Positions 1 to 64,000 of a stretch of 64,000 nucleotides of DNA are shown here, one piece after another; the stretch's first letter is position 1; the number at the start of each line of letters is the position of its first letter. The translations under genes and the position numbers were made by a program. The DNA comes from Candidatus Spongiisociaceae bacterium (GTDB taxonomy: Bacteria; Actinomycetota; Acidimicrobiia; Spongiisociales; Spongiisociaceae): positions 1,312,001-1,376,000 of the forward strand of contig CBDCOH010000002.1 in NCBI GenBank assembly GCA_965219685.1. The letters are read 5' to 3'. A model generated the notes under the pieces. That model ran no database searches and had not been told where the DNA came from. It was given only the letters and a program-made list of their open reading frames with translations.

Positions 1-524
1 TGCGATCGTCCCGCTCGTACACAGTCACCCGGTGCCCCGCCCTGGTCAACTGCTGGGCCGCGGCGAGACCCGCAGGGCCGGACCCGACCACGGCGACGCT
101 CCTGCCGGTCACGGTGGTGGGCATCACCGGCGCCACCCATCCTTCGGCCCAGGCCCGCTCGATGATCTCCAACTCGACCTGCTTTATCGTGACCGGATCC
201 GAGTTGATGCCGAGGACGCAGGCCGCCTCGCACGGCGCGGGACACAGCCGCCCTGTGAACTCCGGGAAGTTGTTGGTGGCGTGCAGGCGATCGATCGCCT
301 CCCTCCAACTGTCGCCGTAGACGAGGTCGTTCCAGTCGGGGATCAGGTTGCCGAGCGGGCACCCACCGTTGCAGAAGGGGATCCCGCAGTCCATGCACCT
401 CGACGCCTGGTCCCGTATGTCCTGGACGGGAAACTCCTTGTACACCTCGTGCCAGTCGTCGACCCGGGCGCCGGCCGGGCGCCGGGACGGCGTCCGCCGT
501 CCGTGTTTGAGGAACCCCTTGATG

Positions 525-532
<8 letters not shown>
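1..532 (-). CDS. gltD: Glutamate synthase small subunit (3' part runs off the window)
   Basis: Manual minus-strand translation from ATG at 532 gives [19 protein letters not shown]...[13 protein letters not shown]...[12 protein letters not shown]...[22 protein letters not shown]. Start overlaps the gltB end. Confidence 0.95.
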
Positions 533-5099
<4,567 letters not shown>

Positions 5100-5256
5100 C
5101 AACTTCCCTTCCCCCCATCGACCCACCTTACCGAGCCGTATCGTCCAGCCTGCTCGGGGCGGCCAACTGTGCGGTCGCCAGATAAAGGAACTCGATAATA
5201 CACGCCGGACCGGCAGGTAAGGCCCGTTGCGCTCGACGACCTGATAACTTGCCACG

Positions 5257-5715
5257 ATGCCAGTGATCGTGATCGGCGCCGATACCCCGGTGGGGGAAGC
5301 CATCGTTGCAGCCGTGCTCCCGTCGGCCGCGGAGATGAGGGCCTTCGTCTCAGACGTACGGTCCGTAGATCGTCTCAAGAGCCGGGGCGTGAAGGTGGCC
5401 CTAGGTGACATCTCCGACTTCTCCCATGTCGAAGCCGCCGCTCTGAACTGCTTCTGCGCGGTGGTGGTCGTCGACTCGGCCACCGACGACCGGGAGAGGG
5501 CTTTCGCCGGCAGTCCGCGCGAGATGGTGGATGGATGGGGCCGGGCCGTTCGCGAAGCGGGGGTTCAGCGGACCATCTGGATCAGCGCGGGGGACCCGCC
5601 CGTGCCCTTCCCGGCTCCGACACCCGAGGTAGCGACCGTGGCGGTCGCCGGCGATCTCGATCGGGCTGCGGAGGAAGTGGCCATGCTGGAGGGCTTGCAG
5701 AGCCTTCCTAACTGA
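5257..5715 (+). CDS. Short NAD(P)-binding Rossmann (NmrA-like) protein
   Basis: N-terminal [15 protein letters not shown] dinucleotide-binding-like motif; 152 aa. Confidence 0.7.
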
Positions 5716-6832
5716 TTCTGTTCCGGTCCCTCAATGCTTCGCCCAGCAACCGGGGAGCTTCCTCGTGGGTAGTGGCATACGGGGCGACACGTAGCAGGCC
5801 GTCTCGCTCCGTCAAGGCGAACCCACTAGCGGTGAGTCGCTCGTATGTCTCAGCCGATGGCTCCCCGGCCGGCCGGAAGCTCACGATGCCGCTCCGCTCC
5901 AAGTCCGACCGCCTGGGGCAGACCAGTTCCGCACCGGCGCGTCGCGCCTCCTCCTCGACTGCCCGGGATCTGGCGATCACCTCTGCTTCTACCGCTTCCA
6001 TCGAAGCCGTCCCGAGTGCCTCCAACGAACCTCGCAAGGCTGCGACGGACGTGAAGGGGGGACTTCCGATCGCGAAGCGCCGGGAACTCTCGATGGGGGC
6101 GTGCGGGATCGGAGTCCGGGTGTCGAACGGATCGAGGACACCCGGCCATCCCACAAGGGTCGGGGACAGCCGCTCCAGGGCGCGATCGGACACCGCCATC
6201 AGCCCGACCCCGCCCCCGGAGCGCAGCCATTTGTGGCCTCCTGCGACAACCACGTCGGCCTGTTCCATCGAGAACTGCACCGCGCCCAGCGCCTGGACGG
6301 CGTCTACTACGAGCAGCGCGTCGCCGGCCGCCTCACGAATGGCCTCCAAGTCGCACCGGAAACCGGTCCGGTAGTCGACATGACTCACGGTGACGGCCAC
6401 CGTCGAGCCGTCCACTGCCCGGGCGACCAGATCGGCCGTCAGACGTCCCCCCGGCACCTCGACCATTCTCGGTTCGATGCGGCCCGACTCCCCCGCCCGC
6501 ACCCATGGGTACAGGTTGGCGGCGAACTCGGTCTCCGGCACGACCACCGATCCGGGCGGCAGGCCGAAGGCCACCGAGAACAGCCCGGTCGACGTGTTGG
6601 GGATGATCGCCACCCGTTCTGCCGAGGTTCCGATGAGTTCCGCCGCCAGCCGTGAGGCCGTCTCTATCTCGCCCATCACCACGGGGATCAGCTTTCCGTG
6701 CCTTCCCGACATCGCTTCGGACATCTCCGACAGACGCCTCCGGGCGGGTATCGACATCGCGCCTATGGCGGCGAAGTCCATGAAGCCGAAGGGCTCGTCG
6801 TACTGATCGAGGAATGATCGAGGTAGGGACAC
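5708..6832 (-). CDS. Class V aminotransferase-fold PLP enzyme
   Basis: NTSTG, VDAVQALG and GGHKWL (PLP lysine) motifs. Confidence 0.88.
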   Translation of the reverse strand: MSLPRSFLDQYDEPFGFMDFAAIGAMSIPARRRLSEMSEAMSGRHGKLIPVVMGEIETASRLAAELIGTSAERVAIIPNTSTGLFSVAFGLPPGSVVVPETEFAANLYPWVRAGESGRIEPRMVEVPGGRLTADLVARAVDGSTVAVTVSHVDYRTGFRCDLEAIREAAGDALLVVDAVQALGAVQFSMEQADVVVAGGHKWLRSGGGVGLMAVSDRALERLSPTLVGWPGVLDPFDTRTPIPHAPIESSRRFAIGSPPFTSVAALRGSLEALGTASMEAVEAEVIARSRAVEEEARRAGAELVCPRRSDLERSGIVSFRPAGEPSAETYERLTASGFALTERDGLLRVAPYATTHEEAPRLLGEALRDRNRIS

Positions 6833-6862
6833 CGGAGCCAGGAGCCTAATCCAGCAGGTTAT

Positions 6863-7025
6863 TAGTTCCTAGTCGGTAGTCTATAGTCGCTAGTTAGTCT
6901 GCGTTGGTGAACAGTATGTCGTACCAGTTACCATACTCATCAGCATTGTTTGGGTCTCGCATACCCCAACATAGTTATGACCCGATGTCCATAACTAACA
7001 ACTAATAACTAACAACTGGCAACTA
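6863..7025. repeat. Heptamer-repeat element copy A: TAGTYNN x5, about 90 bp spacer, NNAACTA x5 (inverted arms)
   Basis: Left arm 6863-6897 is TAGTTCC TAGTCGG TAGTCTA TAGTCGC TAGTTAG. Right arm 6991-7025 is ATAACTA ACAACTA ATAACTA ACAACTG GCAACTA. AT-rich in a GC-rich background. Confidence 0.9.
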
Positions 7026-7101
7026 AGCTCTGCAGGCCGGAGTAACGTTCGCGCCGGCGCCGGCGAGCGCCGGTCAGCGCATCCACGGATCCGGAGCGGA
7101 C

Positions 7102-8211
7102 ATGGCAGAACTTCCTTCCTCCGCCGCGGTGGTGGTCATCGGCGGGGGCGTCATGGGCGCTTCCGCCGCGTACCACCTCGCGACGGCAGGGGTGGAGGTG
7201 GCGGTGCTGGAGCGCGACACCATCGGCTCCGGTTCCACCGGAAAGTCCGCCGGCGGCTTCAGGGCCCAGTTCGCGGACCGGTTGAACGTCAGGATGGCCG
7301 TCGAGAACATCGGGCGGCTCGAGAGGTTCGAGTCGGACTTCGGGATCGACATCGACCTGAAGCAGCACGGCTACCTGTTCCTCCTCCGCGAGTCCGAAGT
7401 CGAGCCCTTCCGCCGTGCTGTCGCTCTCCAGCGGTCACTCGGAGTCCCGTCCGAACTCATAACCCCCGAGGATGCGCTCTCCATGGTGCCCGGAATCCGC
7501 ATTCACGACGTGGCCGCGGCCACCTTCTGCCCGTGGGATGGTTCCTGCACGCCCGAATCGGTTGCGCTCGGCTATGCACGAGCCGCTTCCCGTGCCGGCG
7601 CGGCGGTCGTCCAAGGCTGCGAGGTGACGGGAATCGCGGTCGCCGGAGACCGGATCAGGGGGGTGACCACCACGAACGGGTTCGTATCCACCCCCGAGGT
7701 GGTCCTGACCGCCGGGGTGTGGAGCCCCGAGCTTGCAACTCCTCTGGGTCTCCGCATGCCGGTGCGGGCGGTCAAGCGTCGCATCTGGTTGACGAGAGGA
7801 TCGGACCCTTTCCCTCGGCGCCTGCCCATGGTCATCGACTTTGCCACCGGGTTCTACTTCCATCGGGAGGCGAAAGGGCTGGCCATGGGAGGGCGTGCGC
7901 AGGCGATCGAGGACCTGGCGCCGGAGGTAATCAACCGGGCGCCGGGCCTGATCGAGATGGAGATAACCCACACCTGGTGGGGGTACTACGCGGTCACCCC
8001 GGACAACAACGCGATCATCGGGACCCATCCGGGCGTCGAACGCCTCCACTACGCCACCGGTTTCAGCGGCCACGGATTCCAGCAGGGACCGGTGGTCGGC
8101 GAGTACCTGGCGGAGTTGGTACTCGGAGCGGAACCCACATTCGACCTGTCGCCCTTCGACATGCGGCGGTTCGATACCGGGTCCGTCCTCCCGGAGACCG
8201 CGGTGATCTGA
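7102..8211 (+). CDS. FAD-dependent oxidoreductase (DAO / sarcosine oxidase beta-like)
   Basis: VVIGGGVMG, GSTGKSAGG and ATGFSGHGFQ motifs. Confidence 0.9.
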   Translation: MAELPSSAAVVVIGGGVMGASAAYHLATAGVEVAVLERDTIGSGSTGKSAGGFRAQFADRLNVRMAVENIGRLERFESDFGIDIDLKQHGYLFLLRESEVEPFRRAVALQRSLGVPSELITPEDALSMVPGIRIHDVAAATFCPWDGSCTPESVALGYARAASRAGAAVVQGCEVTGIAVAGDRIRGVTTTNGFVSTPEVVLTAGVWSPELATPLGLRMPVRAVKRRIWLTRGSDPFPRRLPMVIDFATGFYFHREAKGLAMGGRAQAIEDLAPEVINRAPGLIEMEITHTWWGYYAVTPDNNAIIGTHPGVERLHYATGFSGHGFQQGPVVGEYLAELVLGAEPTFDLSPFDMRRFDTGSVLPETAVI

Positions 8212-9458
8212 TGGCGCGTCCGGTTCTCACCGCGGACGACGTAGCCATGCTGAACGGCGAGCGCGGGCCTGCGGACGCCATGGCGATGCGACTCCTAGTC
8301 GGGCTCGGCGCAGCGACCGGCGCCCGCCGCATGATCGACATCTCCAGCGCGCACGTCGACGGAACGCTCTACCTGGGCGAGGCCAGCCTCGAATTCGCGA
8401 CCCGACTCCGGGATCTCGGAGGAAGGGTGAGGGTGCCCACCACGCTCAACGTGTCCTCCCTGGACCTCCTCCACCCGGACCTGTTCCTGGGAGAGGACGC
8501 CACCAGGCAGGCGGCGCTGGCGACCATGCGCGCCTACGTCGACATGGGTGGGCGCGCCACCTGGACCTGCGCTCCCTACCAACTGCCGGAGCGGCCGGGA
8601 CTCGGCGACCGCGTCGCATGGGGAGAGTCGAACGCGGTCGTATTCGCCAACTCGGTGCTGGGCGCGCGCACGCCTCGCTTCGGAGACTTCGTCGACATCG
8701 CCGCCGCACTGACCGGGCGGGCTCCGGAAATGGGGCTGTACCTGGACGAGAACCGCCGTGCCGGGGTTCTCTTCGATGTGTCCCGGATCGCTCGCCGCGC
8801 CCGCGCCACCGAAGAGTTCTTCGCGGTGCTCGGGATCATGGTCGGGTCGGCAGCCGGGATCACCGTCCCTGTCATCACCGGACTCGAGTCGGCCACCGAG
8901 GACCAGATGAAGGTGCTCGGCGCGGCGGCCGCATCGTCGGGAACCGTGGGACTGATCCATGTGGTCGGGCTGACGCCGGAAGCGCGTACTCTCGCCGAGG
9001 CCACCGCGGGGCGGGAACCGTCCAGAGTGGATGTGACTCCGGCGGCGCTCGACGCGACGTATACCGGGCTGACGAGCACCACGAGTGGAGCCCTCCGCAC
9101 CGTGAACCTGGGTACGCCGCACTACTCGTCCGACCAGATCGCCAGGTTGAGCTGTCTGCTCGACGGACGACCGGTACACGACCGGGTCACCTTCTACGTG
9201 AACACGGGCCGCGATGTGCTGGCTTCGGCCTCCGGCGTGAGCGACCTGGAAGCGCTCGGTGTGGTCTTCGTCGTGGACACCTGCACCTACGTGACACCCA
9301 TAATCCGGGATCGGAGCGGCGTTGCGATGACCGACTCCGCCAAGTGGGCCTACTACGCCCCGGGGAACCTCGGGCTGGACGTGGTGTTCGGTTCGACCGC
9401 GGACTGCGTGGAATCGGCCGTGGCTGGCCGCGTCATGAGGGGAAGCACACCGTGGTGA
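8211..9458 (+). CDS. Aconitase X catalytic (large) subunit
   Basis: SSAHVDG, PTTLN, TCAPY, WGESNAVVFANSVLGART, DTC and TDSAKWAYYAPG motifs. ATG at 8211 overlaps the upstream TGA; the ORF-track extension to 7533 is spurious. Confidence 0.9.
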   Translation: MARPVLTADDVAMLNGERGPADAMAMRLLVGLGAATGARRMIDISSAHVDGTLYLGEASLEFATRLRDLGGRVRVPTTLNVSSLDLLHPDLFLGEDATRQAALATMRAYVDMGGRATWTCAPYQLPERPGLGDRVAWGESNAVVFANSVLGARTPRFGDFVDIAAALTGRAPEMGLYLDENRRAGVLFDVSRIARRARATEEFFAVLGIMVGSAAGITVPVITGLESATEDQMKVLGAAAASSGTVGLIHVVGLTPEARTLAEATAGREPSRVDVTPAALDATYTGLTSTTSGALRTVNLGTPHYSSDQIARLSCLLDGRPVHDRVTFYVNTGRDVLASASGVSDLEALGVVFVVDTCTYVTPIIRDRSGVAMTDSAKWAYYAPGNLGLDVVFGSTADCVESAVAGRVMRGSTPW

Positions 9459-9871
9459 GAAGCGTCCTGGAGGGCACTCCCGTGGTTGCGGCCACAGCCG
9501 AGGGGATCTCTCTGGTTCTGGAGGAGCCGCTCAGCTGGTGGGGAGGGATCGACTCGGCGAGCGGCGCGGTGATCGACAGACACCATCCACAGTACGGGGC
9601 GGAAACGTCCGGCCGGATACTGATTCTTCCGCACGGGCGGGGCTCCTCGGGAGGTTCTGCAGTGCTCGCCGAGTCGATCCGGGCCGGGACGGGCCCCGCC
9701 GGACTGGTGCTCCGGGCCGTCGACCCGATACTGGTCGTGGGGCTTCTCGCGGCGGTGGAACTGTACCCCGGCCGCCCCTGCCCGTTGGTGGTGGTAGCGG
9801 AGGGGTACGAGAGGCTCACCGGCGGATCGCCCACCTGCATTCGAATCGACGGCAAAGTGGAACAGTGGTGA
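9455..9871 (+). CDS. Aconitase X swivel (small) subunit, DUF126
   Basis: LSWWGGIDSASGAVIDRHHP and GRGSSGGS motifs; GTGA overlap with the large subunit. Confidence 0.88.
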   Translation: MRSVLEGTPVVAATAEGISLVLEEPLSWWGGIDSASGAVIDRHHPQYGAETSGRILILPHGRGSSGGSAVLAESIRAGTGPAGLVLRAVDPILVVGLLAAVELYPGRPCPLVVVAEGYERLTGGSPTCIRIDGKVEQW

Positions 9872-9934
9872 GTAGTGAGTAGTGAATAGTGAGTGGGTCG
9901 GCACCATTCACCACTCACTATTTACCATTCACCA
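9866..9934. repeat. Heptamer hairpin (TRGTGAR x4 and complementary arm) between convergent genes; possible bidirectional terminator
   Basis: TGGTGAG TAGTGAG TAGTGAA TAGTGAG TGG, loop gtcggca, then CCA TTCACCA CTCACTA TTTACCA TTCACCA. Contains the stop codons of both flanking genes. Confidence 0.88.
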
Positions 9935-10547
9935 GCCGAGCCAGTTGGTTCACCGACTCGAGCGCGGTTACGGCTAGTTCGATACGCCGCGCCGGGTCGT
10001 CGGACTCGAGGATCATCTGGCGGTCGAGATCCGGGACCGGGAGCAGGTCGACAGCCCGATAGGCCGCGGCCAGGGTGTCGGCGGGCAAGGGATCGATGTT
10101 CCTGGTCTCGGCGCCCATCTCGGCGAACAGAGCCAGCCCGCGCCGGAACTCGCGCAGAAGACGCTGGTGGAGGCGGCTCCCGGAGGCGTCGCAGGGTGGA
10201 TCGGGCAGGTACCGGACTCGAGCCTGGGGATAGGGCGCATCGTCCAGCCACTCATCGACCCTGAGGCGTGAAACGCCGCGGGCGATCACGAGGAGATGAC
10301 CATTGCCGAGCAAGGCCACCTGGGTCATCGACACCGACACGCCCACATCGAAGCGGGTGTCCCCGCCTCCCACCTCGCTCCCCCTTTCGATCAGGACCAC
10401 CCCGAAACCGATCTCTCGGCGGACGCACAACTCGATCATCTCCACGTATCGCGGCTCGAAGACCCGCACCTTGAGGAGCGCTCCCGGGAACGTCCCCCGG
10501 CTCAGGGGGAACATGGGTAGCCACTCCGCCCCCTCGTGCTCAGGCAT
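9918..10547 (-). CDS. LON peptidase substrate-binding domain protein
   Basis: LPMFPL...FPG...VFEPRY...FGVVLIERGSEVGGGD. Confidence 0.88.
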   Translation of the reverse strand: MPEHEGAEWLPMFPLSRGTFPGALLKVRVFEPRYVEMIELCVRREIGFGVVLIERGSEVGGGDTRFDVGVSVSMTQVALLGNGHLLVIARGVSRLRVDEWLDDAPYPQARVRYLPDPPCDASGSRLHQRLLREFRRGLALFAEMGAETRNIDPLPADTLAAAYRAVDLLPVPDLDRQMILESDDPARRIELAVTALESVNQLARLVNGK

Positions 10548-11031
10548 CGCCGGGAGGAACGGGGCCGGGGGCGGGCCGGCGGGGCCGGGCTGTCCGCTTG
10601 TCCACCCGGAACCGGATCCGGGCTACCTCGGTGTCACCCACGAAGATGGGGAACGCGTATCCGCCCGGCTTCGGAAACAACAGGTTGTTGAAGGTGAAGG
10701 CCCTCGTCAGGCCCGTGTCGCTCCCGGCAGGCCGGCCCATGCGACGTGTGACCTTGATCTTCTGCGAGAACCGTTTGCCGCCGAACAAGCTCTTACCGTC
10801 CTCGTCGACGAGGTCGACCGACAGGGTGAACTCTTCGATCTGCGACCACGGCACGCGGATCCTTATACCTATGCCCATCGACGGGTGCCGGGCGGGAAAG
10901 GACCCCACCCACAGCATGTCCCAACCACCGCCCAGAACGTACAACTTGCCACCCACGGCCTGGACGGCGTCCGCCACGATGGCGAACTCGATCCTGGGCG
11001 TGGGATCGAGCGAGGTCTCGAATGAGTCCAT
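10540..11031 (-). CDS. Conserved hypothetical protein (DUF6941-like)
   Basis: ADAVQAVGGKLYVLGGGWD and FPKPGGY patterns. Confidence 0.65.
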   Translation of the reverse strand: MDSFETSLDPTPRIEFAIVADAVQAVGGKLYVLGGGWDMLWVGSFPARHPSMGIGIRIRVPWSQIEEFTLSVDLVDEDGKSLFGGKRFSQKIKVTRRMGRPAGSDTGLTRAFTFNNLLFPKPGGYAFPIFVGDTEVARIRFRVDKRTARPRRPAPGPVPPGDA

Positions 11032-11240
11032 CCCCCAACTCTAGGAGGGTTCACGCTCGGTTTCCGGCCCGCGTCTCCGCCTCGTGGGGGGCCAAATCCA
11101 TCTAGGATTGCTATGGTTCTCATTGACGATGGCTATGGTTCCCTTTCACGGGTGGGCCTGGGTCCAAAGTGGCCTTTCGTGTCCCGAAAACACCCTCCCG
11201 CCCAGGGGAATACATGTAGAAAGCCCGAGAGGAGGAATCA

Positions 11241-12272
11241 ATGACAAAGAGACGTTGGGCGGTGGCTCTGGCCGTCCTTGCACTTGCCTTCGCCGCGTGC
11301 GGTGGAGGCGAGGAAGCCGCTCCCGAGGAGACTGCGGCTCCCGCAGCCACGGAGGCTGCCACCACGACCGAAGCACCCACCACGGTGGCCGTGACCCCGA
11401 CCCAGAGTTCGGACCTCACCTTCCACATGGTCACGCACTCCGATGACGGCGTGTTCTGGTCCGTGGTCAAGAAGGGCGCCCAGGACGCAGCCGATGCCCT
11501 CGGCGTCGAGATGGTGTGGAGCCCATCCAGCAACGACCCGGAGAAGCAGGTACAGGACATGCAGGCCGCGGTCGCATCGGGTTCTGACGGGATCGGCGTG
11601 TCACTCGCCAACCCGGAGGCCCTCGGACCGGAGGTCGAGGCGGCGATCGCCGCGGGTATCCCGGTGATCACCCTGAACTCGGGCTCGAACCAGTTCAAGG
11701 AACTGGGTGCGATCACCCATGTCGGGCAGACCGAGATCGTGGCCGGTGAGGGCGCCGGCGAGCGCTTCAACGCACTGGGTGCCGGCAAGGTCCTCTGCGC
11801 CCAGCAGGAGCAGGGCAATATCGGTCTGGAGGAGCGCTGCCAGGGTCTTGAGGCGACCTTCAACGGCGAGGTCGTAACCCAGTTCGTCGGACTCGACGCT
11901 GAACCAGAGACCCAGATCAACACGATCGCGGCCGCGCTGCAGGCCGATAGCGACATCGACGGCGTGCTGGGTGTCGGCCCGAACGTGGCAGTCCGAGCAG
12001 TTGAAGCGGGCAACCAGGCGGGGCGCGACCTCGTTATCGGTGGTTTCGATATCTCCAACGATCTGATCGCCGCCATCGAGGCCGGGGATGTCGACTTCAC
12101 GGTTGACCAGCAGCAGTACCTGCAGGGCTACCTGACCGTCGTGTTCCTGTATCTCAATGCTACGAACCTCAACACCGTTGGTGGTGGTCTGCCCGTGCTC
12201 ACCGGTCCGGGCTTCGTGACCACGGACAACGTGGGCCAGGTCAAGGCCCTCGTCGACCAGGGCACGCGGTAG
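11241..12272 (+). CDS. Sugar (probably inositol) ABC transporter substrate-binding lipoprotein
   Basis: Lipobox AFAAC, FWSVVKKGA and TVDQQQYLQGY; upstream AGGAGG; iol context. Confidence 0.92.
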   Translation: MTKRRWAVALAVLALAFAACGGGEEAAPEETAAPAATEAATTTEAPTTVAVTPTQSSDLTFHMVTHSDDGVFWSVVKKGAQDAADALGVEMVWSPSSNDPEKQVQDMQAAVASGSDGIGVSLANPEALGPEVEAAIAAGIPVITLNSGSNQFKELGAITHVGQTEIVAGEGAGERFNALGAGKVLCAQQEQGNIGLEERCQGLEATFNGEVVTQFVGLDAEPETQINTIAAALQADSDIDGVLGVGPNVAVRAVEAGNQAGRDLVIGGFDISNDLIAAIEAGDVDFTVDQQQYLQGYLTVVFLYLNATNLNTVGGGLPVLTGPGFVTTDNVGQVKALVDQGTR

Positions 12273-12296
12273 CAGAAGGGGGACTGAATCAACCAT

Positions 12297-12325
12297 GGAG
12301 GGGGCCTGACAGTCAGGCCCCCTCC
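12297..12325 (+). terminator. Perfect inverted repeat after the binding-protein gene (terminator or mRNA-stabilising hairpin)
   Basis: GGAGGGGGCCTGAC-A-GTCAGGCCCCCTCC followed by TTGCTTT. Confidence 0.75.
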
Positions 12326-12453
12326 TTGCTTTCGGGACATGTCACCTGAGACCACTGCTTCCCTGTCCGCGGCCAACGGTCGAGAGGACGGTTCGGTAGG
12401 TTTCAGATCGTCAAGCGAAAGGAGGAGGGAACACATGAGCGTCTACCGGAAGG

Positions 12454-14598
12454 GTGGCCTCGATGGCTGCCGACACTAAGCCCGCTCCTGCGTCACAGGG
12501 CGATGAGCGGCTCGCCTACCGCGGTCCCATCCAGCGGCTACTGACCCGACCGGAGATCGGAGCGCTGGTCGGGACCGGCGCCATCTGGATGTTCTTCTGG
12601 TCCGTCAGCGATGTCTTCGGCACCACGGCGGGAACCAACAACTACCTGGACGTGGCCACCTCGCTCGGCATCATGGCGATCGCCGTGGCGCTGCTGATGA
12701 TCGGTGGCGAGTTCGACCTCTCCTCAGGCGCCATGACCGGCGCCACCGGGATGCTGGTGGTGCTGCTGGTGAAGGACACCGGCGAACTCGGGGGTCTGGG
12801 ACTCCCGCTCAGCGTCGCCATCCCGATCACGTTCCTGTTCGCCATGGGAATCGGATGGATCAACGGAACGCTGGTCGAGAAGACCGGGCTGCCCAGCTTC
12901 ATCGTAACTCTCGGAACGTTCTTCGTGCTGAGAGGCGCCAAGCTCGGCTTTTCCAAGCTGTTCGTCGACAAGGTGATCGTCGAGGGTCTCGACAACGCTC
13001 CCGACTACGACTTCTGGGCCAACATCTTCGGCGGTGTCTGGATCCGCAACGACCATCTGTGGGATTCGTTCCTGGGTGGTCGGGACATGGTGTTCGGGGT
13101 CCTCGCCACTCTGGGCGTCGTCGCACTCGTCGTGGGCCTCATGGAGTTGAGCCTGGTGCGGCGCGACCGCGCTAGTTCCGAGAACACCGGCGCAGCCATG
13201 GTCGGCACGGGCTCGGTGATCATCGCGCTCGCAGCCGCCGTGATCGGCTTGGTGGTTGCCTTCGCTCTGGTCGGCTTGGGCGACTCCGACAGCGTGTCCG
13301 ACAACTGGCTGCTGGTAGTGGCCGTGGCCGTGGCGCTCGTACTGGGTTTCTTGGCCGGTGTCGGCCTCATAAGGCAGACCCGCGGACCTTGGGGCAAGCT
13401 CAGCCAGGAAGGCATAGGGCTCACCGCCACCGTGGTCGGGCTGGCCGGAGCCATTGTGGGCCTGGTGCAGTTGACCGTCACCGACGGCGTCGACGCCAAC
13501 TGGACGTGGTCCATCGTGATGATCGCCGGCGCGGTGATCGCCATCTTCGGCTACTCGGCGTGGCGTTTCGAGCCCAGCAAGCTATTCAAGGGCGGCTTCG
13601 CGCTCACCAGGGACGTGGGCCGAAGGACAGCGATCGGCCTGGGGTTGATGATCCTCGGCATGATCCTCGGTGTGGCGATGGATTCGACCAGCGAGACGGT
13701 GCTCGGATTGCTGCTCACCGTGCAGGGTCTGCGCGCCATCCTCTTTGGTGGGCTGGTGATGGTAGGGGTGCTGATGCTCCTCAACGCCGCCCGGGACGCG
13801 GACTCCTCACCGGTGACCAGGTTCTCCATCACCGCAATCACCGGGGTCGCGATAGCCGTGGTCGGCTTCGTGATCCAGTCCGAGGCGGAGTCGGCCAAGT
13901 ACCGGGCCGAGTTCTTCGCCTGGATGATGGGAGCGGCGGTGGTGTTGCTGATCGTGGCCATGATCCGCCTCCTGTTCGACCAGCGCCGCCATGCCCATGC
14001 GAAGGCGGACAAGTTGGGCACCTCCCTATCGATCGCCGGAATCCTGCTGGTCGTGCTGGCCATCGCCGTCAAGCTGCTGTGGGCCACCTCGGAGGAGTTG
14101 GAGGCATCGCGGGCGCTGATCACCTACCGGGTGTCGATCCTCTACTTCTTCGCATTCGCGGCGTTCGCCACCTGGCTCCTGATGCGCACCAAGTTCGGGA
14201 GTTGGACTTTCGCCGTGGGTGGCAACAAGGAAGCCTCGCGCCAGGTGGGTGTACCGGCGGCACGCACCAAGACCCAGCTGTTCATGATGGTGTCTGGAGC
14301 ATCCTGGCTGGTCGGAACGCTGATTGCCTTCCGGCTCAACTCGGTCCAGGCCAATGTGGGAGACGGACAGGAGTTCTTCTACATCATCGCCGCCGTCGTT
14401 GGTGGGAACCTGTTGACCGGCGGCTACGGATCAGCGGCCGGCGCCGCCATCGGCGCCCTGATCATGGCGATGTCGTTCCAGGGGATCCCGTTCGCCGGAT
14501 GGAACTCCGACTGGCGGTTCTTGTTCGTCGGCGTGATCCTGTTGCTGGCGGTCATGGTCAATAACTATGTCCGCGGAAAGGCGGAGAAATCGAAATGA
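12454..14598 (+). CDS. Sugar ABC transporter permease with a large internal multi-TM insertion
   Basis: GGEFDLSSG and [10 protein letters not shown] at the N-terminus; [13 protein letters not shown] and [15 protein letters not shown] at the C-terminus; 714 aa. Confidence 0.9.
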
Positions 14599-15383
14599 GC
14601 GAACCTGCACTTCTCGAGATCGAAGGGATCTCCAAGTTCTACGGCAACATCATCGCCCTGCGGGACATCACCACCTCGGTAAGAGCCGGTGAGGTCACCT
14701 GCGTGCTGGGCGATAACGGCGCCGGCAAGTCGACTTTCATCAAGATTCTGGCGGGTGCCCACAAGCAGAGCGAGGGCAAGGTCTACGTCGAGGGTGAAGA
14801 GGTGGATTTCGACTCGCCCCGCGACGCTCTGGCCCGTGGTATCGCCACCGTCTACCAGGACCTGGCCGTGGTACCGCTGATGTCGGTCTGGCGCAACTTC
14901 TTCCTGGGGGCCGAGCCCACCAAGGTGGGTTTCCTCAAGGTCATAGACCGGGAGAAGGCCGCCGGCATAGCCAAGGCGGAGCTCGCCAAGATGGGCATCG
15001 ACATCCGGGACACCGAACAACCCGTCGGAACGCTGTCCGGCGGCGAGCGGCAGTCGGTCGCCATCGCCCGGGCGGCCTACTTCGGGGCCAAGGTGCTGAT
15101 ACTCGACGAGCCCACCTCCGCCCTGGGAGTTAAGCAATCCGGCGTGGTGCTGCGCTACATCGTGGAGGCGAGGAACCGGGGTCTGGGTGTGATCTTCATC
15201 ACCCACAACCCCCACCACGCCTACCCGGTCGGTGATCGGTTCATGATCCTCAACCGGGGCCGCTCGCTCGGTGACTACGCCAAGGCGGAACTCAGCCAGG
15301 CCGAGCTGACCCAGCTGATGGCGGGTGGAGCCGACCTCGCCACGCTCCAGCACGAGCTGAGCAAGGCCGTGGCGGGTGGCTAG
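14595..15383 (+). CDS. Sugar ABC transporter ATP-binding protein
   Basis: [15 protein letters not shown] and ILDEPT motifs. Confidence 0.95.
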
Positions 15384-15389
15384 CCGGCA

Positions 15390-16400
15390 TTGACAGAGAT
15401 ACGGGCAGGATCCGGAAGCGCACGGGATGAAGAGCCCGGCGCGACCCGGAACCTGCCCGATCTCGTAACGATCGGAAGGGTCAGCGTCGACCTGTACCCG
15501 GAACAGGTCGGATCACCGATACGTTCCGTCAAGACTTTCCGGAAGTCCATCGGCGGTACGCCGACCAACGTGGCTGTGGCGGCGGCCCGGCTCGGGAACC
15601 ACGCCGCCCTCGTCACCAAGGTGGGCGACGACCAGTTCGGCGACTACGTGCGCCACGCGCTCGCATCCACCTTCGGCGTCGACATCCGTTTCGTGGGGAC
15701 CGATCCCCACCTCAACACCCCCCTGGCGTTCGCGGAGCTGTACCCGCCGGAGGATCCCAATATCTTCTTCTACAGGGAGCCACGGGCCCCCGACATGAAC
15801 CTGACTTCCGATGACCTGGACCTCCGGGTGGTGATGGAGGCGCCGATCCTGTGGATACCGGCCTCCCGGTTTTCGGGTGAACCCAGTCGCACCACCGTTC
15901 GGCGGGCACTCGAGCGTCGCGAGCGGAGACCCGAAGTCGTGATCGACCTCGACTGGCGACCCATGTTCTGGAGTTCGGAGGATGAGGCCAGCCGCCGGAT
16001 CCGACCGATGCTGGACCATGCGACCATCGCCATCGGCAATCGCGAGGAGTGCCGCATAGCGGTGGGCACGGCCGATCCCGACCGGGCTGCCGATCGGCTT
16101 CTCGCCCGGGGCCTGCGGGCGGCGATGGTGAAGATGGGTGGTGACGGGGTGCTCGTGGCCACCGTGGACGGGGACCGGGAGCTGATCCCTCCCTTCCCGG
16201 TGAGTGTCGTGTGCGGGCTGGGCGCCGGCGACGCCTTCGGAGGCGCCTTCTGTCACGGTCTCTTGCGTGGTTGGCCGATTGCGGAGTGCGCTCGCTTCGG
16301 CAACGCGGCCGGAGCGATAGTCGCCTCCCGTCTCATGTGTGCCGATGACATGCCGACCCTCGAGGAGATAGAGGGATTCCTGGCCGGCCACGCTCCGTAG
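15390..16400 (+). CDS. iolC: 5-dehydro-2-deoxygluconokinase
   Basis: IGRVSVDLYP, GGTPTNVAVAAARLG, DLDWRP and GLGAGDAFG (PfkB family). Confidence 0.9.
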   Translation: MTEIRAGSGSARDEEPGATRNLPDLVTIGRVSVDLYPEQVGSPIRSVKTFRKSIGGTPTNVAVAAARLGNHAALVTKVGDDQFGDYVRHALASTFGVDIRFVGTDPHLNTPLAFAELYPPEDPNIFFYREPRAPDMNLTSDDLDLRVVMEAPILWIPASRFSGEPSRTTVRRALERRERRPEVVIDLDWRPMFWSSEDEASRRIRPMLDHATIAIGNREECRIAVGTADPDRAADRLLARGLRAAMVKMGGDGVLVATVDGDRELIPPFPVSVVCGLGAGDAFGGAFCHGLLRGWPIAECARFGNAAGAIVASRLMCADDMPTLEEIEGFLAGHAP

Positions 16401-16464
16401 AATCAAGGCCGGCGATCCGCAGCCGGGAGTCGGGAGGACTCATGGCGCAGGTTGGAGAGACGGA

Positions 16465-17475
16465 GTGAGCGAAGTCAATATCGCGGTCATGGGAACCGGC
16501 CGGATCGGTTCGTTGCACACCGAATTGCTTCAGCAGCGTGTCGAAGGGGCCCGGGTGACCGCGGTCTACGACGTCTCTGCAGAATCAGCCGGTTCGGTCG
16601 GCGCCAGGTTCGGCGTTCCGGTTGCAGGGTCCCCGGAGTCCATCTTCGACGACCCGTCGGTGGACGCGGTGGCGATATGCACCAGCACGGACACCCATGT
16701 CCGGGTGATGATCGAGGCCGCGCGGGCCGGCAAGGCCATCTTCTGCGAGAAGCCCATCTCCCTCGACCTGGATCAGGTCGACCGCGCCCTGGCAGTTGTG
16801 GACCGGGCCGGGGTCTATCTCCAGGTGGGTTTCAACCGCCGGTTCGACCCTTCCCACGCCGCGGTACGCGACGCGGTGGCGTCCGGCCGGATCGGCGATG
16901 TTCACCTCGTCCGCATCACGTCCCGTGACCCCGAGCCCCCGCCGATCCCGTACGTAAAGGTCTCCGGCGGGATCTTCCTGGACATGACGATCCACGATTT
17001 CGACATGGCCCGCTTCGTTACCGGCAGCGACGTGACCGAGGTGTACGCGAAGGGGGATGTCCTCGTCGATCCCGACATCGGCGCCGCCGGCGATCTCGAC
17101 ACCGCGGTGATCATGCTCACCCACGAGAACCGGGCGATCACCACCATCGACAACAGCCGGAGGGCCGTCTACGGGTACGACCAGAGGGTGGAGGCGTTCG
17201 GTTCGGGCGGTATGGCGACCTCTGCCAACCCGCGCGATACCACCACGGTGATCCATGACGCCGGCGGTGGGCACGGGTCGCCCCTCCCCTACTTCTTCAC
17301 GGAGCGCTACGTACCGAGCTACCTGGCCGAGTGGCAGGCGTTCGTGGACGCCGTCCGGAGGGGTGCCCCATCTCCGGTGGACGGAACGGACGGACGGGCG
17401 CCGCTGGTGATCGGTCTGGCCGCCTGGAAGTCGATCCGGGAACAGCGGCCGGTCCTCACCTCCGAGATCGGGTGA
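16465..17475 (+). CDS. iolG: Inositol 2-dehydrogenase
   Basis: GTGRIG, CEKP, GFNRRFD, SRDP, DMTIHDFD and YGYDQRVE motifs. Confidence 0.9.
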   Translation: MSEVNIAVMGTGRIGSLHTELLQQRVEGARVTAVYDVSAESAGSVGARFGVPVAGSPESIFDDPSVDAVAICTSTDTHVRVMIEAARAGKAIFCEKPISLDLDQVDRALAVVDRAGVYLQVGFNRRFDPSHAAVRDAVASGRIGDVHLVRITSRDPEPPPIPYVKVSGGIFLDMTIHDFDMARFVTGSDVTEVYAKGDVLVDPDIGAAGDLDTAVIMLTHENRAITTIDNSRRAVYGYDQRVEAFGSGGMATSANPRDTTTVIHDAGGGHGSPLPYFFTERYVPSYLAEWQAFVDAVRRGAPSPVDGTDGRAPLVIGLAAWKSIREQRPVLTSEIG

Positions 17476-17482
17476 CGTCGCC

Positions 17483-18418
17483 TTGCGTGTCTGGCTGACC
17501 GGAGGGACCGGATTCGTGGGAAGCAACATCGTTCACGAGGCACTTTCGGGCGGCCATGAGGTTCTCACCACGTTCAACTCCTACCAGCCGACCGGACGGG
17601 AGGCCTACGGGCTCGAGGCAATCGACATGCTCGATGCCCGCGCCGTGGCGGCCAGCGTACGTTCCTTCCGTCCGGACTTGGTGATCCACTGTGCCATCGT
17701 CAACGACCTCAGCAGCCTCTACCTCGACCGGCGCGCCGCGTGGGAAGCCTACGTTGAGTCGACACGGGCGACGGCGGGGGCGGCGTCCCGTGCCGGCGCG
17801 TCCTACGTTCTCGTGTCCACGGACTGGGTGTTCGATGGAACGCAGGGGGGCGCCGACGAGTCCACGCCGCCGAATCCGATCAATCTCTACGGGGTCCTGA
17901 AGCTTGCCGCGGAGGTCGTGGCTGTCGAGCGGGGAGGAGCGGTGGCTCGAGTCTCCGGCGTGAACGGGATCCACCGCGCTCGCCCCTCGGCGCCGCGGAC
18001 CCAGGATCCCGGTTACGGGTACTTCGTCGCGTCGATCGTCGATTGTCTGTCCGTGGGCAGGCATTTCACGGTTTGGGAGTCGGATCGGATCAACATGGTC
18101 GCCACCCCGTCGCTGGCGTCCGAGAGTGCCGAGATGATCCTGGCCATCGGCGCTCTCGGCCTGACCGGAGTCTTCCACTGCTGCGGTGCTGACGGCATCG
18201 GGCGGATGGACCTGGCCCGACTGGCCTGCGAGGTCTTCGACCTCGATCTCGACCTGCTCCGCAGCGGTCCACCGGTTCCGTCAGCGATGCCGGGGGCGCC
18301 GGTTCCCTACGACACGACCATCACGAGCCCGCGCACCAGCGAACTGCTCGGACGGAGCCCGACCCCCATACGGCGGCTGCTCGAACGCTTCCGGGACGAG
18401 TACAGAGCGAGGTCGTGA
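17483..18418 (+). CDS. RmlD-like extended SDR
   Basis: TGGTGFVG, STDWVFDG and NLYGVLK (YxxxK) motifs. Confidence 0.82.
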   Translation: MRVWLTGGTGFVGSNIVHEALSGGHEVLTTFNSYQPTGREAYGLEAIDMLDARAVAASVRSFRPDLVIHCAIVNDLSSLYLDRRAAWEAYVESTRATAGAASRAGASYVLVSTDWVFDGTQGGADESTPPNPINLYGVLKLAAEVVAVERGGAVARVSGVNGIHRARPSAPRTQDPGYGYFVASIVDCLSVGRHFTVWESDRINMVATPSLASESAEMILAIGALGLTGVFHCCGADGIGRMDLARLACEVFDLDLDLLRSGPPVPSAMPGAPVPYDTTITSPRTSELLGRSPTPIRRLLERFRDEYRARS

Positions 18419-19074
18419 GAGCGGCACGCCTGTTGCTGGCCATGACACTGCTGGCGGGGGCCTGCGCCGGAGGCGCCACCCCGAGCGACCCCTTCGACTC
18501 GGTGGCACAGTTGCGCGGTCAGGTGTGCGGTCGTTCGATGGTCGGGAGTGCGGTGGTGGTCGGCGAGGGGCTGCTGGTGACAGTCGCGCACAACGTGACG
18601 GGATCGGAAGGAGGTCTGACCGCTACGTTCGAGGATGGAGTCGAGCACCCGGTAACCCTCGTGGGCATCGACGTCGATCGTGACCTGGCGCTGCTCTCGG
18701 CCCCGACTGTCGAACGACCCACCATCGCGGTCGCCCAACCGGTACTGGGCGAGAGCGGGCGGATCATCCGCCTGCGCGCACAGGTGGAAAGAGCCGAGGT
18801 CGCCTACACCGGCGCCGAACCCGTGATAGCGGTCGGTCGCAATATCTACGACGAGGAGAGCACGGCTCGCCGCTCGAACGTCCGGGTACAGGCCGCGGCA
18901 GGCGCCGGCTACTCGGGCGGCCCGATCCTCAACATGGAGGACGAGATGACCGGCCTGGTCTACGCCACAGCCCGGCTCGAGGACGTGACCTATGCCAACA
19001 CCTCCGCGGAGGTGGAGAAGTTCGTGGCGACGGTCGACTCGAGCACCGAGTCAGACCCCGGTCCCTGCTCCTGA
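18415..19074 (+). CDS. Trypsin-like serine protease lipoprotein
   Basis: Lipobox LAGAC; triad motifs TVAHNV, DRDLALL and GYSGGP. Confidence 0.78.
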   Translation: MRAARLLLAMTLLAGACAGGATPSDPFDSVAQLRGQVCGRSMVGSAVVVGEGLLVTVAHNVTGSEGGLTATFEDGVEHPVTLVGIDVDRDLALLSAPTVERPTIAVAQPVLGESGRIIRLRAQVERAEVAYTGAEPVIAVGRNIYDEESTARRSNVRVQAAAGAGYSGGPILNMEDEMTGLVYATARLEDVTYANTSAEVEKFVATVDSSTESDPGPCS

Positions 19075-19157
19075 TGGTGGATGGTGAGGAGGGGTACCGA
19101 CCGCTCCAGTGATCCAAGTGGCACTGACCACCACTCACCACTCACCACTCACCACTA
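19075..19157. repeat. Degenerate heptamer inverted repeat (TGGTGRR x2 ... CTCACCA x3)
   Basis: Starts right after the protease TGA; CTCACCA at 19134, 19141 and 19148. Same unit family as 9866-9934. Confidence 0.75.
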
Positions 19158-19168
19158 GCATCACCGGA

Positions 19169-20320
19169 GTGTTCCAGTCCCCGCCGCACCTCCCCCGGCT
19201 TATCCTGCTGGCCTTTGTCTTCACCCTGGCAACCGGGATAGGGGTCATATTCTCGCTGCTGGCCGACATTCAGGATCGGTTCGGCTTCCCGACCTGGTCC
19301 CTGGGCCTGCTGGCGGGCATACCGTTCGCCATGACCCTCTTCGGCAACCTCTGGCTGGTTCCACTAGCCGACCGGGGTTGGGAGAGGCACCTGATCACAT
19401 CGGGTTGCCTCCTGCTGGTGGCGTCGCTCGTGTGGATGATCTTCTCCACCGCCCTCTGGCAGTGGGTGGCGGCGAGAGCCTTGATGGGGCTCGCCGAGGG
19501 GGTCTCGATGGGTCCCACCCGCCGGGTGATGCTCGGCTGGGATCCGGACCGGCAGGGACGGGCTCTGAGCTCCGTGATGGTGGCGATGATCGGAGGCATC
19601 CTGTTAGGCCCGGTGATGGGTGGGCTGTTGAACGAGATCAACCACACCCTTCCGTTCCTCGTCCCCGCGGTGGCCGCGGGCGCGTTGCTCTTCCTCCTGC
19701 AGATCATCAGACCAGCCGAGTACAAGTCGGTGCGTGCCAGGCTCAACCGTCGCCACCTCTTCGCCATTCCCGGCTTCGCGTCCGCGTTGCTGCTGGCCGC
19801 GTCCAACTGGTTGTACATAGGGGTCGTCGACGCCATTTGGGCCCGCTACATGACCGACCTGGGAGCCCGCACGGTGATCGTCGGACTCGGTTTTCTCGTG
19901 ATCGCACTCCCCTCCATCGTTTTGACCCCGGTGAGCGGCCGCCTGGCCGACCGCACGAACCCGGTCCGGCTGGCTTTGACGGCTTCCGTACTGGGACTCC
20001 CCCTCCTGGCGGCCTACGGTCTGGTGTCCGCTGTTCCATCGCTCCTGGCAGTCGGCGCCCTGCACTCCGCCTGCTGGGCATTCGTCACGCTTCCCGGCCA
20101 GGCTGCCGTCGCAAAGGTGGGCCCGCCCGGCCAGGCGGCCGAGGCGCAGGGACTCGTCGAGGCATACGGGCTGACCCTGGCCGCGGTGGGTGCGTTCGCG
20201 GCTGCGCCCATCTACGAGGCGGCGGGTCCCACGGCGCTCTTCGCGATCACCGCGGGCACCCTTGCAATCACCCCGTTGGTGGTGTTCACAAGGCGACGAA
20301 AGTGGAGTTCAGCCTTCTGA
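19169..20320 (+). CDS. MFS transporter
   Basis: Many hydrophobic segments; LADRG and SGRLADRTN motif-A-like loops. Start moved to GTG 19169 because the ORF-track N-terminus translates the heptamer repeat. Confidence 0.85.
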   Translation: MFQSPPHLPRLILLAFVFTLATGIGVIFSLLADIQDRFGFPTWSLGLLAGIPFAMTLFGNLWLVPLADRGWERHLITSGCLLLVASLVWMIFSTALWQWVAARALMGLAEGVSMGPTRRVMLGWDPDRQGRALSSVMVAMIGGILLGPVMGGLLNEINHTLPFLVPAVAAGALLFLLQIIRPAEYKSVRARLNRRHLFAIPGFASALLLAASNWLYIGVVDAIWARYMTDLGARTVIVGLGFLVIALPSIVLTPVSGRLADRTNPVRLALTASVLGLPLLAAYGLVSAVPSLLAVGALHSACWAFVTLPGQAAVAKVGPPGQAAEAQGLVEAYGLTLAAVGAFAAAPIYEAAGPTALFAITAGTLAITPLVVFTRRRKWSSAF

Positions 20321-20329
20321 GCGGCCTGC

Positions 20330-21241
20330 TCAGATACCGAGGCCCATCAGGTAGTCGATGCTCGTGCGGGCGTTCTCTATCGGTCCTTCTCCCGGCGGTG
20401 GAACACCCGACAGGGAAACGTCCTGTTCGAGGACGTACCATCCCTGATAACCGCTGGACTCCAGGTACCGGACCACTGCGGCAATGTCCACGAATCCCTC
20501 GCCAAGCGGCTTGAACAGCCCGTCGATGACCGCCTGCCGGAAGAGCCTCTCGCCGGCCCTGACCTGCTCCGCCATCCGCTCATCGACATCCTTCAGATGC
20601 ACGTGCACCACCCTGCTACCCGCCATCCTGGCCACTTCCAGGGGGTCTCCTCCGCTGAGGGCCACGTGACCCGTGTCCAGGCATATGTCGACCGAACAGG
20701 TTTCCAGCAGTCTCTCGATGTGTTCCGGGCGATCCACCGCCATCGCCCAGTGTGGATGAAGCGCGGCCACCAGGCCGTACTCTCCACAGATGTCGGTGAC
20801 TCGCCGGAGTCCCTCATCGAATACAGCCCACTCCTCATCGGTCAGTTCGACCGGTGTGTCGTATCCGTCGTGGATCGACGCCGGGCCCAAGACGAAAGTT
20901 CGGGCGCCGGCCCCGGAGAGGGTCTGGGCCGCCCGCTTCGCGTACGCCAACTCGCTCGGCATTATTTCTCGCCGGTAGAGGCGAACCGGGGCGAATCCAC
21001 CTACGAGTTGCAGTCCTCGCGCCTCGAGAAGGGGATCCAGTTCGACTGGATCAACCGGGAGGTAACCCTCGGGTCCCAGCTCGGTAGCGCGCAGTCCGAC
21101 TTCTTGCATCTCGTCCAAGACACGCGCACGGCCCATGGAGACTCCCCACCCTGGTGAAGGATCCACACCCCACGTGATCGGAGCACCGGCGATCCGCTGT
21201 TGTAACGGCAGCTTGCGCAAGATACAACCCCTCGCTTCCAT
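20330..21241 (-). CDS. iolE: Inosose dehydratase-like TIM barrel
   Basis: APITWGV, TELGP, HPH, LDTGH, HVHLKD and WYVLEQD motifs; iol context. Confidence 0.8.
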   Translation of the reverse strand: MEARGCILRKLPLQQRIAGAPITWGVDPSPGWGVSMGRARVLDEMQEVGLRATELGPEGYLPVDPVELDPLLEARGLQLVGGFAPVRLYRREIMPSELAYAKRAAQTLSGAGARTFVLGPASIHDGYDTPVELTDEEWAVFDEGLRRVTDICGEYGLVAALHPHWAMAVDRPEHIERLLETCSVDICLDTGHVALSGGDPLEVARMAGSRVVHVHLKDVDERMAEQVRAGERLFRQAVIDGLFKPLGEGFVDIAAVVRYLESSGYQGWYVLEQDVSLSGVPPPGEGPIENARTSIDYLMGLGI

Positions 21242-21289
21242 GACGGGAACCGGAAAGGTCCGTTCCTATATCTCGGCCTCTAGTTTAGC

Positions 21290-21985
21290 TCAGACCACAT
21301 GCGTGATAGTGCGGCCGTTAAGTGCCTGAACCGGCCGATTGTTGGGTCCGCCGGTTGCGGTCAGCAAGGCTCTGAACTGGGCAACCGAAATCGTAGTCGT
21401 TTCTGCGATAACCATCCACTCCACCGGTTCGATACACGGAGGAGTAGTCGTGGAACCAACATAGTGATAATACTCTTCACCGCTCGGCTGTAGGAGGCTG
21501 CTGTGTAGTGGCCGGTGATCTTCCGTTAGGATCGGGCTGGTGACCGCCCCCTCTAGAAGGTTCTCTACCAACGTGCTGCTGTCACCGAACTCGAACAGCC
21601 TCGCCACGACGGCTAGTTCACCTTGCGCACTCTCGTGGACGAGATGTATCTCTGCAGCGAATCGTACACCGTCGATCAGGTGTTCTGATGGTGCATGATG
21701 GTGAGCAGTTACGAGATCATATACACGGCCGCCCATGGCCATCGAGCTTCCCATTTCATACCATACGGATATAGTCCTTCCGGTGTTGTTGACCGCTATC
21801 GCATTGCTGTCGTAGAGGAACGTGATACGCTCGCCTACAACACTCTCGAAGGCTGCGATATCAACAGGCGACTGTTGCAGACCCTCGTCACATCTCTTGA
21901 AGGATTCGGACAACGATGACCAGTGGTCAGGCCCGGAGTCTCCTTCGTACGACCATCCCAGGTCGGGAACGCTCTTGTCTGTCAC
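21290..21985 (-). CDS. Alpha-class carbonic anhydrase
   Basis: WSYEG..GPDHW, QSPVDI, HHHAPSEH, EIHLVH, YVGSTTTPPC and NNRPVQALNGR motifs. Confidence 0.92.
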   Translation of the reverse strand: MTDKSVPDLGWSYEGDSGPDHWSSLSESFKRCDEGLQQSPVDIAAFESVVGERITFLYDSNAIAVNNTGRTISVWYEMGSSMAMGGRVYDLVTAHHHAPSEHLIDGVRFAAEIHLVHESAQGELAVVARLFEFGDSSTLVENLLEGAVTSPILTEDHRPLHSSLLQPSGEEYYHYVGSTTTPPCIEPVEWMVIAETTTISVAQFRALLTATGGPNNRPVQALNGRTITHVV

Positions 21986-22309
21986 TTGATGTATCTTAAG
22001 GACCGGGAATACCAGACACCAAAAGATGCAACCACGCTGGCCCTCTTTTGGTCGAAGTAGGGTATCAAGCGTTGGTCGGCCACCGTAGTCGCGGGCAGGC
22101 CGGCAGCCTCGTCACGAGGAGAGGGTCGGGCGAGCGTCGGGCTGTGCATCCGGTATCCTCTACCGGTGATGTGATCACGGGTTTCACGGTATGCATCTCC
22201 GCTGAGGTGACCGATGTGCGACTCGAGCGATGGTCGGAGTGTTCGGCCATTTGAAGTGGAGGAACTTCGAGATGAGCAAACCGGATCATGCCCTGTCAGG
22301 AGTCCGGCC

Positions 22310-23194
22310 GTGGTAGCGGTCGACGTGGTCGTGCAGGCCGGGGCTCTTCTCGGTGAGTGCCCGTTGTGGAGTCCTGAGGAGCAGGTGCTGTACTGGGAGG
22401 ACATCGACGGTCGATCGGTACACCGGTACGACCCGGCTACGGGCGCCGATCTGACCCGCGATCTTCCAGGGCGTCCCGGCTCGATGGTTCTCACAACGGA
22501 GCCCGGTCGGCTGCTCATAGCCTCGGAGACCGGGCTGGTCTGGTTCGACTGGCCGACCGGAACCGCGACGCCCTGGGTCACGCTGGAGCCTCCCGGAACG
22601 GGGAACCGGATGAACGACGGCCGTACCGATCCTGCCGGTCGGTTCTGGGTGGGATCGATGTACGAGCGAGCGGCCGACGAGCGCTATTCAGGGAGCCTGT
22701 ACCGCATCGAGGGAGACGGCTCGTTCGCCGTAACCCGCGGGAGAGTCGGGGTTCCCAACGCCCTGGCCTTCGACACCGGGCGGAACCGGATGTACTGGGC
22801 GGACTCCCTGTCGCGGACCGTCCTCATCTACGACTACGACCTCGAGACGGGAGCAGCACGCAACGAACGGGTCTTCGTCGACTTCGGAGACCTCCCCGGA
22901 CGGCCGGACGGGGCGTGTCTCGATGTCGAAGGCTGTTACTGGGTGGCGGCTGTCCACGGCTCGGCCGTTCTCCGGTTCACTCCCGACGGGCGGCTCGATC
23001 GCCGGATCGACATGCCCGTGACCAAGCCCTCGATGACAGCCTTCGGCGGGTCGGACATGAGCACCCTGTTCGTGACCTCGATCGGCGGCGGAGGCAGCCA
23101 CCCGCTGAGAGCGGATGAGCCGCGCGCCGGTGACCTGTTCGCCATCGACCCGGGCGTGGCCGGGGTCCCCGATGTTCCGTTCGCGGGTGGGTGA
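22310..23194 (+). CDS. SMP-30/gluconolactonase family protein
   Basis: LGECPLW, RMNDG, GRFWVGSM and PDGACLD motifs; AGGAG upstream of GTG 22310. Confidence 0.9.
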   Translation: MVAVDVVVQAGALLGECPLWSPEEQVLYWEDIDGRSVHRYDPATGADLTRDLPGRPGSMVLTTEPGRLLIASETGLVWFDWPTGTATPWVTLEPPGTGNRMNDGRTDPAGRFWVGSMYERAADERYSGSLYRIEGDGSFAVTRGRVGVPNALAFDTGRNRMYWADSLSRTVLIYDYDLETGAARNERVFVDFGDLPGRPDGACLDVEGCYWVAAVHGSAVLRFTPDGRLDRRIDMPVTKPSMTAFGGSDMSTLFVTSIGGGGSHPLRADEPRAGDLFAIDPGVAGVPDVPFAGG

Positions 23195-23270
23195 CCGGCG
23201 ATGACCTCTCCTCCGAAACCATGACGTCGAGCGCCTCTAACATCCGCCAACCGGTCAGGGAGGTGTCCAG

Positions 23271-24251
23271 ATAGCGACGCGTATCTGGTTCGAGCGCAAG
23301 GTTATACCGGCGCTCGAACCCCACATTCCACCGTCGGTCGAAGTTCTGGGACCCAGCCGCGCCGATGATATCCACGCGGGGATTGCGACGGCCAGGGCCG
23401 CCATCGCCGCCCGGATCCGTTATGACGACGATCTGTTCGATCTGGCCCCTCATCTGGTGGCGGTTTCCCGTACGGGGATCGGCTGCGACGCCATCGACAT
23501 CGAGGCCGCCAGCCGCCGTGGTGTGGCGGTCTGCAACGCCCCGGACGGACCCACCGTCTCCACCGCCGAACATGCCGTTGCGCTGATGCTGGCCACAGCC
23601 AAGCGGGTCATCCAGTCGGCGAACCGGCTTCGCCGTGCCCGCGGCGACTACTACGCCTCCCACCGGGCGATCGAACTGTCCGCCAAGACGCTGGGGCTGG
23701 TCGGGTTCGGCAGGATCGCCCGGCGTGTCGCCGGCATCGGCGGCGGCATCGGCATGGACATCCTGGCCTACGACCCCTACCTGTCCGACAACGACTTCCC
23801 CCCGCCGGTGACCCGGGTGGCGTCGCTCCCCGAGTTGCTCGCCCGCAGCGACGTCGTGTCGGTCCACGTCCCCCTGACGCCTGGCAACGCCCGCATGTTC
23901 GACGCCGATGCGTTCGCGGCGATGAAACCGGGCGCGGTGTTCGTGAACGCGGCTCGGGGCGGCCTGGTGGACCAGGAGGCGCTCCTCAGCTCCCTGGACT
24001 CCGGCCATCTGTTCGGCGCCGGGCTGGACGTGACCTATCCGGAACCCCTCGACCCCGCCCATCCGCTTCTCCACCGGCCGGACGTGGTCGTCACCCCTCA
24101 CATAGCGGCCGCGACAGGCGAGGCTCGCATCCGCATGTTCAGGGTCGCCATCGAGCAGGCGCTCATGGTCATCGACGGCCGCCGACCCCCGCATCTCGTG
24201 AACCCCGACTCCTGGGACCGCGTGCTCGCACGGCTGGACCGTCGGGGATGA
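23271..24251 (+). CDS. D-isomer-specific 2-hydroxyacid dehydrogenase with probable ATA start
   Basis: GFGRIA, NAARGGLVD, GAGLDV and TPHIA motifs. Frame is open from 23241; GGAGGT lies 6 nt before ATA at 23271. Confidence 0.85.
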   Translation: MATRIWFERKVIPALEPHIPPSVEVLGPSRADDIHAGIATARAAIAARIRYDDDLFDLAPHLVAVSRTGIGCDAIDIEAASRRGVAVCNAPDGPTVSTAEHAVALMLATAKRVIQSANRLRRARGDYYASHRAIELSAKTLGLVGFGRIARRVAGIGGGIGMDILAYDPYLSDNDFPPPVTRVASLPELLARSDVVSVHVPLTPGNARMFDADAFAAMKPGAVFVNAARGGLVDQEALLSSLDSGHLFGAGLDVTYPEPLDPAHPLLHRPDVVVTPHIAAATGEARIRMFRVAIEQALMVIDGRRPPHLVNPDSWDRVLARLDRRG

Positions 24252-25423
24252 GCAGGCGGCTGCGCATCGGCCTGGTCGGATTCGGATGGATGGGCCAGGC
24301 CCACTCCCGCTCCTACATCTCGATCCCGCTGTACTTCCCGGATGCGCCTTTCCGACCGCAACTCACCGCCGTCGCCGACACCGTACCGGCCCGGGTGAGA
24401 CAGGCCGTGGACGACTTCGGGTACGAACGGGGCACGACCGACTGGCGGGAGCTCATCGAGCAGCCCGACATCGACATCATCGACATCACCGCTCCCAACG
24501 CCATGCACCAGATGGTGGCCGAGGCGGCCGCGGGAGCCGGCAAGCACATCTTCTGCGAGAAGCCGGTGGGGATCTCGGCGGAGGCCACGGCTCGCATCGA
24601 AGCGGCAGCCCGCCGGGCCGGCGTGATCACCGGCTGCGGATACAACTACCGCTGGGCGCCGCTGGTCCGCTACGCCAAGCAGTTGATCGACGACGGCCGG
24701 ATCGGCCTTCCCACCCATTACCGGGGCCGCTTCTTCAGCATGTACGGGAGGGACCGGCTCGGCTTGCTGACCTGGCGTTTCCTCCGGGACAAGGCCGGCT
24801 ACGGCGCGCTCAGCGACATCATGTCGCATGCCATCGACATGGCCCAGTTCCTGTACGGACCGATCCGCCGGGTGGTGGCCACCCGGGAGACCTTCGTGAG
24901 GGAACGCCCGCTCCCCACGCCCGGCAAGGGGACCCACTACGACCGCGGCTCACCGGACGACCCTACCGGCGAGGTGACCAACGAGGACTACGTGGGGGCC
25001 CTGGTCGAGTTCGCCAACGGAGCGCGGGGCACCCTCGAAGCCGACCGCTCCATCTTCGGACCCCAGAGCCAGATGGCCTTCGAGATCAACGGGTCGAAGG
25101 GCGCCGTCTCCTGGGACCACGAGAAGCTCAACCAACTCCGCCTCTACCTGCCCGATGAGCAACCCGACGACGGATTCATGGAAGTGCTGGCCGGCGACAA
25201 GTTCTACCGGCAGGCCGACCTGGTGCCGGGTGGAGGAAACTCCATCGGTTTCGAGGATCTGAAGATTCTCGAGGCCTACGAGTTCCTCGGTTCGGTAGTC
25301 GCCGGACGGGCCCACGACCCCTCATTCGAGGCCGCGCTCGCCAACGCGTCGGTGGCCGCCGCGATGATCCGTTCGTGGGATTCGGACCGGTGGGAGATCG
25401 TGGAGTCGCTGCGAATCGATTGA
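24248..25423 (+). CDS. Gfo/Idh/MocA oxidoreductase (possible second inositol dehydrogenase)
   Basis: GFGWMG, CEKP, GYNYR and GALSDIMSHAID motifs. Confidence 0.88.
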   Translation: MSRRLRIGLVGFGWMGQAHSRSYISIPLYFPDAPFRPQLTAVADTVPARVRQAVDDFGYERGTTDWRELIEQPDIDIIDITAPNAMHQMVAEAAAGAGKHIFCEKPVGISAEATARIEAAARRAGVITGCGYNYRWAPLVRYAKQLIDDGRIGLPTHYRGRFFSMYGRDRLGLLTWRFLRDKAGYGALSDIMSHAIDMAQFLYGPIRRVVATRETFVRERPLPTPGKGTHYDRGSPDDPTGEVTNEDYVGALVEFANGARGTLEADRSIFGPQSQMAFEINGSKGAVSWDHEKLNQLRLYLPDEQPDDGFMEVLAGDKFYRQADLVPGGGNSIGFEDLKILEAYEFLGSVVAGRAHDPSFEAALANASVAAAMIRSWDSDRWEIVESLRID

Positions 25424-25472
25424 GAAGCCGTCCCGAGCAAGGAAGCCGAAAACCGAGGCAGGAGGACATCAG

Positions 25473-27317
25473 ATGGAAACCGTCCGGCTGACAACCGCCC
25501 AAGCCATCGTCCGGTGGCTGCTGAACCAGTACACGGCCATAGGGGGCGACGAGGTACCGATCTTCGCCGGCGCCTTCGGCATCTTCGGCCATGGAAACGT
25601 GACCTGTCTGGCGGAGGCCCTGGAACCGGTCCAGGACCGGCTTCCCACCTGGCGCGGGCACAACGAGCAGTCGATGGCGCTGGCCGCGGTTGCATACGCC
25701 AAGGCCATGCGCGGCCGGCGCATCATGATCGCCACCTCGTCGATCGGACCCGGCTGCACCAACATGGTTACCGCCGCGGCCGTGGCCCACGCCAACCGGC
25801 TCCCTCTCCTCATCCTCGCCGGCGACACCTTCCAGCACCGGATCGTCGACCCGGTGCTGCAGCAGATCGAAGTCTTCGAGGATCCCACCGTTACGGTCTG
25901 CGACACGTTCAAACCGGTCAGCAGGTACTGGGACCGCATGACCCGTCCCGAGCAGGTCGTGAGGTCCCTGCCTCAGGCCCTGGCGGTAATGCTGGACCCG
26001 GCGAGCCGGGGCCCGGCCTTCTTCGCGCTCCCCCAGGACATACAGGCCGAAGCGTACGACTTCCCCGCCCGCTTCTTCGAGCGCACCGTCCACTACATCC
26101 GCCGACCCGGACCCGACGCCCGCGATCTCGAGCGGGCTGCCTCGGCCCTGGCCCGCGCACGCAGCCCGATGATCATCTCGGGGGGCGGGGTCCACTATTC
26201 GGCGGCTGCCGACACGTTGACCGCCTTCGCCGAGCGCCGCGGCATCCCGGTGGTGGAGACCGTCGCCGGCAAGGCGACCCTGGTCAGCGATCACCCCAAC
26301 TATGCCGGTCCCATCGGGGTGACCGGGTCGGCGGCCGCCAACTCGGTGGCCGAGGACGCCGACGTGGTCCTGGCGGTGGGGACCCGGCTCCAGGACTTCA
26401 CGACCGGGTCCTGGGCCATCTTCAAGCATCCGGACGTCCGCTTCGTTTCGCTGAACACGGCTCGCTGGGATGCCCACAAGCAGACGGCGATCCCCGTGGT
26501 CGGCGACGCGAAGGTCTCCATCGAGGCCCTCGACGGGTTGCTCGGAGGCTACCGGGCTCCCGACTCCTGGTTGGGTGCGGCGCAGGGACACATCGCTGCA
26601 TGGCACCGCTACCTGGACTCCTGGAAGTCCCGCGATGTCGAGGGCTCCCCCGCCTACGCCCAGGTGATCCAGGTTGTCAACGAGCTCTGCGACGAGGACG
26701 ACTACTGCCTCTCGGCGGCCGGCGGCCTTCCGGGCGAGTTGACCATGGGATGGAGGTCGAAGTCGGTGGGGAGCTTCGACTCCGAGTACGGATACTCCAC
26801 CATGGGCTACGAGATCGCCGGCGCCTGGGGAGCCCGGATGGCCAGGCCCGACGGCGACGTGATCGCATGGGTCGGCGACGGGTCTTACCTGATGATGAAC
26901 TCCGACATCTACTCCACCGTAATGACCGGGCATAAGGTCATCTTCATGGTGATGGACAACGGCGGCTTCGCGGTCATCAATCGCCTGCAGGTGGGTACCG
27001 GCGGCGCCGAGTTCAACAACCTGCTGCGGACCGCCCGCCACCGCGAGTACTTCCGGGTGGACTTCGCTGCCCATGTGGAGGCCATGGGCGCCATCGCGGA
27101 ACGCGTCGAGCGTCTCGAGGACCTTCCGGATGCGTGGCGGAGGGCCAAGGCGGCCGACCGGAGCTACGCCATCGTCATGGACATCGACCAGTACACCTGG
27201 ACCGAAGGCGGAGCGTGGTGGGAGGTCGGCGTCCCGGAGGTCAGCGACAGGGAGCAGGTCCGGGTTGCCCGGGCGTCATGGGAAGCAGAACGCAAGCATC
27301 AGCGGCTGGGCGTCTGA
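25473..27317 (+). CDS. iolD: 3D-(3,5/4)-trihydroxycyclohexane-1,2-dione acylhydrolase
   Basis: TVRLTTAQA, GIFGHGNV, SEYGYSTMGYE and GDGSYLMMN TPP motif. Confidence 0.95.
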   Translation: METVRLTTAQAIVRWLLNQYTAIGGDEVPIFAGAFGIFGHGNVTCLAEALEPVQDRLPTWRGHNEQSMALAAVAYAKAMRGRRIMIATSSIGPGCTNMVTAAAVAHANRLPLLILAGDTFQHRIVDPVLQQIEVFEDPTVTVCDTFKPVSRYWDRMTRPEQVVRSLPQALAVMLDPASRGPAFFALPQDIQAEAYDFPARFFERTVHYIRRPGPDARDLERAASALARARSPMIISGGGVHYSAAADTLTAFAERRGIPVVETVAGKATLVSDHPNYAGPIGVTGSAAANSVAEDADVVLAVGTRLQDFTTGSWAIFKHPDVRFVSLNTARWDAHKQTAIPVVGDAKVSIEALDGLLGGYRAPDSWLGAAQGHIAAWHRYLDSWKSRDVEGSPAYAQVIQVVNELCDEDDYCLSAAGGLPGELTMGWRSKSVGSFDSEYGYSTMGYEIAGAWGARMARPDGDVIAWVGDGSYLMMNSDIYSTVMTGHKVIFMVMDNGGFAVINRLQVGTGGAEFNNLLRTARHREYFRVDFAAHVEAMGAIAERVERLEDLPDAWRRAKAADRSYAIVMDIDQYTWTEGGAWWEVGVPEVSDREQVRVARASWEAERKHQRLGV

Positions 27318-27353
27318 GTGGCGCATAAGGCCCGCATCCGAAGGAGGTAGAGG

Positions 27354-28169
27354 ATGGGAAGGTTCGCCGGCAAGGTAGCCCTGGTCACCGGCAGCACGCA
27401 GGGACTCGGGGAGGCGGTCTCGGAGCGGTTGGTGGATGAGGGATTGGACGGTCTGGTGGTGACCGGGCGCAGCGCCGAGCGAGGCGAGGCTGTGGCCGCC
27501 CGGTTGGCGAACGGAGGGTGCAGAACGTTGTTCGTCCCCGCCGACCTCGCCCGGCCGGAGGCGCCCTCCGATCTCATAGAAGCCACCGACCGGGAGTTCG
27601 GGCGACTGGACATCCTCGTCAACGCGGCGGGGGACTCGCACCGCGGCACGATCGAGGACACCGGCATCGAGTTGTTCGACCACCTGATGGCCGTGAACGT
27701 CCGGGCGCCGTTCATGCTGATGCAGGGCGCCATCCGCGTGATGCGGCGGGAGGGCATCGAGGGTTCCATCGTCAACATCGCATCGATCGCATCCCACGGA
27801 GGCCCTCCCTACCTGACCGCCTACTCGACCACCAAGGGCGCGCTGGTCGTCCTGACCCGCAACGTGGCGCATTCGGTTGCATGGGACCGGATCCGGGTGA
27901 ACGCGCTGAACATCGGCTGGATGGACAGCCCGGCGGAGCATGTGATCCGCGAGCGCTTTCACGGCGGCGATCCGGCCTGGTTGGAAAAGGCCGAGGACAG
28001 CCAACCATTCGGCCGGCTGCTCAAGACCCCCGAGGTCGCCAGGGCGGTCGCCTTCCTCGCCTCCGACGACTCGGGGATGATGACCGGCGCCGCCGTCGAC
28101 TTCAACCAGATAGTGGTGGGTACCGAACCAAGCCCCGCCCCGCGCCCCGAAGGGGCTACGAGCGCGTGA
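27354..28169 (+). CDS. SDR oxidoreductase (iol-cluster associated)
   Basis: TGSTQGLG, VNAAG and YSTTK motifs. Confidence 0.9.
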   Translation: MGRFAGKVALVTGSTQGLGEAVSERLVDEGLDGLVVTGRSAERGEAVAARLANGGCRTLFVPADLARPEAPSDLIEATDREFGRLDILVNAAGDSHRGTIEDTGIELFDHLMAVNVRAPFMLMQGAIRVMRREGIEGSIVNIASIASHGGPPYLTAYSTTKGALVVLTRNVAHSVAWDRIRVNALNIGWMDSPAEHVIRERFHGGDPAWLEKAEDSQPFGRLLKTPEVARAVAFLASDDSGMMTGAAVDFNQIVVGTEPSPAPRPEGATSA

Positions 28170-28203
28170 ATCGGCGACCCGGTCGTGTCCGGCTGCCGGG
28201 AGG

Positions 28204-29055
28204 ATGACGGTGGGTTCCCTGCTCAAGCCCCGGCCGGAGAGACCCAAGGCCGTCGAGGTGACCCCGGAGAGCGCCGGCTGGACCTACCTGGACTTCGCGG
28301 TCGTGCACCTCGATCCCGGTGGCAGCTACATGGAGGCGCCCGGCCACCGCGAGGTGGTCGTGGTCCCCATCTCCGGGAGCGGGACGGTCCGGACCGGTGG
28401 CGAGACGGTCGACCTGGCCCGCGCCGGGGTCTTCGAGGAACTGCCCCACGTGCTGTACGTACCGCCGGGACACTCGATAGAGGTCCGATCCCGTGGAGAG
28501 TTCACCTTCACGGTCGGCGGCGCCCCGGCTGAGGGTGGTCTCCCGCTCCGGCTGTTCGAACCCTCCGAGATGCGCGTGGAACTTCGGGGCGGCGGCGCGT
28601 CCCACCGCCAGATCTCCCACATCCTCTCCGCTCCCCTCCCGGCCGAGCGCCTCATCCTCTACGAGGGCTACGCCCCGCGGGGAACCTGGTCTGGTTGGGC
28701 GCCCCACTGTCACGACGGCTACGCCGGGTCCCCGTACCTGGAGGAGGTGTACTACTTCCGCCTGCAGCCCGCCACGGGATTCGCGCTGCACCGCAACTGG
28801 AGGGAGGACACCGAGTTCGACGAACTCCTCGTCTGCGGAGACGGTGACACGGCCCTCGTGCCCCGCGGTTTCCACTCCACGGTGGCCTGCCCGGGCACCA
28901 ACATGTACTTCCTCAACTACCTGGCCGGAGAACCGGTGGGAGACGAACGAGCCCGCGGCCCCTACTTCCACCCCGACCACACCTGGATCCACGACGACTG
29001 GGACGCCGGGGCTATGACCCTGCCGACAGCCGGTGTGGAGATGGCACCGCGGTGA
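28204..29055 (+). CDS. iolB: 5-deoxy-glucuronate isomerase
   Basis: VTPESAGW, WSGWAPHCHD, LEEVYY and VPRGFH motifs. Confidence 0.9.
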   Translation: MTVGSLLKPRPERPKAVEVTPESAGWTYLDFAVVHLDPGGSYMEAPGHREVVVVPISGSGTVRTGGETVDLARAGVFEELPHVLYVPPGHSIEVRSRGEFTFTVGGAPAEGGLPLRLFEPSEMRVELRGGGASHRQISHILSAPLPAERLILYEGYAPRGTWSGWAPHCHDGYAGSPYLEEVYYFRLQPATGFALHRNWREDTEFDELLVCGDGDTALVPRGFHSTVACPGTNMYFLNYLAGEPVGDERARGPYFHPDHTWIHDDWDAGAMTLPTAGVEMAPR

Positions 29056-29993
29056 TGAGCGCCATACCTGCTGCCGCTCCCCCCGAGGTGCTCGCCTTCA
29101 ACGCCGAGATCGAGGCCCTGACCCGTGACGCTGCCCCGCCGTGGGAGGTCGGCGCCGCGGAGGCCCGCCGGATGAGAGAGGAAGGACTCACGATTCTCGG
29201 TCCGCGACGCGTGTCCGAGAGGACTTCCGACCGCACCATCGACGGACCAAGGGGAACGATCCGGTTACGGGTGATACCTCCTCTCCGAAGCGCGCGGGGC
29301 ATATTCCTGCACATCCACGGAGGCGGCTGGGTGTGGGGAGGGCCCCACCACCACGACCCGATGCTGGAGTCGCTGGCCGACTCCACGGGGCTGGTGGTCG
29401 TCTCCACCTCGTACCGCTTCGCGCCCGAAGACCCCTATCCCGCCGCCCCGGATGACTGCGAGACAGCGGCTGTCTGGCTAGACCGCAACGGCGTCTCCGA
29501 ACTCGGGCACGAACTCGTGGCCATCGGTGGGGAATCGGCCGGCGCCCACCTCGCCGCCGTCACCTGCCTCCGCCTGCGGGACGGCTACGGGCTAATGCCC
29601 TTCCGTGCCGCACTTCTCACGTACGGCTGCTACGACCTGAGAACCACGCCCTCGGTGCGAGCCTTCGGCGACCGGCCGCTGATCCTGAACACGTCTTCCG
29701 TCCGCTGGTTCGTGGAGCAGTTCACGGCCAACCACAACCTCGACGATCCCGACGTGTCGCCGATCCAGGCCGACCTGGCGGGGCTGCCGCCGGCGCTCTT
29801 CACCGTCGGGACCCTGGATCCGATGCTGGACGACTCCACGTTCATGGCCGCCCGGTGGAAGGCTGCGGGGAATCGAGCGGACCTCGACATCTGGCCCGGC
29901 GCCATCCACGCCTTCGACCTGTTCGACAACGACTACGCCCGAGCCGCCCGCAGCCGGATGCACGCGTTCGTCAACTCCGCCCTAGATGGCTAG
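29055..29993 (+). CDS. HSL-family alpha/beta hydrolase (esterase)
   Basis: HGGGW, GESAG, DPMLDD and HAF motifs. Confidence 0.9.
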   Translation: MSAIPAAAPPEVLAFNAEIEALTRDAAPPWEVGAAEARRMREEGLTILGPRRVSERTSDRTIDGPRGTIRLRVIPPLRSARGIFLHIHGGGWVWGGPHHHDPMLESLADSTGLVVVSTSYRFAPEDPYPAAPDDCETAAVWLDRNGVSELGHELVAIGGESAGAHLAAVTCLRLRDGYGLMPFRAALLTYGCYDLRTTPSVRAFGDRPLILNTSSVRWFVEQFTANHNLDDPDVSPIQADLAGLPPALFTVGTLDPMLDDSTFMAARWKAAGNRADLDIWPGAIHAFDLFDNDYARAARSRMHAFVNSALDG

Positions 29994-30260
29994 TTCCTAG
30001 TCGGTAGTCTCTAGTTGCTAGTTGGTGATCGGTGGTTAACGTTCGACTGGTTTATTGACCATCCTCCATAGCACTATTATGGTCTCGCGTTTGCGCCGTG
30101 GTTGGCTCTTCACGAAATGCCAGCCCCGAGTCCGAGTCAGGAACAGATGCACACGAGTTACAGATGTTGTCTAGCGATGCAGAGAACGGTCGCTTCTGGT
30201 CAGATCCCCCCTTTGGAACTACTCGTCTAGTGTCCTGACTCCTGGATTCGCGATCGGCAC
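29991..30260 (-). repeat. Heptamer-repeat element copy B with decayed gene relic
   Basis: 29991-30032 is TAGTTCC TAGTCGG TAGTCTC TAGTTGC TAGTTGG TGATCGG; the first 20 nt are identical to copy A. The interior shares sequence with copies A and C. Confidence 0.8.
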
Positions 30261-30591
30261 GCGGAACGTGCCGACCACCGCACCAGCTAGCCCCGCGGAC
30301 CCGAGAACGCGAAAAACGCCCCCGGGCGAGCGGATCCCTCCCTCGGGCCCACCCCCAACCGCCACCTCCGCAGTCTACGAACGCGTCCTGCCATCCCCCG
30401 CAAGGGTCGGCTCCCAAATGATCCCCGCGCCGGTCCGATCGGTACCGCAAACGGACCGGTGGTGTTTGCATTTGCCTACCAATATGCAACGGGGGTGTGA
30501 CACGGACAACCCCCTTGTGGAGAAGCGCCGTCCTACACCCGGGCAGTTGCTAGGGTCATCTCCCCGACCGACGACCACAGGAGAGATCCGC

Positions 30592-31644
30592 ATGAACCTG
30601 CTGCCAGGTGTTGAAGCCGGCACCGTCGACACCGACCGGCTCCGCACCCACTACTACGCGTCAGGACCGGAGAACGGCACGCCGGTGGTGATGATCCACG
30701 GGAACCTGTCGACCGGACGCTTCTTCGAACACCTCTGGCCCGGTGCGCCGGAGCAGTACCGGTTCATCGCTCCCGACATGCGTTCGTTCGGACGGTCGGA
30801 GTCCAAGCCCATCGACGCAACTCGGGGTCTCCACGACTGGGCCGACGACACGCATGCCCTGCTCGAGGCGCTCGGCGTCGACGAGCCGCCCCACCTGGCG
30901 GGCTGGTCCACGGGCGGAGCGGCCATCGCCGCCTACGCCATGGACCGTCCGGTCGCCTCGCTGACGTTCATCGACCCGGTCTCCCCCTACGGGTACGGCG
31001 CCACCCACCGCGACGGCACGCCCTGCCAGCCCGACTGGGCGGGTACCGGAGGCGGGACCGGGAACCCGGAGTTCACCTCCCTGCTCGCGTCGGGCGACCG
31101 CTCCGCGGACAGCCAGGTCTCACCCCGCAACGTGATGACCTCCTCGTATTGGTCGGCGGAGTACAAGCTCCCACCCGACCGAGAGGAGATCCTGCTGGAC
31201 GAGGTGCTGCTGACCGTTACCGGCGACGACGGCTACCCGGGAGACCTGACTCCTTCGGACAACTGGCCCAACGTGGCGCCGGGAACCCGGGGCATACTCA
31301 ACGCCCTCTCCGGCAAGTACTGCAACTGGGCGGGCGTCGTGGACATGGCGGACAAGCCCCCGGTTCTGTGGACCCACGGTTCCAACGACATCGTGGTGGC
31401 GGACGGTTCCCTCTGGGAGATGGGAACCCTGGGGCAGATGGGCGTCATCCCCGGCTGGCCGGGTGAGGACGACTTCCCGCCCCAGCCCATGGTGTCCCAG
31501 ATCCGCGACGTGCTGGACCGCTACGCGGACAACGGTGGAAGGGTTGAAACGGAGATGTTCGACGGATCCGGTCACGGTCCCCACATCGACGCTGCCGAGG
31601 CCTGGTCTGAGACCTTCTTCGCCTTCCTGGCCTCCACCAACTGA
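30592..31644 (+). CDS. Alpha/beta fold hydrolase
   Basis: MIHGN, GWSTGG nucleophile elbow and GHGPH; ATG at 30592 after AGGAG. Confidence 0.88.
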   Translation: MNLLPGVEAGTVDTDRLRTHYYASGPENGTPVVMIHGNLSTGRFFEHLWPGAPEQYRFIAPDMRSFGRSESKPIDATRGLHDWADDTHALLEALGVDEPPHLAGWSTGGAAIAAYAMDRPVASLTFIDPVSPYGYGATHRDGTPCQPDWAGTGGGTGNPEFTSLLASGDRSADSQVSPRNVMTSSYWSAEYKLPPDREEILLDEVLLTVTGDDGYPGDLTPSDNWPNVAPGTRGILNALSGKYCNWAGVVDMADKPPVLWTHGSNDIVVADGSLWEMGTLGQMGVIPGWPGEDDFPPQPMVSQIRDVLDRYADNGGRVETEMFDGSGHGPHIDAAEAWSETFFAFLASTN

Positions 31645-31676
31645 CTCCGCGGACGACTCCTTGCGTTGAGGATCGC

Positions 31677-31872
31677 GTGGAGTACGGCTCGCCAGACCCC
31701 TGGGAACGGTCGATCTTGACAGATCAGATCAGAGTCTCCCCGTCCCTACGAGCACCCGAAAACCCTGATCAGGGCCAGACGAGTAGTCCCAAGGAACCCG
31801 ACCGAGAGCGATCCGATCTCGCGGTTGCCACCGATTACCAACTAACAACTACCAACTAGAAACTAACAACTA
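31677..31872 (+). pseudogene. Heptamer element copy C: putative four-helix-bundle gene relic plus NNAACTA tail
   Basis: Translates ERSILTDQIRVSPSLRAPENPDQGQTSSPKE, resembling the ERYGLTSQIRRAAVSIPSNIAEG..RSSxKE pattern of four-helix-bundle proteins. Tail 31831-31872 is CCGATTA CCAACTA ACAACTA CCAACTA GAAACTA ACAACTA. Confidence 0.55.
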
Positions 31873-32765
31873 ATCTTATAGATTCGGGCCGCTGACCCGC
31901 CCAGAATCGCCGCCATCTCGTCATCCGAGAACGGAGCGGCACCCAGTCTGGTAGCCACGCCGTTGACGCTCCGGTACACATCCGGGACGGTTGACTCGTC
32001 CCGACCTACCCGGACCTTGTCGCTGTTGTTGGACCCGTACAGCACCCGGTCGAGAGCGGAAAGCGACCAGAACTTCTCCAGAGCACGGAAGAGGGGCTCC
32101 GGCCCCAATTCCGAGAAGTGGTACATGTCGGCGTAGAAGTTGGGGTGCTTCGCGACCATGAGGACACACTGATCGAGCCATGGCACGCCCAGCGCCACGA
32201 TGAGTTTCAGGTCGCGGTAGCGGCGACCCACCTCGTCGATGAGCACCGGGTCGGCGTGTTCCAACTTAGCGGTGATGGTCGGGGTCCAGCCGGTGAATAT
32301 GTGCACAGGGATGTCCAGTTCGATGCACCGCTCGTAGACCGGGTCGAGTCGGCGGTCGTTGGGCGAGTAGTGCTGGTAGGACGCCACCAACTTGACAGCC
32401 CGGAAGTCCAGTTCCAGGACGCAGCGGTCGATCTCCTCCAAGGCTGCAGGCACGTCACGGATCGGATCCACGCAGACGACCCCTCTGAGACGATCCGGGA
32501 ACAGTGCGACCTGCTCGGCGGTGTAGTCGTTGGGGACGAACACCTCATGTTCCTCGGGGAAGTCCGGATGCCACGTTGTGCGCCGGAGGTCGGCGCCCTG
32601 CACCAGACCGACATCGACACCGGAGCGGTCCAGCAGGTCGACCATCCAAGCTCCGTCGGTCGAACCGAAGACGCCCCCGTACGGGCGGTAGATCTCGGTC
32701 ATCCACCAGTCCGGAACCTGGCTGGGCGTCTCGGTCAGATGAAGATGGCAATCAACCGTGACCAT
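31863..32765 (-). CDS. Amidohydrolase_2 family protein
   Basis: VDCHLH and LDPVYERCIELDIPVH motifs; paralogue of 63149-64000. Confidence 0.85.
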   Translation of the reverse strand: MVTVDCHLHLTETPSQVPDWWMTEIYRPYGGVFGSTDGAWMVDLLDRSGVDVGLVQGADLRRTTWHPDFPEEHEVFVPNDYTAEQVALFPDRLRGVVCVDPIRDVPAALEEIDRCVLELDFRAVKLVASYQHYSPNDRRLDPVYERCIELDIPVHIFTGWTPTITAKLEHADPVLIDEVGRRYRDLKLIVALGVPWLDQCVLMVAKHPNFYADMYHFSELGPEPLFRALEKFWSLSALDRVLYGSNNSDKVRVGRDESTVPDVYRSVNGVATRLGAAPFSDDEMAAILGGSAARIYKISC

Positions 32766-32832
32766 CCATCCTCCTCGTATACCATCGAGATGCTCGGCGC
32801 CCGGACAACCACTCCAGCATAGGTCGGCAGGC

Positions 32833-33270
32833 CTAGAGCTCTATGAACTCGAGCCAGTTGCCCTCCGGATCCTGGAAATAGACGACCCCCCAGTCGTCGC
32901 CGTCCGGTGTCTTCGAGAAGATCGGATCGGTGACAAAGGAAACCCCCTTGCCGGCCAGCACCTCATGCGCCTTGCGGAGATCGTCCACCAGGAAGCAGAC
33001 ATGCGTCGCGCCCAGCTTGTTCAACCCGACGTGGCCGTCGGTCGAGAGCGGTTCCAGATACTGGATGAGTTCGAGCATGTGTCCGTCATCCCCGAGACCG
33101 AGAAAGATCTCGACCCGGCGCGCTCTCGGTATCCCGGCGTGATCACCTTCGGGTCCAGCCTCCATCTCGTAGCGTTCGAGGACGGTCAGGCCGAGATCCT
33201 CCGTGTAGAACCGCAGCATCTCATCGAGATCCCGGACCACGATTCCCGAGTGATTGAAGCTGGTGATCAT
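32833..33270 (-). CDS. VOC/glyoxalase family protein
   Basis: HSGIVVRDL, HVCFLVDD and QDPEGNWLE motifs. Confidence 0.9.
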   Translation of the reverse strand: MITSFNHSGIVVRDLDEMLRFYTEDLGLTVLERYEMEAGPEGDHAGIPRARRVEIFLGLGDDGHMLELIQYLEPLSTDGHVGLNKLGATHVCFLVDDLRKAHEVLAGKGVSFVTDPIFSKTPDGDDWGVVYFQDPEGNWLEFIEL

Positions 33271-33329
33271 TCCCTACCCTTCGACAGCGAACCGGCGCTC
33301 GCCCCAGGAGGGTAGACGGGGTGACCCGA

Positions 33330-34184
33330 TCACGTGTCTCGGCGGGACCGCGGCCCGCCGGGTTCGGGTTGGAAGGGACCGTCGCGAGCCTCGAGAAACG
33401 CTCGTATGCCTCCCCTGCGAAATGCCTCGTCGAGGTGCCTGACCTCGGGTGAGTCGCCGGAGGCGTGGGCGATGGTCGCCAGGAAGGCCATGACGTTGTG
33501 GGCGTTCCGTAGTCCCATCGCCTCCAGCCCGTAGGTGGTGATCGCCTTGTTGAGACGCACCGAGTCCGCGGGAACCATGGCGATCCTCCGGGCGAGGGCG
33601 TGGGCCCGGTCCAGCAACTCCTCGGCCGGCACCACCTCGTTCACGACACCCATCCTCAGCGCCTCGGCGGCGTCGAAATGGTCACCTGTGAGCGTGTAAC
33701 GGTGAGCGTTCTTCCAGCCGGCCACCACCGCGAACAGGATCGAAGAACTCGATATCCCCCGGACCTCCGGCTGTCCGAAGGTCGCCTCCTCGGAGGCGAT
33801 GGTGATGTCGGCACACAACGCGTACCAGAACCCTCCGCCGAGACACCAGCCGTTGACCGCGGCGATCACCGGCGTTGACAACTCCATCACGTGCATGAAG
33901 CCTTCCGAGCTCCTCAGGTTGATGTCGAGCCAGTGGCGCAATGTGGAGGCGGCAGTCGCATCGTCCCCCGGGACATCCTCGCCGAAGTCATAGCCCGCGG
34001 AGAAGGCTGATCCGGAGCCTGTCAGGACAATCGCCCTGGCGGTCGGATCGCGGTCGGCCTCGTCGAGCGCGTGATGGAGTTCCCGCTCGAGGCTCTGCGA
34101 CAGCGCATTCATCACATCCGGACGATCGAGGGTGATGGTCGCCACCGCGTCGTCCCGGCTGAAGATGAGAGACTCGTAGTCCAA
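33330..34184 (-). CDS. Enoyl-CoA hydratase/isomerase family protein
   Basis: AFSAGYD, AVNGWCLGGG and FGQPEV motifs. Confidence 0.9.
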   Translation of the reverse strand: MDYESLIFSRDDAVATITLDRPDVMNALSQSLERELHHALDEADRDPTARAIVLTGSGSAFSAGYDFGEDVPGDDATAASTLRHWLDINLRSSEGFMHVMELSTPVIAAVNGWCLGGGFWYALCADITIASEEATFGQPEVRGISSSSILFAVVAGWKNAHRYTLTGDHFDAAEALRMGVVNEVVPAEELLDRAHALARRIAMVPADSVRLNKAITTYGLEAMGLRNAHNVMAFLATIAHASGDSPEVRHLDEAFRRGGIRAFLEARDGPFQPEPGGPRSRRDT

Positions 34185-34302
34185 ACTTGGCGCCTTCCAT
34201 TGGCGAGACCCTTCCTGACAGCTCCGCCACCACCTGTGGCGCCGACGCTGCCCGGCCTCCGCTCACCTAGACTCGCCCACGATCGCGTGGGGAGCAAACC
34301 GA

Positions 34303-35526
34303 ATGCTGGAAGATCTGGGTGTCGAGGGGTTCGTAGGGACACCGTTCCACAAGCGGAGTGCGGCAGCCGTCGAGACATCGTCCTGGTTCCCCTGGCCGCC
34401 GTACATAGTGCCCGACATCTACACCGACTTCAGGGAGGAGCTGGCGGCGATGCGGACGGCCGCCACTCTCAACGAGATGTCTCCCCTGTCGAAGACCCGC
34501 ATCAGTGGCCCCGATGCTCCCCTGCTTGCGAACCGGATCCTCACCCGGAACGCCCAGGCGCAGGAAGTGGGCCAGGTCCTCTACTCGCCGTGGTGCAACG
34601 AAGAGGGGAAGATGGTCGCCGACGGGCTCGTGTTCCGCTTCGCGGAAGAAGAGTACGTGTTCGTGGCCGGGCCCCAGCAACAGTGGTTCACGATGAACGC
34701 CGATGGACTCGACGTCGAGGTCGAGGACATCAGCCCTTCGATCGGCATCCTCGCCCTCCAAGGGCCCAGGTCGACCGAGGTTCTGGAGCGTACGACCGGC
34801 CAGGACTGGTCCTCCCTCAAGTTCTCCCGGATCAGGAGGACGGAGATCGCCGGCGCGCCCGTCGATGTGAGCCGCCAAGGTTTCACGGGCGAGGTGGGCT
34901 ACGAGCTGTGGGTGTCGCCCGAGGGCGCCTGCCCCATGTGGGACGCCCTGGTCGAAGCGGGCAGGGACTGCGGCCTTCGCCCGGCCGGCGAGTACGCCAT
35001 CGATATCGCCCGGGTGGAAGCGGGGCTGCTCATCATCGGGGCCGACTACATGGGGGCCGGCCCCGACCCCACCCCTCCCGTCGACGACCCGACGCAGATG
35101 CGCGAGTGCTCCCCAGTCGAGCTCCGGCTGGGCCGCTTCGTCGACTTCGACAAGCCGCACTTCATAGGCCGACAGGCCCTTCTGGACGAACAGGCGGCGG
35201 GCGGCGCCCCTCGACGGATGGTCGGCCTCACCATCGACTGGCGGGCGATGCTCGAGTACCAGCTCGAGCAGGGCGAACTCGTCCAGATGTTCCCCAGGGT
35301 CCACGACATGCCGCTGCCCGTGATCGACTCGGGAAACGTGGTGGGATACGCCACGAGCGTCACCTGGGGACCGACGGTCGGCAAACTCATCGGGCTCGGC
35401 CACATCGACAAGGAGTCCGCAAACCTGGGAGCGAAACTCTCGGTGCTGTGGTCGGCCAACGGCCGGACCGTCGAGATCGGCGCCGAGATAGTTCGCCTGC
35501 CATTCCGACCGCACCGGCGCGCTTGA
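34303..35526 (+). CDS. GcvT-like aminomethyltransferase / THF-dependent demethylase
   Basis: TPFH, LALQGP, SRQGFTGEVGYE and ARVEAG motifs. Confidence 0.88.
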   Translation: MLEDLGVEGFVGTPFHKRSAAAVETSSWFPWPPYIVPDIYTDFREELAAMRTAATLNEMSPLSKTRISGPDAPLLANRILTRNAQAQEVGQVLYSPWCNEEGKMVADGLVFRFAEEEYVFVAGPQQQWFTMNADGLDVEVEDISPSIGILALQGPRSTEVLERTTGQDWSSLKFSRIRRTEIAGAPVDVSRQGFTGEVGYELWVSPEGACPMWDALVEAGRDCGLRPAGEYAIDIARVEAGLLIIGADYMGAGPDPTPPVDDPTQMRECSPVELRLGRFVDFDKPHFIGRQALLDEQAAGGAPRRMVGLTIDWRAMLEYQLEQGELVQMFPRVHDMPLPVIDSGNVVGYATSVTWGPTVGKLIGLGHIDKESANLGAKLSVLWSANGRTVEIGAEIVRLPFRPHRRA

Positions 35527-35848
35527 GCACTCGGCTGAAACCAGGGACGACCCTCCGTCAGATCATGGGACATCCGTAGAAACCGGGACGCATTCACAAG
35601 CCGGATGGAACCTCTGCTACATGCCCTTCTGGGCCGGACCGTTGAGAGAGAGCCAGGATCTACATCAGGGACTACGGCAGGGAGTGGACTGTACCGACAC
35701 CGTACGAGTGACTCGAGGCGGCTCGTAGGACGCGCGGGACGTCACGGCGTCGGAGCGATCTCCGCCGGTGAACGGGCGAGGATCCACGGCCGGCGAACTG
35801 ATGGGGACTATCGTCAATCACGACGTTGGCGGAGAAGGGGTTTCGGTC

Positions 35849-36988
35849 ATGATCGAATGGCTAGGTATCGGCCATCTCGTCGAGCTATCCGGTTCGGAGG
35901 CGATCTGGGGGTTCTTGACCCCGCTGGTTGCATTCGCCGGGTTCTTCGTGTTGCAGCTCATACTGCCGGGACGCCGGGTCCCCGGCTACGTCATCAATCC
36001 CGAGACCCGCGAACCTCGAAGCTACCGGCTCAACGGTCTCCTCGTCTTCGTAATCGTGGTGATCGTGTGGTACCTCGAGCTCACCGGAATGCCCCGCGAG
36101 TGGTTCTACCGGTCCACCCTCTATGCCGTGGCCGGCGGGACGGTGGTCACCCTGATCCTCGCGATCATCGCCGTGTACAGCCAGCCACCGGGTGAGGTGA
36201 AGAACCCGTTACTGGCCTTATGGATCGGACGGACCCGAGAGCTGTCCTTCTTCAACCAGCGCATCGATATCAAGATGTATTTCTATGTGGTAGGCGGGAC
36301 GATGCTAGTTCTCAACGGCTGGTCCGCAGTGGCTTACCACTACGACCGCTTCGGCGAGGACTCCAACCCCGGTGTTGTCCTGTATACCGCGTTCTTCACA
36401 TGGTATATCGTGGATTACTTCATATTCGAGCGTGTCCAGCTGTATACGTACGACCTGATCCATGAGCGGATGGGCTTCAAGATGTTCTGGGGCGGGCTCT
36501 TGATCTACGGGTGGATGTTCACCCTGCCGCTGTGGGGAATGGCCGTTCACCCGGACCCCGGACTCTCGTCACCGGGCAGGTATGTCTGGCTCATCGGGGC
36601 GTCGGTGTGCTTCCTCTTCGGGTGGGGCATGGCCCGCGGCGCCGCCATGCAGAAGTACACGTTCAAGCGCTGGCCCGACCGCAAGTTCCTCGGCCTCATC
36701 GAGCCGGAGTACATCGAGGCCGGTGACCGCAAGATCCTGGTCAGCGGTTTCTGGGGCTTGTCCCGCCATATGAACTACGGGGGTGAGGGGTTCATCTCGC
36801 TGGGGATGGCCCTGGCGTTCGGCCACTTCACCAACCTGTGGGCTTGGACCTACTTCATCTTCGTCATCATCATGTTCACCACCCGTGAACGCTACGACAA
36901 CAAGTTCTGTGAGGAGAAGTACGGCCCGGAGAAATGGGCCGAGTACAAAGCAAGGGTGAAGTACCGGATCTATCCCTGGGTCTACTGA
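35849..36988 (+). CDS. ERG4/ERG24-family sterol reductase-like membrane protein
   Basis: YRLNG, TYDLIHERMGF, QKYTFK, LVSGFWGLSRHMNYGGE and CEEKYG..W.EY...VKYRIYP motifs. Confidence 0.85.
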   Translation: MIEWLGIGHLVELSGSEAIWGFLTPLVAFAGFFVLQLILPGRRVPGYVINPETREPRSYRLNGLLVFVIVVIVWYLELTGMPREWFYRSTLYAVAGGTVVTLILAIIAVYSQPPGEVKNPLLALWIGRTRELSFFNQRIDIKMYFYVVGGTMLVLNGWSAVAYHYDRFGEDSNPGVVLYTAFFTWYIVDYFIFERVQLYTYDLIHERMGFKMFWGGLLIYGWMFTLPLWGMAVHPDPGLSSPGRYVWLIGASVCFLFGWGMARGAAMQKYTFKRWPDRKFLGLIEPEYIEAGDRKILVSGFWGLSRHMNYGGEGFISLGMALAFGHFTNLWAWTYFIFVIIMFTTRERYDNKFCEEKYGPEKWAEYKARVKYRIYPWVY

Positions 36989-37017
36989 CAAGGATCGCCG
37001 CGGAATCGGGATTACGG

Positions 37018-37048
37018 ATCATCGACAAGTTCAGCTTCGACACCCAGA
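37018..37048 (+). repeat. 31-bp direct repeat of an internal hsdM segment (other copy 38977-39007)
   Basis: ATCATCGACAAGTTCAGCTTCGACACCCAGA versus ATCATCGACAAGTTCAACTTCGACACCCAGA; 30 of 31 identical. Confidence 0.9.
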
Positions 37049-37148
37049 CCTACGGTCCATCAGCGACAGGTTGAGTGATATCCTGTCGCTATGACCGTGG
37101 TAGTGGTCCTGTTATTGCACAACCTTCCCCGAACCGGGGTGTGATCGC

Positions 37149-38450
37149 GTGGCGGAGTATCTGCGCATGTGGTGGGCCCCTCGGTTCGAGGGCCCGTCCC
37201 GGGCGGATCGGATGGGCGGTTGGTATCACCCGTACTCACCGGATCTTCTAGCCGGGTGGGATCCGCTGATTCCGGGATCGTTGGCAGCATCTGTCAGCCA
37301 GGCGGAGGAGGCGGTACGGGAACTGAACAGTCCCACCCACCGGCATCCCGGTTTGGGTGGGCTGGGGCGGTTCCTGCTGCGAGCGGAGTCGGTGGGTTCA
37401 TCGGCTATCGAGGGTCTGAGGGTTGGCCCCCGGCGTCTGCTGGCAGCCGAGGACCAGATAGCACGGGGGCTGACCGGCGCAGACAGCGTGGCGGCGGAGG
37501 TACTCGGCAACATCGACGCCATGCGACAGGCAACAGAGGTCGCCGCTCGGCAACAACCGATCACCCTTGACGGCCTGCTGGAAGTCCACAAGCTGCTGAT
37601 GGACCGCTCCCCGAACCCGGAGCTGGGAGGAGTGTTGCGAGAAGAACAGGGATGGATAGGGGGAGGGAGTTTCAACCCCTGCAACGCCGCCTACGTGCCT
37701 CCTCCCCCCGATCGGGTACCCGAGTTGATGCACGATCTCGTCGCCTATGTGAACACCGATTATCACACTCCCCTAACCCAAGCAGCGGTGGCTCACGCCC
37801 AATTCGAGACGATCCATCCCTTCGGAGACGGAAACGGCCGAGCCGGGCGGGCACTGATCCACATCGTGCTGCAAAGCCGGGGACTGGCGCGCCGGTTCGT
37901 GCCGCCGATCAGCCTGGTCCTCTCCACGTGGTCGGACTCCTACATAGAAGGGCTTGCCACCTTTCGGCATGGAGGCCCGGCGGACAGTGCCCGACGAGAC
38001 GACGCCCTTCAGCCGTGGCTGGACCTATTCGCAGCCGCAACCCGAAGGGCATGCGACGACGCGCTGCAACACAGCACCCGGATCGACCAACTCACCGATG
38101 AGTGGAACCAGAAGCTGGGCCGCTACCGGAAAGGATCGGCCCTGGACCGGCTGGTAGAGGTTCTTCCCGGGGTTCCCCTCTTGACTCCCGATAGGGCAGC
38201 ACGACTGATAGGACGTTCCCCGGTAGCTACCCGAGCCGCCATCACGCAACTCCTCGAGGCCGGGATCCTGCGGCTCCGACCCTCCAGCAGTCCCCGCAAC
38301 CGAATCCTCGAAGCCCCCTCCGTCATGCGCCTGCTCACCTCCCTGGAACGCTCCCTCGCCACCCCTCAAGGCAACACACTCCAGGAGAATCCAGTCCGTC
38401 CGGTCCCCGACAGGCCCCCACCCACGAACGCACCGGTCCAGCCTGGTTGA
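37149..38450 (+). CDS. Fic family protein
   Basis: Canonical HPFGDGNGRAGR motif; N-terminal SSAIEG autoinhibitory-type motif. Confidence 0.93.
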   Translation: MAEYLRMWWAPRFEGPSRADRMGGWYHPYSPDLLAGWDPLIPGSLAASVSQAEEAVRELNSPTHRHPGLGGLGRFLLRAESVGSSAIEGLRVGPRRLLAAEDQIARGLTGADSVAAEVLGNIDAMRQATEVAARQQPITLDGLLEVHKLLMDRSPNPELGGVLREEQGWIGGGSFNPCNAAYVPPPPDRVPELMHDLVAYVNTDYHTPLTQAAVAHAQFETIHPFGDGNGRAGRALIHIVLQSRGLARRFVPPISLVLSTWSDSYIEGLATFRHGGPADSARRDDALQPWLDLFAAATRRACDDALQHSTRIDQLTDEWNQKLGRYRKGSALDRLVEVLPGVPLLTPDRAARLIGRSPVATRAAITQLLEAGILRLRPSSSPRNRILEAPSVMRLLTSLERSLATPQGNTLQENPVRPVPDRPPPTNAPVQPG

Positions 38451-38634
38451 ACCGCCCCGGAACTGAACCTCCGGCTTCATCGGAGAGTATGGCCCCCCGT
38501 TTGGCCCAGGGCCGACACCGTGTCGTTGACCGGGACATGCTCCCCTCGGCATGTCCACCTATATGCCTCGTACTGGTCGACCTGAGGTGGCTCACCCGTC
38601 GGCTAGGTTTGGAGTTCGTGAGCAGAGGTGCTGG

Positions 38635-40656
38635 ATGAGCGACGAGACGATCAACAACCACGGCGCCTTCATCTGGTCGGTGGCCGACCTGCTGCGGGGT
38701 GTGTACAAGCAGTCGGAGTACGGGCGGGTGATCCTGCCGCTGACGGTGCTGCGGCGTCTCGACTGCGTGCTCGAACCCACCAAGGACAAGGTGCTGGAGG
38801 TGGCGGCCAAGCTTCCCGAGTACCTGGAGAACCGAGCGCCGATTCTGAGGCACGCAGCGGGAGAGTCGTTCTACAACACGTCGAAGCACACCTTCAAGAC
38901 GCTGCTGGCCGATCCGGACAACGTGGCCCCGAACCTGCGGAACTACATCGCCGGGTTCTCGGAGTCGGCCCGGGACATCATCGACAAGTTCAACTTCGAC
39001 ACCCAGATCGACCGTCTCGACCAGCACAACCTGCTGTACCTGGTGGTGTCGCGTTTCGCCGATCTCGATGTGCGCCCGGAGACCGTGTCGAACCTTGAGA
39101 TGGGGTACATCTACGAGGAGTTGATCCGCAAGTTCTCGGAGCTGTCCAACGAGACGGCCGGCGAGCACTTCACGCCCCGCGAGGTGATCCGCCTGATGGT
39201 CAACCTACTGCTGGCGGACGATGACGAGCTGCTGACCGCGCCGGGGATCGTCAAGACGATGCTGGACCCGGCCTGCGGCACGGGGGGGATGCTGTCGGTG
39301 TCGGAGGAGTACCTGCGCAAGCTCAACCCGCAGGGCCGTCTCGACGTGTACGGGCAGGAGGTGAACGCCGAGACCTACGCCACATGCCGGTCGGACATGC
39401 TGATCAAAGGCTTGGACGCGTCACGGATCCGGTTCGGGAACAGCTTCGACGACGACCAGCATCGCAACCGCCGGTTCGACTACCTGCTGGCCAATCCCCC
39501 GTTCGGTTTGGAGTGGAAGATGGTCGCCAACCACATCAGAGCCGAACACAAGACCAAGGGTTTCGCCGGGCGTTTCGGCGCCGGCCTTCCCCGCATCAAC
39601 GACGGCAGCTTCCTGTTCCTCCAGCACATGATCTCCAAAGTGAAGCGCCCCGAAGACGGCGGCACCCGCCTGGCGATCGTGTTCAACGGCTCTCCCCTGT
39701 TCACCGGCGCCGCCGGATCAGGCGAGTCCGAGATCCGCCGCTGGATCATCGAGAACGACTGGCTCGAAGCAGTGGTCGCCCTCCCCGACCAACTGTTCTA
39801 CAACACCGGGATCTCCACCTACTTCTGGGTGGTCACCAACCGCAAGTCCGAGAAGCGGACCGGCAAGGTACAGCTCATCGACGCCCGCGAGTCATGGACC
39901 AAGATGCGAAAGAGCCGCGGCAACAAGCGCAAGGAGATCAGCGAGGAGCAGATAGCCGACCTCACCCGCCTCTACGGCGCCTTCGAGGAAGGGCTCCGCT
40001 CCAAGATCTTCCCCAACGAGGCCTTCGGCTTCCTCCGCATCACCGTCGAACGCCCCCTCCGCCTCCGCTGGGAAATCACCGACGACACCCTGGCTGCCGT
40101 TGCCACCGACAAGAAGATCGCCAAGCTCCCGGCTCTGTCGCAGGATCTGGTCGTCGAGAAGCTCCGGGCCGACCATGGCGTCACCTACCACACCGAGAAG
40201 ACCGCCAAAGCAGCCGTCCGGGATGCTCTGGTAGCGGTCATCGGCAAGAAACCCGCACCCCTTGTCAACGCAGTGACCAACGCCCTCGCAGTGCGTGATC
40301 CCGAAGCCCCCGCCGTCACCGACAGCAAGGGCAACCCCAAACCCGACCCGCAGCTGCGTGACTACGAGAACGTACCCCTACCCACCAAACGGGTCACTCA
40401 CGAGACCGACACCACCAGACGGCTCGACACCATCGAATACCAGACCGCCATCGACGACTACCTCGAAGCAGAAGTCCACCCCTATGTCCCCGACGCCTGG
40501 TACGACCCGAAGAAAACCAAGATCGGCTACGAAGTCCCCCTCACCCGCCACTTCTACACCTACACCCCGCCCCGCCCCCTCGATGAGATCGACGCCGAGA
40601 TCACATCCCTGGAAGCTGAGATCCAGACCCTGCTCGCCGAGGTCGCTGGGGCGTGA
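38635..40656 (+). CDS. hsdM: Type I R-M methyltransferase subunit
   Basis: IWSVADLLRG, GEHFTPREVI, DPACGTGGM and NPPF motifs. Confidence 0.96.
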   Translation: MSDETINNHGAFIWSVADLLRGVYKQSEYGRVILPLTVLRRLDCVLEPTKDKVLEVAAKLPEYLENRAPILRHAAGESFYNTSKHTFKTLLADPDNVAPNLRNYIAGFSESARDIIDKFNFDTQIDRLDQHNLLYLVVSRFADLDVRPETVSNLEMGYIYEELIRKFSELSNETAGEHFTPREVIRLMVNLLLADDDELLTAPGIVKTMLDPACGTGGMLSVSEEYLRKLNPQGRLDVYGQEVNAETYATCRSDMLIKGLDASRIRFGNSFDDDQHRNRRFDYLLANPPFGLEWKMVANHIRAEHKTKGFAGRFGAGLPRINDGSFLFLQHMISKVKRPEDGGTRLAIVFNGSPLFTGAAGSGESEIRRWIIENDWLEAVVALPDQLFYNTGISTYFWVVTNRKSEKRTGKVQLIDARESWTKMRKSRGNKRKEISEEQIADLTRLYGAFEEGLRSKIFPNEAFGFLRITVERPLRLRWEITDDTLAAVATDKKIAKLPALSQDLVVEKLRADHGVTYHTEKTAKAAVRDALVAVIGKKPAPLVNAVTNALAVRDPEAPAVTDSKGNPKPDPQLRDYENVPLPTKRVTHETDTTRRLDTIEYQTAIDDYLEAEVHPYVPDAWYDPKKTKIGYEVPLTRHFYTYTPPRPLDEIDAEITSLEAEIQTLLAEVAGA

Positions 40657-41876
40657 ACCTAACCAAGCTCAAGCGTGTGGCAGTTCTTCGGGCTGGCGGG
40701 ACACCGGCCGTACAGTCCGAACGTTTCTGGCGTGAACCACCCGATGGCATTCCATGGGTCGCGATCGGTGACATGTCGGACGGTGGCCTCGTTAGGGAGA
40801 CTGCTCGACACGTTTCAGCTGAGGGGATCACCGACAAGCGTCTTCCGGTCGGACGCCCTGGGACAGTGCTATTCGCGATGTACGCCAGCGTAGGGGCGGT
40901 CGCTGAGCTTGCCGTAACAGCATCCTGGAACCAGGCCCTGCTTGGGATCGAGCCGGTGCCTGGAGTCTCAACTCGGAGGTTCATCCGCTTCTGGATGGAG
41001 CATCTTCGGCCGGGTCTCGGAGCGCTGGCACGGAGCAACACTCAGGACAATCTGAACGCGGAGCAGGTCGGGAATCTCTACTTCCCAGTCCTGCCTGTGG
41101 AGACGCAGCGGGCGATCGCTGACTACCTCGACACCGAAACCAGCCGCATCGACACCCTCATCATCAAGAAGCGCCGTATGATCGAACTCCTCGACGAACG
41201 CGTACGTTCCCGTCGTGACCAGTGGTTCGAGAACCTGTCCTCTACGTATGGGGTCGTGTCCCTCCGTAGGCGATGGTCGCTCATCGAGCAGGGATGGAGT
41301 CCTGTGTGTGACTCTGAACCTGCGGAGGCAGATGAGTGGGGTGTCATTAAGACAAGCGCTGTCTCGACAGGCGTGTTTGTGCCTGATAACAACAAAAGGC
41401 TCCCTGCTGACAAGGACCCAGACATGCGATGGATGCTTCGGGACGGTGATCTGCTCGTCACGCGCGGGTCGGGTTCTAGGTCGATGGTTGGCAAAGCATG
41501 CGTAGCACGTGTCGGACGAAGAAAACTGACCCTCTCCGATCTCGTGTACCGAGTCCGCTTGGTTCGGACTAGTCCTGATTTTGTGGCTGCTGCCACGTCC
41601 AGTTCGGCGGCTCGATCGCAGATTGAGGGTTCTATTCGGACCGATGTCGGACAGACGTTGAAGGTCCGGCGTGACGATCTAGCCAGCGTTCGTATCCCGG
41701 CAGTTCCCTACAAGTTCCAAGCGAGAGAGGTTAGAGATTTGGCGCGGAGGATATCCCCACTCCAGAAGGCTGAACGATTGATTGAGAAGCAACTGGAACT
41801 GCTCGCCGAGCGTCGGCAGGCCTTGATCACGAAGGCTGTGACCGGCGAGTTGACGGTTCCAGCGGATCAGGGTTAG
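40653..41876 (+). CDS. hsdS: Type I R-M specificity subunit
   Basis: PVETQRAIADYLD central conserved region and ERRQALITKAVTGEL C-terminus; GTGA-coupled to hsdM. Confidence 0.92.
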   Translation: MNLTKLKRVAVLRAGGTPAVQSERFWREPPDGIPWVAIGDMSDGGLVRETARHVSAEGITDKRLPVGRPGTVLFAMYASVGAVAELAVTASWNQALLGIEPVPGVSTRRFIRFWMEHLRPGLGALARSNTQDNLNAEQVGNLYFPVLPVETQRAIADYLDTETSRIDTLIIKKRRMIELLDERVRSRRDQWFENLSSTYGVVSLRRRWSLIEQGWSPVCDSEPAEADEWGVIKTSAVSTGVFVPDNNKRLPADKDPDMRWMLRDGDLLVTRGSGSRSMVGKACVARVGRRKLTLSDLVYRVRLVRTSPDFVAAATSSSAARSQIEGSIRTDVGQTLKVRRDDLASVRIPAVPYKFQAREVRDLARRISPLQKAERLIEKQLELLAERRQALITKAVTGELTVPADQG

Positions 41877-41950
41877 CGAGAGTTCTCCATCACTTCGATC
41901 TTGCCGACAGACGAGCGCGATCCACACCAGGGGGCTAACCGTCGTCGTGC

Positions 41951-43210
41951 TCATGCTTCCCAGAGCATCTTGAGTGGCATGGCGAACAGCCCGTAGTCCA
42001 CCTGTTGGACTTGCTCGGCGTCGTGGAGCAGGACGCCGCACGCGAACGATTCGCCTGCGGATTGCCTGAGGCGTCTCAATCCTCGGAAGTCTCGCGGGCG
42101 GACGGTCGCCGCTGCCTTTATCTCGATGCCGACCACCGCTCCGGGCGAACGTTCCAGGACGAGATCGACCTCGACACCGTCCTTGTCCCGGTAATGACTG
42201 ACGGCAGTCGTCTCGTCAGACAGGGCGATGGCCTTGGCCAGTTCCCCGTGCGCGAAGCACTCGAAGAGTGGTCCCAGCATTCTGCGGTCTGCGGCGAGCC
42301 CGGCGGCGTCAGCGCGTAGCAGTGTGGCCAACAGGCCGGAATCCAGAAAGTGCAGCTTCGGGGCCTTGACGAGCCGCTTGACCTCGCGGTGATGCCAAGC
42401 CCGAACGCGCCGGACCAGGAACATGTGCTCGAGCAGGACGAGCCACCGGTCCACCGTCTTGCTGTCCACGCCAAGACGCGAAGCGAGGCTCGACACGTTG
42501 AGCAGACTCCCTGCCGACAGGACCGCATGGTCCACCAGGCGCGCCAACTCATCGCTCTTGCGGACAGAAGCGATGTCGAGGACGTCCCGCGAAACGACCG
42601 ATCGCGCATAGGAGCGCAGCCAGGCGTTACGCCGGGCTGATTTCGGCCGGGAGAGGGCCTCGGGAAAGCCGCCGGACACGACCTTTTCTACCAAGCCGAA
42701 GGTAGGTCCGGTCTGTTCGAGGCTGGGAAAGTCGCCGTCAAACGCCCGGTCCAGGAAGCGTGGCGGGGAGAGGCCCGCGATCTCCGCCTGTGACAAGGGA
42801 AGAAGCTCGATGGTTTCGACCCGCCCGGCCAGGGAATCCGGCGAGATCGACCCCCGAAAGAGGTCGACCGAACCGGTGATCAGGAAGCGTCCGGGGCGGT
42901 TGTCCTCGTCTACGGCTCTCTTGAGAGCCAGGATGAGATCCGGCGAGCGTTGGACCTCGTCGATCACCACCTTGTCCAGGCCGCGGACAAACCCGACGGG
43001 GTCGTCGCGGGCGAAGCGTCTCGACTGCTCGTCGTCCAGGGTGATGAAGGGACGATCGTCGTGTTCTGCGATGCGCCGGACGAGGGTCGTCTTGCCGGAC
43101 TGGCGTGGCCCCACCACTGCGACGATCCGGGTGTCGGTGAGCGCCACACGGATCCGAGCCACCGCGTGCCGGGTGACGAACTCCCCGGCTGCGAGCGTCT
43201 GATACGGCAT
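41951..43210 (-). CDS. AAA_14 ATPase with DUF4143 and C-terminal PD-(D/E)xK-like domain
   Basis: GPRQSGKT, IDEVQ, LITGS, SLAGR, KAPKLHFLDSG and EVDLVLE...IEIK motifs. Confidence 0.9.
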   Translation of the reverse strand: MPYQTLAAGEFVTRHAVARIRVALTDTRIVAVVGPRQSGKTTLVRRIAEHDDRPFITLDDEQSRRFARDDPVGFVRGLDKVVIDEVQRSPDLILALKRAVDEDNRPGRFLITGSVDLFRGSISPDSLAGRVETIELLPLSQAEIAGLSPPRFLDRAFDGDFPSLEQTGPTFGLVEKVVSGGFPEALSRPKSARRNAWLRSYARSVVSRDVLDIASVRKSDELARLVDHAVLSAGSLLNVSSLASRLGVDSKTVDRWLVLLEHMFLVRRVRAWHHREVKRLVKAPKLHFLDSGLLATLLRADAAGLAADRRMLGPLFECFAHGELAKAIALSDETTAVSHYRDKDGVEVDLVLERSPGAVVGIEIKAAATVRPRDFRGLRRLRQSAGESFACGVLLHDAEQVQQVDYGLFAMPLKMLWEA

Positions 43211-43216
43211 GGGTGA

Positions 43217-43255
43217 CCGTCCAATTCGGAATAGAACCCCGTCCAATTCGGAATA
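43217..43255. promoter_or_regulatory. 17-bp direct repeat with 22-bp period just upstream of the AAA gene
   Basis: CCGTCCAATTCGGAATA at 43217 and 43239. Confidence 0.65.
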
Positions 43256-43357
43256 TACCACCGAGTGGAGCTTCCACGAGTCAACACTCACGAGCTACGA
43301 CAGGGCGAGTTCGCGTCATGGCATCAAGGTGACGCCCCTTGGCTGCAGGATGGATGT

Positions 43358-43371
43358 GGCTACAAGTAGCC
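43358..43371. promoter_or_regulatory. Palindromic putative antitoxin operator
   Basis: GGCTAC-AA-GTAGCC, 22 nt upstream of the Phd/YefM start. Confidence 0.55.
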
Positions 43372-43393
43372 TGAGGGTTCTAGGAGGGGTGAG

Positions 43394-43654
43394 ATGCCGG
43401 AAGTCGGAATCAGGGTCCTGCGAGACAAACTCAACTGGTACATCAGCAGGGTGCGGGAAGGGGAGGAGGTGGTGGTCACCGACCACGGCAAGGCCGTGGC
43501 TCGTATCGTGCCGATCGACAGGCCCGGTCTGATTGAGCCGCTCGTAGCTGAAGGAGTGGTCACGCCTCCCCTCGACAGGGAGCGCACTCCGCTTCGTAGG
43601 CGAATCACACTGACAGCTCCCGTATCTCCCATGATCATCGAAGATCGGCGGTGA
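43394..43654 (+). CDS. Phd/YefM family antitoxin
   Basis: VGIRVLRDKL...VREGEEVVVTDHGKAVARIVP; AGGAGG RBS. Confidence 0.9.
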   Translation: MPEVGIRVLRDKLNWYISRVREGEEVVVTDHGKAVARIVPIDRPGLIEPLVAEGVVTPPLDRERTPLRRRITLTAPVSPMIIEDRR

Positions 43655-43683
43655 TCGCCTGCTTCGACCGTGCTCACTGCTAG
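43651..43683 (+). pseudogene. Stub of a VapC/PIN toxin gene
   Basis: GTGA-coupled to the antitoxin; reads VIACFD (compare MIAYFD.. VapC starts) and stops after 10 codons. Confidence 0.55.
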
Positions 43684-43737
43684 AGCGTCGCTTCCAACGA
43701 CTCTATCGAGCAGTGTGGCGACTTCATCCAAAGTACG

Positions 43738-44112
43738 TCACGGGACCGTGATGGCCTCGGCTCTCACGCTCCGGTAGAAGGTCGTATCCCAGGTCCGCAC
43801 CTGCTCGACGGAGGACGCGTACAGCGATACCAGGCACCAGATAGACGATCGCGTAGCGAGGTCGATGTGGACGAATTTGCCCAGCTGCTCGCGGATCGGG
43901 TCGCGCCGGAGCGCCGCCGACTTCTTCACCAGCAGGATGTCGAGGTCCGACTCTGGGCACTGATCTCCTCGGGCCCGCGAGCCGTACAGCAACACATCGA
44001 CCAACTCGTCGCCGTACAACTCCCGAGCCTTGCCGGCCACCACCGCGGCTGCTTCGAGAGCATGTTCAACCGTAGGCCAGGGATCCTCGAATGCCCATTC
44101 GGTTTCTGCCAT
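43738..44112 (-). CDS. Minimal nucleotidyltransferase (MNT) antitoxin-like protein
   Basis: LYGSRARGD...SDLDILLV motif. Confidence 0.88.
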   Translation of the reverse strand: MAETEWAFEDPWPTVEHALEAAAVVAGKARELYGDELVDVLLYGSRARGDQCPESDLDILLVKKSAALRRDPIREQLGKFVHIDLATRSSIWCLVSLYASSVEQVRTWDTTFYRSVRAEAITVP

Positions 44113-44294
44113 GTTTCTCACGATACCCGGCGTGCGGGACATAGGCGTACACGGTATCTCGCGGCGCCAAGTCCGGTTGGAGACCGTCGCATCCACCAGA
44201 CTCGAAGCAGGGGAGGATCACCAGAGGGCGTTCGTGTCACATGCTGCCCTTAAGATGCCCGGATCATGAGGTCCTGCGAGATGGTGATTGCCGG

Positions 44295-44582
44295 ATGAGT
44301 TCGATTCACGAGGCTGCGTTCGAGGCTCACATCGTCGGATGGCTGGTAGAGCACGGCGGCTACCGGCGGGTGAAGACCACCAGCGAGGGCTACGAGTCCG
44401 ACTTCGACGGTAGTGCCGGGGTGGACACGGCCGACCTGTTCGAGTTCATTGCCGCCACCCAGGCCGAGCAGTGGGACAAGCTGGTGGACTCCGGCTACGG
44501 CGGGCATCCGGTCGTCGATAGGGCGAAGTTAGTGCAGCAGTTGGATTCTCAGCTCGACAAGCGCTATCACGAGGGCCCGTGA
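44295..44582 (+). pseudogene. hsdR: Truncated duplicate of the hsdR 5' end
   Basis: 44310-44563 aligns without gaps to 45507-45760, with about 32 mismatches in 254 bp by hand count; stops after KRYHEGP. Confidence 0.92.
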
Positions 44583-44613
44583 CCGGGGATTTGGACGGAA
44601 GGAAGGCGCGAGC

Positions 44614-45495
44614 GTGATGAGTCCTTATGTTCTCACCATTCGGGTGGTTTCTGGAGAACCCAATGGTGTCAGAGTGGTGGGTAAGTCGAATTGGACTGGC
44701 CGAGGAGTGACCTTTGCCCGTTCTGATCTGACAGCCGCCCGTGAGCATCTCTCTTCGCCGGGGATCTACCTGCTGATCGGCGATGATCCTGAAGGTGGCT
44801 TCGATGAACAGGTCTATGTGGGTCAGGCTGAGAAGGTCGGTACGCGACTCGGACAGCATCAGTCGAGTGACGGTATGGAGTTCTGGACGCAGACCGTGGT
44901 GTTCGTGTCGAAGGACGAGAGTCTGAATCGGGCACACATCCTGTACATCGAGTCCCTCCTCCTCGACCATGCCGACATAGCAGGGCGAGTCCGGATTGCT
45001 AACAAGACCAGGCCTCCTGCACCGACCCTATCCGAGAACACTCGCGTTGAGGCGGAGGGTTTCCTATCAGAGATGCTGACGATCCTGCCCGTACTAGGGG
45101 TGAGCGCCTTCCACAAGCCCAGTACTCCTACATCCGAGAGTCACCGTATCTACTACTTGACAGGTCTAGACGCGGCGGGCGAGGGCGTGGATCAGTCTGA
45201 TGGGTTCCTGGTGCTGGAGGGAGCGAAGGCTCGGGTCCAAGCTGTCCGTTCAATTGACAACGGTTATGGGCTCCTGCGCAAGCAGCTGCTCGATCAGGGT
45301 GCCTTCTTAAAGGAGGGCGGCGCGTACCGGTTGGTCAAAGACCATCTCTTTTCGTCGCCTAGCGCGGCGGCAGCGGCCCTACTCGGCCGTAACGCCAACG
45401 GCCGGACCGAGTGGAAAGACGCCGACGGCGTAACCCTCAAAGACCATCAAAGCGCCGACGCGGGACCAGCCCTCGACGAGAATGCAGACGAGTGA
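44614..45495 (+). CDS. GIY-YIG nuclease with C-terminal DUF4357 (RAMA-like) domain
   Basis: PGIYLL...VYVGQAE..GTRLGQH; C-terminal FSSPSAAAAALLGRNANGRTEWKD. Confidence 0.87.
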   Translation: MMSPYVLTIRVVSGEPNGVRVVGKSNWTGRGVTFARSDLTAAREHLSSPGIYLLIGDDPEGGFDEQVYVGQAEKVGTRLGQHQSSDGMEFWTQTVVFVSKDESLNRAHILYIESLLLDHADIAGRVRIANKTRPPAPTLSENTRVEAEGFLSEMLTILPVLGVSAFHKPSTPTSESHRIYYLTGLDAAGEGVDQSDGFLVLEGAKARVQAVRSIDNGYGLLRKQLLDQGAFLKEGGAYRLVKDHLFSSPSAAAAALLGRNANGRTEWKDADGVTLKDHQSADAGPALDENADE

Positions 45496-48400
45496 TCGCG
45501 GTAACCGAAGCTGCGTTCGAGGCTCACATCGCCGGGTTCCTGGTCGAGCACGGCGGCTACCGGCGGGTGAAGGTCGGCAGCGAGGGCTACGAGTCCGACT
45601 TCGACGGGGCGGCCGGGGTGGACACCGCCGACCTGTTCAAGTTCATCGCGACCACCCAGGCGGAGCGGTGGGACAAGTTGGTCGACTCGGGGTACGGCGG
45701 GGATCCGGTCGTCGCGAGGGCGAAGTTCGTGCAGCGGTTGGCTTCGCAGCTCGACAAGCGGGGAACGGTGGACGTGCTGCGGCGGGGGGTCACCGACTAC
45801 AACGTGAGGTTCCGCCTGGCCTACTTCAAGCCGGGCCACGGACTCGCTCCAGAGCTGTTGGAGCGGTACGAGGCCAACGTCTTGTCGGTCACCCGGCAGT
45901 TTCGCTACCAACCCGGGAGCAACAAGACCATCGACCTCGGCCTGTTCGTGAACGGCGTCCCGGTGGCGACCGCCGAATTGAAGAACCCGTTGACCGGCCA
46001 GAGCGTGGAACATGCGATGTTGCAGTACCGCAATGACCGGGACCCGAAGAACCGGACGCTCAAGCGGGTGGGGATGGTGCATTTCGCCGTGGATCCGTAC
46101 TCGGCGATGATGACCACCCATCTGGCGGGCAAGCAGACCCGGTTCTTGCCGTTCAACCAGGGCCACGATCTGGGGGCGGGGAATCCTCCCAACCCGGACG
46201 GGCACCGGACGTCATACCTGTGGGAGCGGGTGTGGTCCCGGGATGCGTGGATGGACATCCTGGGTCGCTTCATCCATGTCGAGAAGCCGTCGAAGGGTTC
46301 CAAGAAGCGTCCGACGGTGATCTTCCCCCGGTTCCACCAGTGGGACGCCGTCCGCCGCTTGGAGGCCGACGCCAGGGCGACCGGGGCGGGGCGCAACTAT
46401 CTGGTGCAGCACTCGGCCGGGTCGGGCAAGTCGAACTCGATCGCCTGGCTGGCCCACCGGTTCTCGTCGTTGCACAACGAAGCCGATCAGAAGGTGTTCG
46501 ACAAGGTGGTGGTGATCACCGACCGGATCATCCTCGACCGTCAACTGCAAGACGTGATCGGCCAGTTCGAGCACGCCATCGGCGTCGTGGAGTCGATAGA
46601 CAAGGACGCCGGCCAGTTGGCCAAAGCGCTGGCGGGTGAGCAGGCCCGGATCATCGTCACTACCCTCCAGAAGTTCCCGTTCGTTTTCAATCACATCGCG
46701 TCGTTGCCGGAACGCACCTATGCGGTGATCGTGGACGAGGCCCATTCATCGCAGACCGGAGAAGCGGCCAAGGACCTCCGCCGGCTTCTCGGCGTGGCCG
46801 AGGTAGACATCGGCGATGACGCCACGGATACGGAGACGTTGCTGGCCGACGCAGTGGCGGCTCGGGGTCGGCAGCCGAACCTGTCGTTCTTCGCGTTCAC
46901 GGCCACTCCCAAGGGTCGGACCCTGGAGTTGTTCGGCCAGGAGGATCCAGAGGACGGCAAGCACCATCCGTTCCACCTGTACCCGATGCGCCAGGCCATC
47001 CAGGAGGGCTTCATCGAGGACGTGCTGGCCAACTACCTCACCTACAACCGCTATTACCACCTCGAGAAGACCCTGCTAGAGGACCCCAAGTACGAGACGG
47101 CCAAGGCCCGTGCCGCGCTGGCCCGTTTCGTCAACCTCCACCCCGACAACCTGGGGCAGAGGGCCGACATCGTCGTCGAGCACTTCCTGGACAAGATCGC
47201 CCACCGGATGAAGAGGAAGGCAAAGGCGATGGTGGTCTGCTCATCCCGGCCTCACGCGGTGGGAATGTGGAAGGCGCTCCGCAAGCACATCAAACACAAC
47301 GGCTACGACCTAGGGGTCTTGGTGGCGTTCTCCGGGGAGGTGGAGAGCCTGACCGAGACCAAGGCCAACGGCTTTCCTGAATCCGAGACCGCCACCCGCT
47401 TCGATGGCGACGAGTATCAGATCATGGTGGTGGCCGAGAAGTTCCAGACCGGCTTCGACCAGCCCAAGCTGGTAGCCATGTACGTCGACAAGACCCTGAG
47501 CGACCTCGCCGCGGTGCAGACGTTGTCCCGTCTCAACCGGACCCACCCGGACAAGGACGGCACGTTCGTCCTGGACTTCGTCAACGACACCGATGACATC
47601 CGCGACGCCTTCGCCGTCTATCACGGCAAGACCGTGGCGCCACCCACCGACCCGAACCTGATGTTCGACACCCGCGACGCGCTCAACGAATTCCACATTC
47701 TGGACCCCGGCGAGATGCAGCAGGTCGCCGTGCTCATCCTGGACAGGGGAAGCAACCACGCACAGATCCACGCCGCCATGCAGCCCACGGTCGAACGTTT
47801 CAAAGCCTTGGACGAAGAGGACCAGGACATGTTCCGGGACGCCCTCACCCGCTTCGTGCGCGTCTACGGATTTCTCGCCCAGATCGTGAAGTTCTCCAAC
47901 GTGGAGCTCGAACGCGACTACATCTTCTGCCGCGCGTTGGCGAGGCTCATACGCGGCAAGCCCGGCGAGGGCATCGACCTGGGCGACGAGGTCGAACTCA
48001 CCCATCTCCGCCACGACAAGATCTTCGATGGCTCCATCTCCCTCTCCGCCTCCGAAGGTGAGGTCCAGACGATCTACTCCGGTGACGGACGCCTGGTTGA
48101 CCCCGATGAGGAACTCCTGTCGGAGATCATCGCCCGCATCAACGAACTGCACGGCACCGACTGGACCGACGACGACCGACTCGTCTTCGATACCGCCGCC
48201 AACGCCCTGGTCAAGGACGAGCACATCCAGGACCAAGCCGTCAACAACGACGAAGCCACCTTCCGCGACCACGTCTTCGCCGGCGAGTTCGAAAAGGCGC
48301 TGGTGTCCAGGGCGGACCGCTTCGGGGAAGTCGTCTACACCTACCTCGACAACAAGCAGATGCAGGCGGCAGTTATTGCTGTCTACGCGGCCAAGGTCCA

Positions 48401-48944
48401 GAAACAGGCCATCGTCGCGAAGCAGCAGACCTGCCCCATCGGCGACCTGCTCGGCCCCGACCGCGAGTCCCTCTACCTTGAGTACAAGTCCACCCTCCGC
48501 TGGGACATCAAGCAACAGCAGAAGTCCAAGCACATCGAGACCGCCGCCATCAAGACCATCGCCGGCTTCGCCAACTCCCCCTACGGAGGCACCCTCCTGA
48601 TCGGAGTAGGCGACGACGGCTCCGTCCACGGCCTCGAAGACGACTACAACACCTTCTCGAAGTACGGCCAACAAGGCAACCACGACCTCTGGGGCCAACA
48701 CCTCCAGAACCTCATCCGCAGCCGCCTAGGCGACTACGCCCTCTCCCTGGTCACCTGGCAGTTCCACAAAGTCAACGGCCAAGACCTAGCCCGCATCCAC
48801 GTCGATCCCTCAACCCACCCCATCTACGACCACAAGGGCCAGGCCGAGACCTTCTGGCACCGTACCCCCGTCAGCACGCTCGCCATCACCGACGACAACG
48901 AACGCGCCCACATCATCGCCGCCCGCTGGGGCAGCAGTGCGTGA
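45492..48944 (+). CDS. hsdR: Type I R-M restriction subunit with fused C-terminal Schlafen/AlbA_2 domain
   Basis: AELKN, HSAGSGKS, DEAH, FTATP, FQTGFD and QTLSRLNR motifs; C-terminal ESLYLEYKSTL...AGFANS..GGTLLIGVGDDG. Confidence 0.93.
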   Translation: MIAVTEAAFEAHIAGFLVEHGGYRRVKVGSEGYESDFDGAAGVDTADLFKFIATTQAERWDKLVDSGYGGDPVVARAKFVQRLASQLDKRGTVDVLRRGVTDYNVRFRLAYFKPGHGLAPELLERYEANVLSVTRQFRYQPGSNKTIDLGLFVNGVPVATAELKNPLTGQSVEHAMLQYRNDRDPKNRTLKRVGMVHFAVDPYSAMMTTHLAGKQTRFLPFNQGHDLGAGNPPNPDGHRTSYLWERVWSRDAWMDILGRFIHVEKPSKGSKKRPTVIFPRFHQWDAVRRLEADARATGAGRNYLVQHSAGSGKSNSIAWLAHRFSSLHNEADQKVFDKVVVITDRIILDRQLQDVIGQFEHAIGVVESIDKDAGQLAKALAGEQARIIVTTLQKFPFVFNHIASLPERTYAVIVDEAHSSQTGEAAKDLRRLLGVAEVDIGDDATDTETLLADAVAARGRQPNLSFFAFTATPKGRTLELFGQEDPEDGKHHPFHLYPMRQAIQEGFIEDVLANYLTYNRYYHLEKTLLEDPKYETAKARAALARFVNLHPDNLGQRADIVVEHFLDKIAHRMKRKAKAMVVCSSRPHAVGMWKALRKHIKHNGYDLGVLVAFSGEVESLTETKANGFPESETATRFDGDEYQIMVVAEKFQTGFDQPKLVAMYVDKTLSDLAAVQTLSRLNRTHPDKDGTFVLDFVNDTDDIRDAFAVYHGKTVAPPTDPNLMFDTRDALNEFHILDPGEMQQVAVLILDRGSNHAQIHAAMQPTVERFKALDEEDQDMFRDALTRFVRVYGFLAQIVKFSNVELERDYIFCRALARLIRGKPGEGIDLGDEVELTHLRHDKIFDGSISLSASEGEVQTIYSGDGRLVDPDEELLSEIIARINELHGTDWTDDDRLVFDTAANALVKDEHIQDQAVNNDEATFRDHVFAGEFEKALVSRADRFGEVVYTYLDNKQMQAAVIAVYAAKVQKQAIVAKQQTCPIGDLLGPDRESLYLEYKSTLRWDIKQQQKSKHIETAAIKTIAGFANSPYGGTLLIGVGDDGSVHGLEDDYNTFSKYGQQGNHDLWGQHLQNLIRSRLGDYALSLVTWQFHKVNGQDLARIHVDPSTHPIYDHKGQAETFWHRTPVSTLAITDDNERAHIIAARWGSSA

Positions 48945-49541
48945 CGGAAGCGCACAGATGGTCGACAACACACCGGCCGATGCCCCAACACAGTCCCTCG
49001 GTATGTACGAGCAACAACCATCCTCCCTTTATCACAACCTGCGTATGCCGTATCGGACCTGTTCGCAAGGGATCTAGTCAGTGACAGGCTTCCGGCCATG
49101 TCGAATGGCACATGGGCTAGTACGGCGAGGTCGCTCGGCCTCTCCGGCGGGCCGCTGAGGTCACGACCTCGGCAACTGACGACTAGCCATCTGCGCCAAC
49201 CGCCCTGCTCCCGTAAGTCTGGGAAGTAGACGCCTTACGGCTACTCGGTGCCTGTGGCTGAATCCCGGCTTCGGCCCAATACGCTGACACCGACCTACCC
49301 ACAGAACCAAGCCCCCACCTCGGGACAGCATCACGCCACCATTGGGCTCTCACAGTCTACGAAGAGGACGCTGACCAGCCATGCAACGCGGTCCTCACCT
49401 ACGGAGTCGCCGCCAGTGGCTAACATGGTCAAACCGGCCGTGCAACTGCGCGATTCGAGACGCGACAGGTGCGGCGGATGCGATCCGAACGAGTATGTTT
49501 GAAGATCCGCGGTCTTCCTCCCGGCGAAAGGATCGGTAACA

Positions 49542-51215
49542 TTGAAAGCCCGAGTTAGCTTCGAACAAGTCGGTATCGGTAGCCTATTAAAGCATAACCT
49601 CCTTCGAGTACCTCCGAACCAGCGCGACTACGCTTGGACTGAACGCGAGGTGGAACAGCTCTTTACAGACATCGCACTGGCGATCGGGAATGACGACGAC
49701 TACTTCCTTGGTACCATCGTAACCATCCCACGGCAAGCTACTCTAGAGGTCGTCGATGGCCAGCAGCGACTCGCGACTACCGCGATTCTCCTGTCCGCTA
49801 TACGCCTATACATGAAGGAACTTAGCGAGGACATTCTCGAGCAAGCAATACGCGAGTTTCTGATAGGTATCGACCGTCACCGACGGGAGCTCGTACCCCG
49901 AATGACGCTGAACTCCACCGATCACGATCTCTTCCGGGCAATCGTCACGAACGGCGGTGAGGACAATCTACCTCAGCCAAGCCTTGAGTCACAACGGTTG
50001 TTATTGGATGCATATAGCCACGCGCGCAAATATGTGGATAATATTGTTAGCACCCACCAATTACGTGACCATGGTGACCGCCTAAACACGTGGGTTACCT
50101 TCCTCGAAGCAAGGGCGAGTGTTATACTCCTCAAGGTCCCTGATGACTCGGACGCCTATCGGATGTTCGAGACACTCAACGATCGCGGCTTACGTACTTC
50201 ACAGGCCGACCTTATAAAGAATTTCCTGTTTGGCCGTGCAGGCGACCGAATTACTGAAGTCCAAAATTCATGGTCATTCATGCGAGGTACACTTGAGACC
50301 ATAAACGAACGCGACATTACGGTGACCTTCCTTCGCCAGGCACTGATACTTTTGCATGGGCATCTCAGAACATCCGACGTCTACAGTAAAGTCCAAGAGA
50401 CTATCAATTCGGAGAGTTCAGCCGTTAGATTTGCCTCGGATCTTGATTGGCTCGCTACAACATATGCGGCAACTCTCAATCCTGAACACAAGAAATGGAA
50501 CCCTCTTCCTCCTCAAGCTAGAGAAGCCATCCGTGTGTTTAACGTACTCAACATTCGACCACTCAGACCAACAGTGCTAGCTTCTGGTGCTCGGATAGCA
50601 GATCCGACTGAGCTAGCCAACGTTCTACAGTTCCTGCTCTCTTTAGGCGTTCGTCTGCTCATCGCTTCGTCTACGAGGAGCCAGGCTGTGGAGATGCCAC
50701 TTGCTAACGCGGCCCACTTTTTGTGGACCGGAGCGATAACGACTGCCGACCAACTCAGGAATTCGCTGAAATCTATAACTCCAAGCGATAGGGTTTTTCG
50801 AACGGCGTGTGAAACCGTGCGAGTCTGGAACGCACGTCTAGCACGTTACTATCTGAGGTCACTTGAGACAGCTGCTAAGGACGAGGACGAGCCGTGGTTC
50901 ATTCCTATTGACGACCCGACAATTGTTAATTTAGAGCATGTGCTGCCAAAGAGGCCTGGCACGAATTGGCCCCTGTTTAATGAGGATGAAGTACGCCTAT
51001 ATAGCAGTAGACTGGGCAATTTGACGCTAATGCACGCTCGCGAGAATAGTACCGTTCGTAGTGGCTCCTTCGACGAAAAGAAGCCCCTCTTCAGTCAGTC
51101 ACCATACATATTGACTAGCCAAGTGGCTAGGTATCCGGAGTGGACTGTTGAGGCGATCAACGCGCGGCAAGTGGAGTTAGCTCAACTAGCGCCCAAGGCT
51201 TGGCCCATCCGATAG
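49542..51215 (+). CDS. DUF262 + DUF1524(HNH) GmrSD/SspE-like endonuclease
   Basis: QRDYAW, VVDGQQR and FETLNDRG; C-terminal LEHVLPK...LGNLTLM...N. Visibly lower GC. Confidence 0.9.
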   Translation: MKARVSFEQVGIGSLLKHNLLRVPPNQRDYAWTEREVEQLFTDIALAIGNDDDYFLGTIVTIPRQATLEVVDGQQRLATTAILLSAIRLYMKELSEDILEQAIREFLIGIDRHRRELVPRMTLNSTDHDLFRAIVTNGGEDNLPQPSLESQRLLLDAYSHARKYVDNIVSTHQLRDHGDRLNTWVTFLEARASVILLKVPDDSDAYRMFETLNDRGLRTSQADLIKNFLFGRAGDRITEVQNSWSFMRGTLETINERDITVTFLRQALILLHGHLRTSDVYSKVQETINSESSAVRFASDLDWLATTYAATLNPEHKKWNPLPPQAREAIRVFNVLNIRPLRPTVLASGARIADPTELANVLQFLLSLGVRLLIASSTRSQAVEMPLANAAHFLWTGAITTADQLRNSLKSITPSDRVFRTACETVRVWNARLARYYLRSLETAAKDEDEPWFIPIDDPTIVNLEHVLPKRPGTNWPLFNEDEVRLYSSRLGNLTLMHARENSTVRSGSFDEKKPLFSQSPYILTSQVARYPEWTVEAINARQVELAQLAPKAWPIR

Positions 51216-51221
51216 CAGGAT

Positions 51222-51450
51222 CGCCACCCAGCGCTCTAGACAGGACGGAGTGGTCTGCGAGGGCTGCGCCGTGGACTGGGTCGACGTTCGCCACACCTCG
51301 GCTGCTGTCGATCATGGCAAAATGCGTCGCTGTCTTGCGCGAAGCTATCCAGAAGGTGACGTCATCTGGGACTTCGGCGAAGGTTCCGCCCAGGCCGAAC
51401 ATCATGCAGGGGCGGTCACTGTGGATCTTGGATTATGTCACCGCAGACCA
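51222..51450 (-). pseudogene. Decayed fragment of an acyl-CoA ligase ATP-grasp subunit gene
   Basis: MFGLGGTFAEVPDDVTFWIA...ADHSVLSRAL aligns to MFGLGGIFTEVLDDVCFRIA...ADRSALSRTL in 59619-60302. Confidence 0.85.
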
Positions 51451-51674
51451 TTGCCGTGCTCATCGGGTCAGCCGACCGGAAGGGTACGAGACTGTTCCAG
51501 AGTCGGGACGCCCTTCGTGGACAGTGACAGGGGGAGCCCAGCACCCAGTAAGAACTGATGGGTGAGGTTCAACAGAGTGACTACCGCGTTTTCCCTACCC
51601 TTGGGGATCGGCCATGATGGAGCCGGCTGGGCTAGCTTGAGTCGCCTGGCGATCGTTAAGAAGGGACGGAGCGC

Positions 51675-54600
51675 GTGGGTTTGAGTTGGTCGGACGTTAG
51701 AGCCTTGAACGGTTCACAGCGGAAGGGCTTTGAAGAGCTATGCGCTCAGTTGGCTCGGCTCGAGACACCGGCTGGCGCGGAGTTCTTCCGTAAGGGCAGC
51801 CCGGACAGTGGAGTCGAGTGCTTCTGCAAGCTCGAGGACGGCGGGGAATGGGGTTGGCAGGCGAAGTTCTTCCTCGAGTCTCTGGGTGACGGGCAGTGGG
51901 GGCAGATTGATCGATCGGTCAAGGCTGCGCTGGAGGCTCACCCGAGACTGGCCCGCTATTTCGTGTGTGTTCCGCGTGACCGTCCTGATAGCCGCAGAGA
52001 AGGCATTAAGACGGAGATGCAGAAGTGGCAGAAACGCGTCTCCACCTGGGAGAGCTGGGCCCAAGAACGTGGGATGGAAGTCGAGTTTGTGTGGTGGGGC
52101 TCATCTGAGTTGACGGACCTCCTCTCGCAAGACCACCAGGCTGGGCGTCTTCGGTTCTGGTTCGGCACCGCCGGACAGTTCAGCGGCGAGTGGTTCGACA
52201 AGCAGTTGGAGCGCGCTATAGCGGTGGCAGGGCCGCGGTATACACCGGAGGTTCATGTCGACGTGCCGATCGTCGGAGACTTCGAGTTGTTCGGCCGTAC
52301 GGAGGCCGCCGAGGCAACTGTGCGCGACCTTGCCAAGGAGATCCGGCAGACCTCTGCCTACGCCATTCGCAGCCTCGCCCGCGAAGGCACATCCAGCTCC
52401 GTGCCGGAGTTAGGTGATGTCGTTGAATCTGTGGAGACGGTCGTCGAGGCGCTCTATGCGATACGCTGCGTTGCGCATCAGCAGTGGCCGCTGTCAGAGA
52501 TTGCGTCAAGAATCGATGAGGCTCTCGATCGTCTATCGGCGTGCGTCGTACCCTTGTCGAGGGAGGCCGACGTATTCGAGTCACGTAACGAGACCGAGGA
52601 CATCTCCGGCAGGGTTCGACAGAACCCATACAAAGAAGCTGCCCACGACGTCCGTGCGATGCGACGCGCTCTGGGCGATGTCTGGTCAACGGTCAGACGG
52701 ATCGACCAGGTTGCCAACAGGGGTTTGTTGATCGTCACGGGTAAGGCTGGGTCAGGTAAGACGCATCTGTTTTGCGACGTGGCGACTCAGCGGTTAGCTC
52801 AAGGCTCCCCCACGGTGGTCTTGATGGGTCAGCAGTTCACCACGACAGAACCACCGTGGACACAAGCGCGCTCTCAGCTTGACCTCGCGGACCTGTCTGC
52901 TGAGCAGTTCGTGGGCGCACTTGAAGCCGCCGCGCAGGTCTCCAACGCTAGGGCACTGTTCATGATCGACGCGATTAACGAGGGAGAGGGCCGGGTGATC
53001 TGGCCACCACATCTCGCCGACCTTCTCACCCACCTGAACGCTTCGCCTTGGATCGGTGTCGTGCTGTCGGTTCGATTGCCCTTTGCTGGCCACATGGTCC
53101 CTGATCCGGTAAGGGACACCGCGTATGAGGTGGAACACCGTGGCTTCGCAGATGACCCCTACGCGGCTGTTGAACGATTCTGTGAGCACTACAGCCTGGA
53201 CTTCCCTTCGACACCACTGCTACGGGATGAATTCAGCAATCCGCTGTTCCTCAAGACCCTCTGCGAAGGGCTGCACAACCGCGGAGAGCGTAGCATTCCC
53301 CTCGGTTCTGAAGGCATCATCACGGTCTTCGACAGGCACTTGGAAGCAATCGACGCCACTCTCGCCACCAGACTGGATTATGACCCCCAAGATCGGATTG
53401 TCGTCCGGTCGCTCGACGCGGTGGCCTCAGAACTCGCCGAACGCGGAACCCGCTGGCTTCCCAAGCACAAAGCCCGAGAACTTGTCGATCCCCTGGCACC
53501 GGGCACCGGATACAGTCGCTCGATCTATCGAGCACTCGTCGACACTGGACTGTTGACAGAGATCCCGGGTTCCAGCCCTAACGACGAGTGGAGCGTCGCC
53601 TTCGGCTATGAGTGGTTCGCTGATCATCTGATTGCTGAGCACCTCATCGCCGGGTGCGCGGACGCTCACGAGTTGGTCCGCAAGCTGACGAGAGAACTTG
53701 GCGACCACCACTCACGGGCCTGGACTGTCCGGAACGCACCTTTGGACGCGTTGAGCATCCTGTTGCCGGAGCTGCTCGGAGTCGAACTGCCAGAGGCCTT
53801 CGCGGATCACAGGACCAGCCCCGGCATCAGCCGTGCCTTCTTGAGGGGCCTGCCATGGCGAGACCCGTCCCGAATCGGATCAAGCTGCCAGGAGTTGATC
53901 CTCGATCTACTCGCGGAGGCGCAGCACTCGGGGACGGTGGACATCTTCGACGCGCTCATGGCATGCGTGATTGTGCCCCATCATCCCCTTGGCGCCGGGT
54001 TCCTCGAACAACACTTGCGGCGACTTAAGATGCCTGACCGCGACGCGGTGTGGTCCCAATACCTTCACCTCGCGTACAGCCGCAACGGGCCACTGGACCG
54101 CCTCCTCGACTGGGCAGAGAAGCACCACGCGCGTACAGCAACGCTCGATCACGACACAGCCTCGGTGTGTGTCGCTGTGTTGGCCTGGTGCTTGACTGCT
54201 TCTAATCGCTTCGTTCGAGATCGCGCCACCAAGGGCCTAGTCGCGGTTTTGACCAACAAGATCCCGCTGGCATGTGAACTAGTCGAACGGTTCAACGATG
54301 TAGACGATCCCTACGTGCGTGAACGTGTCATGGCCGCGGCTTACGGCGTGGCGATGCGCAGCACCGACGCCCAATCGCTCGCCCTGCTTGCCGACTCCGT
54401 GCATCGCCTGATCTTCGCCGACGGGAAGCCTCCACCACACATCCTGCTACGCGACTACGCACGCGGTGTCATTGAACGAGCCGAGTACTTAGACGCTGAC
54501 ATCGAGGCCGACGCGATTCTCGTAGACCCCCCCTATCGCAGCGAATGGCCCCACATCCCAGGTGACGGCGAAATGAAGATACTCGATCCGCCCTTCGAGG

Positions 54601-56231
54601 AGGATCGTCCAGAGCCATCTAATGCTGCGAGGGCGCAGGGATACATACCCTTTTCGGTGATGCGATGGGACTTCGCTCATTATGTCATCGGCACCAACTC
54701 AAGGTCGGTATCCAACCATTGGCTATCTGTGCCGATCACGGATCCGCCATGGCAGTCACCACGAGAGCGTGCTGAGACCTTCGGCAGTTCACTTGACCGC
54801 GACCTGCAGGAGACCTTCAACGAACTTTGGACCGGCACTCGCCCCGTCGACTCGTTCATCTCGTTCATCAACTCTGCAGCCGAACTCGAATCCGACGTCG
54901 TTGACGAGTCGGCGCTGTCCTACACGATCACGGAGCCCTACATCGACCCCGAACTCGAAGCGCTGTTCGTCGCTGAGCTCAGGGACGAACAGAGAGCCGA
55001 ATACGAAGGTGCGAAGGCCGCCCGTGGCACCGACGAACCCCGTCTTGAACTCGACATCATCCAGCGCTATGTGCTTTGGAGGGTGTTCGATCTGGGATGG
55101 AACAGAGAGCGATTCGGTGACCTGGACTGGCGTATCCAGCACTCAAATAGCTTCTCGGGCCGCGACGCTCGCAAGCCGGAACGTATCGGTAAGAAGTATC
55201 AGTGGATCGCGTACCACGAGATCCTCGCGTTCATATCAGATCACTATCAATACTGGGACCCCTACTGCGACGTGCTACCCAGAGACGCGTATCGAGGGAC
55301 GTGGCAGCTATCCATTCGTGACATCGACCCTTCCGCCGTCATGGGCGCCGCAGCACCGCCTCGTGAGCGTAATGAAGGTTCCACCCGGTGGTGGAACCGC
55401 GACGTACTAGTCGCCTCAGTAGATGATGTGGGCGACCAGCAATGGTTAAGCCAAACATCCGACATCCCTGGCCGCGATCAGCAACTGCGTTACACAAACC
55501 CCGACAACGGCAGCATCTGGATCAAGCTGCATGGCATGGACATCTGGGAGTCACAACTCCCAGCGGGTTATGACCGCCACGAAGTCGATCATCGAGACAT
55601 CTGGCTATCCGCATTCGGATATCTCATCGACGCTACCGGGATCGAAGACTTCATCGAGTGGTCCAACACCGTGGACTTCTCAGGTCGCTGGATGCCAGAG
55701 CCCCCAGGGGCCTTCGACCTGTTTTTTGGCGAACTCGGCTGGAGCTTCGCTTCCCAAGCCCTACTCGGCAACCAACCGGGAGCAGAGCAACCCAGACCCC
55801 GAGGCGGTGGCCCCCGATGCCCGGTACCTCTACAGCCAGCCGCTTTCCAATGCTCCGCCAACGGCGGCGGGTACGACTGCTCACTCGCCCACAGCGGAGT
55901 ATTTTACCGACCCAACCCTTGTCTAGTCGAAACCATGAACCTACAGTGGACGGGTCAGGGCGCCGACTTCGCACACCCAGACGGGACCCTCGCAGTGTTC
56001 GACCCGTCAGCGCACGACAACGGACGAGGAGCGCTTCTCGCGCAGGAAGAGACTCTGGCGCGCTTCTTGGACCAAACACGCTCAGCCCTCGTATGGGTGA
56101 TCGCCGCCGAAAAGCGTGCGATCAAACCCCGACGCTCTCAACACGCTCAATCACGCTTCCTGGGACTCCAGGGTACCTGTGTGTACCAACCCGGACCCCT
56201 AGCCGGCGATCTCACCACACACCCCGCATAG
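51675..56231 (+). CDS. AVAST/Avs-like STAND NTPase with N-terminal Mrr-like nuclease domain
   Basis: N-terminal FEELC...DSGVE...GWQAKFF; Walker A GKAGSGKT; Walker B FMIDAINE; NPLFL; long C-terminal region with ERIGKKYQWIA; 1518 aa. Confidence 0.8.
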   Translation: MGLSWSDVRALNGSQRKGFEELCAQLARLETPAGAEFFRKGSPDSGVECFCKLEDGGEWGWQAKFFLESLGDGQWGQIDRSVKAALEAHPRLARYFVCVPRDRPDSRREGIKTEMQKWQKRVSTWESWAQERGMEVEFVWWGSSELTDLLSQDHQAGRLRFWFGTAGQFSGEWFDKQLERAIAVAGPRYTPEVHVDVPIVGDFELFGRTEAAEATVRDLAKEIRQTSAYAIRSLAREGTSSSVPELGDVVESVETVVEALYAIRCVAHQQWPLSEIASRIDEALDRLSACVVPLSREADVFESRNETEDISGRVRQNPYKEAAHDVRAMRRALGDVWSTVRRIDQVANRGLLIVTGKAGSGKTHLFCDVATQRLAQGSPTVVLMGQQFTTTEPPWTQARSQLDLADLSAEQFVGALEAAAQVSNARALFMIDAINEGEGRVIWPPHLADLLTHLNASPWIGVVLSVRLPFAGHMVPDPVRDTAYEVEHRGFADDPYAAVERFCEHYSLDFPSTPLLRDEFSNPLFLKTLCEGLHNRGERSIPLGSEGIITVFDRHLEAIDATLATRLDYDPQDRIVVRSLDAVASELAERGTRWLPKHKARELVDPLAPGTGYSRSIYRALVDTGLLTEIPGSSPNDEWSVAFGYEWFADHLIAEHLIAGCADAHELVRKLTRELGDHHSRAWTVRNAPLDALSILLPELLGVELPEAFADHRTSPGISRAFLRGLPWRDPSRIGSSCQELILDLLAEAQHSGTVDIFDALMACVIVPHHPLGAGFLEQHLRRLKMPDRDAVWSQYLHLAYSRNGPLDRLLDWAEKHHARTATLDHDTASVCVAVLAWCLTASNRFVRDRATKGLVAVLTNKIPLACELVERFNDVDDPYVRERVMAAAYGVAMRSTDAQSLALLADSVHRLIFADGKPPPHILLRDYARGVIERAEYLDADIEADAILVDPPYRSEWPHIPGDGEMKILDPPFEEDRPEPSNAARAQGYIPFSVMRWDFAHYVIGTNSRSVSNHWLSVPITDPPWQSPRERAETFGSSLDRDLQETFNELWTGTRPVDSFISFINSAAELESDVVDESALSYTITEPYIDPELEALFVAELRDEQRAEYEGAKAARGTDEPRLELDIIQRYVLWRVFDLGWNRERFGDLDWRIQHSNSFSGRDARKPERIGKKYQWIAYHEILAFISDHYQYWDPYCDVLPRDAYRGTWQLSIRDIDPSAVMGAAAPPRERNEGSTRWWNRDVLVASVDDVGDQQWLSQTSDIPGRDQQLRYTNPDNGSIWIKLHGMDIWESQLPAGYDRHEVDHRDIWLSAFGYLIDATGIEDFIEWSNTVDFSGRWMPEPPGAFDLFFGELGWSFASQALLGNQPGAEQPRPRGGGPRCPVPLQPAAFQCSANGGGYDCSLAHSGVFYRPNPCLVETMNLQWTGQGADFAHPDGTLAVFDPSAHDNGRGALLAQEETLARFLDQTRSALVWVIAAEKRAIKPRRSQHAQSRFLGLQGTCVYQPGPLAGDLTTHPA

Positions 56232-56561
56232 CGGAAACCGTCCCCCTCTCGACCAAACCACCAAACAACGGCCCGACCTCGATTCGTGACGAACAAAGCG
56301 GCGCTGCGCGGAAACACTCATATTTGTAGGGTCCTCCTCGGCTGGGGCCCGGTCTGACCCACGTGAGAACTGGCGTTTGGTGCCTTTCACTCGACACCCG
56401 TCAAGCACCGGTCACTAGTAGAAGAAGATTCTCACCGTCGAAGAAAGAGTAGAGACAATTGGACGAGTGTTGAATTCCTATCGACCCGCGCGGCACAAGT
56501 GAAGAGGGACACTCCCAAGATCTTGGAGGGCAAGGACCTCCGCAACCGGTGAAGTCGGCGA

Positions 56562-57752
56562 TCAAGCGTCTTGTGTCGCTCCGGCGAGCTTTTCGATGTC
56601 TGTTTCGCCGGGGGCTTGTTGGGGCATCCAGCTGACCAGCTTCTTGAAGCCTTCGTTGAGCAGGAAGAAGGTCGTGAGGGAATAGAACGCCACGATGAAG
56701 GCGACTATCAGGAGGCGGGCGGTGTTGGTTTGCTGTACCGCCGCGTCGGCCAGGTAGCCCAGGCCGGAGGAGTAGCCCAGGAACTCAGCGGCGATCGCCA
56801 GTGACCAACCGCCTCCCATGGCGAGGAGCAGGGCGGAGCGCATTTCTGGAATCGCGGCCGGCACTATCACTCTGTAATAGGTCTGCCGCCGGGAGGCGCC
56901 CAGGGTGCGGGCCCTTTCGATGTACAGGTCGGGCACGTTGGCTACCGCATTCATGGTGGCCACCACGAGCACCGTCCACGCTCCGAAGGCTATGTAGAGG
57001 GTGATACCGGAGAAGGTGTTGCCCGCCACGAACTGCAACCACGGGGCAGCTACCAGGAGGGGGATCATCCTCAGGAAGTTCATGGGCGCCCAGGCGGTCC
57101 GGCCCACTGCCGGCCAGTAGGGAAGGGCCAGCCCGGTCAGGACACCGAGCGTGATACCGCCCACCAGGCCAACCAGCAGCCTGAAAAGCGTGACACCGGA
57201 GTGATAGGCGATTGCGAGGAACACGGCCAGCCAGGTGGGCTCCCCACCATGTGTGGGGAAAGGCGCCAGCGCTTCGAAGTTGAAGGTCGCGAACCCGAAG
57301 TTCAACTCGCGGATGGCCCAGAATCTGGACATTCCGAACAGGGTCTCACCGAACACGTAGTCCCAACCCGGAACCAGGGGTTGCTCGAGAGTTCCCGCCG
57401 GCACGATGTAGGACGCCACCTGCCATGCCACCAGTAACACCGCCCACGAGACGAAGAAGAACGGGCTGCGGCGCATACCGGCCCAGAGCATCCACGGCCC
57501 GGCCACTATCCCCCATGCCGCCCTGACCATGCAGTCCCTGACCTGGGCCGGGCGGAGCACCACCGGCCAGGCCCAGAACAGCACCCACCAGGAGACGATC
57601 AAGGACCACGTGACGTAGATCACACCATCACGATGCGCCCAGGTAACGAACGGAAGGCCCTCCGGCAACCGAAGGAGCAACCTCGTGGCCAGGACAGCCC
57701 AGATCAACCATCCAATCCAGTAGAGCCTTCGGAAGGGGGCAGGCTGGTTCAA
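56562..57752 (-). CDS. ABC transporter permease (nitrate/sulfonate/taurine type)
   Basis: ERARTLGAS (EAA-like) and IAAEFLG..SGLGY motifs. Probable TTG start at 57752; the 997-aa ORF-track extension is spurious. Confidence 0.82.
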   Translation of the reverse strand: MNQPAPFRRLYWIGWLIWAVLATRLLLRLPEGLPFVTWAHRDGVIYVTWSLIVSWWVLFWAWPVVLRPAQVRDCMVRAAWGIVAGPWMLWAGMRRSPFFFVSWAVLLVAWQVASYIVPAGTLEQPLVPGWDYVFGETLFGMSRFWAIRELNFGFATFNFEALAPFPTHGGEPTWLAVFLAIAYHSGVTLFRLLVGLVGGITLGVLTGLALPYWPAVGRTAWAPMNFLRMIPLLVAAPWLQFVAGNTFSGITLYIAFGAWTVLVVATMNAVANVPDLYIERARTLGASRRQTYYRVIVPAAIPEMRSALLLAMGGGWSLAIAAEFLGYSSGLGYLADAAVQQTNTARLLIVAFIVAFYSLTTFFLLNEGFKKLVSWMPQQAPGETDIEKLAGATQDA

Positions 57753-57778
57753 ACCGTCATCGCCTCCTCCCCGAGTCC

Positions 57779-58729
57779 CTACAGCCCCAGCCGGTGACCG
57801 GCCTCGGACCATCCGGTGAACGAACGTATTACCAGTACCAGGATCCCGTCGACTACCACAGCCAGCACGCCGAAGAACAGGATCAGGGAGATCATCCCGG
57901 TCGGCCCCTCCGAGAGTCCCGCCGCGTGGCTCCACATGCGGATCAGGAACCCTCCTCCCATCTGTGATCCCATCACCTCCACCAGCGTCCCCAAACCCCA
58001 CGCCAGTCCCATAGTGATCCGGAGGCCTCCGGCGATCTCCGGAATCGTTCCCCGCAGATAGACCCATCGGAACATGGTGCGGCGGTCCCCTCCCCTGGTG
58101 AGGGCCGATTCGATGATCTCCACCGGTATGTTCTGGGCCGCCCGGCGGCTGAAGAAGTACATGAGAAGGGTGGTATGGAAGGCAACAACCCCGATGGTGG
58201 CCAGCAGGGGATGCTCGATCCCGAACCAGATCACGAAGAAAGGCGCGATCATGAAGATCGGCAGGGTTCCGAAGAAACCGGCTACCGGTGCGACCAGATC
58301 GGCAATCCGCGGTGAGAGCAGACTGCCCAGTCCAACCCCCAAGCCGATGACCGTCCCCAGCGCGACTGCCATCAGGATGTTGCGGATGGTCCACAACAGA
58401 TGGAGCGTGTACCCGAAGCAGTAGTCGGGGAGGGCGGACATCCTCCCCCTCTTGAACTCCACCTCCTGCACCAGCTCCGGACAGGCGTGGATGAACCGGC
58501 CCATCATCGGCTCGCTGAACAACAGGTTCTCCCCGAAATGGGCGACTGTGGCGATCGGCGTCGGAAAGAGAACAAAAAGGGACGAGAAGGGCGGGGCTAA
58601 CAACTGCCAGAACAGCAGAAAGAGTATTAACCCCGAAACCAGGTAGATGACGTGGGAGGCCTGGCCGCGCCGCCTTTCTCGGCGCGCCGCGACTCTCACC
58701 TCGAGAGTGTCGGTGCTGGTCGTGGTCAC
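57779..58729 (-). CDS. ABC transporter permease (nitrate/sulfonate/taurine type)
   Basis: FPTP, ESALTRGG and IAGGLRITMGLAW motifs. Confidence 0.85.
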   Translation of the reverse strand: MTTTSTDTLEVRVAARRERRRGQASHVIYLVSGLILFLLFWQLLAPPFSSLFVLFPTPIATVAHFGENLLFSEPMMGRFIHACPELVQEVEFKRGRMSALPDYCFGYTLHLLWTIRNILMAVALGTVIGLGVGLGSLLSPRIADLVAPVAGFFGTLPIFMIAPFFVIWFGIEHPLLATIGVVAFHTTLLMYFFSRRAAQNIPVEIIESALTRGGDRRTMFRWVYLRGTIPEIAGGLRITMGLAWGLGTLVEVMGSQMGGGFLIRMWSHAAGLSEGPTGMISLILFFGVLAVVVDGILVLVIRSFTGWSEAGHRLGL

Positions 58730-58937
58730 TGTTCCTCTTCGCCGTCCTCGTGGTCCTCAATTCGCCCGCAGGACGAGGCGCGCTCGGCGCCCTCCTGTTG
58801 GCCGACTGGGCACACGCTACCGGAACCCTATCCGATGAGGGCGGTCTCCAGATGGCGCCGAGCGCCGGCGGTACTCCCGACGCACGGGCGTCCGGCCTTC
58901 CGGGACGGCGACCCTCGACAGACTTTGGCAAGGTGTT

Positions 58938-58957
58938 TGATATCATTGTTGATATCA
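58938..58957. promoter_or_regulatory. Tandem palindromes TGATATCA-TTGT-TGATATCA (putative TA operator)
   Basis: Two 8-bp palindromes directly upstream of the toxin relic and HTH gene. Confidence 0.55.
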
Positions 58958-58958
58958 G

Positions 58959-59020
58959 TGGTCGGTAGAGGTCGAGCCGGAAGTCGAGAAATGGATCGAC
59001 GTGCACCCGAGGAGGAGTGA
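58959..59020 (+). pseudogene. Internally deleted RelE/HigB-like toxin relic
   Basis: WSVEVEPEVEKWID joined out of frame to APEEE*, whose TGA overlaps the antitoxin ATG. Confidence 0.55.
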
Positions 59021-59322
59021 TGGCGCGTCCGACGATTGAGGAGTTGCGAGACAGACGGCTCAGCGCGATGAGCGCCGACGAGCGCGTCGAGTTCGACGAG
59101 GCCCTTGCCGCGGCTCGCCTAGCTCTGGAGGTGGGAGAGAAGGTCCGCGACGCGCGAGAGGCCGCAGGGCTGACACAGCGCGACCTTGCCGCTCGCATGT
59201 CGACGAGCCAGGCCGCGGTTGCCCGCCTCGAAACGGGCCGCACGAGCGCCACGCTCACGACACTCCACAGGGTCGCAGCCGCCCTCGACATGACGATCAC
59301 GGTCAACCTGGCCCAAACATGA
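59020..59322 (+). CDS. XRE-family HTH antitoxin (HigA-like)
   Basis: REAAGLTQRDLAARMSTSQAAVARLETG. Confidence 0.88.
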   Translation: MARPTIEELRDRRLSAMSADERVEFDEALAAARLALEVGEKVRDAREAAGLTQRDLAARMSTSQAAVARLETGRTSATLTTLHRVAAALDMTITVNLAQT

Positions 59323-59570
59323 CCGCGACCGTGAGGGCCAGATACTCGGACGGCGTCCTCGTCCCGCTGGAGCCCCTGGACCTCGAGGACGGAAGCGAAG
59401 TGACGCTGTCGATCGATGACGCGCCCCCTCCCCGTAGCGGCCTCGCCGGAATCGTGGATAGCGCCAAGAAGCTCTACGAGGCCGCCCCCTTCGACGCGTC
59501 GGACGACCTCCCGGTCGATCTGGCGATGAACAAGAAGCACTACCTGTATGGCCATTCGCAGGAGGGATAA
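59319..59570 (+). CDS. AF2212/DUF104-like antitoxin
   Basis: VRARYSDGVLVPLEPLDLEDGSEV...DLAMNKKHYLYG. Confidence 0.8.
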   Translation: MTATVRARYSDGVLVPLEPLDLEDGSEVTLSIDDAPPPRSGLAGIVDSAKKLYEAAPFDASDDLPVDLAMNKKHYLYGHSQEG

Positions 59571-59618
59571 GTAGACCGGCTTCGTCGCCTTGCTCAGGGA
59601 GGGCGACCTATAGACCGG

Positions 59619-60302
59619 CTACTCGGCGATCCAGATGGCGGTGTCGACCGCCACGGGGGTGCCGTTCTCCTGGAGTAGGAGGGGGTTGACGTCGATCGCT
59701 TCGATGTGGTCGTTCTCGAGGCCGACGCGGCCGAGAGCGACAAGGGTTCTGGACAGGGCGGAGCGGTCGGCGGGGGCTGTGCCGCGGACGGGGCCGAGGA
59801 TGGCCGAACCCCGGATGCCGTCCATCATCGCTGAGGCGTCGCGTTCCTGCAGCGGGGCTATCCGGAAGCAGACGTCGTCCAGAACCTCGGTGAAGATGCC
59901 GCCCAGGCCGAACATCACGCAGGGGCCGAACTGGGGGTCCCGGATCATGCCGGCCACCAACTCACGGGCTCCTCTTATTTGGGGCTGCACCAGGATGCCG
60001 TCCAGCATTCCGGCTGCGGCGGTCTCGATGGCTGTGAAGGCCGATGCGACTTCGGCGCTCGTGGTGAGGTTCAGCTTGACGATCCCGGCCTCCGACTTGT
60101 GCGTCAGGTCGGCGCTACATCCCTTCAGCACCACGGGGTATCCCGTACCGGCGGCCGCTTCCACAGCCTCCTGCTGCGTGGTGGCGAGGGTCGCTGCCGC
60201 CACGGGAATGCCGTAGCTCTCGAGGATGTTCCTGCTCTCGAACTCCGACAGCGATCGCAGCTGGCCATCTCGGCTCGGCATGCCGGCCTCGGGCTCCATC
60301 AC
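59619..60302 (-). CDS. Acyl-CoA ligase (ADP-forming) ATP-grasp subunit
   Basis: YPVVLK...HKSEAG, RDPQFGPCVMFGLGG and IDVNPL motifs. Confidence 0.9.
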   Translation of the reverse strand: MMEPEAGMPSRDGQLRSLSEFESRNILESYGIPVAAATLATTQQEAVEAAAGTGYPVVLKGCSADLTHKSEAGIVKLNLTTSAEVASAFTAIETAAAGMLDGILVQPQIRGARELVAGMIRDPQFGPCVMFGLGGIFTEVLDDVCFRIAPLQERDASAMMDGIRGSAILGPVRGTAPADRSALSRTLVALGRVGLENDHIEAIDVNPLLLQENGTPVAVDTAIWIAE

Positions 60303-61735
60303 GTTGCCTGCGCCGAGGCCACGAATGTCGAATAGCCGGCCAGCCGGGCCAGCGTTCGAGCCGTGGAGTCGATGTCCGGGAACAGCGGGATGCCTCCGTC
60401 GACCAGCGTCTCCTGCATCTCCTGGATGACCTGGCGGTACTCGGGTCCCGAACGGTAGGACCGCCAGGTTGCGGCCAGGGGTTTGCCGTTCACGTACTCG
60501 GATCCCGACTTGGCGAGGAAGGTTGCCAGCGCGGCTATGCGGTCGGGCGCCACGTCGTACATCCAGTCGATGTGGAAGTACACGACCACCATGTCGAGAT
60601 AGTCCTGCGAACTGAGCACCTCCAGCACGGGCGGCATCTGCGCCGGATCGGTCATGACATCGTGGGCGTCGACCGGGTTGGTGATGATGTTGCCGGCGGC
60701 GGGAATGGTCTTGCGGAGTTCGGTCCGGGCCTCGGTGGAGATCGGCGGAACGTCGAGGCCGGCCCGGCTGCAGGCATCGGCCGCCACCACGCTGCTGCCC
60801 CCTCCGGTCCCGATGATGGCGACTCTGTTGCCTGCAGGGCGCGGGAGCCGTCTCAGGGCGTCGATCGTGTGCGCCATGTCCTGGACCGAATCGACCCGGA
60901 TCGCCCCGCTCTGCGCGAAGAACCCCTGCCAGATGCGGTCATCGCCGGCCAGCGAGCCCGTGTGGGAGGCAGCCGTCCGGCGGGCTGCCCGGCTGGCGCC
61001 CGGCTTCACCATGACGACCGGCTTGTCCGGGGTCGTCCGGGTGACGGCATCGAAGAGCCGGCGGCCGTCGGCGACCCCTTCGAGGTACACGCCGATCGTG
61101 TCCGTTTCGGGGTCCTCCGAGAGGTACTCCACCAGATCCGAGGCATCGACCGTCAGGCCCGTCCCGTAGTTGACCACGGTGCTGAACGAGAGCCCGATCT
61201 GGGAGCCGTATCCGAGGATGCCGTCGGCGAAGCCCCCGCTCTGGGTGAGGATCCCGACCGATCCGATCGCCTCAGGCGCACCGGCCCAGGTGACCAGCCG
61301 GAGCCTCGGCGAGAAGACACCCATACTGTTGGGGCCGATCACCCGGAGACCGCCCTCGACTGCGATCTTCGTGATCTCCTCCTGCAGTGCCTTGCCCTCG
61401 TCCTCACCCGTCTCGCCGAAGCCGGCCGAGAAGATGTGGACGTTGCGATTCCCGGTGGCTACGCAGTCGCGGAGTATCCAGGGAACGATCGGGGCCGAGA
61501 GGCCGATTATCACCAGATCCACCCGCTCCGGAAGGTCGGGGAGGCCGGCGTAGGCCTTGTAGCCGCGGATGACGTCGGCCTTCGGGTTGATCGGGTAGAG
61601 GCGGCCGCGGTAGCCGAACTCGACCAACTGGCCGAACATGTCCACCCAGCTCGCACCCGCTTTCTCGCGTGAGGCGCCGACAACCGCTATCGACTCTGGT
61701 TTGAGCATCGCTTCGAGCCGGGACGGGCGTCGCAT
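60299..61735 (-). CDS. Acyl-CoA ligase (ADP-forming) CoA-binding subunit
   Basis: IAVVGAS, SAGFGE, IGPNSMG, QSGG and ASHTGSLAG (phospho-His) motifs. Confidence 0.92.
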   Translation of the reverse strand: MRRPSRLEAMLKPESIAVVGASREKAGASWVDMFGQLVEFGYRGRLYPINPKADVIRGYKAYAGLPDLPERVDLVIIGLSAPIVPWILRDCVATGNRNVHIFSAGFGETGEDEGKALQEEITKIAVEGGLRVIGPNSMGVFSPRLRLVTWAGAPEAIGSVGILTQSGGFADGILGYGSQIGLSFSTVVNYGTGLTVDASDLVEYLSEDPETDTIGVYLEGVADGRRLFDAVTRTTPDKPVVMVKPGASRAARRTAASHTGSLAGDDRIWQGFFAQSGAIRVDSVQDMAHTIDALRRLPRPAGNRVAIIGTGGGSSVVAADACSRAGLDVPPISTEARTELRKTIPAAGNIITNPVDAHDVMTDPAQMPPVLEVLSSQDYLDMVVVYFHIDWMYDVAPDRIAALATFLAKSGSEYVNGKPLAATWRSYRSGPEYRQVIQEMQETLVDGGIPLFPDIDSTARTLARLAGYSTFVASAQAT

Positions 61736-61959
61736 CTCGTTAACTCCTGGGAATCATGGAGGTTGACGAGTACTTATGGACAAAGGGATAGGGTGACCGC
61801 ATGAGTATGCGGGGCCGGAGGTTGAGGGGGTTCACTCGTGAGCGATCTTGTTTCTCAACTGGAGCACCCTGCGAACGATCGCATCGGCGAACAAATCCGC
61901 GCCCCCGCTCGTAGGTCGCCCGCCGCCACGCTCCACATGCTCGTGGGGTGTCCGGGTCT

Positions 61960-62169
61960 TCATTGCAATTGCGCGAGGATCACTGCTGTGGAACTCGCGA
62001 TGGCTGCGATGATCGCCCCGAGGGACCACATCTCCCGTTGGAACGCCGCCCGGTCAGACTCGCGCTGAGAGCTGAGGATCGTGAGGAGGGCACCAGCGAT
62101 GTCGGCACGAACTTCTGCCTGCCGGTCCTCGTCCTTCGCGTCCGCAAGAGCCTCAGTAACTTCGCTCAT
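61960..62169 (-). CDS. Small protein with C-terminal hydrophobic segment
   Basis: Purine-rich RBS before ATG; charged N-terminus and C-terminal TM-like stretch; 69 aa. Confidence 0.4.
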   Translation of the reverse strand: MSEVTEALADAKDEDRQAEVRADIAGALLTILSSQRESDRAAFQREMWSLGAIIAAIASSTAVILAQLQ

Positions 62170-62190
62170 CCCTCGCTCCCCTCTTCGACG

Positions 62191-63063
62191 TTACTCGGAG
62201 AATGCGGAGGATGACAGGCTCTCCTGGAGGGCATAGATGGAGCCGGGCCACGGCCGGGACGGATGGGGCAGCCGCACCGGAACGTCGGCTATCCGCGGCT
62301 CCACGACCGGCTCTCCCCTCAGCAGGCACGCGTTGTACTCGTCCCAGGTACTCCACGTGTCCCAATTGCCGAGGCCGAACAGCGGCCAGGCGTCCGCGGC
62401 CGCCAGTTCGAGGAAAAGCACGCGCCGCGGCCGGTCGGAGGTGTTGGGCGGTGACCCGTGCAACATGCGGATGTGATGGATGGATATCCCGCCTGCCGGG
62501 ACCTCGACCGGCACCGCGTCCGCCGGGTCGAAGTGGTCGCGACCTACCGCGCCTACGAAGTAGCCGTCCTCGTGGTGGTCGTAGACCGGGTGGCGGTGGG
62601 AACCGGGAATCACGAGCAGGGCGCCGTTCTCGGTCGTCGTGTCGTCGATGGCGATTCCCACGGCCAGGAGGTCGTCGTTGGTGTGCGGCATGAAACCCCA
62701 GTCCTGGTGCCACTCCACGACGCTGCCGAAGCCGGCGGACTTCATGTTCAGCTTCTCGCCCGTGAACCGGATGGACGGGCCGATCAGCTGCGCGACCAGG
62801 TCGAGGATGGCGTCGTGATGCAGCATCGACATGTACAGGTCGTGGTGCAGCGAGGGACGCTTGATCCGGCGCACCCGGACGTCGTCGGCCGAGTGGCCGG
62901 GCTCCAGATCGAATCTCTCGTCGCTCTCGGTCATGAACCGGGTGCTCTCGACCAACTCGTCGGTCACCCGTTGCAGCTCGCTGACCTCCGAGGGCGACAG
63001 GACATCCGCGACCGCGACATAGCCGTACTCGTTGTAGAAGTCGATCTGATCCTGGGACAGCAT
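62191..63063 (-). CDS. Phytanoyl-CoA dioxygenase (PhyH) family protein
   Basis: QIDFYNEYGY, WHQD, ENGAL..IPGSH and HGSPPN.S..PRR motifs. Confidence 0.92.
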   Translation of the reverse strand: MLSQDQIDFYNEYGYVAVADVLSPSEVSELQRVTDELVESTRFMTESDERFDLEPGHSADDVRVRRIKRPSLHHDLYMSMLHHDAILDLVAQLIGPSIRFTGEKLNMKSAGFGSVVEWHQDWGFMPHTNDDLLAVGIAIDDTTTENGALLVIPGSHRHPVYDHHEDGYFVGAVGRDHFDPADAVPVEVPAGGISIHHIRMLHGSPPNTSDRPRRVLFLELAAADAWPLFGLGNWDTWSTWDEYNACLLRGEPVVEPRIADVPVRLPHPSRPWPGSIYALQESLSSSAFSE

Positions 63064-63148
63064 GTTCAGCAAGTGGTCTGTCTGTGAAATCGCGGTGTGG
63101 TATGCCGATGGTCGCCCGAGCACACCGAGCTGTTTCGCAGACAGACCA

Positions 63149-64000
63149 CTAGGCGCTCAGCTTGTAGAGGCGGGCGGCGGTGCCTCCCATGATCGCGGCC
63201 AGTTCCTCGTCCGGGAACGGTTCGGTGCCCCGTTGCTCGGCGACATCGTTGACCCTCCGGTAGAGCTCCGGGACCGCCGCGAAGTCTCGACCGATCCGGA
63301 TCTTGTCGCTGTTGTCCGATCCGTACATGGCCCGGTCGGTCGCCACGTATGACCTCAGCATGTCCAGGGCGTCATGGAGGGGCTCGGGCGTTCCCCCGGC
63401 GAAGTGACAGAGATCGGCATGGAAGTTGGGATGCTTCGCCACCATCAGTATCCCTTTGGTCACCCAGGGCCAGTTGATGACGACGATGACCTTCAGGTCG
63501 CGGAAGCGCCGTCCGACGCCGTCCAGCAGGAACGGATCGCCCATCTCCAAAGACGCGTTGATGATGGGGGTCCACCCCGTGAAGAAATGCACCGGGATGT
63601 CCAGCTCGATGGCCTTCTCGTACAGCGGGTCCAGGGTGCGGTCGTTCGGAGAGTAGAGCTGGTAGCTGGGGACAAGCTTGAGAGCCCGGAAGTCCAGCTC
63701 CTTCACACACCGTTCCAGTTCCTCGACCGCCCAGGGGATGCCACGCATCGGGTCGATGCATGCAACGCCCTTCAGCCGGTCCGGGTACAGGGCGACCTGG
63801 TCGGCCGTGTAGTCGTTCGGTACGTACACCTCGTACTCGTCGGGATGGTCGGGATGGAACGTGGTGCGCCGGATGTCGCTCCCCTGCACCATCCCGATGT
63901 CGATACCCGAGGCGTCGAGGAGATCGACCATCCACTCACCGTCGGTGTTGCCGTACTCGCCGCCGTACGGCCTGTACAGCTCCTGCATCCACCAGTGCGG
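63149..64000 (-). CDS. Amidohydrolase_2 family protein (5' end beyond the window)
   Basis: LDPLYEKAIELDIPVH and YGSD motifs; paralogue of 31863-32765. Confidence 0.85.
   Translation of the reverse strand, partial: PHWWMQELYRPYGGEYGNTDGEWMVDLLDASGIDIGMVQGSDIRRTTFHPDHPDEYEVYVPNDYTADQVALYPDRLKGVACIDPMRGIPWAVEELERCVKELDFRALKLVPSYQLYSPNDRTLDPLYEKAIELDIPVHFFTGWTPIINASLEMGDPFLLDGVGRRFRDLKVIVVINWPWVTKGILMVAKHPNFHADLCHFAGGTPEPLHDALDMLRSYVATDRAMYGSDNSDKIRIGRDFAAVPELYRRVNDVAEQRGTEPFPDEELAAIMGGTAARLYKLSA

Follow-up and report, generated by a model that had tools for sequence, protein, structure and literature searches.

A type I HsdR subunit with a C-terminal Schlafen/AlbA_2 domain: a candidate restriction-coupled tRNase

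The window, meaning the whole 64,000-nucleotide stretch of DNA analysed from a Candidatus Spongiisociaceae bacterium, contains a type I restriction-modification (R-M) locus whose hsdR gene is extended by a Schlafen-like module. The methyltransferase gene hsdM (38551..40656, + strand, 701 aa) was recognised by the Pfam families HsdM_N and N6_Mtase and by the PADLOC model MTase_I PDLC03029 (909.8 bits), and its stop overlaps the start of hsdS, the gene of the specificity subunit (40653..41876, + strand, 407 aa; Pfam Methylase_S; PADLOC Specificity_I, 207.9 bits). Both lie upstream of hsdR on the same strand, separated from it by 3.6 kb of inserted genes (41951..45495): a PDC-S01 ATPase with AAA_14 and DUF4143 (41951-43291, - strand; Pfam/PADLOC), a Phd/YefM-like open reading frame (43394-43654, + strand), the MNT nucleotidyltransferase PDC-S09 (43738-44196, - strand), and PDC-S14/DUF4357 (44614-45495, + strand). 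The same order, hsdM-hsdS-(inserts)-hsdR, was found at loci L012, L016, L017, L020, L021, L023, and L025. Since the content of the hsdS-hsdR gap differs among related loci, the inserted genes are probably independent passengers and not parts of an R-M/Schlafen machine. The fused gene belongs to a defence island that also holds SoFic, GmrSD, and Avs2. No tRNA genes were found, no Rfam family was detected in 36000-57000, and neither promoter-like nor + strand terminator-like sites were seen in 48700-49700.

The fused gene, hsdR::AlbA_2, occupies 45492-48944 (+ strand), with its stop codon at 48942..48944. From the likely start, a GTG at 45492 that overlaps the TGA stop of the preceding open reading frame (GTGA), it encodes 1150 aa, which is also the length of the database twin P0002. 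All residue numbers given here (E992, E997, K999, and D1041 among them) count from this GTG; the longer open frame runs from 45411 to 48944 (+ strand). The HsdR core (45492..48407, + strand) consists of a PD-(D/E)xK nuclease, an SF2 motor, and a helical C-terminal region. The nuclease residues are D148 (45933-45935), E162 (45975-45977), and K164 (45981-45983), and the motor motifs are GSGKS (46419-46433), DEAH (46734-46745), and QTLSRLNR (47517-47540). Pfam scored HSDR_N at 51 bits against a cut-off of 25.1, and SWI2_SNF2 (77.9 bits), ResIII (44.8), and the T1R_D3-like domain (43.4) each exceeded their cut-offs, while PADLOC classified the gene as REase_I. The window protein is thus confirmed as a complete type I HsdR with intact PD-ExK, Walker A, and DEAH motifs, in agreement with the preliminary description, which had called it a complete nuclease-helicase HsdR. 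The NCBIfam subfamily model TIGR00348 gave 173.5 bits, under its curated threshold of 284.55, which marks a divergent HsdR lineage. EcoR124I HsdR was the best match of the full-length AlphaFold model (E 1.3e-18), and it shares with the window protein the domain order, PD-ExK, SF2 motifs, fold, and adjacent hsdM and hsdS. The full-length model had a pLDDT of 76.3 and a pTM of 0.54; residues 823-873 were disordered, and at this pTM the tail had no confident placement relative to HsdR. D148/E162/K164, GSGKS, and DEAH were invariant in 94 full-length homologues with 48-90% identity, and the core is accordingly predicted from its motifs to be a working type I restriction subunit, that is, a DNA nuclease and ATP-driven DNA translocase. 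A role for the tail as substitute for an inactivated HsdR nuclease was rejected because D148/E162/K164 are invariant.

The C-terminal Schlafen/AlbA_2 module comprises about 178 aa (48408..48941, + strand), where some 165 extra residues had at first been estimated. Its assignment is supported by HMM, profile, and fold. PF04326 (SLFN_AlbA_2), the family originally proposed for it, matched at 48.2 bits (cut-off 25.3; E 1.9e-12) over residues 1019-1152 of the 45411-48944 frame and profile positions 1-110 of 118, C-terminal to HSDR_N, SWI2_SNF2/ResIII, and T1R_D3-like in the Pfam domain order. The tail model was of high confidence (pLDDT 95.6, pTM 0.91). Structural comparison with VIA returned bacterial DIP2311 as the top match (3lmm, Z 14.2) and a human SAMD9 domain crystallised with DNA as the second-best (7ksp, Z 13.2), together with the rat SAMD9 tRNase domain (9o0d, Z 12.6) and SLFN14/5/11/13/12 (Z 9.3-10.6). 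Schlafen-fold proteins filled rows 1-18 at Z 9.3-14.2 and rows 19-20 at 8.8 and 7.1, and the first unrelated fold scored 4.6; this separation (Z of at least 7.1 versus 4.6) and the pLDDT of 95.6 place the identity of the tail far beyond chance. Foldseek matched the tail model to Schlafen-fold proteins at E 3e-7 to 1e-3, and the Foldseek/VIA matches include DIP2311, the SAMD9 tRNase, and SLFN5/11/12/13/14. The sole match of a single-sequence phmmer search of the tail against PDB sequences, FAP251 (E 0.001), was judged spurious, and profile and fold searches were needed. Complex prediction for a pair of tails (alignment A2) gave no answer (score 0.00) and has no bearing on self-association.

Two motifs noticed in the preliminary description, ESLYLEYK at window position 48465 and AGFANSPYGGTLLIGVGDDG from 48561, were recovered in frame in the translation of 45411-48944 (+ strand). 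They supply the elements of a putative RNase triad, E992 (48465-48467), E997 (48480-48482), and D1041 (48612-48614), with K999 (48486-48488) beside it, so that the tail motif reads E992-x4-E997-x-K999 plus the downstream D1041. The family profile aligned ExxxxEFK and GGxLLxGVDD with SLFN11 (E 8e-10), SLFN14, SLFN13, and CbCash. By the profile alignment to SLFN11/13/14, E992/E997/D1041 fall on E205/E210/D248 of rSLFN13, given an inferred offset of 13 between the 5yd0 chain index and residue number; mutation of these rSLFN13 residues is described as abolishing cleavage (PMC5862951). In alignment A3, which covers the 94 full-length homologues at 48-90% identity over the whole length, the three acidic residues were invariant and K999 was retained in at least 90% of the proteins. 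A regex search of the last 200 residues found both motifs in 112 of 120 proteins of this first HsdR type and in 104 of 121 of a second type described below; among the proteins it missed are some that have additional C-terminal domains or slightly different spellings of the motifs, and conservation was taken from alignment A3. These results support an intact and conserved putative RNase triad, in line with the earlier proposal of an Ex4ExK motif and a downstream Asp of Schlafen type.

The fusion is not a singleton, the possibility against which an architecture survey had been suggested: more than 200 relatives were found, and the named ones are all Acidimicrobiia MAGs. The first HsdR type accounts for 120 relatives among the matches listed, which are 59-100% identical to the window protein within the 178-residue tail. 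Prevalence was estimated from 32 evaluable metagenomic loci picked by HsdM similarity alone. The tail was present at eight, always in a single open frame and with Ex4ExK, and was absent from the other 24, where HsdR stops 3-38 aa after residue 972, which defines a sharp fusion boundary. EcoR124I HsdR likewise ends without the 178-aa Schlafen tail. The class genome sample contains both fused and unfused orthologues (49-61% identity). The tail is therefore shown to be an optional module, which a minority of members have gained within what is otherwise an ordinary hsdMSR family, and since three quarters of the family do without it, it is not needed for restriction. Among 14 related loci, the gene is frameshifted at L016 and L025 and represented by truncated or short derivatives at L014, L018, L019, and L022, a sign that the gene has decayed in some lineages or that the assemblies contain errors.

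The AlbA_2 module also occurs on other proteins, two of them encoded in the same genome: the HsdR of a second hsdMSR operon, which belongs to another subfamily (PF11867), likewise ends in an AlbA_2 tail, and a GmrSD_N(DUF262)-AlbA_2 protein lies at L007:5932-8205. The second HsdR-AlbA_2 type likewise forms a family, with 125 matches at E<=1e-3 among 405 candidates, and PF04326 was present in all 120 second-type proteins among the matches listed. Orthologous systems carry the module at the C-terminus of HsdM, and it was also found on a HEPN protein. The two HsdR-borne clades were separate in the domain tree (SH-aLRT 98 each); the HsdM-borne domains formed one clade nested inside the first HsdR-borne clade, with the HEPN-borne copy in its crown. 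When the HsdM-AlbA_2 protein P0096 was used to scan metagenomes, all the HsdM orthologues recovered were unfused, matching residues 1 to about 644; their loci served as the sample for the prevalence estimate above. Among 131 close representatives, AlbA_2 was almost always C-terminal, and its partners included TIR, STAND NTPases, receiver domains, Eco57I/MmeI-type enzymes, AbiJ_NTD3, and GmrSD_N; a DUF4011 helicase is also fused to it. This partner spectrum is the promiscuity of an effector.

The Schlafen RNA-cutting domain serves antiviral defence in hosts as far apart as bacteria and humans. Bacterial Schlafens (pSlfns) were reported in 2025-2026 to act against phages as tRNase effectors, joined to many different sensors (PMC13056530). 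RorSlfn5 and CbCash cut tRNA, and lose activity when the same two acidic residues are mutated (PMC13056530; PMC13462974). The pSlfns RorSlfn5 (Ig-like-Slfn) and EcoSlfn7 (DUF262-Slfn) resemble the window protein in their PF04326 nuclease domain with Ex4(E/D)xK, in joining a presumed sensor and an Slfn effector in a single polypeptide, and in their defence-island location (PMC13056530). EcoSlfn7 protects E. coli from many phages (PMC13056530), and its DUF262(GmrSD_N)-AlbA_2 architecture is that of the protein at L007 noted above; Pfam found no DUF262/GmrSD_N domain in the window protein. Unlike in those pSlfns, the partner here is a complete and, by its motifs, catalytically intact subunit of a three-protein complex, with the Slfn domain at the C-terminus, and the text of PMC13056530 does not mention HsdR when it names architectures, of which its supplementary table holds 55. 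Only two of seven tested pSlfn systems protected E. coli (PMC13056530), a point against reading the tail as an effector. More than half of the surveyed pSlfns contain a histidine-kinase-like ATPase (34.0% + 19.2%; PMC13056530), which the window protein lacks; keeping an RNase silent when it is anchored to an abundant enzyme is a difficulty for the same reading.

Schlafen domains have also been linked to R-M itself. PMC13462974 describes R-M-linked Schlafen domains that include direct methyltransferase fusions, and ties more than half of the defence-associated homologues to R-M or other nucleases; a Schlatpase-HsdS fusion is described in preprint 10.64898/2026.05.29.728809. Swapping of modules between R-M and other defence proteins has been described as well. 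The cases described in these two reports are methyltransferase or HsdS fusions and ATPase-containing Slfn beside R-M, whereas the window Slfn has no GHKL/HisKinase-like ATPase and sits on the motor-nuclease subunit. The fusion is thus less new than first thought, since the 2026 papers tied Schlafen tRNases to R-M, and its presentation as an undescribed system without a characterised example was overstated, given the Schlafen tRNase effectors and the MTase and HsdS fusions already described (PMC13056530; PMC13462974; preprint 10.64898/2026.05.29.728809). The text of these three sources, supplementary architecture tables excepted, does not name an HsdR fusion. A mechanism coupling Schlafen domains to neighbouring R-M is explicitly left open in them.

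PrrC with EcoprrI (type Ic R-M) and PARIS also tie a tRNA-cutting effector to type I R-M, following an 'RM guardian' logic by which the restriction complex keeps the effector latent (PMC1484252; PMC12707154). The analogy with PrrC drawn in the preliminary description holds for this logic and fails for homology: PrrC is encoded as a protein of its own, in which an ABC-ATPase is combined with an unrelated RNase domain, whereas the window protein, scanned with Pfam, NCBIfam, and PADLOC, matched only HsdR families and PF04326, with neither the ABC-ATPase N-domain nor the PrrC-type RNase domain, leaving AlbA_2 as its sole RNase-like part. By its predicted domains, it is not a member of PrrC/RloC, and its likeness to PrrC is at most one of logic. 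Mammalian SLFN11/SLFN13/SLFN14 and SAMD9 share the fold and catalytic triad of the tail, and SLFN11, as presented in PMC13056530, combines a Schlafen tRNase and a DNA-sensing helicase domain in one polypeptide, an arrangement comparable to that predicted for the window protein. Mammalian Schlafens, however, have N- and C-lobes, of which the tail is equivalent to the C-lobe only (VIA ranges ~180-350; RzAgo passage in preprint 10.64898/2026.05.29.728809), and their helicase is SF1-like, C-terminal, and no restriction motor.

The best current reading is the one put forward in the preliminary description, that the fusion would act as a restriction-coupled tRNase. We consider it somewhat probable that the tail acts as an RNase effector of the prokaryotic Schlafen type, linked into the type I complex and coupling restriction to a translation stop. 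As a second effector, the tail would cleave tRNA or other RNA in the way that the characterised Schlafens of bacteria and mammals do; it would stay silent on the R2M2S1 complex until a particular state of the complex released it, and the coupled translation stop would lead to growth arrest or abortive infection. RNase activity and phage defence by HsdR-AlbA_2 are plausible predictions from the domain, the triad, and the relatives. As to the trigger, a tentative proposal is that the Schlafen tails might be brought together as the complex engages unmodified foreign DNA, translocates along it, or collides on it; release by phage anti-restriction proteins that inhibit the complex or take it apart, in a PrrC- or PARIS-like manner, is conceivable but rather unlikely. 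Dimerisation of the tails is suggested by analogy with SLFN11, Cash, RorSlfn5, and RzAgo. The presence of AlbA_2 on the HsdM C-terminus in orthologous systems argues that membership of the assembled type I complex matters, and not attachment to the motor. It is possible, though doubtful, that the protein is a two-output enzyme in which translocation on unmodified DNA would produce both DNA cleavage by PD-ExK and tRNA cleavage through collision-driven clustering of the tails.

Detailed knowledge of how R-M is coupled to abortive infection exists for very few cases (PrrC, PARIS). In the window protein, a covalent link joins the presumed sensor to the putative effector, and nature provides controls (orthologues ending at the fusion point), variants (the module on HsdM), and, within one genome, another HsdR fusion of independent origin, so that the coupling question is directly testable with few constructs. 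Should engagement of DNA set off the RNase, R-M systems would count as possible translation-arrest devices besides DNA cutters; if it fires on inhibition, the protein would be a one-polypeptide guardian against anti-restriction proteins. Were the two-output reading true, restriction would have a built-in abortive-infection arm gated mechanically by its DNA motor, and a prokaryotic counterpart of the SLFN11 design of DNA-sensing helicase and tRNase.

The tail could instead be a nucleic-acid-binding accessory that holds or recognises DNA, ssDNA, R-loops, or RNA-DNA hybrids, or tethers the complex, and that does not arrest translation. Nucleic-acid binding is a property of the AlbA superfold, such proteins carry the NCBI name 'putative DNA binding domain-containing', and the tail is dispensable, being absent at 24 of 32 loci; the homologous hSAMD9 domain was solved bound to DNA (7ksp), and this DNA binding by the AlbA_2 fold is also a point against the effector reading. 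A pure binder, however, needs none of the three SLFN13-catalytic acidic residues that are invariant in the 94 homologues, nor the largely retained K999; the same domain of rat SAMD9 is a tRNase (9o0d), the prokaryotic Schlafens characterised in the three sources above all act as tRNases, and the TIR, STAND, receiver, and AbiJ partners are those of an effector. We regard an accessory role as unlikely. As a second nuclease directed at DNA and not at RNA, the tail might cut ssDNA, nicked DNA, or looped DNA from translocation and so strengthen the destruction of foreign DNA. Fusion to DNA-processing enzymes (HsdR twice, HsdM, Eco57I/MmeI-type, GmrSD_N, and the DUF4011 helicase) fits this, as does the usual place of the DNA-cutting DUF1524 being taken by AlbA_2 in GmrSD_N fusions, and PMC13462974 speculates that R-M-linked Schlafen homologues sense structures from DNA cleavage. 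Such an activity would nonetheless be redundant beside the invariant PD-ExK of HsdR, and tRNA is the substrate found for prokaryotic Schlafens in the same three sources, making a second DNase improbable.

The patchy distribution of the tail and the frameshifted, truncated, or short derivatives at six of the 14 related loci would also fit a decaying or neutral passenger, left by defence-island recombination and now functionless. This seems very improbable against the strong purifying selection on the tail, which is visible in its 59-100% identity to the window protein across the 120 listed matches and in a triad invariant even among homologues as distant as 48% identity. A second HsdR lineage acquired the module independently and has likewise conserved it, and all eight fused metagenomic loci keep it in a single open frame with Ex4ExK.

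The hsdR frame translates without a stop from 45411 to 48944 (+), and its probable start is the GTG at 45492; the upstream ORF ends in a TGA that shares bases with this codon (GTGA). Translation from this codon gives 1150 aa, equal in length to the identical database entry P0002, and residues are numbered on this protein throughout. Pfam placed HSDR_N, SWI2_SNF2/ResIII/DEAD, and T1R_D3-like domains in that order, followed by PF04326 (SLFN_AlbA_2) at the C-terminus (E 1.9e-12, 48.2 bits against a cut-off of 25.3). PADLOC classified the protein as a type I REase; the NCBIfam hsdR subfamily model scored 173.5, under its cut-off of 284.55, which indicates a divergent HsdR lineage. The closest fold to the full-length AlphaFold model was EcoR124I HsdR (E 1.3e-18). 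This model (pLDDT 76.3, pTM 0.54) fell short of the quality needed to judge tail docking; it predicted helical regions at 723-821 and 876-980 with a disordered stretch (823-873) between them, and the AlbA_2 domain directly behind the last long helix.

The isolated tail (48408-48941, +) was modeled with a pLDDT of 95.6 and a pTM of 0.91. Foldseek searches of the PDB with this model returned the bacterial AlbA_2 protein DIP2311 (3lmm) at E 3e-7, as well as SLFN13, SLFN11, the SAMD9 tRNase/DNA-binding domain, SLFN14, SLFN12, and SLFN5. VIA-align gave Z scores of 14.2 for 3lmm, 13.2 for 7ksp, and 12.6 for 9o0d; the SLFN C-lobes (chain positions roughly 180-350) scored 9.3-10.6, and the first unrelated fold 4.6. 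A profile built from the last 178 residues and 59 relatives matched pig SLFN11 (E 8e-10), SLFN14, SLFN13, and CbCash among PDB sequences, placing the family motif E-x4-E-F-K on the SLFN 'ESxSIEFK' and 'LLIGVdD' on 'LLFGVDD'. The C-terminal AlbA_2 domain proposed in the preliminary description was thus recovered by Pfam and by both structural methods, and the motifs reported there, ESLYLEYK (window 48465) and AGFANSPYGGTLLIGVGDDG (from 48561), are present exactly as written. The expected RNase site, ExxxxExK with a downstream Asp, corresponds to E992, E997, and D1041, which aligned with the SLFN13 triad; allowing for an offset of 13 positions between the 5yd0 chain index and residue numbers, they would be equivalent to rSLFN13 E205, E210, and D248. 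Mutation of these residues abolished RNA cleavage, according to the available text of PMC5862951, and excerpts on nuclease-dead RorSlfn5 (E15A/D20A; PMC13056530) and CbCash (E17Q/D22N; PMC13462974) describe substitutions of the same first two acidic residues.

In an alignment of 94 full-length fusion proteins (92 from the tail search plus P0136 and P0159; identity with the window protein 48-90%), the HsdR core residues D148, E162, and K164 (PD-ExK), G310-S-G-K-S314, D415-E-A-H418, and Q676 were invariant, which bears out the earlier claim of a complete nuclease-helicase. The tail residues E992, E997, and D1041 were likewise invariant, and K999 was retained in at least 90%, so both catalytic centres are under selection. 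Substitution of the tail for a dead DNA nuclease was ruled out by the invariant PD-ExK residues.

The fusion is a family rather than a singleton. With the tail as query, a search limited to proteins of 647-2060 aa gave 227 matches at E<=1e-3 from 468 candidates; among the 120 matches listed, 116 combined PF04326 with HsdR domains, the other four carried PF04326 with HsdM_N and N6_Mtase, and 92 measured 1130-1200 aa. Named matches came from Acidimicrobiia/Actinomycetota MAGs. Fourteen close loci in species-representative genomes were all from Acidimicrobiia MAGs, several of a sponge-associated family, and half of them (L012, L016, L017, L020, L021, L023, L025) kept the order hsdM-hsdS-(variable inserted genes)-hsdR::AlbA_2. 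The fused frame was intact and full-length in L012, L015, L017, L020, and L021, interrupted by contig ends in L013 and L023, and truncated or present as short derivatives in L014, L018, L019, and L022. It was apparently frameshifted in L016 and L025, where core matches break at residues 674/676 and 383/386; pseudogenization, phase variation, or assembly error could account for these splits.

Within a 151-genome sample of the class, the tail domain occurred in 14 genomes (E<=1e-15) and the window-type HsdR core in nine (E<=1e-60); orthologues at 49-61% identity carried the tail in G123, G066, G024, and G096 and lacked it in G131, G016 (twice), and G150. The cleanest estimate of prevalence came from 80 metagenomic loci retrieved by HsdM similarity only. 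Window-type HsdR was found in 51, and its C-terminal end was reached in 35: in eight, one open frame runs on for 176-192 residues past the core with Ex4ExK present; in 24, a stop lies 3-38 residues past the core although 560 nt or more of contig follows; and in three the contig end cuts the sequence. The tail is therefore present in about a quarter of this restriction-modification (R-M) family, with a sharp junction at residue ~972. The fusion is well populated in Acidimicrobiia and environmental metagenomes, and natural controls exist.

The same module sits on other restriction proteins. PF04326 exceeded its cut-off six times in the window's own genome, the window gene included. A second HsdR (L008:6696-10508, 1270 aa), of another subfamily (PF11867, T1RH-like_C), closes a compact hsdM-hsdS-hsdR operon (L008:6696-13335; G000:C2 about 108.7-115.3 kb) and bears a C-terminal AlbA_2 domain (residues 1112-1248) that shares 35% identity with the window tail. 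This second type is a family in its own right, with 125 matches at E<=1e-3 from 405 candidates and PF04326 together with PF11867 in all 120 listed, which the source annotation calls merely 'HsdR family type I site-specific deoxyribonuclease'. A GmrSD_N(DUF262)-AlbA_2 protein (L007:5932-8205, 757 aa) is identical in architecture to EcoSlfn7, which is experimentally protective; its Schlafen domain occupies the place of GmrSD's usual DUF1524 nuclease. The remaining three are classical N-terminal AlbA_2-HATPase_c_4 proteins. The three restriction-linked tails share 32-35% identity with one another and 19-21% with the HATPase-type domains. Five HsdM-AlbA_2 proteins (P0048, P0082, P0090, P0096, P0393) are orthologous to the window HsdM (38551-40656, +), at 58-69% identity in the HsdM part and 66-74% in the tail, which is added after HsdM residue ~677 or replaces the last ~180 residues. 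Inside a defence island, then, the domain has been attached in modular fashion, and repeatedly under selection, to restriction proteins of type I and of other kinds.

A tree of 102 AlbA_2 domains (IQ-TREE quick mode, SH-aLRT support and midpoint root only) was built from a subsample: one in five of the full-length HsdRs of either type, every fusion partner found, and 21 'AlbA_2-only' representatives, after removal of five of 107 chosen rows with short or missing domain matches. The first HsdR type formed a 29-row set (SH-aLRT 98) within which all five HsdM-borne domains nested as a single clade (87); its crown (99) held a HEPN-AlbA_2 protein (L022) and two short ORFs. The second HsdR type formed a separate 23-row clade (98) beside the own-genome DUF262 fusion (92). 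The simplest reading of this tree is that the domain joined HsdR cores at least twice, separately, and moved to HsdM once.

An exhaustive tail search of 1.84 billion representatives returned 4700 proteins at E<=1e-3, of which 1882 reached E<=1e-10. Of the best 150, 131 were scanned with Pfam, the 19 shortest being left out; PF04326 was found in 130, nearly always C-terminal. By hand tally over these 131, partner domains included HsdR pieces (6), HsdM (4), Eco57I/MmeI-type (2), GmrSD_N (2), and DUF4011-helicase-MTES_1575 (1). Others were receiver domains (6), SBP_bac_3 (3), TIR (2), STAND NTPases (2), bPH_2 (2), and, once each, protein kinase, HisKA, cNMP-binding, NUDIX, AbiJ_NTD3, HAD, and PDT/ACT. 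About 94 had no second Pfam domain, many of them probably fragments. The pattern is that of one effector common to many sensors.

Prokaryotic Schlafens have been shown to be anti-phage effectors, and 97.1% of them are fusions with further domains, which make up 55 architectures; RorSlfn5 is a Mn-dependent tRNase activated by a trigger, and a DUF262-Slfn broadly protected E. coli, protection being seen for only two of seven systems assayed (PMC13056530; Nat Microbiol 2026). The CRISPR-associated Cash cuts the tRNA T-loop, and in the same paper over half of the defence-associated homologues are tied to R-M or other nucleases, direct methyltransferase fusions among them; its authors speculate that R-M-linked homologues sense DNA-cleavage products (PMC13462974; Nat Commun 2026). 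Passages of other sources cast Schlafen RNases in a backup role in BREX loci (PMC12839542) and report that a type I HsdS bears a fused Schlafen-GHKL module and that pAgo, NACHT, and R-M proteins have exchanged SLFN domains (preprint 10.64898/2026.05.29.728809). The main text of PMC13056530 mentions no HsdR, SNF2, ResIII, methyltransferase, or endonuclease; 'HsdR' is absent from the accessible part of PMC13462974, and Schlafen is named only as a DUF2075 helicase relative in 10.1101/776245 and PMC6765204. The suggestion of an undescribed system goes too far, as methyltransferase and HsdS fusions make Schlafen-R-M proteins a known kind; for the HsdR-AlbA_2 fusion itself, no description was found in the literature searched on Schlafen/AlbA_2 and restriction.

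By its domain content, the window protein is a predicted prokaryotic Schlafen effector hard-wired to a type I restriction motor. We lean toward the tail being an RNase coupled to restriction, and tRNA would be its most likely substrate; the restriction-coupled tRNase of the preliminary description is in this respect partly supported. Against an RNase, DNA binding is known for this fold as well (7ksp), the protein lacks the GHKL-type ATPase that many pSlfns have, and most family members do without the tail.

The state of the R2M2S1 complex probably gates the putative RNase activity. According to the portions available (PMC13056530; PMC13462974; 10.64898/2026.05.29.728809), the prokaryotic Schlafen domain corresponds to just one lobe of the mammalian two-lobe nuclease, and characterised examples work as dimers, hexamers, or filaments; activation therefore probably requires the tails to meet, as they could when translocating complexes collide on unmodified DNA. 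Alternatively, inhibition by DNA mimics might release the tail, by analogy with PrrC, the classical tRNase kept latent by a type Ic enzyme and freed by a phage inhibitor (partial texts of PMC1484252 and PMC12707154). The presence of this type of tail on HsdM as well argues that complex membership counts, rather than the motor itself.

In two HsdR-AlbA_2 proteins, P0147 (658 aa) and P0371 (1413 aa), a Peptidase_S24 domain (LexA/UmuD-type, self-cleaving) is added at the C-terminus, a hint that some systems may release or control the Schlafen module by proteolysis. In one related MAG locus (L022:5491-6677), an MNT nucleotidyltransferase gene precedes a 274-aa fusion of HEPN with AlbA_2, the latter sharing 81% identity with the window tail; the pair is either toxin-antitoxin-like, with two RNase domains, or a rearranged remnant of an hsdR::AlbA_2 locus.

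The defence island around hsdR::AlbA_2 comprises SoFic, type I R-M, PDC-S01, MNT/PDC-S09, PDC-S14, GmrSD, and Avs2. The 3.6-kb gap (41951-45495) between hsdS (40653-41876, +) and hsdR holds the candidate defence genes PDC-S01 (AAA_14+DUF4143), a Phd/YefM-like ORF (43394-43654), MNT (PDC-S09), and PDC-S14 (DUF4357); subsets of these genes differ among related loci, so the type I operon serves as a site where other defence genes insert. Downstream, a GmrSD-type (HEC-06) type IV restriction gene (49542-51215) lies in a G+C trough (0.50-0.51, with surroundings at ~0.62), which suggests that it was acquired recently. A full-length Avs2 (51675-56231; NCBIfam 1091.9 bits) comes next. Directly upstream of hsdM is a Fic-domain protein (37149-38450; PADLOC SoFic, 225 bits); L014 has an 89%-identical copy of it, ~4 kb upstream from a short AlbA_2 ORF.
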